Positions 1-64,000 of a stretch of DNA of 64,000 nucleotides are shown in pieces. Below the pieces are notes generated by a model, which was not told the DNA's origin, did no database searches, and worked only from the letters and a program-made list of their open reading frames with translations. Made by a program: the position numbers and the translations under genes. How positions within the stretch are numbered: position 1 is the stretch's first letter; every line of letters starts with the position of its first letter. The stretch lies in contig CAWJGT010000014.1 of the NCBI GenBank assembly GCA_963842525.1, forward strand, positions 64,001 to 128,000. The letters are read 5' to 3'. The DNA is from an uncultured Holophagales bacterium (lineage in GTDB: Bacteria; Acidobacteriota; Thermoanaerobaculia; Multivoradales; UBA5704).

Positions 1-1749
1 GCCGCCATGGGTGCCGACCACCGGGCCCATCTCGGCGACGATCAGCTCGTGGACGTCGAAGCTCTGCTGGACCAGGGCCCGCAGGCGGTCGGCCCAGACC
101 GGCGCCTTGGCGTGGGCGATGCTCACCACCACCGGACGCCGGGGATCGACCCGCTGCCGGAACAGCTCGATGAGCCGCGGCTGCGCCGCCCGGCCGCCAC
201 GCACCTTGTCGACGGCCGCCACCTCGCCGTCGACCACGCCGAGGATCGGCTTGACCCCGAGGAGGTTGCCCAGGAAGGCCCGCCCCTTGCCGATCCGGCC
301 GCCGCGCGCCAGGTAGTCGAGCGTATTGACCGCGAAGAGGACGTGGACGCGCCCGCGCATCGTCTCCAGGCGGTCCACGATCGCGTCGGGGTCGAGACCC
401 CGCCGCGCCATGCGGGCGGCGAAGAGCGCGAGCATGCCGAGCCCGAGGCTGACGCTGTTGCCGTCGACCACCCGCAGCACGGCCGGCTCGGCCGCTCCGC
501 GCGCCTGCTGGATCTCGGGGAGGCCCTCCTCCGCCGCCCCGCGCGCATGGACCACGGTCTGCGAGAGCTTCTCCGAGATGTGCACCGAGACCAGGTCCTT
601 GTGCGGCGCCAGCGCGCGGTAGACCTCCAGGAAGTCGGCTTTGGGCGGCGGGCTGGTGCGCGGGTGGACCGCGCCCGATTCGAGCTGCTCGTAGAACTCC
701 TTGGGCCGGAGGTCGACTCCGTCGTGATAGACCCGGTCGCCGAAGTGCACCAGCAGCGGCACGACGTGAATGCCGTGGGCGCGCGCCAGCTCGGGCGGCA
801 GGTCGGAGGTCGAGTCGGTGACCACGCGGACGAGGTCCTGCGGCTCATCCAGAGCGACGATGCCGAGCTCGCGCAGCCCCAGCAGGTCGCGGAGCACCTC
901 GCCGTCGGTCGCCGGCAAGGCGTCGATCAGGCGGCCGACGCTGCCGCAGCTCGGCACCGCCACGAGCAGCTCTTGCTGGCGCGGGCTGAAGCTGCTCTCG
1001 AAGAAGGTGGGACCGACCTCGACGCGCACGCGGGAGCGCGGGTCGGGCGCGTCATGGACGTTGTCTTCCAGCGCCAGGATGACCAGCGACGTGAGATCCA
1101 TGCGGATCTCCTGGTCCGCCTTGACCGGACCGGTCAGGTCGGGAGGCCGAAGCTGGACCCAGAACGGTCCGGTGCCCAGATGGCTCAGCCGGCAGAAGGC
1201 CTTGAGCGCGGTGGCCCGGCCGGCCTCGGCCGCGATCACCTCGCCGTCCTCCAGCGTGATCTTCCCTTCGGCACAGACCATGCGCCCGGTGGCGCGGGCC
1301 CTCTGGAGGCCGCGCAACAGCTCGAGGAGGGGGAGGAGCGAGAAGTCGCCGACCAGCGATTCCAGCCGCTCGTCCGGCTCGAGACCGATCTCACGTCCGA
1401 GGAGAACCAGGTGGATGCGACGCACCAGGTCGGCGGCGTCGAGCCCGCCGGCCTGGAGGAAGAGGATCTCCTCCGGGAGGTCCCGCCCCTCCTGCTCGTC
1501 ATGGCCGAAGAGGAGCAGGGTCTGCTGGTGACCGTTGGCCGAGAACCGTTCGATGACGGGAAACCCGCCGTGGGCGGCCAGCTCGGCCGGCGCCACGACG
1601 ATGCCGGGCCCGAGCTGTTCGAGGAAGAGCAACCCCTGCTGCGCATGCACCGCCGGGACGACCTCATACCCGAGCTCCGTCAGGCCGTGGGAGATCTCCT
1701 TGCGGCGGGACGCTTCGGGATCGACGACCAGGACGGCGGGACGGGGCAC
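1..1749 (-). CDS. Pseudo-receiver + DUF4388/PATAN-like + DegV fatty-acid-binding domain fusion protein (3' end runs off the window)
   Basis: Not in the ORF track. Manual translation from GTG at 1749 (RBS GAGGAAGG): MPRPAVLVVDPEASRRKEISHGLTELGYEVV (REC-like), LVGDFSLLPLLELLRGLQRARATGRM (DUF4388-like), then DegV motifs VVTDSTSDLP, HISEKLSQT, TLDYLARGGRIG, VKPIL and GPVVGTHGG. Confidence 0.8.
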   Translation of the reverse strand, partial: MPRPAVLVVDPEASRRKEISHGLTELGYEVVPAVHAQQGLLFLEQLGPGIVVAPAELAAHGGFPVIERFSANGHQQTLLLFGHDEQEGRDLPEEILFLQAGGLDAADLVRRIHLVLLGREIGLEPDERLESLVGDFSLLPLLELLRGLQRARATGRMVCAEGKITLEDGEVIAAEAGRATALKAFCRLSHLGTGPFWVQLRPPDLTGPVKADQEIRMDLTSLVILALEDNVHDAPDPRSRVRVEVGPTFFESSFSPRQQELLVAVPSCGSVGRLIDALPATDGEVLRDLLGLRELGIVALDEPQDLVRVVTDSTSDLPPELARAHGIHVVPLLVHFGDRVYHDGVDLRPKEFYEQLESGAVHPRTSPPPKADFLEVYRALAPHKDLVSVHISEKLSQTVVHARGAAEEGLPEIQQARGAAEPAVLRVVDGNSVSLGLGMLALFAARMARRGLDPDAIVDRLETMRGRVHVLFAVNTLDYLARGGRIGKGRAFLGNLLGVKPILGVVDGEVAAVDKVRGGRAAQPRLIELFRQRVDPRRPVVVSIAHAKAPVWADRLRALVQQSFDVHELIVAEMGPVVGTHGG

Positions 1750-1940
1750 GTGACAAATCCTTCCTCGAAAACGCCTCTGACGGAGTTGACCCTGGCTGCC
1801 GGGACGTAGGAAGCATAAACCCTCCAGGGCCGGATGGTAAGAGTCTTCACCCGCAGAGAGCCGGCCTGGCTGGCAGCTCTTGACCAGCATAAACCCGGCC
1901 GAGGGCGGGCGCCCCCGGCCAGGGACCTACCGGCGGGCGC

Positions 1941-2375
1941 CTACTCCTCCGGAGGGAGGAAGAAGCCTTCGGCGACCAGGGTGATGGTGGCGGCGGTGGT
2001 CGACTTGATCGAGATGTCGTGGAAGCACTCGCCCAATGGAGCGCAGAGCCGCGGGACGGCGAACGAGCTCTCAGTACCATTGACGTAGCTAACCACGGAG
2101 GCCGAGGGCTCGACGCCGTCGTACTGCCACAGCTTGAGAGTGCCGGCCGAGCTGGACGTGATGATCACGGCGACCTCCACGGCGGTCGCCTCGTCGGGGA
2201 TGGCGCAGACGCCACGGACGTCGATGTCGGTAGTGGTATTGGCAGTGAGCGAACCCGAGTGCACCTGGCACGGGTTCAGAGCGACGTGGAGGCTGGGCGC
2301 TGCATTCGATTGCGCCTGGACGGCCGAAGTGGCCGCGAGGGTCAACAGCAGTCCTACTACCAGGAATCGCTTCAT
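1941..2375 (-). CDS. Secreted hypothetical protein (beta-rich, 4 Cys)
   Basis: Signal peptide MKRFLVVGLLLTLAATSAVQA; RBS GAGGAGG upstream. Confidence 0.7.
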   Translation of the reverse strand: MKRFLVVGLLLTLAATSAVQAQSNAAPSLHVALNPCQVHSGSLTANTTTDIDVRGVCAIPDEATAVEVAVIITSSSAGTLKLWQYDGVEPSASVVSYVNGTESSFAVPRLCAPLGECFHDISIKSTTAATITLVAEGFFLPPEE

Positions 2376-2538
2376 ATTTCCTCCTCGTGGTTCGGAAGTC
2401 GGGAAAGTCCGGCCCCGAGTCTAGCCTTGCATAGCCATATCAGTATACGTCAACAGCCTTTCAACCGTCGTGGCCCGGGAGCTCCGGCGGCGCTCCTGCC
2501 GGAGAGAGGAGAGGATCAGGGGACAGGGGGGTGAGGGT

Positions 2539-3276
2539 CTACCGCACTTCGAAATCGGCGATCACAGGCAGGTGGTCGCTGGCCACCCGGCTGACCTTGA
2601 GCAGGCAGCGGCGCACCCCGGCGAGCCGGAGGGGGCCGCGGTAGTAGATGCGGTCGAGGGGACCCTGGGGAGAGAAGGACGGGTAGGTCCGGATCGTCCG
2701 CCGCCGGCCGTTGCCGCCGTCGGTGGCGCACTGGAAGCCGAGGCCGTCGGTGAAGACCGGCCAGAGGAGCGAGCGCCAGTCGTTGAAATCGCCGCCCACC
2801 AGCATGGCGGTGCCCGGAGCCATGCCGCCGAGCTCGTTCGAGCGCGCCAGCAGGCTCACCTGCTTGAGGCGCTCGCGGGCGGACAGGCCCAGGTGCAGGT
2901 TGAAGACCTCCAGGCTCCGCCCAGCCTTCAGCTCGATGCTGGTGTGCTGGCAGCCGCGGCGGATCCAGCTCTCGGCCACCGAGAGGTCGATGTTGCGCTC
3001 GCGCAGGATCGGGAACCGGCTGAGGGTGGCGTTGCCATAGCGCCCCCGGCGCAGGCTGACGTTGTGCCCGACGGCGTAATGGGGATATTCCGAGGCCTCG
3101 GCCAGCTCCTTGGCCAGGTCGAGCTCGCGCGAGCGCGGCGCGCCTTCGTCGACCTCCTGCAGCAGGACCAGGTCCGCGTCGTAGTGACGAAGCACCTCGA
3201 CGATGCGCTCGGGGCGAAAGCGGCGGTCGACACCGATCGCCCGGTGGATGTTGTACGTCAGGATTCTGAGCTGCAA
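2539..3276 (-). CDS. Endonuclease/exonuclease/phosphatase (EEP) family protein
   Basis: Motifs LTYNIH, DLVLLQEV, GNATLSR, GDFND, LDRIY, ASDHLP. Confidence 0.87.
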   Translation of the reverse strand: MQLRILTYNIHRAIGVDRRFRPERIVEVLRHYDADLVLLQEVDEGAPRSRELDLAKELAEASEYPHYAVGHNVSLRRGRYGNATLSRFPILRERNIDLSVAESWIRRGCQHTSIELKAGRSLEVFNLHLGLSARERLKQVSLLARSNELGGMAPGTAMLVGGDFNDWRSLLWPVFTDGLGFQCATDGGNGRRRTIRTYPSFSPQGPLDRIYYRGPLRLAGVRRCLLKVSRVASDHLPVIADFEVR

Positions 3277-3508
3277 ACCGACGACTCGCCTCCTCGATGT
3301 CCGGGCCGGATGCCGGCCCGCAGGACTCCGACTATAGTAGCCGGATGCCGCCCCTCTACACGATCGGAGCCCTGGCGGGGGCCGGAATCAAGTATATGCA
3401 CGAGCCTGGCCTGGGAAGCCGGAGGACGCCCCGCCCCGATTCGCCGAACACCGCCTGGCGGGTGGAGGGGCGGCTGGTCTATAGCGGGCCGCAGGGAGGG
3501 CTGTTCGA

Positions 3509-5824
3509 GTGAAGCCCTCACCCCCCGGGGTGAGGGCCATCCTCGTCCTCGCTCTCCTCCTCTGGGCGTGGGTGAGCGTGCCGACGTTGCTGGGACAGCG
3601 GACGTTCTACCTGCGCGACGTGTTCCTCACCCACCTGCCTTTCAAGGCGTTCGGAGCCGAGCAGCTCCGGGAAGGGCGCATCCCGGCGCTCAATCCCACC
3701 TGGGGGCTGGGGCAGGCCTTCCGGGGGAACCCCAACGCGCTGGCCTTCTATCCAGGCAACCTGGCCTACCTGGCGCTGCCGTTCTGGAGCGCCTTCAACC
3801 TTCATTATGCCCTGCACTGGCTGATCGCCTTCCTGACCATGCGGGCGCTGGCGCACGGCCTCGGGCTGGGGCGCGCCGGGGCGCTCATGGCGGCACTGAG
3901 CTGGGCGGGCTCGGGATGGATGCTCTCCGCCCTGACCTTCTACAACTCGCTCACGGTGGCCGCATGGTGGCCGCTGGTCCTCCTCGGCGCCGTCCGGGGT
4001 GGCCGGTCCGGCATCGCCCTGGGCGGATTGGCCTGCGGGCTCGCCCTGCTCGGCGGCGAGCCGGTCCTGGCGGCGCTCGGCCTCGTGCCTCTCCTGGCGC
4101 TGGCGGTCCAGAGCCACGGCGGACGCAAGGGGCTGGGGACCGCCGTGGCAATCGGAACCGTGGGCCTGCTCGTCGCGCTGCCGCAGGTCGTCGCGACCGC
4201 CCGGATCCTGCCGTTCACCTTCCGCGGGAGCCAGGGCGTGTCCGCCGAGCAGGCGGCGGACTACACGCTGCATCCGCTGCGCCTGCTCGAGCTGGTCTTC
4301 CCATTTCCATTCGGCCTGCCCAACTTCGTGGGCAGCCAGGGGATCTGGACGTCCTCGATCCTTCCGGGCATACCCCTGTGCTTGACCCTCTACTGCGGCG
4401 TCGTCGCTCTCTGGCTGGCCGCGTCCGCGATGCGCCGCCACCGTCTCTGGGCATGGCTGGCCGCGGCGGGCCTGGTCCTGGCGATCGCGGCCGGCTCGTG
4501 GGGTGAGCTGCTGGTGACCGCCAGCTTCGGTCTCTTCCGCTTTCCCGAGAAGTTCCTTTTCTGGTACGCATTAGCTCTCCCCCTCCTGGCCGGCTGGGGG
4601 CTGGAGCGGGCGCTCGCGGGCGATCTGGGCGATTTCAGAAAGTGGAGACGGCTTGCGATCGTGGCCGGCGGCCTCGCGCTCGTCCTGGCCGTGGCCGTCC
4701 TCGCCGCCGGACCGGTGTTGGTCCGGGGTGTCTCGGGCCAGCTCGCGAATGCGCCGGAGGAGCAGCGGAACGCGGCCCTGGACGTCCTCTCCACGCAGGT
4801 CGCGGCCTGGGCTCTCGGCTGGGCCATCGCCGGCGCGGCGCTGCTCCTGGCTTTTCTCGCGACCGGCGGCCGGGTGCAGGGGAAGCCCTGGCAGCCGGCG
4901 CTGCTCCTGGGCCTTCAGCTAGCGACCCTCCTCCAGCTCCGGCCGCTGGTCCACACCGACTCGACCGCCCCGTACCGCGATCCGTCGCCCTGGGCCCGCC
5001 GGCTCGGGCCGGGCACCGCGGTGGTCCACGAAGGGCAGCTTTTCCCGACCTGGATCAAGGATCCTCCCTATCGGGTCCCGGGCGGGCCGCGAGCGGTGCT
5101 CGAACAGGTCACGGCGCTCGACCTCGACTTCGCTCCGGGCATCCTGCACGGCCTGACCTACCCGCTGGTGCCCGACCTGGAGGGCATGCAGACGCCGCTC
5201 TTCCCGCCGATGCTCCATGCCATGGCCGAGCTCGGCTGGGACGGCCGTGTCCGCTGGATGCGTTCCGTCGGCCTCCAGGCGGCCGTGCTCTTCGAAGACC
5301 CACACACGCCCGGCCTGCGGCTGCTCGACCAGGTGGAGCGCTACGGGGTCGACACCCGGCTCTACGCCGTGGTCGCCCCCGCGCCGAAGGTCTGGTGGCC
5401 GCGGGAGCTGATTCCGGCTCCCATGCCAGCCGACGCCGTGCGCGTGGTGAGCACGCTCCCCGATCCGGTCGCCGTCGTTGCGGCCCCGCCCTTTGCAGGG
5501 ATCGTCCACGATCCGGCCGGCCGCGTCCGGCTGCTCGCCGAGGAGCCGGACCGGATCGAGGTCGAGGTGGAGGGCCGCGGCGGGATCGCGGTTGTTCGCC
5601 GGGCCTTCCATCCACTCTATGAGGCTCGCGCGGACGGGCAGAGGCTGCGGACCTTGCCGGTCAACCTCAACCTGCTGGGCCTGGCCGTGCCTCCCGGGAA
5701 GCACCGGGTGGTCCTGGACGTCTCCGCGGGGCCGGAGATCGCGGCTTCCGTGATCGGCCTGGTGGCGGTCGCGGCGGCTCTCGGCGTGCTGTGGCGGGGC
5801 CGCCCCCTGCGGTCCTTGCAGTAG
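3509..5824 (+). CDS. YfhO-like polytopic membrane protein (putative GT-C glycosyltransferase)
   Basis: N-terminal RDVFLTHLPFK...GRIPALNPTWGLGQAFRGNP...FYP, many TM helices, C-terminal VNLNLLGLAVPPGKHRV typical of YfhO. Confidence 0.75.
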   Translation: MKPSPPGVRAILVLALLLWAWVSVPTLLGQRTFYLRDVFLTHLPFKAFGAEQLREGRIPALNPTWGLGQAFRGNPNALAFYPGNLAYLALPFWSAFNLHYALHWLIAFLTMRALAHGLGLGRAGALMAALSWAGSGWMLSALTFYNSLTVAAWWPLVLLGAVRGGRSGIALGGLACGLALLGGEPVLAALGLVPLLALAVQSHGGRKGLGTAVAIGTVGLLVALPQVVATARILPFTFRGSQGVSAEQAADYTLHPLRLLELVFPFPFGLPNFVGSQGIWTSSILPGIPLCLTLYCGVVALWLAASAMRRHRLWAWLAAAGLVLAIAAGSWGELLVTASFGLFRFPEKFLFWYALALPLLAGWGLERALAGDLGDFRKWRRLAIVAGGLALVLAVAVLAAGPVLVRGVSGQLANAPEEQRNAALDVLSTQVAAWALGWAIAGAALLLAFLATGGRVQGKPWQPALLLGLQLATLLQLRPLVHTDSTAPYRDPSPWARRLGPGTAVVHEGQLFPTWIKDPPYRVPGGPRAVLEQVTALDLDFAPGILHGLTYPLVPDLEGMQTPLFPPMLHAMAELGWDGRVRWMRSVGLQAAVLFEDPHTPGLRLLDQVERYGVDTRLYAVVAPAPKVWWPRELIPAPMPADAVRVVSTLPDPVAVVAAPPFAGIVHDPAGRVRLLAEEPDRIEVEVEGRGGIAVVRRAFHPLYEARADGQRLRTLPVNLNLLGLAVPPGKHRVVLDVSAGPEIAASVIGLVAVAAALGVLWRGRPLRSLQ

Positions 5825-5860
5825 GATGGCCCCCTGCACTTCTCTGGAGGAATCAATCCC

Positions 5861-6367
5861 ATGGGTATCAGTCAGACGTTGCTGCCGGAATACGACATCG
5901 AGATGGCAACCACCCGCAAGCTGCTCGAGCGGGTTCCTGAAGACCGCTTTTCCTGGCAACCGCACCAGAAGTCGATGAGCCTGGGCCGGCTCGCCACGCA
6001 CATCGCCGAGCTGCCCGGCCTGGGCCATCGCGTCGTGACGCAGGAGTCGGTCAACATGGCCCCGCCGGGAGGCGAGGGCTACAAGCCGAGGACCCTGGAG
6101 ACGCGGCAGGAGGTCCTGGACCTGTTCGACAAGAACGTCGCCAAGGCGCGCGAGGCGATCGAGGGCACCGAGGACCCGGCGTACTCCCAGCCCTGGTCGC
6201 TCCTGCGCGGCGAGCAGACGATCTTCACCTTCCCCCGGGCCGCCGTGCTGCGCAGCATGCTGTTCAGCCACATCATCCATCACCGCGGGCAGCTCAGCGT
6301 CTACCTGCGGCTCAACGACATCCCTGTGCCGTCGATCTACGGGCCGTCGGCAGACGAGACGATGTAA
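5861..6367 (+). CDS. DinB family protein
   Basis: KSMSLGRLATHIA and HIIHHRGQLSVYLR histidine motifs; RBS GGAGG. Confidence 0.87.
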   Translation: MGISQTLLPEYDIEMATTRKLLERVPEDRFSWQPHQKSMSLGRLATHIAELPGLGHRVVTQESVNMAPPGGEGYKPRTLETRQEVLDLFDKNVAKAREAIEGTEDPAYSQPWSLLRGEQTIFTFPRAAVLRSMLFSHIIHHRGQLSVYLRLNDIPVPSIYGPSADETM

Positions 6368-6449
6368 GGACCTCGCCCCCTCTGTCCCCATCGCCGCGAG
6401 CTTTGCGCCGAAGGAGTCCTGGGACGGAGAACGGCACAGTCCGGCCATA

Positions 6450-6690
6450 GGGGCCCCGGTCCCTGCGGCCGGGACCACAAGACGCGTCCGGGTTTCGCGA
6501 TCCGTGTTGCGGGGACCGCTCAACGCGTGACGCGGACCGTGGCCCCTGTGACCGGAGGAGTGGTCCCTATGGCTGGGACCGGGGTCCCTGCAGCGCGGAC
6601 CGCGAAAGGCGGTCCGGACCCGCGAGCCCAGTCACACGGACCATGGCCCGCAGTCCGCGTTGCGTGGTCCCCGCGACGCGGACCCCTTCC
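6450..6690. repeat. Degenerate 21-nt period tandem repeat
   Basis: GGACC recurs at 6513, 6534, 6576, 6597, then 6638, 6680 (multiples of 21), with interspersed GGTCCC. Confidence 0.5.
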
Positions 6691-6785
6691 ATCCCCCTCC
6701 GGGAGAGGGGGAACGTTGATCGAGAATTCTCCCCTCTCCCGGGGATGGGAAGGGTGGGAGATGGGAGATGGGTCGGGTGTGAGGA
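6684..6785. repeat. GC-rich palindromic repeat (CCTCACCCCC/GGGAGAGGGG family), degenerate copy
   Basis: CCCCTCTCCCCGGGGATGGGAAGGGTGGGAGATGGGAGA...GTGAGG matches other copies in the window. Confidence 0.6.
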
Positions 6786-6789
6786 TCTA

Positions 6790-7350
6790 CGGCTGCGCCA
6801 CCACGAGGGCTTTCGAGCTTCCCGCTCCTGCACCGCAGCCGCAAGTTGCCGCAGCAGCGAAGGGACGATGCTGAGAAGGCAGGTGACGCCTTCCTCCGCC
6901 ATGCGGTCTTGTAGGGCCTCAGGATCGCGCGCCACATCGTCAGGGACGACCACGAGCCGCGCCCCGGCCGCGAGCGGCCCGAAGGTGTCACGCAGCGATG
7001 CATCGAAGGTGAGGGGTGCGAGCTGCAGCACCACGTCGGCCTCGGTGATCCCGTAGGTCTCCAGGATCCGCGACAGGTAGTCAGCCGCCCCACCATGATG
7101 GGCCAGGATCCCCTTGGGCCGGCCGGTCGAGCCGGAGGTGTAGGTCACGTAGGCGGCATCGAGCGGTCCAGCGACGGGAGAGGGTCGCTCTTCCGGCTCA
7201 TCCGCGAGCGCGTCCGGGACGAGGCTCGCGGCAGAGGCAAGCGACCGGGACGTTGTAGAACGCGCTCCCCGGCTCCAGGCGGTCGAGCACCCAGAGGCGC
7301 TGCTGCGCGAAGGAGAGCGCCGAGGATCTGGGGGATGGGAAAGCTCCGCC
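6790..7350 (-). pseudogene. Internally deleted NRPS remnant (C-domain start joined to A-domain core)
   Basis: LSFAQQRLWVLDRLEPGSAFYNVP (~7320-7250) lies about 100 nt before AAYVTYTSGSTGRPKG...LTFDASLRD, which then ends in a palindromic repeat. Confidence 0.65.
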
Positions 7351-7395
7351 CGTTAGATCCTGACATTCGTGGGCTCGCGCAAACCGCCTCAACGA

Positions 7396-7452
7396 CGTCC
7401 CCCCTCTCCCGGTCGGAGGGAGGGCGATGGGAGAGGGGGACAGGGGGTGAGG
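7396..7452. repeat. Palindromic repeat half-copy abutting the SHMT stop codon
   Basis: CGTCCCCCCTCTCCCGG...GGGAGAGGGGGACAGGGGGTGAGG. Confidence 0.7.
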
Positions 7453-8818
7453 CTACACAGCCATCGCGGCCCGGCTCGCGTAGCGCGGCACGGTGTGCAG
7501 GCGGCAGAGCTCCCGCACGCGGGCGATGACTCCTTCGCGGACCGCCCCGTCCAGCTCGTATTCGCGATCGCCCAGCGGACGGACGGCGGCGAGCACGCGG
7601 CGGACCAGGGCGGCACATTCCTCCATCTCCGGCGGCCCCATCTCACGCAGGGCCACGCTGTTGGTGCCCAGGCGCACGCCGCTGGTGATCACCTGGGCTC
7701 CGGGTATCCCCCGGAATGCGGTTCTTGTTGACCACGATATGGCACGCCTCCAACGCCCGCTCGGCCACGATGCCGGTCACCCCGGCGCTCCTGTGGACGT
7801 CCAGGATCACCAGGTGATTGTCCGTGCCGCCCGAGATCACCTCATACCCGTGGGCGGCGAAGCACAGCGCGAGCGCCTTGGCATCGTCCACGATCCGCCG
7901 CGCCAGACCGCGGAACTCCGGGGTGGTCAGCCGCGCCAGGGCCCGCGCCTTGGCGGCAATCACATTGAGCACGGGCGCCCCCTGGAAGAGCGGAAAGATC
8001 CCCTTCTGCATCGACTCGGCGAGCGTGCGGCCGAGCGCGCCGGGCGACGGCGCGTCCCAGTCCTTCCCCATCAGGATCAGGCCGCCCCGCGGGCCGTAGA
8101 GCTGCTTGTGCGTACAGGTGGTCGTGATGTGTGCATGATCGATCGGGCTGGGATGGAGCCCCGCCGCGACCAGCCCCGCAATATGCGTGATATCGGCGAG
8201 CAGCCACGCCCCGACCTCGTCGGCGATCTGCCGGAAGCGGGCGAAGTCGATGGTCCGCGGAAAGGCGGTCGTGCCGCAGATGATCAGCTTCGGCCGGTGC
8301 TCAAGGGCCAGCTCCCGCACCCGGTCGTAGTCGATGGCGCCGTCCGGGGTGACACCATACCCGACGGCATCGAAACAGCGGCCCGAGATCGAGACCTTGG
8401 CGCCGTGGGTCAGGTGCCCGCCCGCGCTCAGGTCCATGCCCAGCAGGGTGTCCCCCGGCCGCAGCAGGCTGAACATGACCACCTCGTTGGCAGTGGTCGC
8501 CGAATGGGCCTGCACATTGGCGTAGCGAGCGCCGAACGCGGCCTTGGCGCGGTCGATCGCCAAGCTCTCGATCTCGTCGATGACCTCGCAGCCGGCGTGG
8601 AACCGCGCACCCGGATACCCTTCCGCGGTCACATTGCCCGCCACCGTGGCAGTGCAGGCCAGGACGGACGGGTCCATCACACTGGAGGCCGCAACCAGGG
8701 TCAGGACCTCGCTCTGGCGCTGCAGCTCGCGCTCCAGCAGATCGGCCAGGAGCGGATCGTCCTGATACAGGAGATCGACCCCATTGGCGATGAAATCCCC
8801 CAGGCTCGTATCTCTCAT
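7453..8818 (-). CDS. Divergent serine hydroxymethyltransferase (GlyA-like, PLP-dependent), cluster-associated; one frameshift near 7690
   Basis: AEGYPGARFHAGCE, GGHLTHG, ADITHIAGLVAAG, TTCTHKQLYGPRGG, GGTDNHL, NKNRIP; C-terminus TSGVRLGT continues in ORF 7453..7692. ATG at 8818 overlaps the NRPS TGA (ATGA). Confidence 0.87.
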
Positions 8819-11800
8819 GGCCTCGCCTCCTCCAGAGGTTCTCCTTCGCGCTCCACCCGCTCCCGCTCCAACAGCATCCTCTGCACGTCGTCCTCCGACA
8901 GCTCGCTGAGCTGGAGGACCATGGCCGCGATCTCCTCCAGCTCGATCCCCTCGCTGCGACCGAGCGCCTCGGCCGTCGCCGCCACACCCGCCACCGTCGG
9001 GGCTTCGAGCAGGGCGCGCAGCGGCAGCTCGATCTGGAGCAGCGAGCGCAGCCGCGAGACCGCCTGGGTCGCGAGCAGCGAGTGCCCCCCCAGCTCGAAG
9101 AAGTTGTCCGTGGCCCCCACCTGCGGCGCCCCCAGGAGGTCGCTCCACACGCCGGCGATGACCGTCTCAATCGCCGTCCGCGGCGGCACGGGCTCGCGGG
9201 CGCCGGCCTGCACGGGCTCGGGATCCGGCAGGGCGCGGCGGTCCACCTTGCCGTTGGGCGACAGCGGCAGGGCGTTCAGGACAACCCAGGCCGTCGGGAC
9301 CATGGCCTCGGGCAGCCGGCCGCGCAGGAACGCCGCCAGATCGGAGGTCTCCACCGGCCGGCGCGGCACCACATAACCGACCAGCCGCGGCGCGCCGCCC
9401 GGCCCCGGCCGGGCCGTCACCACCGCCTCCTGCACCGCTTCGTGCTGCGCCAGGGCCGCGGTGATCTCCCCCAGCTCGATCCGTACGCCGCGCACTTTCA
9501 CCTGAAAATCGAGCCGCCCCAGCAGCTCGAGCTGGCCGTCCGGCCGCAGGCGCGCCAGGTCGCCCGTGCGATAGAGGCGGCTTCCCGGCTGGCCGCCAAA
9601 GAAACATCCAAAAGCATCGGGGACGAACTTCGAAGCCGTCAGGTCCGGCCGGCCGAAATAGCCGTGGCCGACGCCGATGCTGCCCAGCAGCAGCTCACCC
9701 GGAACGCCGACCGGCATCGGCTGCAGGAGCCGGTCGACCACATGCGCGCGCTGGTTGGCCATCGGCCGGCCGTAGGGGATGCTGCTCCACTCCGGCCGAA
9801 CTTCCTCCACGTTATAGATCGTGGAGTCCATCGAGACCTCGGTGGCACCGCCCAGGCTGATCACCGTGGCACCAGGCGCGAAGCGGCGAAGGCGGTCCGG
9901 CAGCGACAGCGGGATCCAGTCGCCGCCCAGCAAAACCAAGCGGAGATCGAGCCCCTCACTCCCTGCCCCATCCTTATTGTCCTTGACGTCCTTTGTGTCC
10001 TTTTGGCTCTCCAGATGCTGCACCAGCAGCTCCAGAAGCGCCGGCGCCGAGTGCCAGAGGGTGACCCGGTGCCGTTTCAGAAGCTCCGCCCAGCGCGCCG
10101 GATCGAGAGCGTCCGCGGCCCGCGGCAGCACGATCGCGGCGCCGGCCGCCAGGGTCCCGAAGACGTCGTAGGCGGTCATGTCGAAACCGAGCGAGGAAAC
10201 GGCCAGCAGCCGGTCGCCTGGCTCGACGTCGAAGCGCCGGTCGAAGTCCAGGAAGTTGTTGACCCGCCCGCGATGATCCAGCATGACCCCCTTGGGCGTG
10301 CCGGTCGATCCGGAGGTGTAGATCACATAGGCCGGGCTCTCCGGCATCGCCTGGGTCTCCAACGCGGTCGGTCCCTCCTGCCCCTCACTATTCAGAGTGT
10401 CGAGGCGGAGGACCGGCGCGCCATTCAAGAGCCCGCTTTTAAGCTTCGTTTGCGTGAGCAGTACAGCCGCCCGCGCGTCCTCTGCCATCAGAGCCAGCCG
10501 GGCCTGCGGATAGGCAGGGTCGAGTGGCACATAGGCGCCGCCAGCCTGCGCGATCCCTACCAGGCCGGCGACCATGTCCGTTGAACGCTCGACATTGATC
10601 CCTACCCGGTCGCCCGGCGTGACGCCCATCGAGCGCAGATGGCGGGCCAACTGGCTCGCCCGGTCCCGCAGCTCGCGGTAGGTCAGGCTCTCGTCCGCGG
10701 ACAGCACGGCCAGCGCCCCTGGGGCGCGCTCGGCCTGCTCCAGGAACAGGCTGTAGAGGGTGGCGTCCTCCGGGAAGTCGGTCCCCGTGTCGTTCCACTC
10801 GACACCGAGCTGATGCCGCTCCCCCGCCGACAGTAGCGGCAGCTCGGAGGCCGGCCGGTCCGGCTCGGCGAGAGCCGCGGTCAAAAGAGCCTCCCAATGG
10901 CCGAGCCAGCGATCGACCGTCGGCGCGTTCGAACAGGTCGGCGCTGTGCTCCACGCCGCCGCCCAGCCCTCCCTCGTTCTCGACCCCCATCAGGTCGAAA
11001 TCGAACTTGGCCGTGCCGCTGTGGAGATCGAGGGACGACAGCTCCAGGCCCGGCATGCGCAGCGGCGCAGCCGCCGGGGTGTTGTGCAGGGCGAACATGA
11101 CCTGGAAGAGCGGGTTGTGGCTGACGTCCCGCTCCGCGGTCGCGGCCTTGACCACCTCCTCGAACGGGAGGTCCTGGTGCCCGTAGGCGCCCAGCGTGAC
11201 CTCGCGCACCTGCTCCACCAATGCGCGGAAGCCGGGATCGCCCGCGAGATCGGCCCGCAGCACGAGCGTGTTGACGAAAAACCCGATCAGCCCCTCGATC
11301 TCGGCGCGGTTGCGGTTGGCGATCGGTGTGCCCACGGACAGGTCGGTCTGTCCGGTCAGGCGGTGGAGCAGCACGAAGAAGGCGGCGAGGCCGGTCATGA
11401 ACGGCGGCGCGCCCTGGCGCTGGCCGAGCTCACGGGCCGCGGACCACAGCCGCGGACCGATCCAGACCGGCCGGCGCCCGCCACGGAAGGTCGACACAGC
11501 CGACCGCCGCCGGTCCGCCGGAAGCTCCAGCACCGGCGGCGCGCCTGCCAGCCGCTTGCGCCACCAGGCGAGCTCGCGCTCCAGCGTCTCCCCCTGCAGC
11601 CGGCCGCGCTGCCAGACCGCAAAGTCGGCGTACTGGACCGGCAGCTCCGGCAGGCCGTGCCGCCGGCGCTCCCGGAAGGCCTCGTAGATCGTCGCGACCT
11701 CGCCGAAGAGCACGCCCACGGACCAGCCGTCCGCGGCGATATGGTGCAGGTTGACCAAGGCGATGTGCTCCTCAGGGCCGGTCCGCACGAGGGAGGCGCG

Positions 11801-13597
11801 GAAGAGAGTGTCCCGGGCCAGATCGAACGACCGCCCGGCCTCCTCCTGCGCCAGCCGCCGGACCTCGGCCTCCCGCGCCGCCTCCGGGACTTCCCGGAGA
11901 TCGATCACCGGCACCGCGAGATCGGGCGCGGCAACGATCACCTGGCGCGGCTGGCCCTCGGCCTCTGGAAACGTCGTACGGAGCGCCTCATGCCGGCGGA
12001 TGATCTCGCCGAGGGCCGCCCGGAAAGCCGGCACGTCGAGCGTGCCGCGCAGCCGCGCCGCGGCCGGGATGTTGTAGACCGGATTGCCCGGCTCCCACTG
12101 GTCCAGGAACCAGAGCCGCTGCTGCGCGAAGGACAGCGGCAGGTCGCCGTCGCGGGAAGCGCGCGGGATCGGCGGCGTCCCACCGTCCTTCTGCGCCGCC
12201 TTCTTGCGCAGCCGGAGCATCAACAGCGCCCGCTGCTCCGCCGTCAGCCCCGCCAGATCGCCTGGAGCCCCCTCCCCCGACCCCTCCCCCGCGCGGCCGC
12301 CACCCGCCACCCCGAGCGGGAGAGGGGCGCCACCATTCAACCCTCTCTCCTTCCCCCTCTCCCGTTCGGGGTGGCGGGCCGGGGGACGCACGGGAGAGGG
12401 GGCCAGGGGGTGAGGGCTCCGCCGGTCCGTCCGCTCCAGGATCGCCTCGAAAGGCTCCACGCCGAGGCCGACGACGAACCGGTGGGCCGCCTCGCGCGCC
12501 GCGGCCGACTGCCGGGCATAGAGGCCGGGATCACCGAGCAGCCGCGAGAGCGCCTCGCGCCAGGGGCCGATGTCCTGCGCCGGCACGACCGGCTCGGTGA
12601 CCTCGTTGGCATCCTGCCGATCGGTAAACTCCTCGATCGGGCGGACCGGTAGCACGAAGTCGGTCCCCAGCTTCGCCTCGGGCAGACCGCCGACGTCGCT
12701 CGCCAGCACCGGAATCCCCCGCAGCATCGCCTCGACGGCGGTGACGCCGAAAGCCTCCTGCCAGAGCGAGGGCATCAGCAGGACCCGGGTGCGCGCATAG
12801 ATCCGATCCACGTCATCAGCGGGCTCGAGCAGCGTGACGTTGGGCAGGGCTTCGAGCGCCTCCCGGTCCGGAGGCGTCGTCCCCCACGTCGGCACCGCCG
12901 CGAAGCGCACCCCTGGGAGGCTGCGAGCCAGCTCCAGGAAGATCGGCAGCCCCTTCACCGCGCAGGGATTGATCAGGGTGACGAAGCCGTCCGCATTGTC
13001 CTGCCCGAAGTCGGGAAACGGCCCGGAGCCGTAGATCGGAAAAGGAAAGACCTCGGCCTCCATCCCTCCCCACTGCCGGATGTAGCCGGCCACGAACCGG
13101 CTGACCGCCACGATCCGGTCCACCTGGCCGAGCATCCGGCTCCGCCGCTCGCTGGGATAGAACGCCTGCGGCCCGAACGGCAGGAAAGCCGGCGTATGGG
13201 AGAGATAGACGACCGGAGCGAGCTGCGCCTTGAGCGCCGCATCCAGCAGGTTCTGCGACGGGTCCTCCGATGACACCAGCACCCGGTCCGGCGCGAAGCT
13301 CCGGAGCCGCTCGACCAGCTCGGTCCGCAACCGCGCAGGGTCGGCCACCGCATGGACCTCGACGCCGCCGGAGCGGAACACATCGACGCCCTCACCCCGC
13401 TCCACTGCAATCCCCCGGGCCTCCAGCTTCGCAAGCACTTCCTCGCGTGTCCACCGGGACGGCACGGCCAGAGCCGGCACCACGGCCCGCACCACGTGAC
13501 CGCGTGCCGCAAGCCCCTCAGCCAACGCCCGGTTGCACTTGTTCGCCCCTCCTACAGCGGGGAACCACGGCAGATTCATGGTGAACAGGATCTTCAT
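8815..13597 (-). CDS. NRPS with N-terminal family-4 glycosyltransferase: GT4-C-A-T (frameshift near 10900)
   Basis: GT-B motifs GGANK and LLMPSLWQEAFGVTAVEAMLRGIPVLASDVGGLPEA; C domain LSFAQQRLWF, HHIAADGWS; A domain YVIYTSGSTGTPKG, YRTGDL, NGKVDR; T domain FFELGGHSLL. Joins ORFs 10439..13597 and 8815..10884. Confidence 0.9.
12267..12417. repeat. Palindromic repeat translated in frame between the GT and C domains
   Basis: Encodes PHPLAPSPVRPPARHPERERG...GGGRAGEGSGEG; ends GGGAGAGGGGGCCAGGGGGTGAGG on the + strand. Confidence 0.75.
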
Positions 13598-13729
13598 CGT
13601 TGCGGTCTCGGTGCGGACTTCCCTGCGGAGCGGGACACCAGGGTGTCCCGTCCGGTGCGGGGAGAGGCCGTCCCCCCGGCGGAGTGGGCGAAACAGAGTA
13701 CCACGGTCGTGCCGCGGATTGGCTGGGGG

Positions 13730-15295
13730 TCAGGATGGAGCCGACAGGTCTTCAGGGCCGGGTTCGATCGATAGGAAGTGCACCCGGCCGGACTCATCCC
13801 CGACGATTAGCCTTCCAGTCTCCGGGGAATAGGCCACCGAGCGCGGAGGTACCGAAGCGTCCCATCGGACGAGCCGGATACGATGCAACGGCAGTTCACC
13901 AACGCCACCGCGCTGACCCCACCGGTGTGCCCTTCGAGGATGCCGAGAGTCTCGCCGCTTTCAAGGTCCCATAACCGAAGCGTCTTGTCAGACGAGGCGG
14001 ACACCGCGCGACGGCCGTCTACCATCGCCACCGCGTTGACTCCAGCGGTGTGCCCTTCCAGAATGCGCAGGAGCTCGCCGCTTTCAAAGTCCCACAACCG
14101 CAGCGTCCTGGCCGAGACGGATACCGCTCGACGGTCGTCTACAACCGCCACCGCGCGGACCCCAAAGGTGTGTCCTTCCAGAGTGCGCAGGACCCTGCCG
14201 CTTTCCAAGTCCCATAACCGGAGCGTGCTGTCGTCCGAGACGGACACCACGCGACGATCGTCCACCACCGCCACCGCTCTGACCCAACTGGTGTGCCCTT
14301 CGAGGCTGCGCAGAGTCTCACCGCTTTCTAGGTCCCACACTCGAAGTGTCTGGTCGGACGAGGCAGACACCACACGGCGGCCGTCCACCACCGCCACTGC
14401 ATTGACCCAAGCCGTGTGCCCTTCAAAAGTGCGGATCAGGGGGCCTCCCGGGGGTGTCAGGTTTGCGTGTTTCGGCTGCAGCCAGATTCCGTGATTCCCA
14501 TCCCGAGATCTCCGTAGCAGTCTCTGAATCCCAGGCTCCTCCCGGTCCAGAAGCCGGCCGAGCAGCTGAGGAGCGAGCTGCGGTTTATCTCTCGCCAGGA
14601 CATGTGCCGAGAGCCGGAGGGCTCCCTCGACCAGCCGCAGCTCTTTGTCCTCCTCGCCCCGGAACCAGGAGTAGTCCGCGAGTATTTTCACTACACCGCC
14701 TCCAGATCGTCGTGAATCTCCTGGAGCGCCTGCGTCAGGGAGACCCCATCTTCCTCCACCAGCTCGCGGAGCTGTCGGTTCACGATCTTGAGAAGCAAGG
14801 GCCACTCGCCGAGCCGAGCAGCAAGGACGTTGAAGCTGGCCATATTGCCGTCCGCCAAGCCTGTGCCGAGGAGGGCTACTGCCTCAGAGCTGGCCATGGC
14901 ATCGACCTCGATGGAGATGCGGTCCGGCGGCAGAGTGCGGCTGTCCCGAGTGGTCACGAGCAGGGCAAAGCCGGAGCCGATCCCTCGGAAAGGCTCGATG
15001 TCCTCGGGCCGCCAGACATCGTCGACCACGAGAAGAGCTCGATTATCGGTCAGCACCTCGCGGAGCTTGGCGCCCGCAGTTGTCGCGGTCTCGAAGGCGG
15101 GCGGCTCTTCGTTGCGGCCCGGGTGGCACCCCTGAATCCCGCAGAGAAGGCGGTGGAAGGCATCAGCATCCTTCAGGCCAGACCGGAAGTCCACCCAGAT
15201 GAGACGGCGCAGGAAGCGGGGAAGCTCCGGCTTGTCAGGCTGGCGTGATCCAGGAAGGAGCACCGGAATGACGCGGAAATCCCCGTTGCTTACCC
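13730..15295 (-). pseudogene. Decayed TIR-NB-ARC-WD40 (NLR/APAF-1-like) gene
   Basis: TIR C-terminal part RVIPVLLPG...LPRFLRRLIWVDFR; NB-ARC Walker B LLVVDDVW, LLVTTR, EWPLLL; helical LRLSAHVLARDKPQLAPQLLGRL; five WD40 repeats (EGHT...AVAVVDGRRVVSASSDQTLRVWD). No Walker A; stop at 14691; last repeat GDESGRVHFL is out of frame. Confidence 0.72.
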
Positions 15296-15320
15296 GCTCG
15301 TCAAGCGCTCGTGCGCGGGC

Positions 15321-15668
15321 CGCACGGGGTCCAGCGGCTGCCACACGGGGTCGTGCGGCGGCGGCACGGGCTCGTGCGCGGGCTGCACGGGGTCGGGCGG
15401 CGGCGGCACGGGGTCGGGCGCGAGCCGCGCGGGGTCGGGCGGCTGCGGCACGAGGTCGAGCGGCAGCCACACGGGGTCGGGCCGCAGCCGCACGAGGTCG
15501 GGCCGCAGCCGCACGGGGTCGGGCGGCAGCCGCAGGGGGTCGTGCGCGGGCCACACGAGGTCGGGCGGCTGCCACACGAGGTCGGGCGGCAGCGGCACGA
15601 GCCCGTGCGGCTGCCGCTGGAGGTCGTGCGCGAGCGGCACGAGGCCCGGCAGCGGCCGCGCGAGGACG
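15321..15668. repeat. 21-nt tandem repeat, about 16-17 degenerate copies
   Basis: Consensus GCACGRGGTCGGGCGGCWGCC; heptad-periodic open frames on both strands. Confidence 0.85.
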
Positions 15669-16024
15669 CGTTCCTGGCACTGGCTCCCCTGCGGCTCGCA
15701 CGACATGGCCTCGTTCTCCTCAGCAAGCCTGCCGATGTGCATATTCTCCAGGATTCACATCCAGACGTCAACCAGATCTCTAGACATCCTCTGCCATGTC
15801 CAGTAAGCTACAGCATATCGAGCCGAGGCCGACACACTGTTTTGTCGCTCGGGCCAAGCTCTTTGACAATTGAAGCAAACGATAGAAACGGTTCGGGCCG
15901 TGGCCCGCCCAAGCCAGGCCCGAGCTTTTTTTAGCACCGCGGCCGGACACCGTCTTTCGACCTTGGGTCAGAAGTGCGTCTACCGCACCCCTCGGGCTCC
16001 GGCGTTCTGTGTACAATCCGGTGT

Positions 16025-16240
16025 ATGGTCAGGAGCTACACGGCGAAGTACTCGAAGATTGACTCCGGCTATCTGGGGCAGCTCATTGAGTGGCCAGAGG
16101 TGGTCACCGAGGGCGGCGACATCGAAGAGTGCCGCTCGATGCTGCAGGACGCCCTCCGCGAGATGGTCCTGGCATAGCAGCAGCAAGACAAGCAGATCCC
16201 CCTGGTCAAAGATCTCCTCGAGCAGGTATCCGTGGGCTGA
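16025..16240 (+). pseudogene. hicB: HicB-family antitoxin with in-frame stop, no adjacent hicA
   Basis: MVRSYTAKYSKIDSGYLGQLIEWPEVVTEGGDIEECRSMLQDALREMVLA, TAG at 16175-16177, then QQQDKQIP...TGA at 16240. Confidence 0.62.
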
Positions 16241-16269
16241 CGCCGAAATTCTGAGATCTCCAGGTCACC

Positions 16270-18682
16270 TTGCGAGAGATCCGACAAGCCATCCGCCGGC
16301 TCGTCCGTACCCCTGGGCTGGCGGTCGCCGCGATCCTCTGCGCCGCGCTGGGCGTCGGCGCCGTAGGAGCGAGCTTTTCGCTCGTCGAATCCGTCCTGCT
16401 GCGTCCCCTCCCCTATCCAGAGGCCGGACGCCTGGTGATGGTGTGGGAGCGGGCTCTCGACGGCTCCGCCGAGCAGATCGTCTGCTCCTGGGCCAATTTC
16501 CTCGACTGGCGGGAGCGGAGCCGGAGCTTCGACAGGTTCGCCGCCTTCAACGTCTGGTTCCCGAGCGTGACCGGGACCGACCGCCCCGAGCGCCTGCTCG
16601 GTGCCGAGGCTACTCCGGAATTCTTCTCCGTCCTGGGCGCCAAGCCTGCCCTCGGCCGGCTGTTCCACTCCGAGGAGGGGCAGCCAGGGCGCAATGCCGT
16701 GGTGGTGCTCGGCTACGGCCTCTGGCACAGACGGTTCGGCGGTGACCCACAGGTGCTCGGACGGCGGATCGAGCTGGATGGTGCTCCGTACAGCGTCGTC
16801 GGAGTGCTGTCTCCGGGCTTCCGGCACCCCGAGCCGCTCTACTTCGACGAAACCACGGAGCTCTGGAAGCCGCTGGCCATCGAGGCCGGCACGGTGCCCC
16901 GCAGCAGCCGCTTCCTGCGCACGATCGGCCGCCTCGCGCCGGGGGTCGCACTGGACGCGGCGCAGGCCGAGATGGATGGGACCGCACGGCAGCTCGAGCG
17001 GGAGCACCCGTCCGACAACGAAGGGCTCGGCGTGCGGCTCGTCCCCCTCCACGAGCAGGTGGTGGGCGAGGTCCGGCCCGTCCTGCGGCTCGCCTTCGCG
17101 GCGTCGTTCCTGGTCCTGCTCATCGCCTGCGCCAACATCTCGGGCCTGCTGTTGGCTGCTGCCATCGGCCGCTCGCGGGAGACCGCGGTGCGCGCCGCCC
17201 TCGGCGCCGGCCGTGGACGCCTCGCGGTCCCGCTCCTTCTCGACGCCCTGCTGTTGACGCTGGCGGGCGGTGCGGCAGGGCTGGCGGTCGCGTCTCCGGC
17301 GATGCGCCTGCTCCTGGCCCGGAGCCCCAAAGCCTTTCCGCGCGCCGAGGAGGTCGGGATCGACGGCCGCGTCCTCGCCATGGCGTTGGGAGCATGCCTC
17401 CTCGCGGCCGTGCTCGCGGCCCTGGCGCCGGCCCTGCGCGCGGTCGCGCAGCCGGCCGGCCGAGGTCCTCCAGGAGGGGAGCCCCGGCGCGGGGAGCGCG
17501 CGCGGCGGACGGCTGCTGGCCCTGCTGGTGGTCCTGGAGACCGCGCTCGCCCTGCCGCTCCTCGCCGGAACGGGCCTGCTGGCAAAGAGCCTCGCCGGGC
17601 TGTCCCAGGTCCCCCTCGGGTTCGCGGCGGAGGACGTGCTGACGCTGCGCCTGGAGCTGCCGGCCGGGACCTATCCGGAGGCGGCGGATCGGCGGGCCTT
17701 CGCCGAGCGCCTCCTGGAACGGGTCGCCGCGCTGCAAGGCGTCCGGTCAGCCGGGCTCACCTCGACTCTTCCCCTCTCGGGGCTCTATGACATCAGCCGC
17801 GAGGCCATCCTCGATCCGCCGCCGCCCCAAGGGCCGGCTTCGATGCAGGCGGGATACCGGTCCGTCAGCCCCGGCTATTTTCAGGCTTTGGGCATCCCCG
17901 TCCTGGCCGGACGGCCCTTCGGCTCGGGGGACGGTCCCGAAGCGTTCGACGTGGCGCTGGTCAACCGGGCCTTTGCCAAGGCCGCCTGGGGTGACGCGAG
18001 CCCGCTCGGCCGAAAGGTAGTGCTGCGGAGCACGTCCGGCGACGTGACCCGGGAGGTCGTAGGCCTGGTCGGCGACGTGCGCCACGAAGGTCCGGCCGTG
18101 GAGCCGAAGCCGGAGATCTTCGTGCCGCAGTCCCAGAGCCCGACCCGCTTCGCGGCGTTGGTGGTGCGGGCCGAGGGGAGGACCGAGGCTCTGGCCGGCG
18201 CGCTCCGGAATGCGGTCCGCGAGATCGATCCGGATCTGCCGGCCGAGATTCGACCGATGGCCGAGCTGACGCACGGCGCCACAGCAGGGCCGCGCTTTCA
18301 GCTTCTGGTCGCCGGTCTACTCGGCACGGCCGCCGTGATCCTGGTGGCCGCGGGGATCGGCGGCGTAACCGCCTATTCGACGGCGCGGCGGACCCGCGAG
18401 ATCGGCATCCGCATGGCGCTCGGCGCCGGGCGGCGCGAGATCCTCCTCCTGGTGCTCCGCCGTGCTCTCGGGCTGACGCTGGCCGGCACGGTGCTCGGTC
18501 TGGCCGGCGCCCGGATCCTCACCCGCGGCATCGCCGGAATGCTTTTCGGGGTCGAGCCGGCCGACCCGGCAATGCTGGCCGCCGCGGCCCTGCTCCTCCT
18601 GCTGGTCGGTCTGGCCGCCGGCTGGCTCCCGGCCCGCCGCGCCCTAGGGGTCGATCCCGCCTCGGCACTGCGGTCGGAGTGA
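16270..18682 (+). CDS. ABC transporter permease, duplicated MacB/FtsX type (ADOP-like); frameshift near 17450
   Basis: VLLRPLPYPEAGRLV, VLLIACANISGLLLA, AVRAALGAGRGRL; second half TREIGIRMALGAGR...RALGVDPASALRSE. Joins ORFs 16270..17790 and 17270..18682. Confidence 0.87.
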
Positions 18683-18684
18683 GG

Positions 18685-18886
18685 CCTCACCCCCTGTCCC
18701 CCTCTCCCATCGCCCTCCCACCAACCGGGAGAGGGGGGACGTAGCTCGGGCTTGCAGGCGAGGTCGAGGCTTTTTCATGAGGGAGCCCCTGAGGAGCTCC
18801 GGCAAGCTACCTCCTCAGAGCAGCAACCACGTCCCCCCTCTCCCGGGGGAAGGGAGGGAGATGGGAGAGGGGGACAGGGGGTGAGG
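18685..18886. repeat. Full palindromic repeat between convergent genes
   Basis: CCTCACCCCCTGTCCCCCTCTCCCATC at left and GATGGGAGAGGGGGACAGGGGGTGAGG at right (terminal inverted repeats with internal hairpins). Confidence 0.8.
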
Positions 18887-18890
18887 ACAC

Positions 18891-19670
18891 CTACCCCACG
18901 AGATACCCCGCCGCCCGCATCTCCTCGAACAAGCCGGCCGGCAGCCCCGTGCGCGTGCAGAGATCCTCCACGGAGCTCTCTCCGTCGCACGCGGCAAGCG
19001 CCCTCCCCTGCCCGGCGGGGATCGACTTCATCGCCACCCGGCCCACGCCCGAGGCCGTGAGGAGCAGCCAGTGTTCCCCTTCCGGCAGGCCGTCCGGAGC
19101 CTGCTTCGCATCGAGAGCCTGGAGCACGGCGTCCGGATCGTGCCGGTAGCGGACCACCCGGCAGAGAGGATGGAGACGGAGGACGCAGGCGTCCGGAGCG
19201 GCGGTGGAGGGGGGCTCCGCGGGCGGCTGCCAGGCGCCGCCGGCTCGCCCCAGGTGGAGCATCGCCACCTCCGTCTCCAGCACCTCCTTGACGAAGCCGT
19301 TCACCAGACTGCCGTCGCGGAGCCGGGCGACGAGAAAATCCGCGAAGCTCAAGGCCTCGCGCAGGTAGATCTGCGTCTCCGGGGGGTGCTCGCTCCAGTA
19401 GGCCTGCACCATCTCCTTGAGCCCGCGCGGGCCGAGCACCCGGCAGGTGCGCGGCAGGGTGTTCGAGAGCATGCTCAGGCGGTTGGCGCGGTGGAGCATC
19501 GTCCCGGTCCGCAGCCTCGGGTCCTTCGCCAGCGTTTCGAGACGCCGCCGCTCCCGTGCGGAGAGGTCGAACGCGGCGAGGCTCTGCTCCGGGTCTTCGG
19601 CGACCCGCGCCCGGAAGGCGGACGACATCACCAGCTCGGAAAACGCCTGCTGGAAACCTTGGAGAGACAC
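18891..19670 (-). CDS. Putative MNIO partner protein (DUF2063/RRE-like)
   Basis: Starts about 10 nt after the DUF692 gene; MSLQGFQQAFSELV..., LPRTCRVLG...AYWSEHPP...EALSFADFL and a C-terminal winged-helix-like segment (ALAACDGESSVEDL...AAGYL) resemble DUF692 partners. Confidence 0.68.
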   Translation of the reverse strand: MSLQGFQQAFSELVMSSAFRARVAEDPEQSLAAFDLSARERRRLETLAKDPRLRTGTMLHRANRLSMLSNTLPRTCRVLGPRGLKEMVQAYWSEHPPETQIYLREALSFADFLVARLRDGSLVNGFVKEVLETEVAMLHLGRAGGAWQPPAEPPSTAAPDACVLRLHPLCRVVRYRHDPDAVLQALDAKQAPDGLPEGEHWLLLTASGVGRVAMKSIPAGQGRALAACDGESSVEDLCTRTGLPAGLFEEMRAAGYLVG

Positions 19671-19679
19671 CGGATGCGG

Positions 19680-20586
19680 TCAGGCGCGGCGGTCGAGGGC
19701 CTCCCGGGCCTTGCGCAGCTCCTGGCGCAGCGGCTCGGGGCCGATGCTGGGGAAATAGTTGCCGAACATCTCGAAGACCACCCCCGCCAGGTTCGGCGTC
19801 CGCGGCAGGGTCTCGTCGAGCATCCGCCATACCTCTTCCGGACAGGGGCCGCTGTGCGCGTCGAGGTACACGCCGTCCACCTCCATGCCGCCGCCGAGGT
19901 GGACCTCGACCACGCGCGTGAGATCCAGCCCGTCCAGGAGCTCCATGGGATCGAACCCGTGATTGCGGGCATTGACATAGACGTTGTGGAGGTCGAGCAG
20001 CAGGCCGCAGCCGGTCCGGGCCGACAGCCGGTTGAGGAACTCCGCCTCGCCCATCTCCTGCTCGGGGATGTCGAAGTAGTAGACGTTGTTCTCCAGCAGG
20101 AAGGGGACCGGCACCTCGGCCTGGACGTGCCCGACCCGCTCGCTGAGCATGTCGAGCACCGCCTCGTCATACGGCACCGGCAGGGTCAGGCCGACGTCGA
20201 CCGAATGGCCCGACGGGCTCTCCAGCCGGATGAACGAGAGGTGGTCGCTGTGCCAGGGGAATCCGTAGCGCCGCTGCCAGGCGGAGATCTGGTCCACGTG
20301 CCCGGTGTTCGAACCGGTCTGCGCTGCCGATCGACAGGCCGACACTGTGGGCCACAATGGGCTTGTGCTCCGCGACCCGGTCGAGAAACGGCTTCGAGTC
20401 CGGGTTCTCGCGATAGCGGCCGGGCGTCCCGGTCCCCTGGTCGGTCCAGAAGATGTCGGGGATGATCTCCAGGAAGTCGAAGCTGTCGAGGTTCTCGAGG
20501 ACGAAGTCGCGCAGCGGTCCCTGGTAGGAAAGGCCCACGCCGAGCTTCGGCAATGCGTCGAGACGGTTGTTGGGGAGGCTGGACAT
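19680..20586 (-). CDS. DUF692 family multinuclear non-heme iron-dependent oxidative enzyme (MNIO); frameshift near 20310
   Basis: LGVGLSY, DFLEIIPD, HSVGLSIGS, WHSDHLSF, FLLENN, GLLLDLHNVYVNARNHGFDP, VEVHLGGG, LDAHSGP, VVFE. Joins ORFs 20167..20634 and 19680..20357. Confidence 0.9.
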
Positions 20587-20604
20587 CAGGCTCCTGGTGT
20601 GGAA

Positions 20605-20628
20605 CGCGCACGCCCGGAGGCGTGCGCG
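20605..20628 (-). promoter_or_regulatory. Stem-loop between precursor genes and MNIO gene
   Basis: CGCGCACGCC-CGGA-GGCGTGCGCG, perfect 10-bp stem without a U-tract. Confidence 0.5.
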
Positions 20629-20643
20629 CATCACGGCCAGTCG

Positions 20644-20799
20644 TCAGTCGAAGAGGGCTTCCTGGAAGCCGCCGTCGCCGATGATCGTCGGATCGACGCC
20701 GGACAGGCAGGTCGGGCAGCTCTCGGTGGGGACCTTCGTCAAGTGCTCGGGGGCGTTGACCTCGGCCTTCTCTTCGACTTCCATGACTCTGTTCTCCAT
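20644..20799 (-). CDS. RiPP precursor peptide 2 (51 aa, CPTC motif)
   Basis: MENRVMEVEEKAEVNAPEHLTKVPTESCPTCLSGVDPTIIGDGGFQEALFD*; RBS AAAGGAGG; paralogue of the adjacent peptide; directly upstream of the MNIO. Confidence 0.85.
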   Translation of the reverse strand: MENRVMEVEEKAEVNAPEHLTKVPTESCPTCLSGVDPTIIGDGGFQEALFD

Positions 20800-20876
20800 C
20801 GGCTCCTCCTTTAGGGGCTCGGGCGTTCTACTTTCTTTAGGTGCGCGGTTGCGATCTTTCCGGGACCAGCCGGTCG

Positions 20877-21032
20877 TCAGTCGACGAGAGCTTCCTGGAA
20901 GCCGCCGTCGCCGATGATCGTCGGATCGATGCCGGACCTGCAGGTCGGGCAGCTCTCGGTGGGGACGATCGCCGCGAGCTCGGGGGTGTTGACCTCCGGC
21001 TTCTCTTCGACGTTCATGACCTTGTTCTCCAT
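20877..21032 (-). CDS. RiPP precursor peptide 1 (51 aa, CPTC motif)
   Basis: MENKVMNVEEKPEVNTPELAAIVPTESCPTCRSGIDPTIIGDGGFQEALVD*; RBS AAAGGAGGT; starts 84 nt after the NRPS stop. Confidence 0.85.
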   Translation of the reverse strand: MENKVMNVEEKPEVNTPELAAIVPTESCPTCRSGIDPTIIGDGGFQEALVD

Positions 21033-21116
21033 GCGAAACCTCCTTTGGCAGGGCTTATGCGCCCTACCCTCTCTAGGTGCACGAAGACGCCCTTTCCGGG
21101 ACCGGCCAGGGCGTTC

Positions 21117-46966
<25,850 letters not shown>

Positions 46967-47226
46967 CCGCGTGGGGTTCCTGACGGGTTGTGCATCTTTC
47001 TCACTCCGAATCAACCTGGGGAGGGCCGACCTCGGGCCTGCAGCGGCCGAAGGGCCGGCAAGACTACCACGACCGGCCTACCCAAGCCCCTTTCTCCTAC
47101 GGTGCCGCGAACCCCTCGGATGGGGGCGCGGTCCATGCTTCTCCAGGAAACGCCGGGGGGATGCGGAGACCCTCAGGCAAGGGTCCGAGGCCAGGCACTG
47201 AGGATGACAGGTGCTATGCTTTCCCT

Positions 47227-48030
47227 ATGATGAAGAGGTCGCAGCAGCCCAGCTCCCAGGGGCCTTTCCGCGCTGATCAGCTTCGTTCCGGCGATCCGTA
47301 CGAGCTGTCCAACGGCCATCCCATTCATTGTCTGCCCACCGGTAGCCGGGGAGGGAAGGCAACGAGCGTCGGAGACGGCGTGCTCGCGAGCGATCCCGCG
47401 GTCCAGGACGTGGGCGTCGACATCGGCTTTGCCCCGTCCCCGGAAATCCTCCGCGCCCCTGATCTCTCCGTCGGCGAGATGCCCGACCAGCCGGGATGGG
47501 TCCAGGGCGCACCTCCCCTGGCAGTCGAGTACGCCGACACCGGCCAGGATGAAGCCGAGCTGCAAACCAAGATCCAGGAGCTCTTTGCCGCCGGCACGCG
47601 CTATGTCTGGGTCGTGCGGCTGACCGGTCCGCGGCGGGCGGAGGTGCACCAGCCGGGCCAGAGAGTGCGCATCGCGAACCCCGGCGAGCAGCTCGAAGCG
47701 CCAGGAATCCTCGCCAATCCTGTGCCGGTGGAGGCCCTCTACGATCGCGAAGCGGCGCGCCGGGTGATCTTCCGCAATCTCCTCCAGCGGCAGGGCTACT
47801 CCAGCCTGGATGAGGTTCGTGCTGAGGGAAAGGCCCATGGACGTGTCGAGGGTGAGATCCAGGGCTTGCGGAAGGCTATCGTTGCGGTTTTCTCTGCCCG
47901 CGGGCTCGCGGTAGACGAGGACCTGAGGACCGCTCTCGCCACCTCTGACGACCCCGCAGTCCTCGAATCCGTCCTCCGCTTGGCGGCCGTCGCCACTACG
48001 GCCGAAATCCTCGCCGCCTTCCGGGCCTGA
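47227..48030 (+). CDS. Uma2/DUF820 family restriction-endonuclease-fold protein
   Basis: YELSNG, LRAPDLSV, APPLAVEYAD, KIQELFAAGTRYVWVV; C-terminal EGKAHGRVEGEIQGLR tail. Confidence 0.8.
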   Translation: MMKRSQQPSSQGPFRADQLRSGDPYELSNGHPIHCLPTGSRGGKATSVGDGVLASDPAVQDVGVDIGFAPSPEILRAPDLSVGEMPDQPGWVQGAPPLAVEYADTGQDEAELQTKIQELFAAGTRYVWVVRLTGPRRAEVHQPGQRVRIANPGEQLEAPGILANPVPVEALYDREAARRVIFRNLLQRQGYSSLDEVRAEGKAHGRVEGEIQGLRKAIVAVFSARGLAVDEDLRTALATSDDPAVLESVLRLAAVATTAEILAAFRA

Positions 48031-48069
48031 GCTCCGCCGAACCATCGCCTGGCACCTCTATGCTGGCCC

Positions 48070-48526
48070 TCAGGAGTTCATGACGAGCAGGGCGTTGTAT
48101 GCCGCGAGCCTATCCAACGGCTCAAAGATGAAGTTGTTTCCACTGAACGGCGGATCCGCAGCAGTGTTGGCAATGATCTGTTGGCGCTCGGGTGTCATCG
48201 CAGCGCGTACCGTCGCATCCTGCGGGTATACATACGTGAGATAGCGCAGGAAGACGCCGGAGCCGCAGCTATAGTCCCAATCCTCCATTGGGCTGATCTT
48301 GTCGGCGTCCTTTTTCTTGGTTTTATCTTTAGTAGACCTGCAGACCGGCCAGTGCCAGGTCCTCCATCGCCGCCGGCCAGGCCTGGGCCAACGTGAGATA
48401 GTCGACGAGGGTGTCGAAGATGTTCCCGTTTGCCCACCAGTTCTTGTTGCCGGAATCTATCCATTGCTGGTAGAGGTCCTTGTAGGCGGAGGCAGCGTCC
48501 TTCAACAGCTTTGCGTCTCGGTTCAT
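48070..48526 (-). pseudogene. Gene remnant, possibly glycoside hydrolase family 76-like, with the middle deleted
   Basis: NWWANGNIFDTLVDY then stops, followed by DYSCGSGVFLRYL; locally lower GC. Family call is tentative. Confidence 0.35.
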
Positions 48527-48633
48527 GGCATCCTCTCCGATGGGGGCTTTGCGAGCCCCGGAATTGCATCTGGTTCTGAGGAGGACGCGGAATCAGTGGA
48601 CGGATCTGGTCATCGGGGAAGGAAGGGTCTGGA

Positions 48634-49644
48634 TCAAATCCTGGGCCCCGCCCCCGCCATCATCCGCAGCACAGCCTGCATCATCGTCGGGTCCTGCAGC
48701 AGGCGCTGGACGGCGGGGTCGGTCATCAGCTCCTCGGGCTTCTTGGTCTTGAAGAGGTCCGAGAGCACGGCGAGCTCGCTGGTGACGGTTCCTCCCGCGA
48801 AGGCGAGCTGGACGGAGAGGGAGGGCTCCAGGGTCTCGACCTCGTGCCACCAGTTGGAAGGGAATGAAGAGCGTGTCTCCCTGCCGCAGGTGGCATTCGA
48901 GGGCTGCGGCCCGGCGGAGCTCCGGGAAGGCCTCGTAGTCCGGATGGTGGATGTCCACCTGGCTCTGCCTCTCGAAGTTGTCGAGCCCCGGGAACTGCTG
49001 GGCCGCGAGGATAGAGGCGGTCGAATTGCGCCGGGATCGAAAAGCCAGACCTGCTTCGAGCCGCGCACCTGGCAGAGGAAGCCGTTCGACAGGTCGTAGT
49101 GCAGCGGCGTCACGCAGCCGGTCGAGCTGATCCAGAGGCGCTGGAAGGGCTCCGCCACGGAGCCGAGGCAGGCCGGCTTCCGCAGGTCGGCGCGCAGGGC
49201 CGGCACGGAATCCAGAAGATAGGACTTGCCATACAGGTAATAGGTCTCGCCCGGGCCCAGGATCGGCGGTGTCGGCGGTAACCGCTCGGCGCCGGCGGCT
49301 GGCACGGCGCGGCGGAGGAATTCGGCGAAGCGCATCTCCACCTTGGCCATCGGCGACGGCTGGGTGACGTAGTCGGGATAAAGGCCGTTGCGCGAGACGA
49401 TGACCTCGCCCGAGCAGTCGCCGGCCACCGCGGCAAGGTAGTCCCACGACCAGCGGTCGACGGCGGGCCAATCCTCCATGACCCCGCTGATGACGACCGG
49501 CCGGTTGGCCTCGACGTATCTCTTGAAGAAGGCGGCGGGCGGCGGATCCTCGATGCGTCCGACCTTCCCCTGCACCGGGAAGGGGACCTCGGAGGAGGCG
49601 CCGCCCTGATTTCGATCGACCTCTCGACGGACTTTCCACGCCAT
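48634..49644 (-). CDS. JmjC/Cupin_8 Fe(II)/2-oxoglutarate-dependent hydroxylase (compensating frameshifts ~48870-49030)
   Basis: NRPVVISGVMEDWPA...WS, LWIS, TPLHYD, QVRGSKQVWLFDP, SQVDIHHPDYEAFP, GDTLFIP, WWHEV. Confidence 0.83.
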   Translation of the reverse strand: MAWKVRREVDRNQGGASSEVPFPVQGKVGRIEDPPPAAFFKRYVEANRPVVISGVMEDWPAVDRWSWDYLAAVAGDCSGEVIVSRNGLYPDYVTQPSPMAKVEMRFAEFLRRAVPAAGAERLPPTPPILGPGETYYLYGKSYLLDSVPALRADLRKPACLGSVAEPFQRLWISSTGCVTPLHYDLSNGFLCQVRGSKQVWLFDPGAIRPPLSSRPSSSRGSTTSRGRARWTSTIRTTRPSRSSAGPQPSNATCGRETRSSFPSNWWHEVETLEPSLSVQLAFAGGTVTSELAVLSDLFKTKKPEELMTDPAVQRLLQDPTMMQAVLRMMAGAGPRI

Positions 49645-49720
49645 GATCGGCTCCTCCAGCGCCGCGTGGATTGTACCCGAGGCCGTCTGCCAGAGCGGCC
49701 TGGCATCAGCGGTGAGGGCC

Positions 49721-51469
49721 CTACCGCCGTCCCAGCGCGTCGACGAACTTGCGCTTCACCTCCTTTTCAGCCGCCGTCACTTGTGCGCCGAGGCGCTGCC
49801 GCGCGGCGGCTTCGGATGCCTCGTCGAGCTGCTGGCGGAGATCCCCGATCTGCTCTTCGCCCGCGGTCAGGAGGTCCACGAGGGCCGCATCGTCCAGCAC
49901 CTGGGCGACGGTCCTCAGCAGGCGCCAGCCCGCCTCGTCCGACAGCTCCACGGTCTCGGCGTGGTCGATCAGCCAGGGCAGCATCTGATCGTCGTGCCAC
50001 CGGCTGACCAGGTAGTAGAGGCCGAGGTCGGCATCCGTCACGTGCTCTGTGCTCAGCAGCGCCTTCGTCAGGCGCTCCCGGTGCTCATCGGTGAGGAATG
50101 CGCCGAAGATCACCAGGTTCCATTCGTTGGGCGTGCCACCGGCGTCGAAGAAATCGGCGAGCACGTCCCGCAAGCCCTGCGCATAGAGGTCCACAGGGCT
50201 CCCGTGCTGCTCGGCCTGCTGCTGCAACTTCCAGGACGCCTCGCCCAGCTCCTCGACGGCTTCTTTGCGGGTCACCGGGTCTTCGGCAGTCGCCACCAGC
50301 CACTCCAGGGTCTCCTCGAGGCGGGCCATGCCGTCCTTGGGGACCTCCGCCAACGCCTCGAGCCGCTCCCGGTAGGCTGCGACCTCCACCTTGTCCAGCT
50401 TTTGAAAGCCGAACATATGATCCGTCACCGTATAGCCGTCGGTGCCCCGGCCGTCCTCTGCGTCCCGGGGATCGAGGAACGCCACCACGTTGTTGCCGGG
50501 CTGCAACCGGCTCTCAGGGTCTTCGTCCGTCCTCTGGGAGTGGTACAGGGAAACCACCCGTTCCCGGGTCTCTCCCTTGAGGACCGACGAGATCACGAGA
50601 TCGGTCCGGACCTCCGACGAGTACTCGTCCTCCTCCGTGATGACCGACTTCTTGACGACGGCAAGGACGACGAGGTTGGCACGGTCATAGACCTTGCGCA
50701 TCGGCGGCGTGTCCATCGCGATGACGCCGGCGGTCACCGTGTCCGGAAGCTCGCCGGCGACGACCCTTTGCCACACGTCGGCCGGCACGGTCAGCCCGAT
50801 CTGCCGCTTCTCTCCGGCCGAGAGCTGGACGTCCTGGAGCCACGCCGCCGCGTGCCCGTCGACCGCCGTCCTGATCTGATAGATCCCGGGCGTCAGGGTG
50901 AAGGAAAACCTGCCCTCGGCGTCCGTCTGTCCAGAGCGCTGCTGGTCGTCGATCTCGCTGTAGACCCAGACCGTGGCACCGGGGACCGGCTCTCCGGCTT
51001 CGTTGGCGAGCCTGCCGCTCAGGACGCTGCCGGTGTCGCCGGCATGGCCGGCACCGGTCCGCTGCGGCTGTTCGCCTCGGAGCCGCCTATCGGCCTCCAG
51101 CTCCGCGGCCGCGACGATGGCATCCTGATCGGTCGCGTCCCCTCTGAGCCCCACACCGAGCCCGAGGACGGCCGTGACCACGGCTGCCACGAGCGGCGAC
51201 GCCCGCCGGGGAGCGAGCGGGTCCACCATCGGAGGCTCCAGGGTGATGAGCCGTCCCCATTCGTCGCGCTTCAGACGGGCGCAGAGGTGGCCCTGGTTGG
51301 CCTCGACCACACCGGCAATCTCGCGCGGCGTGAGCTGCGCAAAGTCGTACACGTGCTTGTCGCACTGAAGGCAATGACGCCTGCGCTCATCGCCGTGCAT
51401 CGCCTCCCACGAGCTGTCGCAAGGAGATGCAACCTGAAGGAGCTGCAGCTTGTCTTTTCTCGTCCTCAT
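49721..51469 (-). CDS. Carboxypeptidase-regulatory-like domain membrane/secreted protein with Cys-rich N-terminus
   Basis: ASPCDSSWEAMHGDERRRHCLQCDKHVYDF...LCAR, one hydrophobic segment, LSGRLANEAGEPVPGATV...TDAEGRF...PGIY, helical C-terminus. Confidence 0.68.
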   Translation of the reverse strand: MRTRKDKLQLLQVASPCDSSWEAMHGDERRRHCLQCDKHVYDFAQLTPREIAGVVEANQGHLCARLKRDEWGRLITLEPPMVDPLAPRRASPLVAAVVTAVLGLGVGLRGDATDQDAIVAAAELEADRRLRGEQPQRTGAGHAGDTGSVLSGRLANEAGEPVPGATVWVYSEIDDQQRSGQTDAEGRFSFTLTPGIYQIRTAVDGHAAAWLQDVQLSAGEKRQIGLTVPADVWQRVVAGELPDTVTAGVIAMDTPPMRKVYDRANLVVLAVVKKSVITEEDEYSSEVRTDLVISSVLKGETRERVVSLYHSQRTDEDPESRLQPGNNVVAFLDPRDAEDGRGTDGYTVTDHMFGFQKLDKVEVAAYRERLEALAEVPKDGMARLEETLEWLVATAEDPVTRKEAVEELGEASWKLQQQAEQHGSPVDLYAQGLRDVLADFFDAGGTPNEWNLVIFGAFLTDEHRERLTKALLSTEHVTDADLGLYYLVSRWHDDQMLPWLIDHAETVELSDEAGWRLLRTVAQVLDDAALVDLLTAGEEQIGDLRQQLDEASEAAARQRLGAQVTAAEKEVKRKFVDALGRR

Positions 51470-51593
51470 GGCGGCTCCTCTCACGGGGCAAGTGCCCCAC
51501 CGTTGATGTCTTAGACACCCGGAGCCGCGTTTTCGATCCTGGCCCTATCGCAGGACTTGGAGGACGTCTGGAAATTCGTACGCGAGCCCTGGC

Positions 51594-51739
51594 CCCTCAC
51601 CCCCGGCCCCCTCTCCCACCCGCACTCACACCCGCCCGGGAGAGGGGAGCCCCCACCCAGGAGCTTCCTGGCTGTGCATTTTCCCCCCTCTCCCGGGGGA
51701 AGGGAGTGCGGGTGGGAGAGGGGGCCAGGGGGTGAGGGC
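51594..51739. repeat. Full palindromic repeat
   Basis: CCCTCACCCCCGGCCCCCTCTCCCACCCGCACTC...GAGTGCGGGTGGGAGAGGGGGCCAGGGGGTGAGGG; nearly identical to 60206-60349. Confidence 0.8.
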
Positions 51740-51740
51740 T

Positions 51741-53906
51741 TCATCCGCCGCCGCACGCCTTCCCCACCCCAAGCTGCCATCTGAAGAAGCCGAGCTCGTC
51801 CACGATCCCGCGGAGCTGCATATCCACCGGTGCTCCCATGCCATGGCCTGCCTCGCGCTCGACCTGGAGGAGGATGGGCTCCGTTGCGGGATCGCTCGCG
51901 GTCGAGGCCTGGAGCAGCGCTGTCATCTTGCGGGCGTGGAGCGGGTGGACCCGCTCGTCCTTCTCTCCCGCGGTGAGGACGACGGCCGGGTACTTCGTCC
52001 CCTTCTTGACATTGTGGTAGGGCGAGTAGCGCCGGAGATATGGAAACTGTTTCGGATCGGCGCTCGATCCATACTCGCTCACCCAGTTGCGCGCGCGCAG
52101 AAAGTGATGGAAACGGAGCATGTCCAGGAGCGGCACGCCGGCGATCACGGCGGAAAAGAGGTCCGGACGCTGCGTGAGCACGGCGCCCGTGAGCAGGCCG
52201 CCGTTCGAGGCTCCGGTGATGCCGAGCCGCTCCGGCCGTGTATAGCCGTTCGCGATCAACCACTCGGCCGCGGCGATGAAATCGTCGAAGACGTTCTGCT
52301 TGCGCTCGAACATCCCGGCCTCGTGCCAGGACTCGCCGTGCTCGCCGCCGCCACGGAGGTTCGGCAGCGCATAGACGCCCCCATCTTCGAACCAGGGGAG
52401 GCGGGCGACATTGAAAAACGGCGTCATGGAGATCGAGAAGCCGCCGTAGCCCTCCAGGATCGTGGGGTTGCAGCCGTGGAGCTTCAATCCCTTTTTGTGG
52501 ACCACGAACATCGTGACCCGGGTGCCGTCCTTGGAGGCGTATTCGACCTGCTTGACCTCCAGGCTCGACGGGTCGAAAGGGGTCTCCTCGCGCCACCAGA
52601 GCTTCCGCTCGCCGGTGCGCAGGTTCACGCGGTAGACGCTCGGCGGCTCGTTGAAGCTGGTATAGAAGAGATATCCCACCGGACTCTCGGGGGTACCAAC
52701 GAGATCCGCCGAGCCGATGCCGGGCAGCGCCAGGGGACCCCGCGGCGTGCCGTCCAGCTCGAACAGCTCGATCCGCGTGCTGGCGTCGTGGAGGTAAGTG
52801 CCGGCCAGGAGGTCGCCCACCTGCCAGATGTAGACCAGGGAGTCCTTACGCTCCGGGATCAGCTCGCGCCAGCGCTCCGGCGACGGGTCCTTGAGGTCCA
52901 CGGCCACGACCCTGCGGTTGAGGGCATTGAGCGTGGTGCTCATGTAGAAGGTGTCGCCCACGATCGGGTCCGTATAGCGATAGACGTCCGGCAGGCCGGC
53001 CTGGGCCTTCTGCCCCACGAGGATTGGGCGGTGCTCGGCTTTGCCGGTCTCCAGCCACTGGCGGAAGTCCATGACCCAGAGGTCGTTCGAATTGCTGCCG
53101 GTCCACTGCCCGAGGACGAGCCAGCGGCCGTCGCGGCTCAGGCGTCCGAACGGACCCCAGGTCGAAGCCGCGGGTCCTTCCTTCGGCTGCTCCAGGAGCA
53201 CGCGGTCCTGTTTGGCATCCGTCCCGACCTTGTGGAAGCGGATGCGGCGCGAGTAGGGGTCCTTCAGGTCTTCGAGGTTGTTGTAGACGAAGCCCGAGCC
53301 GTCGGGCAGCCAGTCCACCTCGCGGACCCTGTTGCGGATCTCGTCCGGCAGCCACTTGCCGGTGCCGGTCTCGACCAGGTGGAGGGTGGCGTTCTCGTCG
53401 CCGGACCGGAAGAGCCCCACCGCGACGAGCCGGCCGTCGTGGCTCGGCTCCCACCAAGCGATCGTGGTGAGGCCGCTCGGGTCGCGGAGGTTGGGATCGA
53501 CCAGGGAGCGTGCCGGGCCCTCGCCCTCCGCCGTCATGAGCACCGCCTGATTCTGCTCAGGGCTTCCCGCCAGGAAGAAAAGCTGTCCGCCACGCACCGT
53601 GGGAGCGGAGCGGAAGGCCGACGAGCCGGTGACGGCCTTGACGCGCGCCTCCAACTCCTTGCGGCCGGGCAGGTTGTCGAGGATGCTGCGAGCATAGGCG
53701 TTCTGCGCGTCGGTCCACGCGCCGACCTTCGCATCGAGCCCGGGATCGGGCTTCGCCATCTCCGGCGCCGCGCTCCCTTCGAGCCAGCGGTAGGGGTCCA
53801 CGACCTCCGTCCCGTGAAAGACATCGCGGACAGGCTTGACCTCGGTGGGCGGAGGGGCGGCGGCGAGGGAGATCACAGCGGCGGCGGTGGCGAGCGTTCG
53901 GCGCAT
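51741..53906 (-). CDS. Prolyl oligopeptidase (S9A), secreted
   Basis: DPYRWLE, SKDGTRV, GYGGF, NLRGGGE, KQNVFDDFI, catalytic GASNGG, DERVHP, AGHG; signal peptide from ATG 53906. Confidence 0.92.
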   Translation of the reverse strand: MRRTLATAAAVISLAAAPPPTEVKPVRDVFHGTEVVDPYRWLEGSAAPEMAKPDPGLDAKVGAWTDAQNAYARSILDNLPGRKELEARVKAVTGSSAFRSAPTVRGGQLFFLAGSPEQNQAVLMTAEGEGPARSLVDPNLRDPSGLTTIAWWEPSHDGRLVAVGLFRSGDENATLHLVETGTGKWLPDEIRNRVREVDWLPDGSGFVYNNLEDLKDPYSRRIRFHKVGTDAKQDRVLLEQPKEGPAASTWGPFGRLSRDGRWLVLGQWTGSNSNDLWVMDFRQWLETGKAEHRPILVGQKAQAGLPDVYRYTDPIVGDTFYMSTTLNALNRRVVAVDLKDPSPERWRELIPERKDSLVYIWQVGDLLAGTYLHDASTRIELFELDGTPRGPLALPGIGSADLVGTPESPVGYLFYTSFNEPPSVYRVNLRTGERKLWWREETPFDPSSLEVKQVEYASKDGTRVTMFVVHKKGLKLHGCNPTILEGYGGFSISMTPFFNVARLPWFEDGGVYALPNLRGGGEHGESWHEAGMFERKQNVFDDFIAAAEWLIANGYTRPERLGITGASNGGLLTGAVLTQRPDLFSAVIAGVPLLDMLRFHHFLRARNWVSEYGSSADPKQFPYLRRYSPYHNVKKGTKYPAVVLTAGEKDERVHPLHARKMTALLQASTASDPATEPILLQVEREAGHGMGAPVDMQLRGIVDELGFFRWQLGVGKACGGG

Positions 53907-54060
53907 ACAGGGTTCCTCCGTCCAGGGCTTGGACCTTCTACGAAGGATAGACGAGAAGAGTTTAGAGGACGTTTCGGGCACATGGAACCGGATTCCCTGT
54001 CCTCCTCTCTAATCCTCACAGAGGCGCCTCTCCACAACGGTCCATCCAGGAGGTGGAGAG

Positions 54061-54460
54061 ATGAACGTTTCCGAGAAGACCGCCGTCCGTAGCGACATCA
54101 ACGTCACTCCCCTGGTCGACGTCTGCCTGGTGCTCCTGATCATCTTCATGGTGGTGACGCCGATGCTCTACAAACAGACCGATGTCCAGCTCCCGAGAAC
54201 ACCCGGACCGGATGAGCTTCCGGGAACAGCAGAAGCTGGTCAAGGTAGCCATCCTGGAGAGCGGCGCCATCCGGGTGAACGGGTTGCCCGTGCCGCGCGA
54301 GCAGCTCACGAGCCTCCTTGCCGAGATGCATTCGCCGGACCGCCCTGTCGTGGTGGAAGGCGACCGGCGCCTCCCCTACGGCGAGGTCCGCGGCATCCTG
54401 GAGCTCATCCAGAGGGCCGGTTTCCGGCAGGTAGGGCTGGTGGCGGAGAGGGAGGGTTAA
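54061..54460 (+). CDS. ExbD/TolR family biopolymer transport protein (frameshift near 54200)
   Basis: SDINVTPLVDVCLVLLIIFMVVTP; C-terminal half EGDRRLPYGEV...AGFRQVGLV in ORF 54182..54460. Confidence 0.83.
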
Positions 54461-54526
54461 ACTCGGCCACCCATCCGGCACCATAGGCGCTCATGTATCG
54501 ATAACCCGCGGCGGTTCCCCCTAACT

Positions 54527-54690
54527 GTAGAGACGCCCCGTGGGGCGTCTCCGCAGCGGCCACACCCTTTCAGAGACCCACCCGGCCCAACGGGCCGGCA
54601 GAACGGAGCCCAGGGCATCCAAGGCCGAAGGCCGATGCCCTGGGTAGAAAAGGCAACCCACCTTTGCGGCCTGAAAGGCCGCGAGAGACA
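54527..54690. repeat. Cluster of REP-like hairpins
   Basis: GTAG-headed GTAGAGACGCCCCGTGGGGCGTCTC (54527-54551); CCCAGGGCATC...GATGCCCTGGG; GGCCTGAAAGGCC. Confidence 0.65.
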
Positions 54691-54719
54691 GGCAGGGTAA
54701 GGTGGAGGGCTCTGCTGGA

Positions 54720-54959
54720 GCCAACCGCCGTCCTCTTCGCTATAGAAGATGTTGATGTGGTAGTCCTTCATGACTCGTCGTTCTCCTGCTCCTGGTCACC
54801 CTCGCCCTCCTCGCCCATCTTCAAATTATAGCGCTCCACCAGGCGGAGGAACTGCCTGACCTGGTAGGGCTTGGCCTCCCCGCCTACTTCTTGGATGTTC
54901 AGTAACTCTGGGATATTCTTGTGCACGAAGATGTGGTGGCTTCCGCTCACGCGTGACAA
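54720..54959 (-). pseudogene. Truncated HicA-like toxin and first ~17 codons of HicB-like antitoxin
   Basis: RVSGSHHIFVHKNIPELLNIQEVGGEAKPYQVRQFL lacks its N-terminus; ATGA overlap into MKDYHINIFYSEEDGGW, which then breaks off into REP-like DNA. Confidence 0.68.
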
Positions 54960-55061
54960 GAGCCCGTGTCGATTCCGTCATCCCCTGTTCGACATAGAGG
55001 TAGAGACCGAGGTGAGCAGACACCCGGGCTCCCCGAAACCATTCAACCGAGAGGAGCGGTG

Positions 55062-55496
55062 ATGACCATGCCCGAACCCACGAATCCCATCCACCCCAAG
55101 AGATCGGCTCTGAACATCGTGCTGTGGATCGTTCAAGTGCTGCTCGCGCTTCTGTTCATCTGGGGCGGCGGCTTCAAGCTGGTCATGCCCCTGGAGAAGC
55201 TGACAGCCGGCGGCCCGCTGCCGGGGCCGTTCCTGCGGTTCATCGGAGTGGCCGAGCTGCTGGGCGGCCTGGGCCTGATCCTCCCTGGGCTCCTGCGCAT
55301 CAAGCCGGGTTTGACTCCCCTGGCCGCTGCCGGGCTCGTGATCATCATGGTCGGCGCGGTGTACATCACGTTGACAGGCGGCGGTGGTCCCAACGCCGGT
55401 CCAGCGGCGGCTCTGATACCCGCGGTGACGGGGCTCCTGGCAGCGTTCGCCGCCTATGGCCGCTGGCGGCTTGTGCCTCACCGCTCCAGGCGCTGA
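55062..55496 (+). CDS. DoxX family membrane protein
   Basis: LWIVQVLLALLF...GGFKL, FIGVAELLGGLGLILP, LTPLAAAGLVIIMVGA; RBS GAGGAG. Confidence 0.85.
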   Translation: MTMPEPTNPIHPKRSALNIVLWIVQVLLALLFIWGGGFKLVMPLEKLTAGGPLPGPFLRFIGVAELLGGLGLILPGLLRIKPGLTPLAAAGLVIIMVGAVYITLTGGGGPNAGPAAALIPAVTGLLAAFAAYGRWRLVPHRSRR

Positions 55497-55528
55497 AGAG
55501 GACAGGTTCCGTCAAGGTCGGCGTTGAC

Positions 55529-55925
55529 GCGGAGCCAGAGTCATAGGTCTTTGGCTCGGCGCCAGTGGCGGAGCGGCAAAGACACGTGGCAGTGAAGCTG
55601 TGGCTAAAGCCTCTGGCGCTCCGTCCATGGCGCAGCGGCAAAGACCGTGGCGCGGAGCCAGAGTCACAGGTCTTTGGCTCAGCGCCAGTGGCGGAGCGGC
55701 AAAGACACGTGGCAGTGAAGCTGTGGCTAAAGCCTCTGGCGCTCCGTCCATGGCGCAGCGGCAAAGACCGTGGCGCAGAGCCAGAGTCACAGGTCTTTGG
55801 CTCAGCGCCAGTGGCGGAGCGGCAAAGACACGTGGCAGTGAAGCTGCGGCTAAAGCCTCTGGCGCTCCGTCCATGGCGCAGCGGCAAAGACCGTGGCGCG
55901 GAGCCAGAGTCACAGGTCTTTGGCT
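55529..55925. repeat. 123-bp near-perfect tandem repeat, 3 copies plus a partial one
   Basis: Units start at 55529, 55652, 55775, 55898 with GC(G/A)GAGCCAGAGTCA(C/T)AGGTCTTTGGCTC. Confidence 0.9.
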
Positions 55926-55973
55926 CTTTGGCAGTGACGGCAGGAGACCCTGGATTTCCTGGCTCCCCGGGGG

Positions 55974-56040
55974 GGCGCCCCTCTCCCGCTCGGGGTGGCT
56001 GGGTGGTGGCCGCGCGGGGGAGGGGTCGGGGGAGGGGCTC
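55974..56040. repeat. Palindromic repeat half-copy (same subtype as 12267-12330)
   Basis: GGCGCCCCTCTCCCGCTCGGGGTGGC...GCGCGGGGGAGGGGTCGGGGGAGGGGCTC. Confidence 0.7.
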
Positions 56041-56560
56041 ACGGGTTGGGGGCACGCGACGCGGACGCGGTTCGCCGGGCCCCGAGGAGCGAACGGCTCC
56101 GGAATTCGCCGTAGTGCAGTTGGGTGTCGGCGTTCCAGTTCCCTGTCGACACCAGGCTCTCCGGCGTGTAGGGGCGCTGCAGGAAGCTGTCCTTCCCGGT
56201 CCGCTCGACCAGGAAGCGGTAGGGGACGGCCGCGAGCTCGCCCGAGCCGTTGGCACACACCAGCTCGCCCTCCAGGATGAGCCAGCGGTGCTTCTTGGGG
56301 ATCTCGATCAACGCGATGCCTTCCGGACCCGCGGGGGCCTGCTTCAGGACCTCCTCGGTCAGCAGATCGTAGATCCACCACTCGGAGGCGAAGTAGCGGG
56401 CTCCGTCGCGCACGCCACAACCGGCCCGGAGCCGCCCCGTCTCGTCGGTCTTCGTGCAGCCGAACAGCAGATCGTTCTCGCCGCAGACAGGAATCTCGGC
56501 GGCGCAGAGAGTCAAGGGAACGAGGAGCAGAGAGACGCAAATCCAGATCCTGGCGCGCAC
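56039..56560 (-). CDS. Secreted hypothetical protein
   Basis: GTG at 56560 after AAAGGAGG; signal peptide MRARIWICVSLLLVPLTLCA. Confidence 0.6.
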   Translation of the reverse strand: MRARIWICVSLLLVPLTLCAAEIPVCGENDLLFGCTKTDETGRLRAGCGVRDGARYFASEWWIYDLLTEEVLKQAPAGPEGIALIEIPKKHRWLILEGELVCANGSGELAAVPYRFLVERTGKDSFLQRPYTPESLVSTGNWNADTQLHYGEFRSRSLLGARRTASASRAPNP

Positions 56561-56693
56561 GAATCCTCCTTTCGGACACCTCGGCACCGGGCGAAGCCAG
56601 TCAGGCATACGCCCGGGCCCGGAGATGCCGCCGGCCCGTGAGGTCACCCTCTTGAACGTTTCAACTGGAGGAATTGTATCACGGGGAAGCCTC

Positions 56694-56815
56694 GCCCAGG
56701 GTTCACACCCTGGGCTACCGAATGGCGCCCTCCGGGCTAGCAAGAATGACGGTCGAAAAGCCCGGGATTCGAGCCCGGAGGGCGGAACTGGGTAGCCTCG
56801 GGTGTCAACCCGGGG
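56694..56815. repeat. REP/REPIN-like nested palindrome related to 42794-43014
   Basis: GCCCAGGGTTCACACCCTGGGCTACC...CGCCCTCCGGGCT / AGCCCGGAGGGCG...GGTAGCCTCGGGTGTCAACCCGGGG. Confidence 0.65.
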
Positions 56816-56819
56816 CGAT

Positions 56820-58469
56820 CTACTCCTCCCGCACAGCCTCGGGGGCCCGCCCGAAGTCGCCAGGCATCTCGGCCGCGGCATAAGCGGCCGCGGCCCAGGC
56901 GGCGACGTTCTGGTCCATGTCCTTGGGGTCGATCTTGTCGAGCGTGTCGTTGGCGGTGTGGTGCCAGTCGAAATAGTCCGTGCCGTCCTGGTTGAGGCTG
57001 AGGACCGGGACGCGGGCCGGGGTCATCGGGATCAGGTCCGCTCCTCCGCCGGCTTCGTTGTTGCCGCGCTCGATGCCGAGCGGAGCGAGCACCTTGGCGA
57101 TCTGGTCGACAACCGGCAGCGTCTCGGGAGCGACCCTTGTGGAGATGCGCCAGACCTTGCCGGAGCCGAAGTCCGACTCGCCGGCCAGGACGTGCCGCGG
57201 CAGCTCGGCCTCGTGCGCCTGGGCATAGGCTCGGGCTCCGGAGAGGCCGAACTCCTCGTTGGCGAAGAGCACGACCCGGACTGTCCGGCGGGGCCGTTGT
57301 TTCAGCGCGCCGATCCGCCGCGCCGCCTCCATCACGATGGCGCAGCCGGCGCCGTCGTCGACTGCGCCGGTCCCCGGATGCCAGGAGTCGAGATGGCAGC
57401 CGAGGAGGACGATCTCCTCCGGCTTCTCCCGTCCCGGGATCTCGCCGATCACGTTCGCCGACTCGGCGTCGGGGAGGTGGCGGCTGGTCAGCTTCAGGCG
57501 GAAGGTCACCGGCTTGCTGCTGGCGACCTGGGCGGACAGCAGATCGGCGTCCGGGTTCGAGAGCGCCGCCGCCGGGATGCGCGGCACGCCTTCTTCATAG
57601 CGGAGCGAGCCGGTGTGGGGCGTGCGGTTGTTGTCGGTTCCCACGGAGCGGATCAGGACCGCGACCGCCCCGAGCTTCGCGCCGGCCGAAGCTCCCCGGC
57701 CGCGCGCACCGACCGCCTCGCCGTAGCCGGAGCCGTCCTTCCGGCGCTCCATCCGCTTGCTGATGAAGACGATCTTGCCCCGGACCGCTTCCGCATCCAT
57801 CTTGTCGAGCGCTTCGACGGAAGGGACCTCCACGACCGGCGCCTCGATCCCGCCGTCCGGCGTACCGACGCTGCCGCCAAGGGCGATCAGCACCACCGGC
57901 TGCGGCCAGGGCGCGGTGATCCACCCTTCCCCCGTGCCGATGTCCCAGTGCGGGACCGTGACCTTCTCCGCGCGGACGTTCTGGAAGCCCAGCTCCTTCA
58001 TCGTCCGCAGCCCCCACTCGACCGCCCGGCGGTCTCCCTCGGAGCCCGCCGGGCGCGACCCGACCTCGGTGGTCAGGGAACGGACGATTTCGAAGGCTCC
58101 GGTGCCCTGGAGGGCACCGTCGCGCAGGGAGGCTGCGGTGGCTAGGGTGGCCTCCGGGAGAGGGGTGATCGGATCGGTGGCGTCGGCGGCGCGGCACGAG
58201 GCGGCGGCCGCGAGGAGGAGGATTGCGGAGAGGATGGAGGCCGTGGTCCTCACCCCCTGTCCCCCTCTCCCATCTCCCACCCGCCCCATCCCCGGGAGAG
58301 GGGGGACGTTGATGGGGCGGTCTGCGCGAGTCCCTGGCAGCCCATCTGCGGAGGGCTTGTCTCGACCTTGCCTCGGACGCTCTGCCTGCGTCCCCCCTCT
58401 CCCGGCGGGGGGTGGAAGGGAGATGGGAGAGGGGGACAGGGGGTGAGGACCCGCCGGGCGTACCGTCAT
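56820..58469 (-). CDS. M28 family metallopeptidase (carboxypeptidase Q-like, PA domain); start is ATG 58469 or GTG 58253
   Basis: CHLDSW, GAVDDGAG, LFANEEFGLSGA, ESDFG, YFDWHHTANDTLDKID. Confidence 0.88.
   Translation of the reverse strand: MTVRPAGPHPLSPSPISLPPPAGRGGTQAERPRQGRDKPSADGLPGTRADRPINVPPLPGMGRVGDGRGGQGVRTTASILSAILLLAAAASCRAADATDPITPLPEATLATAASLRDGALQGTGAFEIVRSLTTEVGSRPAGSEGDRRAVEWGLRTMKELGFQNVRAEKVTVPHWDIGTGEGWITAPWPQPVVLIALGGSVGTPDGGIEAPVVEVPSVEALDKMDAEAVRGKIVFISKRMERRKDGSGYGEAVGARGRGASAGAKLGAVAVLIRSVGTDNNRTPHTGSLRYEEGVPRIPAAALSNPDADLLSAQVASSKPVTFRLKLTSRHLPDAESANVIGEIPGREKPEEIVLLGCHLDSWHPGTGAVDDGAGCAIVMEAARRIGALKQRPRRTVRVVLFANEEFGLSGARAYAQAHEAELPRHVLAGESDFGSGKVWRISTRVAPETLPVVDQIAKVLAPLGIERGNNEAGGGADLIPMTPARVPVLSLNQDGTDYFDWHHTANDTLDKIDPKDMDQNVAAWAAAAYAAAEMPGDFGRAPEAVREE
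58248..58449. repeat. Full palindromic repeat overlapping the 5' end of the M28 peptidase
   Basis: CCTCACCCCCTGTCCCCCTCTCCCATCTCCC...GGGAGATGGGAGAGGGGGACAGGGGGTGAGG. Confidence 0.8.
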
Positions 58470-58486
58470 CGTCCCTGTCCCGATCC

Positions 58487-59614
58487 TCAGGCCGCGACCG
58501 GCAGCCGGTTCATCTGCCGCAGGGTCTGCTTCCACTCCGCGAGCGCCTTCTCGAGGGCGTGGTAGGTCAGGCCCAGCCGGGTCTCCCAGGGCATGTGCGA
58601 CTCTTCAGCGGCTGCCGCCTTCCTGGCCGGGCGCCGTTGCAGCGTCAGCAATTCGTGCAGCGCGGCCTGCAGCCGGGCATGGGCCTCGTGCAGGCGCTTC
58701 TCGGCGTCCTCGCGGAGGTGGTGCACCACGTTCTCCATCCTCTCCCGCGCGGCCTCGAACTGCAGCTCAACCTTGGCCTTGAGCACGGCCGCCTCGGGCG
58801 CCCGCCGGATGTCCTTGACCAGGCCCACCTTGGACATCAGGTAGATGGCCCACTTGGCGGGGTCGAACTGCCAGACCTTGACGCCGTTGCGGTAGTCGAA
58901 CGGGAAGCTGTGGTGGTAGTTGTGGTACCCCTCGCCGAACGCCAGCACCGCCATGATGCCGCTGTCGCGGGCGCTGTGCTCGCGGCTGTACGGCTGCCGC
59001 CCGATCATGTGGCAAAGGCTGTTGATGAAGAAGGTCGTGTGGTGGCTGACCACGACGCGCAGCACGCCGCCGATCAGGAGGCAGCCCAGCAGCTCGCCGG
59101 TGAGCAGGCCGACCACCAGCGGGATGCCGAACGCCACGCCGAGGCCGAGGAGCACGTACCAGCGGTCCTGCCAGACCACGAGCCGGTCCTCCATCAGGTC
59201 GCGGACGACCGTGCGGCTGGGCTTCTCGCTCTCGAAGAAGATCCACCCGATGTGGGCCCACCAGAACCCCTTCTGGATGTTGTAGGGGTCGCGCTCCTCG
59301 TCGACGTGCGCATGGTGGACCCGGTGGTCGGCGGTCCAGGCGAGGACCGAGTTCTCGAGCGCGCCGGCGCCGAAGACCAGGAAGAAGAGGCGCACCGGCC
59401 AGGCCGCCTGGTAGGTCTTGTGGGCGAAGAGGCGATGGTAGCCGCCGGTGATCGACAGCCCGACGGCGAGCCAGATCCCGGCAAACGTCAGGGTCTCCGG
59501 CCAGCCGAGGCCGTGCGTCATCAGATACCAGGGTGTACCGACGAGGGCGATGAGCAGGGTTCCCAGCAGGAAAATGGTGCTGGTCACATTGACACGGGGT
59601 TTCTCTTCGGCCAC
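58487..59614 (-). CDS. Delta-9 acyl-CoA/fatty acid desaturase
   Basis: His boxes GYHRLFAH, DHRVHH, NSLCH, GEGYHNYHH, DYRNG; coiled-coil C-terminus. Confidence 0.92.
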   Translation of the reverse strand: MAEEKPRVNVTSTIFLLGTLLIALVGTPWYLMTHGLGWPETLTFAGIWLAVGLSITGGYHRLFAHKTYQAAWPVRLFFLVFGAGALENSVLAWTADHRVHHAHVDEERDPYNIQKGFWWAHIGWIFFESEKPSRTVVRDLMEDRLVVWQDRWYVLLGLGVAFGIPLVVGLLTGELLGCLLIGGVLRVVVSHHTTFFINSLCHMIGRQPYSREHSARDSGIMAVLAFGEGYHNYHHSFPFDYRNGVKVWQFDPAKWAIYLMSKVGLVKDIRRAPEAAVLKAKVELQFEAARERMENVVHHLREDAEKRLHEAHARLQAALHELLTLQRRPARKAAAAEESHMPWETRLGLTYHALEKALAEWKQTLRQMNRLPVAA

Positions 59615-59783
59615 GGTGCTCTCCGGGAAATGATCGGCGTACCGACCCTGTTATCCTTCCTTGACCCTCCCTGATCCGGGCAGGTACGCTGCGGACCACG
59701 GATTTGTGACGGCGCGGAGAGGATACCAGAGTGGCTGCCCGGCCGACGCCCCTATTCTTGCCAACACCGAGAGGAGACGAGAT

Positions 59784-60164
59784 ATGCCCCGATCCCTGAC
59801 TTCCCTGACCACCCTTGCTGTCCTCTGCCTCGCGATGGTCGCCGGGGTCGCCGGCCCGGCCTTCGCCGCCGAGAACGGCATCCGGCCGGCCCTGAAGCAG
59901 GTCGAGACCAAGAAGGTCTGCATGGTGAACAACCAGGTCTTCGACAAGGACCAGATCCCGGTGCAGGTCGATGGCAAGACCTATTACGGCTGCTGCGAGA
60001 TGTGCAAGGAGCGCCTCGCCAAGGACGTCGAAGCGCGGACCGCGACCGACCCCGTCACCGGCAAGAAGGTCGACAAGGCCACGGCCGTGATCGCCGCCCA
60101 GCCGGACGGCAACGTCCTCTATTTCGAGAGCCAGGAGACGCTCGCGCAGTACGGCAAGAAGTAA
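59784..60164 (+). CDS. Secreted YHS/TRASH-like metal-binding protein
   Basis: Signal peptide, VCMVNN, VDGKTYYGCCEMC, DPVTGKKVDK, YFES; RBS GAGGAG. Confidence 0.72.
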   Translation: MPRSLTSLTTLAVLCLAMVAGVAGPAFAAENGIRPALKQVETKKVCMVNNQVFDKDQIPVQVDGKTYYGCCEMCKERLAKDVEARTATDPVTGKKVDKATAVIAAQPDGNVLYFESQETLAQYGKK

Positions 60165-60205
60165 GAGGGCGGCTCAGAAGTCTTCGCAAGGTCGCCGCCG
60201 CGGTC

Positions 60206-60349
60206 CCTCACCCCCGGCCCCTCTCCCATCCGCACTCACACCCGCCCGGGAGAGGGGAGCCCCCACCCAAGAGCTTCCTGATCGTGTATTTCCCCCCTCT
60301 CCCGGGGGAAGGGAGTGCGGATGGGAGAGGGGGGCCAGGGGGGTGAGGG
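60206..60349. repeat. Full palindromic repeat
   Basis: Near-identical to 51594-51739 including the central spacer GAGCTTCCTG...TG(C/T)ATTT. Confidence 0.8.
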
Positions 60350-60483
60350 ACCTACCTCGCCGCCCCGGCCGGCGTCCCCAACACCTGCTGCACCCATCCT
60401 TCGATGGCCGCCGCCACAACAGAACGGCCGGCCGAAGGGATTCCGGTCCCTGTGATACGTTCGCTCCCATCCAGGAGGCCGCC

Positions 60484-61287
60484 ATGAAGCGATACAAGGT
60501 CAAGCCGGGCAAGAAGGTGAACCTGACGCGGAATGACCCGGGCGACACGCACGAGGCCCCCAAGGGCAAGGCGAAGACCGAGAAGATCTTCGCCGACCTC
60601 AACGGCCGGCTGGAGGAGATGCAGGAGCTGCTCTGGGCCGGGCACCGGCACAAGGTGCTCATCGTCCTCCAGGGGATGGACACCAGCGGCAAGGACGGCG
60701 TCATCCGCCACGTCTTCGAGGGGGTCAACCCCTCGGGTGTCCAGGTCGTCTCGTTCAAGGCCCCGACCCCGGTGGATCTCGATCACGATTTCCTCTGGCG
60801 GGTCCACCCGCACGTGCCCGGACGGGGTGATCTGGTGATCTTCAACCGCAGCCACTACGAGGACGTGCTCGTCGCCCGCGTGCGCAAGCTCGTGCCCGAG
60901 GAGGTCTGGCAGCCCCGCTACCGCCAGATCTGCGATTTCGAGCGGCTCCTGGCCGAGACCGGCACCACCATCCTCAAATTCTTCCTCCACATCAGCGAGG
61001 ACGAGCAAAGGAAACGGCTCCAGGCCCGCCTCGAAGACCCCACCAAACGCTGGAAGTTCCGCAAGGGAGACCTCGAGGACCGCGCTCTCTGGGGCGACTA
61101 CATGAAGGCTTACGAGGACGCCCTGGAACAGACCAGCACGGACGAGGCGCCCTGGTACATCGTGCCTTCCGACAAGAAGTGGTATCGCAACCTGGTCGTC
61201 GCCACGATCCTGGTCGAAACCCTGGAGAAGCTCGACCTCCGCTCTCCGGAACCGGAGGAGGACCTCGAAGGGCTCGTAATCGAGTAG
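60484..61287 (+). CDS. ppk2: Polyphosphate kinase 2 family protein
   Basis: VLQGMDTSGKDG, FKAP, HDFLWR, IFNRSHYEDVL, KFFLHIS, RWKF, APWYIVPSDKKW. Confidence 0.9.
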   Translation: MKRYKVKPGKKVNLTRNDPGDTHEAPKGKAKTEKIFADLNGRLEEMQELLWAGHRHKVLIVLQGMDTSGKDGVIRHVFEGVNPSGVQVVSFKAPTPVDLDHDFLWRVHPHVPGRGDLVIFNRSHYEDVLVARVRKLVPEEVWQPRYRQICDFERLLAETGTTILKFFLHISEDEQRKRLQARLEDPTKRWKFRKGDLEDRALWGDYMKAYEDALEQTSTDEAPWYIVPSDKKWYRNLVVATILVETLEKLDLRSPEPEEDLEGLVIE

Positions 61288-61346
61288 ATGCGGCACCTCC
61301 TTCTATGTGGGGGGAAAAGTCAACCCTATACAAGGAGGAGGAGCAC

Positions 61347-63450
61347 GTGAGGACTTTTGCTTCGAAGCGTTTTTGCGTCGTAGCACTGGCAGCGGCAGTG
61401 CTGTGTCCGTCGTTGGCCTTCGCCATCCAACCGCCCACCGAGCCGGAGGAGCTGGCGCTGACTCGTGCAGCCATCTTCGCCCCTGCGGTTGCGGTCCCCG
61501 AGCTCGACGTCGCCCCCTCGCTGGCGATCTACGAGCGGGGGTCCCGCCAGGCTGCGGACCTCGAGCAGACACAGCGGTTCTTCGCCCACCATTCCAATGA
61601 CTGGGAAGTCCGCCTGGACACCCGCGGCAACCGGCCCAACCTGATCCAAGGCGCCGGCGTTCCGCTGCTGCCGGGCCGGGGCAACCGCCTGACCCGCGAG
61701 GAGCTGCGGCTCGGGCACGACGGCGCCATCCGGCTGGCCGACGTCGAGGCCCGGCTGCGCGGCTTCCTGGACGAGTTCCCCGAGCTGCTGGGGTCTCGCA
61801 GGATCAGCTCCGGCTCGATCCGAGCGGCCAGCGTCAACGTCGGCCCGGACAAGCAGCTCTGGTTCGTCGAGCTCCAGCAGTTCCACCACGGCGTCCCGGT
61901 CGACGGGCGCCAACGTCTTCTTCCGGATCAACAACGGCAACATCGTCCAGCTCGGCGCCGAGCGGGTCGGCCGACGTCCGCATCGGCACCCGTCCCCGGA
62001 TCAACCGCGAAGCGGCCTTTGCCGCGGCCCTGAAGGTGCTCGGCGCCCGCGTCTCCCAGGTCACCGAGATCGTCAACCCCGGGCACGCTCCGGATTCGTC
62101 CCGACCCTGACCGCGGGAGAGCGGCCGGCCGAGAAGCTTCACCGGCACCCGCGGACGCGGCTATCAGCCACCTCCTGGTCTGGGCGGTCGCCTTCCGCCG
62201 CGCGGGTGACGCCGCCACCTGGCAGGCCGAGGTCGACGCCAGGAGCGGCAAGCTCCTGCAGCTCGTCGACCTCAACTACTACGCCCAGGTGACCGGCGGC
62301 ATCTATCCCACGACCAACACCGACCCGGAGTCGGTCCGCGGCCTTCCCGTTCGCCAACGTGACCAACGGCACCGTCAAGATCACCGACGCCAACGGCAAT
62401 TACACCTACTGGCGGCGGCACCGCCACCTCGACCCTGAACGGCCGCTATATCAAGATGACCGACAACTGCGGCGCGATCTCGCTGTCCAACAGCACGACC
62501 GGCAACCTCGCCTTCGGCACCAGCGGCGGCACCGACTGCACGACGCCCGGCGTGGGCGGCGTCGGCAACACCCACGCCAGCCGCACGGGCTTCTACCATC
62601 TGACCAACATCAACCGGAAGGCGGCCGGGCTTCCTGCCGGGCAATGCCTGGCTCAACGGCACGCTGACCGCCAACATGAACATCAACAGCACCTGCAACG
62701 CCTTCTGGAACGGCAGCACCGTCAACTTCTACCGCTCGGGCGGCGGCTGCTCGAACACCGGCGAGATCGCCGCGGTGTTCCTCCACGAGTGGGGCCACGG
62801 CATGGACACCAACGCGGGCGGCGCGGCGAGCGACAAGGGCACCGGCGAGGCGGTGGGTGACACCTTCGCCTTCCTGGAGACCAAGGACGGTTGCATCGGC
62901 CGAACTTCCAGCCGGGGGTCAACTGCGCCAATTGCACGCAACCTGCACGGGCGTCCGCGACGTCAAGGCGTTCTTCGCTCCGGGGCAGCCAGGACGATCG
63001 CCAAGCCGAGCACGGTGGCGGACAACAACGGCATCAACTGCGACCGCTTCTCCTGCCCGTACTACCAATTCATCTTCATCGGCGCCTACCAGGGGCCCAT
63101 GGGCTACGAGGGGCACTGCGAGAGCTACATCGCCAGCTCGGCGAACTGGGACCTCGCGCAGTCGCTGGTCAGCCACTACGGCACGACCGCCGGCTGGGCC
63201 GCCATGGATTCCATCTGGTACAAGAGCCTGACGCCCAGCAAGAGCCGCCTATCAAGTGGCCTCGGGCGGCAAGTGCAACCCGGCCGCCACGGTGAACGGC
63301 TGCGGCGCGACCAACTGGTACACGGTCTACCTAGCGGCCGATGACGACGACGGCAACCTGGCGAACGGCACCCCGAACGCCTGCCGGATCTGGGACGCCT
63401 TCAACGCCCACGGGATCGCCTGCGGCAGCAGGCCGACCTGCACGGTGTAA
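61347..63450 (+). CDS. Secreted zinc metalloprotease, M4/M36-like with propeptide; many frameshifts
   Basis: Signal peptide from GTG 61347 (RBS AGGAGGAG), FTP-like QQFHHGVPV, PepSY-like AEVDARSG, CNAFWNG, HEWGH, GEAVGD, DDDDGNLANGTPN. Confidence 0.75.
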
Positions 63451-63655
63451 CCTCACCCCCTGTCCCCCTCTCCCATCGCACTCCCTGCCCCCGGGAGAGG
63501 GGGAACGTTGTTGTTGCTCTGAGGGAATAGCTGGCAGTTTCTTCTCAGAGACTCTATTTTTTCGAGAAAACCTCGACCTCGCCTTAAAGCTCCAACTGCG
63601 TCCCCCCTCTCCCGGTCGGGGGGAGTGCGATGGGAGAGGGGGACAGGGGGTGAGG
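63451..63655. repeat. Full palindromic repeat abutting a stop codon
   Basis: CCTCACCCCCTGTCCCCCTCTCCCATCGCACTCCC...GGGAGTGCGATGGGAGAGGGGGACAGGGGGTGAGG. Confidence 0.8.
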
Positions 63656-63675
63656 TCTGCTATCCTCACCCGACC

Positions 63676-64000
63676 TTGAGCCGCAACGATCCTCGCAAGC
63701 CGTCCCGGGCGCAGCGCCGGGCCGCCGCGGCCGCCAATCGCCAGGGCCGGAAAGGCCCCGGGCCGGCCGGCTCGCGCGCCGACCTTTGGATCTCGCTGGG
63801 CCTCACCCTCCTCGCCTGGCTCCACCGCCTCGCCTTTTTGCGCTCGAACCGGGACTGGGACTGGCCTTACACCATCTTCTACGAAGGCGACTCCGAGACC
63901 TTCTTCCGCTATGCCCGCGCGCTCCTCGCGGGCCAGCTCTACGACAGCGGCATCCCCTTCCATCCGCCGGGGTTCGCCTGGGTGCTGACCGTCGTCCATA
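63676..64000 (+). CDS. Membrane protein, probable GT-C (ArnT/PMT-like) glycosyltransferase, partial
   Basis: Open frame from TTG 63676: TM helix LWISLGLTLLAWLHRLAF, then EGDSETFFRYA...PFHPPGF; runs off the window. Confidence 0.55.
   Translation, partial: MSRNDPRKPSRAQRRAAAAANRQGRKGPGPAGSRADLWISLGLTLLAWLHRLAFLRSNRDWDWPYTIFYEGDSETFFRYARALLAGQLYDSGIPFHPPGFAWVLTVVH

Follow-up and report, generated by a model that had tools for sequence, protein, structure and literature searches.

A putative self-contained MNIO (DUF692) RiPP cassette, probably a mere neighbor of an NRPS, in an uncultured Holophagales bacterium

MNIOs account for a rapidly expanding range of unusual peptide modifications and, to our knowledge, most of their small subfamilies are experimentally uncharacterized. 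In the window (the whole stretch of 64,000 nt analyzed here, from an uncultured Holophagales bacterium), two short peptide genes, an MNIO (DUF692) gene and the gene for a partner protein follow a large NRPS on the same strand. This arrangement raises the question of whether the locus is a RiPP cassette in its own right or part of a pathway shared with the NRPS, and the initial annotation had proposed either a new MNIO RiPP family co-expressed with the NRPS or a true RiPP-NRPS hybrid. The overall explanation that we consider likely is that of a self-contained cassette with three functions (precursors, MNIO and partner), belonging to an experimentally uncharacterized subfamily and having the NRPS as a mere neighbor. 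The features of the locus are the following:

21117..34517, minus strand: terminal NRPS stretch, the last uninterrupted 4466 aa, with a carrier domain and a docking-type tail and no TE domain
21033..21116, minus strand: NRPS-A1 gap, 84 nt, strongly folding (dG of -43.5 and z of -4.4 over 87 nt, NRPS stop codon included), with AAAGGAGG at its end
20877..21032, minus strand: precursor A1, 51 aa, with the core C28-P-T-C31-R-S33-G34 and then the conserved tail DPTIIGDGGFQEALVD
20644..20799, minus strand: precursor A2, 51 aa, second copy of a 233-nt tandem duplication
20604..20629 (about), minus strand: GC-rich hairpin with an 11-bp stem and a 4-nt loop, between the stop codon of the second precursor and the start of the MNIO gene
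19680..20586, minus strand: MNIO (DUF692, PF05114), about 301 aa, in two frames
18891..19670, minus strand: partner protein, 259 aa, starting 9 nt past the MNIO stop codon
18830..18894: REP-like repeat, 65 nt, overlapping the stop codon of the partner gene
16270..18682, plus strand: MacB/FtsX-type duplicated permease, convergent, in two frames here
13807-15719: NB-ARC/WD40 gene, between the permease and the second NRPS region
about 13.7-6.6 kb: second NRPS region

Most of the layout described in the initial annotation was confirmed. The two 51-aa ORFs, at 21032-20877 and 20799-20644, are both present on the minus strand, each with an AAAGGAGG RBS (spaced 6 nt from the first ATG and 5 nt from the second), and the GC-rich hairpin, the MNIO gene and the partner gene were all found downstream of them; likewise, the cassette starts on the same strand as the NRPS, 84 nt separating the NRPS stop codon (21119-21117) from the first ATG. 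The cassette is not, however, directly upstream of the second NRPS gene, as had been stated, because the permease and the NB-ARC/WD40 gene intervene; a homologous permease is found at the same place in the relatives G001, G017, and G007. The position of the hairpin is kept in six relatives, with different stem sequences, and the 63-nt region containing it shows a folding energy (dG) of -35.9, with a z of -3.6 versus shuffles. Further copies of the REP-like repeat occur within the NRPS ORF (21650-21714) and, inverted, at 18700-18742.

The deduced products of the two precursor genes are 78% identical, and the copies of the tandem duplication (20636-20799 and 20869-21032) show a DNA identity of 88%. 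An alignment of 28 precursors from the family revealed that residues C31, S33, and G34 (C-x-S-G) are invariant and that C28, hence the C-x-x-C, is present in 27 of them; the precursor from G006 lacks the first Cys. The motif C-x-x-C-x-S-G is located mid-peptide, followed by a tail of 15-20 residues, and starts with C-P-x-C in most of the short-type peptides, many long-type peptides reading C-A-P-C. Most of the 28 precursors carry two Cys and their N-termini are polar or acidic; inspection of these sequences revealed no visible hydrophobic N-terminal signal sequence, and none of the 28 matched any Pfam or NCBIfam family. The peptide from G025 (K-C-C-S-G) was excluded from the alignment, its start being uncertain and its cluster different (YcaO, radical SAM). 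With a profile of the precursors, 51 matches were retrieved from a collection of 1.84 billion cluster representatives and 352 clusters from one of 5.8 billion, and every named match is annotated as a hypothetical protein. The lowest rows (P0044, P0051, P0052, and P0053) were not counted, as they are long repetitive proteins with C-K-T-C-V-S-G-L-N-type repeats that look like chance or unrelated matches. ESM Atlas look-ups with one short and one long precursor returned only scores below 0.9, from unrelated clusters. We also considered as a fourth cassette gene a 76-aa ORF preceding the precursor in G001-G003, and rejected it for having no match in the window's genome (best E 0.85).

The MNIO gene is accompanied by an adjacent partner gene in 25 of 25 loci from relatives, and a motif peptide is encoded upstream of it in 23 loci, with hosts in Thermoanaerobaculia, other Acidobacteriota, Gemmatimonadota and some Proteobacteria. 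The order peptide-MNIO-partner therefore goes beyond chance, since it recurs in relatives of several phyla, and this recurrence, together with the match of the enzyme to PF05114, supports reading the locus as a true RiPP cassette of the MNIO (DUF692) type that encodes two precursors. Neither a protease nor an exporter is conserved at the cassette loci. No paper on the subfamily emerged from our literature searches, in which MNIOs were combined with NRPS, Acidobacteria, Thermoanaerobaculia, Gemmatimonadota or Brasilonema.

The partner is a weak DUF2063/HvfC/ApyI match. It matches Pfam DUF2063 at the margin: for a cut-off of 27.2 bits, the window protein scores 29.6 and that from G003 scores 26.6. 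A PDB sequence search found nothing meaningful (best E 0.76). Its AlphaFold2 model (mean pLDDT 92.7) is helical over residues 3-142 and forms an alpha/beta RRE-like domain over residues 163-253, and the three best PDB matches of this model are TglI 8hi7_A (E 1.9e-6), TglI 8hci_A (E 4.6e-6), and NGO1945 3dee (E 6.2e-5). As modeled, the partner shares the fold of the solved MNIO partners, with a helical N-terminal domain, DUF2063-like, and an RRE-like C-terminal domain. A model of the complex of peptide, MNIO (chain 1, that from G003) and partner supports binding, with a score of 0.66, versus 0.16 for the best control, and passed a mark that 116 of 157 solved complexes and 2 of 215 mismatched pairs attain; part of this pass may reflect likeness to the solved TglHI-type complexes. 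Contact agreement among runs was at least 45% and the peptide pLDDT was 44-48, the fold of the peptide being uncertain. The modeled contacts are those of peptide residues 32-51 with residues 54-89 of the partner and with residues 82, 119, 132-134, 234-245, and 274-280 of the MNIO; Cys28 and Cys31 lie outside the confident contacts.

Comparisons with the known MNIO systems showed both shared and differing features. In NCBIfam tests with four intact orthologs plus a C-terminally trimmed one (L056), the best match was to BufB (NF050167), which nonetheless scored 163-184 bits for a cut-off of 310; the other models scored also below their cut-offs, namely HvfB (NF003818; 131-155 bits, cut-off 360), ApyH (NF050151; 126-137 bits, cut-off 400), ChrH (NF050165; 70-79 bits, cut-off 600), and MbnB (TIGR04159; 21-27.5 bits, cut-off 325); the partner model, for its part, resembles TglI and NGO1945. 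The subfamily thus lies below every curated functional MNIO model tested. With the bufferins and captophorins (BufB, HvfB, FonB; PME-type 1 DUF2063 partner; 5-thiooxazoles), the cassette shares the order peptide, MNIO and DUF2063-like partner as well as a conserved Cys in the peptide. However, its peptides are not Cys-rich, as are the precursors of that group (DUF2282, Lys-Cys or Cys-Lys repeats), match neither DUF2282 nor any other Pfam model, and show no visible Sec signal peptide, which is usual in that group; additionally, a DoxX gene is not linked to the cassette, and recognition is predicted to occur via the C-terminal tail.

In the TglHI system (pearlin/3-thiaglutamate), the MNIO has its best PDB sequence match in TglH (8hci_D, E 7.9e-28) and the partner model its best fold match in TglI, whereas the Cys of the cassette peptides is internal, instead of an added C-terminal Cys. 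The idea that the peptides could be a TglH-like scaffold for a small product fails, since a PEARL/LanB-type amino-acid-adding enzyme and a release protease are not conserved at these loci. Likewise, the ApyHI system (aminopyruvatides) has a partner of the same fold class, and both peptides from the window end in Asp, but the window cassette is without P450 or radical-SAM genes; an ApyH-like chemistry on the C-terminal Asp does not hold for a family in which only 6 of 28 peptides end in this residue. Finally, the group designated adjamnio-7 comprises, in the sections available of its source, putative MNIO precursors with a CxxC motif and no signal peptide, e.g., from Novilysobacter spongiicola (Antoine et al. 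2025, PMC12452194). The cassette peptides, whose long type was encountered in Lysobacter sp. SG-8 and a Xanthomonadaceae MAG, may be related to this group. The available text and spreadsheets of this source make no mention of Thermoanaerobaculia or NRPS, its two spreadsheets have no adjamnio-7 entry, and its available sections report no chemistry for this group.

From these comparisons and models, we propose the following mechanism. Each peptide would be translated from its own strong RBS, and the hairpin ahead of the MNIO gene would either lower the expression of the enzyme relative to that of the peptides or stabilize the peptide transcript. The MNIO and its partner would form a heterodimer, in which the N-terminal helical domain of the partner (residues about 54-89) is predicted by the complex model to grip residues 42-51, the conserved C-terminal tail of the peptide; this tail would therefore be a follower, with recognition independent of an N-terminal leader. 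This grip would bring peptide residues 32-40, the x-S-G segment past Cys31, to the iron site, and the MNIO would then oxidize Cys31, and probably also Cys28, using O2. By analogy, the product may be a Cys-derived heterocycle, either a 5-thiooxazole or an oxazolone-thioamide, an assignment that we make tentatively. Two heterocycles in C-P-x-C could create a metal-binding (copper) site, which would not be universal because the G006 precursor lacks the first Cys.

The main alternative for the product, rather unlikely in our opinion, is a ChrH/DybH-like chemistry (chryseobasins), consisting of a cross-link of both Cys of the C-P-x-C plus a backbone heterocyclization, with no thiooxazole. According to the sections available of PMC13056109, ChrH acts on C-P-x-C-G-x-G to generate a -4 Da macrocycle plus a heterocycle, and the short-type peptides mostly open their motif with the same C-P-x-C, so that both systems pair an MNIO with a short C-P-x-C-led motif in signal-less peptides. 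Nevertheless, the same sections describe ChrH-type enzymes as having a C-terminal helical bundle and no obvious partner protein, whereas the cassette MNIOs are of about 300-310 aa, with no such bundle and with the partner always adjacent. Past the second Cys, the cassette motif continues as x-S-G-x-D, versus G-x-G in ChrH, and the low score with the ChrH model, the replacement of Pro in many long-type peptides and the single Cys position left in the G006 motif also argue against this chemistry.

The reading frame of the MNIO gene is interrupted in the window. ORF 20634-20167 matches positions 1-68 of the PF05114 profile (30.7 bits) and ORF 20357-19680 matches positions 65-261 (168 bits), for a cut-off of 25 bits, whereas intact orthologs match the entire profile with 190-218 bits; the likely start is the ATG at 20586, with AGGAG ahead. 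The initial annotation had flagged a frameshift in this gene, and we indeed found one extra A at window position 20308/20309, where the window reads TTCGAACACC and five relatives read TTCG-ACACC; the extra base is present in the assembly, but it is best read as an assembly error and not as a genuine frameshift. It is missing (position 20308) from the three environmental contigs that cover the site, which originate in three studies (two DNA runs and one RNA-library run) and which, being 88-99% alike to the window, may derive from other strains. Aligned to the G003 ortholog, the two MNIO pieces meet with neither gap nor overlap at residues 93/94. Additionally, frame switches were found in 14 of 28 G002 proteins with orthologs in the window's genome, amounting to 34 along the 18,635 residues aligned (conserved coding sequence, 55.9 kb) over five contigs, or 0.61 per kb. 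Because the relatives and the contigs lack the extra A, and because of this genome-wide rate, the frame break is almost certainly an assembly error.

It is very improbable that the MNIO is truly frameshifted in this strain and that the cassette is here a recent pseudogene, even if the extra base stands in the assembly as given and the contigs used for comparison are perhaps from other strains. The interruption is a single one-base insertion with no further damage, and the precursor and partner genes are intact. Among 21 orthologs, residues H80, H112, D114, H115, E165, D198, H200, N201, H229, D242, H244, and E272 are invariant, and all 12 are kept in the pieces from the window; we take these positions to be metal ligands, by the MbnB/TglH structures. 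Moreover, frame switches affect even proteins that are 87-94% identical to those of G002, and their rate corresponds to uncorrected indel errors, not to gene decay. Contigs from a metatranscriptome library cover the MNIO at 19973-20547, a weak hint that the gene is expressed. Sequencing runs each cover small shares of the stretch (at most 0.18), and the matching contigs are from soil-labelled runs.

As previously described, an NRPS of ~26 kb precedes the cassette; it starts near 47.0 kb, stops at 21.1 kb and is spread over several frames. In G002, the NRPS is a single ORF of 7988 aa, which also favors frame errors in the assembly of the window. A true link between both systems, with the cassette co-transcribed and the modified peptide acting as a building block, an acceptor of the lipopeptide chain or another kind of co-worker, has several points in its favor. 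Besides the short distance on the same strand, a consensus scan of the NRPS-A1 gap (with non-canonical signals outside the range of the tool) found neither a sigma-70-type promoter nor, as also noticed in the initial annotation, a U-tract terminator. The junction between NRPS and cassette is also kept in G000, G001, and G002, as well as in an environmental contig whose gap is longer by 803 letters, and it stays the same between G000 and G002 while their outer flanks differ; the upstream NRPS subunit, additionally, has no TE domain.

Against this link, an NRPS was found beside only 3 of 26 cassette loci, the three belonging to a single genus and carrying orthologs of the same NRPS (among the negative loci, upstream sequence is missing for one and limited to 1.4-5.4 kb for five), so the consistent NRPS neighborhood that had been put forward as a test of the hybrid idea is not observed. 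The closest cassette, from G003 (MNIO 82% identical), is flanked by methyltransferase genes, and a search of the G003 genome with the terminal NRPS module from the window found no ortholog, only paralogous modules of about 60% identity. NRPS-like genes occupy 10.3% of the window's genome, in 72 blocks, and therefore a chance adjacency is likely. The missing TE, previously taken as fitting a hybrid pathway, has an ordinary explanation: the motif of the C-terminal tail is common to at least seven other NRPS carrier-domain ends in the genome, and is therefore a generic inter-subunit tail, so the NRPS seems to end as a non-terminal subunit would, in a docking tail. No conserved companion of the cassette is a PEARL/LanB-type enzyme, a protease or a stand-alone condensation enzyme. 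Additionally, a -10-like TA(G/C)(A/G)A(A/C) element is located 25-35 nt ahead of most precursor start codons, paired with TTGACC at a 17-nt spacing in G017 and G007, which suggests that the cassette has its own promoter; the empty promoter scan of the gap is compatible with read-through from the NRPS, which may thus also occur. Together, these results do not support a RiPP-NRPS hybrid pathway, which we regard as highly unlikely, and the adjacency is probably due to local ancestry within one genus, with no pathway partnership. Equally unlikely is the capture of the cassette by a lipopeptide NRPS operon in one Thermoanaerobaculia genus, the MNIO-modified peptide working with the lipopeptide as a metal-binding/carrier partner or a chain acceptor; if true, MNIOs would take part in a type of ribosomal/non-ribosomal collaboration that has so far not been described for them.

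The NRPS link and the frameshift thus have ordinary explanations, which saves effort on the hybrid hypothesis, and frame errors in this assembly occur about once in every 1.6 kb of coding sequence. The subfamily is now defined by a sharp substrate signature, C-x-x-C-x-S-G, and by a minimal three-gene cassette, with intact orthologs suited to co-expression. It also offers a testable prediction, namely that the precursors would be recognized through a C-terminal follower held by the helical domain of the partner, and not through an N-terminal leader.

The initial annotation placed two 51-aa ORFs with ribosome-binding sites, a hairpin, a DUF692 (MNIO) enzyme gene and a partner gene behind the stop codon of a ~26-kb NRPS gene, and all of these are present in the sequence:

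21119-21117, minus strand, stop codon of the very large NRPS, 84 nt before the first precursor ATG
21032-20877, minus strand, ORF of precursor A1, 51 aa
20799-20644, minus strand, ORF of precursor A2, 51 aa
about 20629-20604, minus strand, GC-rich hairpin of 11 bp after the second precursor stop codon
ATG at 20586, minus strand, MNIO/DUF692 gene with AGGAG ahead, its reading split over two frames
19670-18891, minus strand, partner gene, 259 aa, starting 9 nt past the MNIO stop codon
16270-18682, plus strand, MacB/FtsX-type duplicated permease, convergent to the cassette

Both precursor ATGs are preceded by AAAGGAGG, at a spacing of 6 nt in the first and 5 nt in the second. The deduced peptides are 78% identical, and the tandem duplication of which their genes are the two copies spans 233 nt and takes in the upstream spacer. 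A related environmental sequence, from a contig of sequencing run X2, skips 251 nt at positions 20812-21064 and has a single precursor copy; the duplication therefore looks recent. The 63-nt region bearing the hairpin folds with a dG of -35.9 (z -3.6), and the position of the hairpin, with different stem sequences, is kept in six relatives, which would fit a role in setting the peptide:enzyme ratio.

A direct search with A1 retrieved only five sequences out of 5.8 billion, and two of these belong to the window itself. Close orthologs of the MNIO, which cover PF05114 in full length, were found in 21 of 92 same-family genomes, including that of the window (G000), as well as in one genome of a neighbouring family and four more MAGs; the records of these relatives name Thermoanaerobaculia, Acidobacteriota, Longimicrobiaceae, Gemmatimonadales and one Gammaproteobacteria MAG. 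The partner gene follows the MNIO gene in all 25 of the relatives' loci. In 23 of them a short ORF sharing the core is found immediately upstream; one locus has no upstream sequence, and the divergent peptide of genome G025 is excluded from the alignment. The precursors form a conserved family upstream of this MNIO clade, in support of the MNIO RiPP cassette read by the initial annotation.

Aligning 28 peptides showed C31, S33 and G34 in every one and C28 in 27 of them, the peptide of genome G006 lacking it. The short type (45-56 aa), which includes the window's peptides, has a variable N-terminus followed by C-P-T-C-x-S-G-x-D-P and a conserved tail; the long type (64-90 aa) combines a conserved N-terminal region with the core G-C-A/R-P-C-L-S-G-L-D. 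Searching with a profile built from this alignment gave 51 cluster representatives among 1.84 billion, of which ~46 look genuine, and a 99-aa metagenome peptide (P0012) contains two complete short-type cores and tails in tandem (..ECPTCLSGVDPNV.. twice), making it a predicted natural two-core precursor. The same profile matched 352 clusters among 5.8 billion, those with a name being all "hypothetical protein" and one coming from Lysobacter sp. SG-8; Pfam and NCBIfam models gave zero matches to the 28 peptides. The locus of G025 (L016, G025:C27:25000-44999) contains a 64%-identical MNIO, its partner and, upstream of the MNIO, a K-C-C-S-G-bearing peptide, in a different RiPP-like cluster with YcaO, Rieske/ferric-reductase, S8 peptidase, Asn-synthase-like, radical SAM and FAD oxidoreductase genes.

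Other elements surround the cassette. Just upstream of the precursor, genomes G001 and G002, of the same genus as G000, and G003, with the closest cassette, have a ~76-aa ORF (..LLRxVLRKRQPSxLW..; 3149-3376, minus, in locus L011; 4209-4439, plus, in L012; 8798-9022, plus, in L013) with no match within G000. The convergent permease is also found at the cassettes of G001, G017 and G007 (loci L012, L014 and L015), which with the window makes four of the six genomes of the family (genera g1 and g3) that have short-type cassettes; a role in export or immunity is possible, as is a chance neighbourhood due to how common such permeases are. A REP-like repeat of ~65 nt, rich in CCCTCTCCC / GGGAGAGGG, occurs at 18830-18894, 18700-18742 (inverted) and 21650-21714, with one copy overlapping the partner stop codon and another within the coding frame of the NRPS; contigs from soil metagenomes stack on it, with a summed depth of ~2,500 in run X1.

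The MNIO orthologs scored below cut-off with all the curated functional models compared: BufB (163-184 bits, cut-off 310), HvfB (131-155, 360), ApyH (126-137, 400), ChrH (70-79, 600) and MbnB (21-27.5, 325). The clade is frequent in metagenomes (1860 clusters at E 1e-40 or better), and its members, including those from Brasilonema octagenarum and a Roseiflexaceae MAG, are named only DUF692 or UPF0276; by sequence, the nearest PDB entries are 8hci_D (TglH) and 3bww, a DUF692 protein from Histophilus. The partner sequence has weak DUF2063, HvfC and ApyI matches. Its model (mean pLDDT 92.7) comprises a helical domain and then an alpha/beta domain, and the three structures that it matches best belong to solved MNIO partners, two entries being TglI and the third NGO1945. 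Contigs from a soil metatranscriptome library align on the MNIO gene, which is at most a hint of expression.

The split reading of the MNIO gene had raised the concern of a genuine frameshift. Alignment with five intact orthologs revealed one extra base in the window (TTCGAACACC vs TTCG-ACACC in relatives); on the G003 ortholog the pieces meet precisely between residues 93 and 94, and they retain 12 of 12 polar residues invariant across 21 orthologs. Additionally, one base is absent at position 20308 in all three public contigs that cover it (~95-97% alike), which derive from three studies (two DNA runs, one RNA-library run). Half of the 28 G002 proteins compared with their G000 orthologs (14/28) are read in more than one frame in G000, which amounts to 34 switches of frame over 18,635 aligned residues (0.61 per kb of conserved coding sequence) on five contigs (C3, C14, C23, C27 and C34); for example, a 232-aa protein 94% identical to that of G002 has three, and the orthologous NRPS, a single 7988-aa ORF in G002, is broken many times in G000 between 34.5 and 47 kb. 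The relatives, the public contigs and this genome-wide rate speak against a genuine frameshift: a real private mutation in the source organism is unlikely, and we consider the break very probably an assembly error. Given the same rate, any "pseudogene" or "split gene" call in G000 should be distrusted. The cassette of two precursors, MNIO and partner is real and, we predict, probably functional.

The G003 MNIO, the window's partner and A1 were modelled together as three chains, each with its alignment. The model supports peptide binding, scoring 0.66 against 0.16 for the best control, a level that 116 of 157 solved complexes attained, as did 2 of 215 mismatched pairs, although this pass may be partly owed to solved TglHI-like complexes; runs shared at least 45% of contacts, with a peptide pLDDT of 44-48. 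Confident contacts join peptide tail residues 42-51 to partner helices 54-89, and peptide residues 32-40 touch MNIO residues 82, 119, 132-134, 234-245 and 274-280, which flank the invariant His/Asp/Glu set; neither peptide Cys is among the confident contacts. The tail contacts agree with the variable N-terminus and conserved tail of the short type, and the model suggests that the C-terminal tail of the precursor would be gripped by the partner's helices as a follower. By analogy, we infer an O2-dependent oxidation of Cys31 and probably also of Cys28. A thiooxazole or an oxazolone-thioamide would be the most likely product, if only tentatively, followed by a ChrH/DybH-like cross-link as a rather doubtful second option; other chemistry may also apply.

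The initial annotation also considered a RiPP-NRPS hybrid pathway. In its favour, neither promoter nor terminator was found in the 84-nt gap between the NRPS and A1, and three genomes with differing outer flanks share this junction. However, a tblastn search with two NRPS modules showed that homologous cassettes are not consistently beside NRPS sequence, which appears at only 3 of 26 loci (G000, G001 and G002), all from one genus and with the same orthologous last module (75-77% identity); upstream sequence is missing at one of the 23 negative loci and limited to 1.4-5.4 kb at five others. The cassette of G003, with an MNIO 82% identical, is flanked by methyltransferase genes, and this genome has only paralogous modules, ~60% identical over part of the query. 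Likewise, the cassette is accompanied by neither a PEARL-type enzyme nor a release protease nor any other coupling enzyme, and we consider a hybrid pathway unlikely. NRPS-like sequence amounts to 1.02 Mb of G000 (10.3% of the genome, 72 blocks), so its adjacency to the cassette is unremarkable. The lack of a TE domain, put forward for the hybrid, is real; nevertheless, the upstream NRPS terminates with a carrier domain followed by a C-terminal tail motif that recurs at at least seven other NRPS carrier-domain ends in G000 (E 3e-4 or better). This motif looks like a generic docking tail such as a non-terminal subunit would have, and the missing TE would be explained by it. A -10-like element is conserved ahead of most precursor genes, paired with TTGACC at 17-nt spacing in G017 and G007, suggesting that the cassette has its own promoter. 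The placement of the cassette upstream of the second NRPS region (~13.7-6.6 kb) in the initial annotation needs a correction: the convergent permease and an NB-ARC/WD40 gene intervene, and therefore cassette and region do not form one operon.

One environmental contig joins the NRPS tail to a precursor with 803 other letters between. In genomes congeneric with G000, strong matches to NRPS modules range from ~50 to 150 or more per genome. In the upstream NRPS, the last adenylation domain (21120-24419, minus) has an embedded FkbM-type methyltransferase, kept in the G001 and G002 orthologs. The second NRPS region (6570-13729, minus) opens with a fusion of GT4 glycosyltransferase and condensation domains; A-T, a serine hydroxymethyltransferase-like ORF (7646-9166) and another A-domain fragment follow, with frame breaks here too.

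A full-text search of the published literature returned nothing on this subfamily or on an MNIO-NRPS link. A survey of the MNIO landscape describes many small unexplored clusters, among them "adjamnio-7", a signal-less CxxC family exemplified by Novilysobacter, and its text and two spreadsheets make no mention of Thermoanaerobaculia or NRPS (PMC12452194). Because long-type peptides occur in Lysobacter and Xanthomonadaceae, the present family may be adjamnio-7 or its relative. The ChrH subfamily is described as defined by the motif C-P-x-C-G-x-G, by a helical bundle at the C-terminus and by the lack of a partner protein (PMC13056109), and none of these three traits holds for this cassette. Captophorins, in which an MNIO and a PME1 partner convert a Cys-rich peptide to 5-thiooxazoles (PMC12668002, preprint), share the gene order as described there, but differ in model matches and peptides. 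The subfamily is new to experiment; its peptide signature is sharply defined and its recognition is predicted to be of the follower type, and the cassette is a good target for enzyme discovery.

Follow-up and report, generated by a model that had tools for sequence, protein, structure and literature searches.

Two 51-aa ORFs that differ mainly in their N-terminal halves raise the question of what kind of peptide they encode, and of which end of that peptide a modifying enzyme would recognize. They lie on the minus strand of the window (the whole 64,000 nt stretch of contig CAWJGT010000014.1 analyzed here, from an uncultured Holophagales bacterium), exactly where the initial annotation had put them. 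That annotation took them for precursors modified by an MNIO enzyme and proposed an inverted architecture, in which a variable N-terminus is followed by a near-invariant CPTC core and a C-terminal follower. Its observations on the two peptides are confirmed here and its interpretation is partly supported. We call the two genes pepA and pepB.

20877..21032, minus strand: pepA, 51-aa precursor peptide (ORF with a ribosome-binding site, 85 profile homologues, upstream of an MNIO gene as in 4/4 related loci)
20644..20799, minus strand: pepB, paralogous 51-aa precursor peptide (ORF, 78% identical to pepA)
21033..21107, minus strand: pepA upstream element, ribosome-binding site and conserved 57-nt block (direct repeat D2, 72% identity)
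20800..20871, minus strand: pepB upstream element, second copy of the 57-nt block and ribosome-binding site (direct repeat D2)

Together pepA and pepB form a 233-nt tandem duplication, with 88% identity between the gene copies (164 nt) and 72% between the 57-nt upstream elements. Each gene has a AAAGGAGG ribosome-binding site 6-7 nt 5′ of its ATG. The putative leader of pepA covers approximately residues 1-17, and its core reads CPTC-R-SG-I-DP...FQEALVD; that of pepB reads CPTC-L-SG-V-DP...FQEALFD. Pfam and NCBIfam models gave no match to either peptide. Across residues 1-27 the highest 10-residue Kyte-Doolittle mean is 1.1 in pepA and -0.16 in pepB, and the net charge is -4 in both. As the N-terminus is acidic and has no hydrophobic stretch, both peptides appear to be without a Sec signal, in agreement with the initial annotation. 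The tail after the CxxC is acidic, as had also been claimed (net charge -3 in pepA and -4 in pepB).

The N-terminal variation is real, although it amounts to 8 differences in the first 22 residues (K4R, N7E, P12A, T16A, L19H, A20L, A21T, I22K) rather than the roughly 10 first counted. Half of these (4/8) fall in a single patch, residues 19-22. The three differences in the last 29 residues (R32L, I35V, V50F) had been counted correctly, and the consensus given for this half and the Asp end of both peptides also hold. Fisher's exact test on 8/22 versus 3/29 differences gives a two-sided p of 0.039, so the contrast between the two halves is just modestly beyond chance when this pair is taken alone. 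The near-identity of the C-terminal halves could in principle reflect recent duplication or gene conversion rather than selection. The tandem repeat would fit such an origin, as would the codon pattern: nearly every nucleotide difference alters a residue, and a synonymous difference occurs in only 1 of the 40 identical-residue codons. The identical codons of the N-terminal part are likewise without synonymous change (0/14), so that there is no sign of conversion restricted to the 3′ half.

Homologues of the two peptides bear directly on this point. A search with a single sequence found only five proteins, two of them from the window itself. An exhaustive profile search over 1.84 billion representatives returned 11 matches, nine of which are true relatives. 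The other two were left out of all counts: P0008 (1797 aa) is a false positive whose matched repeats contain no Cys, and P0015, with three IVPPEGCKTCKSAGP repeats, is of uncertain kinship. With a profile built on 16 members, 85 of 822 candidate proteins then scored E ≤ 0.01. The family set that we analyzed has 87 sequences, of which 85 are single-core and two double-core. The only match to a longer or fused form proved to be an over-extended ORF of an ordinary member, and a look-up in the ESM Atlas returned scores of at most 0.86, below the useful range. The members are unnamed or "hypothetical" (one bears the automatic label "uncharacterized membrane-anchored protein"), and no Pfam or NCBIfam model covers them. 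Named sources are Thermoanaerobaculia MAGs and Archangium. Searches of the openly available full-text literature found no account of this motif or family.

The conservation of the C-terminal part is strong. All 85 single-core members have C-x-x-C-x-S-G, so the CxxC core proposed in the initial annotation is invariant among them. The CxxC itself is CPTC in 68, CPAC in five, CQVC in five, CLVC in three, CLTC in two, and CRVC and CTTC in one each. A D-P follows two residues past the Gly of the SG in 81/85. Further on is a distal F/Y-Q-E-A-L motif, whose Leu is never missing from the alignment (100% of rows). Counted from the first Cys, the C-terminus is 23-27 residues away in every one of the 85 and exactly 25 in 60. 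Mean pairwise identity among them is 0.17 in the leader part (everything more than five residues upstream of the first Cys) versus 0.53 in the core part (the rest). The alignment of homologues that the initial annotation had suggested as a check thus finds the C-terminal half conserved. Distant homologues, at 32-50% identity, retain the same core. In the two double-core precursors (P0006 and P0016), the repeated unit is a CxxC plus an LFxEAL of its own rather than just the CxxC, which suggests that the two motifs act as one module.

The family alignment largely refutes the duplication or conversion origin of the C-terminal near-identity, which we consider very unlikely. Both types of paralogue occur on other contigs: P0002 and P0003 are pepA-type, P0005 is pepB-type and a single residue away from pepB, and the differences between the types are again almost all N-terminal. 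The retention of the core in the distant homologues also stands against it. We conclude that pepA and pepB belong to a real, previously unnamed precursor family, that of a distinct MNIO/partner pair.

The N-terminal part, for all its variability, is not random. pepA and pepB share 14 of the first 22 residues, and the leaders of class I (62 members, including the window peptides) have ME...E...[AT]PE in common. Class II, mostly Archangium-like, has a double-glycine leader (e.g., LEQVTGG) and comprises 22 members by pattern and 23 as grouped. The motif tested, [LIVM]-x-x-[LIVM]-x-G-G, lies 9-13 residues ahead of the first Cys in 22/85 members; neither pepA nor pepB has it. An [AT]-P occurs in class I at the matching distance, 10-11 residues before the first Cys. 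Leader identity is below core identity within both groups: for the 62 members that lack a double-glycine leader the two values are 0.24 and 0.57, and for the 23 double-glycine members 0.37 and 0.72. Because 22/85 carry the double-glycine motif, the N-terminal part of the family is still an ordinary leader. The "inverted architecture" was therefore an overstatement; the order of leader and then core is conventional. What seems unusual is a near-invariant core that apparently contains its own docking motif. The mature core is probably about the last 34 residues of pepA and pepB, a boundary that is inferred. We found no leader peptidase or exporter within 8 kb in the Archangium loci described below, and no C39/ABC exporter within 8 kb in either L003 or L005.

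Downstream of the peptides are the two other genes of the putative cassette.

19680..20586, minus strand: MNIO gene (DUF692, PF05114), with one extra base at 20308/20309 (Pfam profile split over two frames)
18891..19670, minus strand: partner protein, 259 aa, with an N-terminal DUF2063-like helical domain and a C-terminal RRE-like domain (PF09836; AF2 model)

We looked for related loci in species-representative genomes using a degenerate DNA pattern for the core. Six matches were obtained, of which four are true. The remaining two, L001 (Sphingomonas) and L002 (Brevundimonas), are chance matches of the pattern within unrelated frames. The pattern is blind to CQVC/CLVC, DPS, and DT variants, so that the four loci are a lower bound, and the genome of the window itself was not among the matches.

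L003, Archangium MAG: true related locus
L004, Thermoanaerobaculia MAG: true related locus
L005, Archangium violaceum Cb vi76: true related locus
L006, Holophagales UBA5704: true related locus with two precursor genes, the second with CTTC

The order of peptide(s), MNIO, and partner is the same in the window and in 4/4 true related loci, with the partner gene directly after the MNIO gene in all five. The MNIO enzymes of the four related loci score 198-218 bits on PF05114, with a full-length match in L003, L004, and L006, and the partners are 253-268 aa long. A methyltransferase upstream of the peptide in L004 is UbiG (148 bits, cut-off 103) and probably unrelated. Past the partner gene, L003, L005, and L006 have ORFs of approximately 456-479 aa that have no Pfam match and are mutually unlike (E 0.15); these are apparently wrong-frame artifacts.

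The two pieces of the window MNIO score 30.7 and 168 bits on PF05114 (cut-off 25), cover profile positions 1-68 and 65-261, and match successive parts of the intact L004 enzyme from end to end (69% and 82% identity). Alignment of the DNA to L003, L004, and L006 placed the single extra base. Frames are also split in other genes nearby, i.e., an ADOP-type permease and an NRPS at 34.5-47 kb. Assembly indels are the simplest reading of these breaks; they may instead represent real decay. If the extra base is real, the window copy of the MNIO may be inactive, since its reading frame is broken. Read across the break, the gene has all of the motifs HSVG, SDHLSF, LLENN, LDLHN, LDAHS, and FEMF, which we take to be iron ligands. 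The closest solved structures by sequence are TglH (8hci_D, E 1.9e-32) and the DUF692 protein 3bww.

Among the NCBIfam models, the enzymes of L003, L004, and L006 score highest on BufB (164-178 bits, cut-off 310) and HvfB (133-141, cut-off 360), followed by ApyH (110-137, cut-off 400), ChrH (71-79, cut-off 600), and MbnB (about 20, cut-off 325). For the L004 enzyme the values are 177.8, 140.8, 135.5, 71.3, and 21, respectively. None of the three reaches any of these five equivalog cut-offs, and thus the chemistry cannot be transferred from a known enzyme.

The third place of ApyH bears on a proposal of the initial annotation, that the terminal Asp is a second MNIO target. ApyH-like formation of aminopyruvate on a C-terminal Asp would suit the Asp end of both window peptides, and the partner weakly matches ApyI. 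In the family, however, only six of the 85 members end in Asp, all of them close relatives of the window peptides, and the proposal is not supported; the C-terminal residue is Leu in 54 and Val in 11. The Asp that aligns to the end of pepA and pepB has two more residues after it in most members. With so few Asp ends, an ApyH-like reaction is not a conserved function of the family. The ApyH cut-off is also missed, and neither a P450 nor other aminopyruvatide genes are nearby. We regard this reading as extremely improbable.

The partner is less easily classified. On PF09836 the window protein scores 29.6 bits, borderline to the cut-off of 27.2, and the partners of L003, L004, and L006 score 26.6 or 21.4 bits or give no match. 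In an AF2 model of the window partner (mean pLDDT 75.9), a helical domain at the N-terminus is followed by a beta/alpha domain at the C-terminus. Its best fold matches in the PDB are TglI (8hci_A, E 1.2e-5, TM 0.53) and NGO1945 (3dee, E 2e-4, TM 0.43/0.52), the latter being the prototype DUF2063 protein. A profile of the partner found no match among PDB sequences at E ≤ 1, and the kinship is seen by fold comparison only. One block, HRA.RLSML.NT.PRT, is invariant in the five partners. RRE-like domains bind leaders in other RiPP systems; to our knowledge, the helical DUF2063-type domain of MNIO partners has no assigned role so far.

We predicted the structure of a complex in one job, with the intact trio of L004 (MNIO, partner, and peptide) and shallow alignments (4, 5, and 15 rows). 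The trio has a median score of 0.65. Controls with two unrelated peptides scored 0.02 and 0.02, and a control with the MNIO replaced scored 0.45. The trio thus clears the mark, which is reached by 116/157 solved complexes and 2/215 mismatched pairs, by exactly the required margin of +0.20 over the best control. As 0.45 persists without the MNIO, contact between peptide and partner may carry most of the signal. The runs agree in at least 28% of contacts, and the peptide pLDDT is 41-49.

In this model the peptide makes confident contacts through residue 29 (its first Cys), residues 35-40 (GVDPTI), and residues 43-51 (TLFQEALHD). On the partner they involve residues 57-89, in the DUF2063-like helices and including the HRA.RLSML.NT.PRT block, and on the MNIO residues 234-245 and 274-280, beside the conserved DAHS and FEMF motifs. 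One predicted contact pairs E47 of the peptide with K85 of the partner in Acidobacteriota; in Archangium it is N/S with Q, which is a single lineage contrast. The leader has no confident placement, and this leaves binding by the RRE-like domain possible. In the solved systems MbnABC and TglHI, the bound segment is N-terminal to the modified Cys. The predicted topology differs from both in that the bound segment is C-terminal, and it is therefore unlikely to reproduce structures already known to the predictor. Recognition through a C-terminal follower, as the initial annotation suggested, is supported, not proven, by this placement of FQEAL on the partner with the first Cys at the MNIO. Thus, the model supports the conserved FQEAL tail, and not the head, as the handle for the helical domain of the partner. 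There is a precedent for recognition within the core: in the bufferins, the signal peptide is dispensable for modification (PMC11626156).

On balance we favor, by a modest degree, the reading that pepA and pepB encode the precursors for a family of MNIO-modified ribosomal peptides not described before, that this family is produced by a minimal cassette of precursor(s), MNIO, and a DUF2063/TglI-like partner, and that the substrate docks by its tail. The precursor would consist of a short, acidic, weakly conserved N-terminal leader of approximately 17-25 residues, a hypervariable junction (residues 19-22 in pepA and pepB), and a core of approximately 34 residues and near-fixed length, [VI]P-x-E-[ES]-C-P-[TA]-C-x-S-G-x-D-P-[TS]-[IV]-(3-5 residues)-[FY]-Q-E-A-L-x-x(-x-x). 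Through its distal amphipathic [FY]QxxL segment, the peptide would dock onto the helical DUF2063-like domain of the partner, and the CxxC, which precedes that segment by 15-20 residues, would thereby be held in the MNIO iron site. The enzyme would then oxidize one or both cysteines. The leader would serve in export or cleavage, not in enzyme recognition. Points against this reading are the RRE-like domain kept by the partner, the residues that the leaders share, and the lack of a leader peptidase or exporter gene within 8 kb in the Archangium loci. A bolder and more doubtful extension is that the helical DUF2063-type domain is generally a peptide-binding module that grips an amphipathic [FY]QxxL helix C-terminal to the cysteines, that the leader serves export only, and that this is the first follower-side MNIO system; we offer it tentatively.

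The same docking model, with its contacts in residues 35-51, would also apply if DP...FQEAL were a true follower of the bottromycin type, i.e., a handle cut off after modification. The product would then be a small macrocycle or heterocycle derived from CPTC, perhaps released at the D-P. A tail fixed in both length and sequence is consistent with this, and in another MNIO cluster, the std cluster, the conserved C-terminal EWQE proved to belong to a follower that is removed (PMC13174530). A follower of this kind would have to be cut, and no peptidase gene is present in the cassette of the window or of the 4/4 related loci; the nearest in the window, of families S9 (51741-53981) and M28 (56820-58535), are both at least 30 kb away. 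We consider a removed follower unlikely.

If the tail-docking cassette is as we propose, two guesses can be made about its product. The enzyme may form 5-thiooxazole-type heterocycles, as do the nearest named enzymes BufB/HvfB, and thereby a metal-binding site; or it may form a ChrH-like macrocycle. The first guess invites comparison with the "captophorins" (bufferins, oxazolins, and fontiphorin), in which an MNIO and a DUF2063 partner (PME-type 1) make 5-thiooxazoles on Cys. The pep cassette resembles these in the order of precursor, MNIO, and partner, in a partner with DUF2063-like and RRE-like domains, in invariant cysteines, and in BufB and HvfB being the top-scoring named models for the enzyme. 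Unlike them, pepA and pepB lack a Sec signal, a DUF2282 domain, and any EGKCG, Lys-Cys, or Cys-Lys motif. The initial annotation was thus right that the Sec signal of Hvf/Buf-type precursors is missing here: the peptides have no Pfam match, no hydrophobic N-terminus, and no K-C or C-K motif. The enzyme also reaches only about half of the equivalog cut-offs (178 vs. 310 and 141 vs. 360 bits), the DUF2063 match is borderline, and there is no DoxX gene. The pep family matches none of the kinds given in the captophorin study (PMC13097082).

Under the second guess, the CPxC cysteines would end up in a hydantoin-containing macrocycle of the kind known from chryseobasins and DybA, and not as thiooxazoles. 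The motif does resemble C-P-x-C-x-x-G: as in the systems of PMC13056109, it has C-P-x-C, cysteines three apart, a Gly at +6 in common with CPACGMG, and members in Myxococcota. The same source describes an Archangium peptide whose embedded CPACGMMM is modified by a ChrH homologue (PMC13056109). The likeness to chryseobasins noted in the initial annotation thus stands as far as a CPxC-like motif; it does not extend to the position, since the chryseobasin CPxCGxG sits at the peptide end (PMC13056109). Here, CP[TA]C-x-S-G-x-D-P is followed by approximately 18 more conserved residues, and the first Cys is 23-27 residues from the end. The Gly that CPxCG has right after its second Cys is missing from every member, and position +4 is usually V, A, or L. 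On ChrH the enzyme reaches 71-79 bits versus 164-178 on BufB. ChrH-type enzymes are all reported to carry an extra C-terminal helical bundle (PMC13056109); the pep enzyme, at approximately 300 aa, is without one, and its match ends at profile position 262/363. A partner of 250-270 aa is always encoded in the pep loci, whereas most ChrH/DybH clusters have none. ChrH-like chemistry therefore seems improbable to us.

The structural comparisons point to a third system, TglHI and the pearlins. TglH is the nearest solved enzyme by sequence, TglI the best fold for the partner, and the precursors of both systems are without signal peptides. TglH acts on a C-terminal Cys added by PEARL. The pep family differs in that its Cys are internal, no PEARL gene is present, and the partner is 14% identical to TglI. 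According to a survey of the MNIO landscape, the partners of Sec-signal precursors are bona fide DUF2063 proteins, and those of signal-less precursors are DUF2063-like and of "type 2" (PMC12452194). One group named there, "adjamnio-7", comprises putative signal-less CxxC precursors beside a minor MNIO cluster; the pep family can be likened to it by description only, and its example organism is a Novilysobacter, a genus not among the pep-family matches (PMC12452194). Two spreadsheets of the survey, one of them covered in part, contain no occurrence of "adjamnio-7", its representative accession, "CPTC", "Archangium", or "Thermoanaerobaculia" (PMC12452194).

The unusual peptide chemistry traced to MNIO enzymes is growing fast, and most of their minor substrate families are without assignment. 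The pep family offers a compact three-gene system with a 50-residue substrate. Its motif, CxxCxSGxDP...FQEAL, is sharply defined and occurs in Acidobacteriota and Myxococcota, phyla that are poorly explored for RiPPs. It also yields a testable hypothesis for substrate recognition by a DUF2063-type partner. If the docking model is true, the DUF2063 domain gains a function, and a C-terminal tag of approximately 10 residues could steer MNIO chemistry to engineered peptides.

Two further features flank the cassette genes.

21117..34517, minus strand: four-module NRPS ORF, 4466 aa (Pfam), ending 84 nt upstream of pepA
20604..20629, minus strand: GC-rich hairpin with an 11-bp stem and a 4-nt loop, between pepB and the MNIO gene

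The last module of the NRPS has an FkbM methyltransferase domain, and the ORF contains no thioesterase. Over its last 1127 aa it matches the NRPS found in the corresponding place in L006 at 75% identity (1146 aligned positions). No such neighbor is present at L003, L004, or L005; as it recurs only in L006, the NRPS is not a feature of the family. More speculatively, the thioesterase-less NRPS next to the cassette in the window and L006 may act together with it toward a hybrid ribosomal/non-ribosomal product.

Rfam gave only chance miRNA-like matches, within the convergent intergenic region 18685-18886. The hairpin lies in a 54-nt stretch (20590-20643) with a folding energy of -35.2 kcal/mol (z = -4.9), and none of 200 shuffled sequences was as stable. 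A near-identical stem sequence is found at the matching place in L004 and L006, after the last precursor gene and before that of the MNIO. The hairpin is likely to be an attenuator or an mRNA-stabilizing stem-loop.

The MNIO gene of the cassette (19680-20586, minus strand) is split in frame by a single extra base at 20308-20309, as seen by comparison with three homologous genes. Apart from this base the gene is conserved everywhere, with 69% and 82% identity to that of L004, a Thermoanaerobaculia MAG with a related cassette locus. Two other parts of the window are also broken in frame:

16270-18682, plus strand: duplicated ADOP/MacB-type permease (MacB_PCD-FtsX twice), read in two overlapping frames
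34517-47014, minus strand: NRPS genes upstream of an intact 4466-aa ORF, in at least five frame pieces

The two overlapping frames of the permease place a frame break near 17.4-17.5 kb. Separate ORFs of the broken NRPS genes hold incomplete A, C and T domains; the intact ORF next to them, 13.4 kb long, has no frame breaks. This contrast stems either from assembly errors at an uneven rate or from the decay of part of the cluster.

NRPS genes also lie on both sides of the cassette:

21117-24500, minus strand: last NRPS module, with an FkbM-type methyltransferase domain (4199-7591 in L006, a Holophagales UBA5704 genome)
8815-13597, minus strand: further NRPS parts, beyond the other end of the cassette

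The last module ends in a carrier domain followed by a tail of about 40 residues, and has no thioesterase. Its 75%-identical orthologue in L006 likewise precedes the precursor genes, at the corresponding site. The parts on the far side include an A-T ORF and an ORF in which a family-4 glycosyltransferase is joined to a condensation domain.

Non-coding elements were found within and beside the cassette:

20604-20629, minus strand: GC-rich hairpin of 11-12 bp (about 2790-2825 in L004 and about 8287-8314 in L006)
18685-18886: hairpin-rich intergenic region where the partner and permease genes converge

The GC-rich hairpin separates the last precursor gene from the MNIO gene, and its stem sequence is nearly alike in the three loci. 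It is absent from the Archangium loci, where precursor and MNIO genes stand 7 nt apart. The intergenic region is probably a bidirectional terminator; its Rfam matches are chance miRNA-like hits only. Before the Archangium precursor genes (L003, 8141-8260, and L005, 8138-8257, both minus strand) a TTGAC-N17-TACTAT motif ends a few bases before the ATG, a placement that suggests a nearly leaderless precursor transcript.

In the precursors P0006 and P0016 (99 aa, metagenomic) the complete module occurs twice, and each copy has its own ECPTC-x-SG-x-DPNVSG...LFxEAL. P0015 (93 aa, metagenomic) carries ARIVPPEGCKTCKSAGP in three tandem repeats; it could be a remote multi-core relative that has a CxxC motif, or else unrelated. 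L006 encodes a second paralogue:

8134-8274, plus strand: precursor with CTTC in place of CPTC and DPYV in place of DP[TS][IV]

Hence the CPxC motif can do without its Pro.

Two further features of the window were noted:

51741-53981, minus strand: prolyl oligopeptidase (S9), 30 kb from the cassette
13807-15701, minus strand: TIR, NB-ARC and WD40 pieces in two overlapping ORFs

Some RiPPs are trimmed by prolyl oligopeptidase-type enzymes; nothing in the window links the S9 gene to the cassette. A long repetitive Ala/Arg/Pro-rich stretch at about 14.9-15.7 kb is open in several frames.
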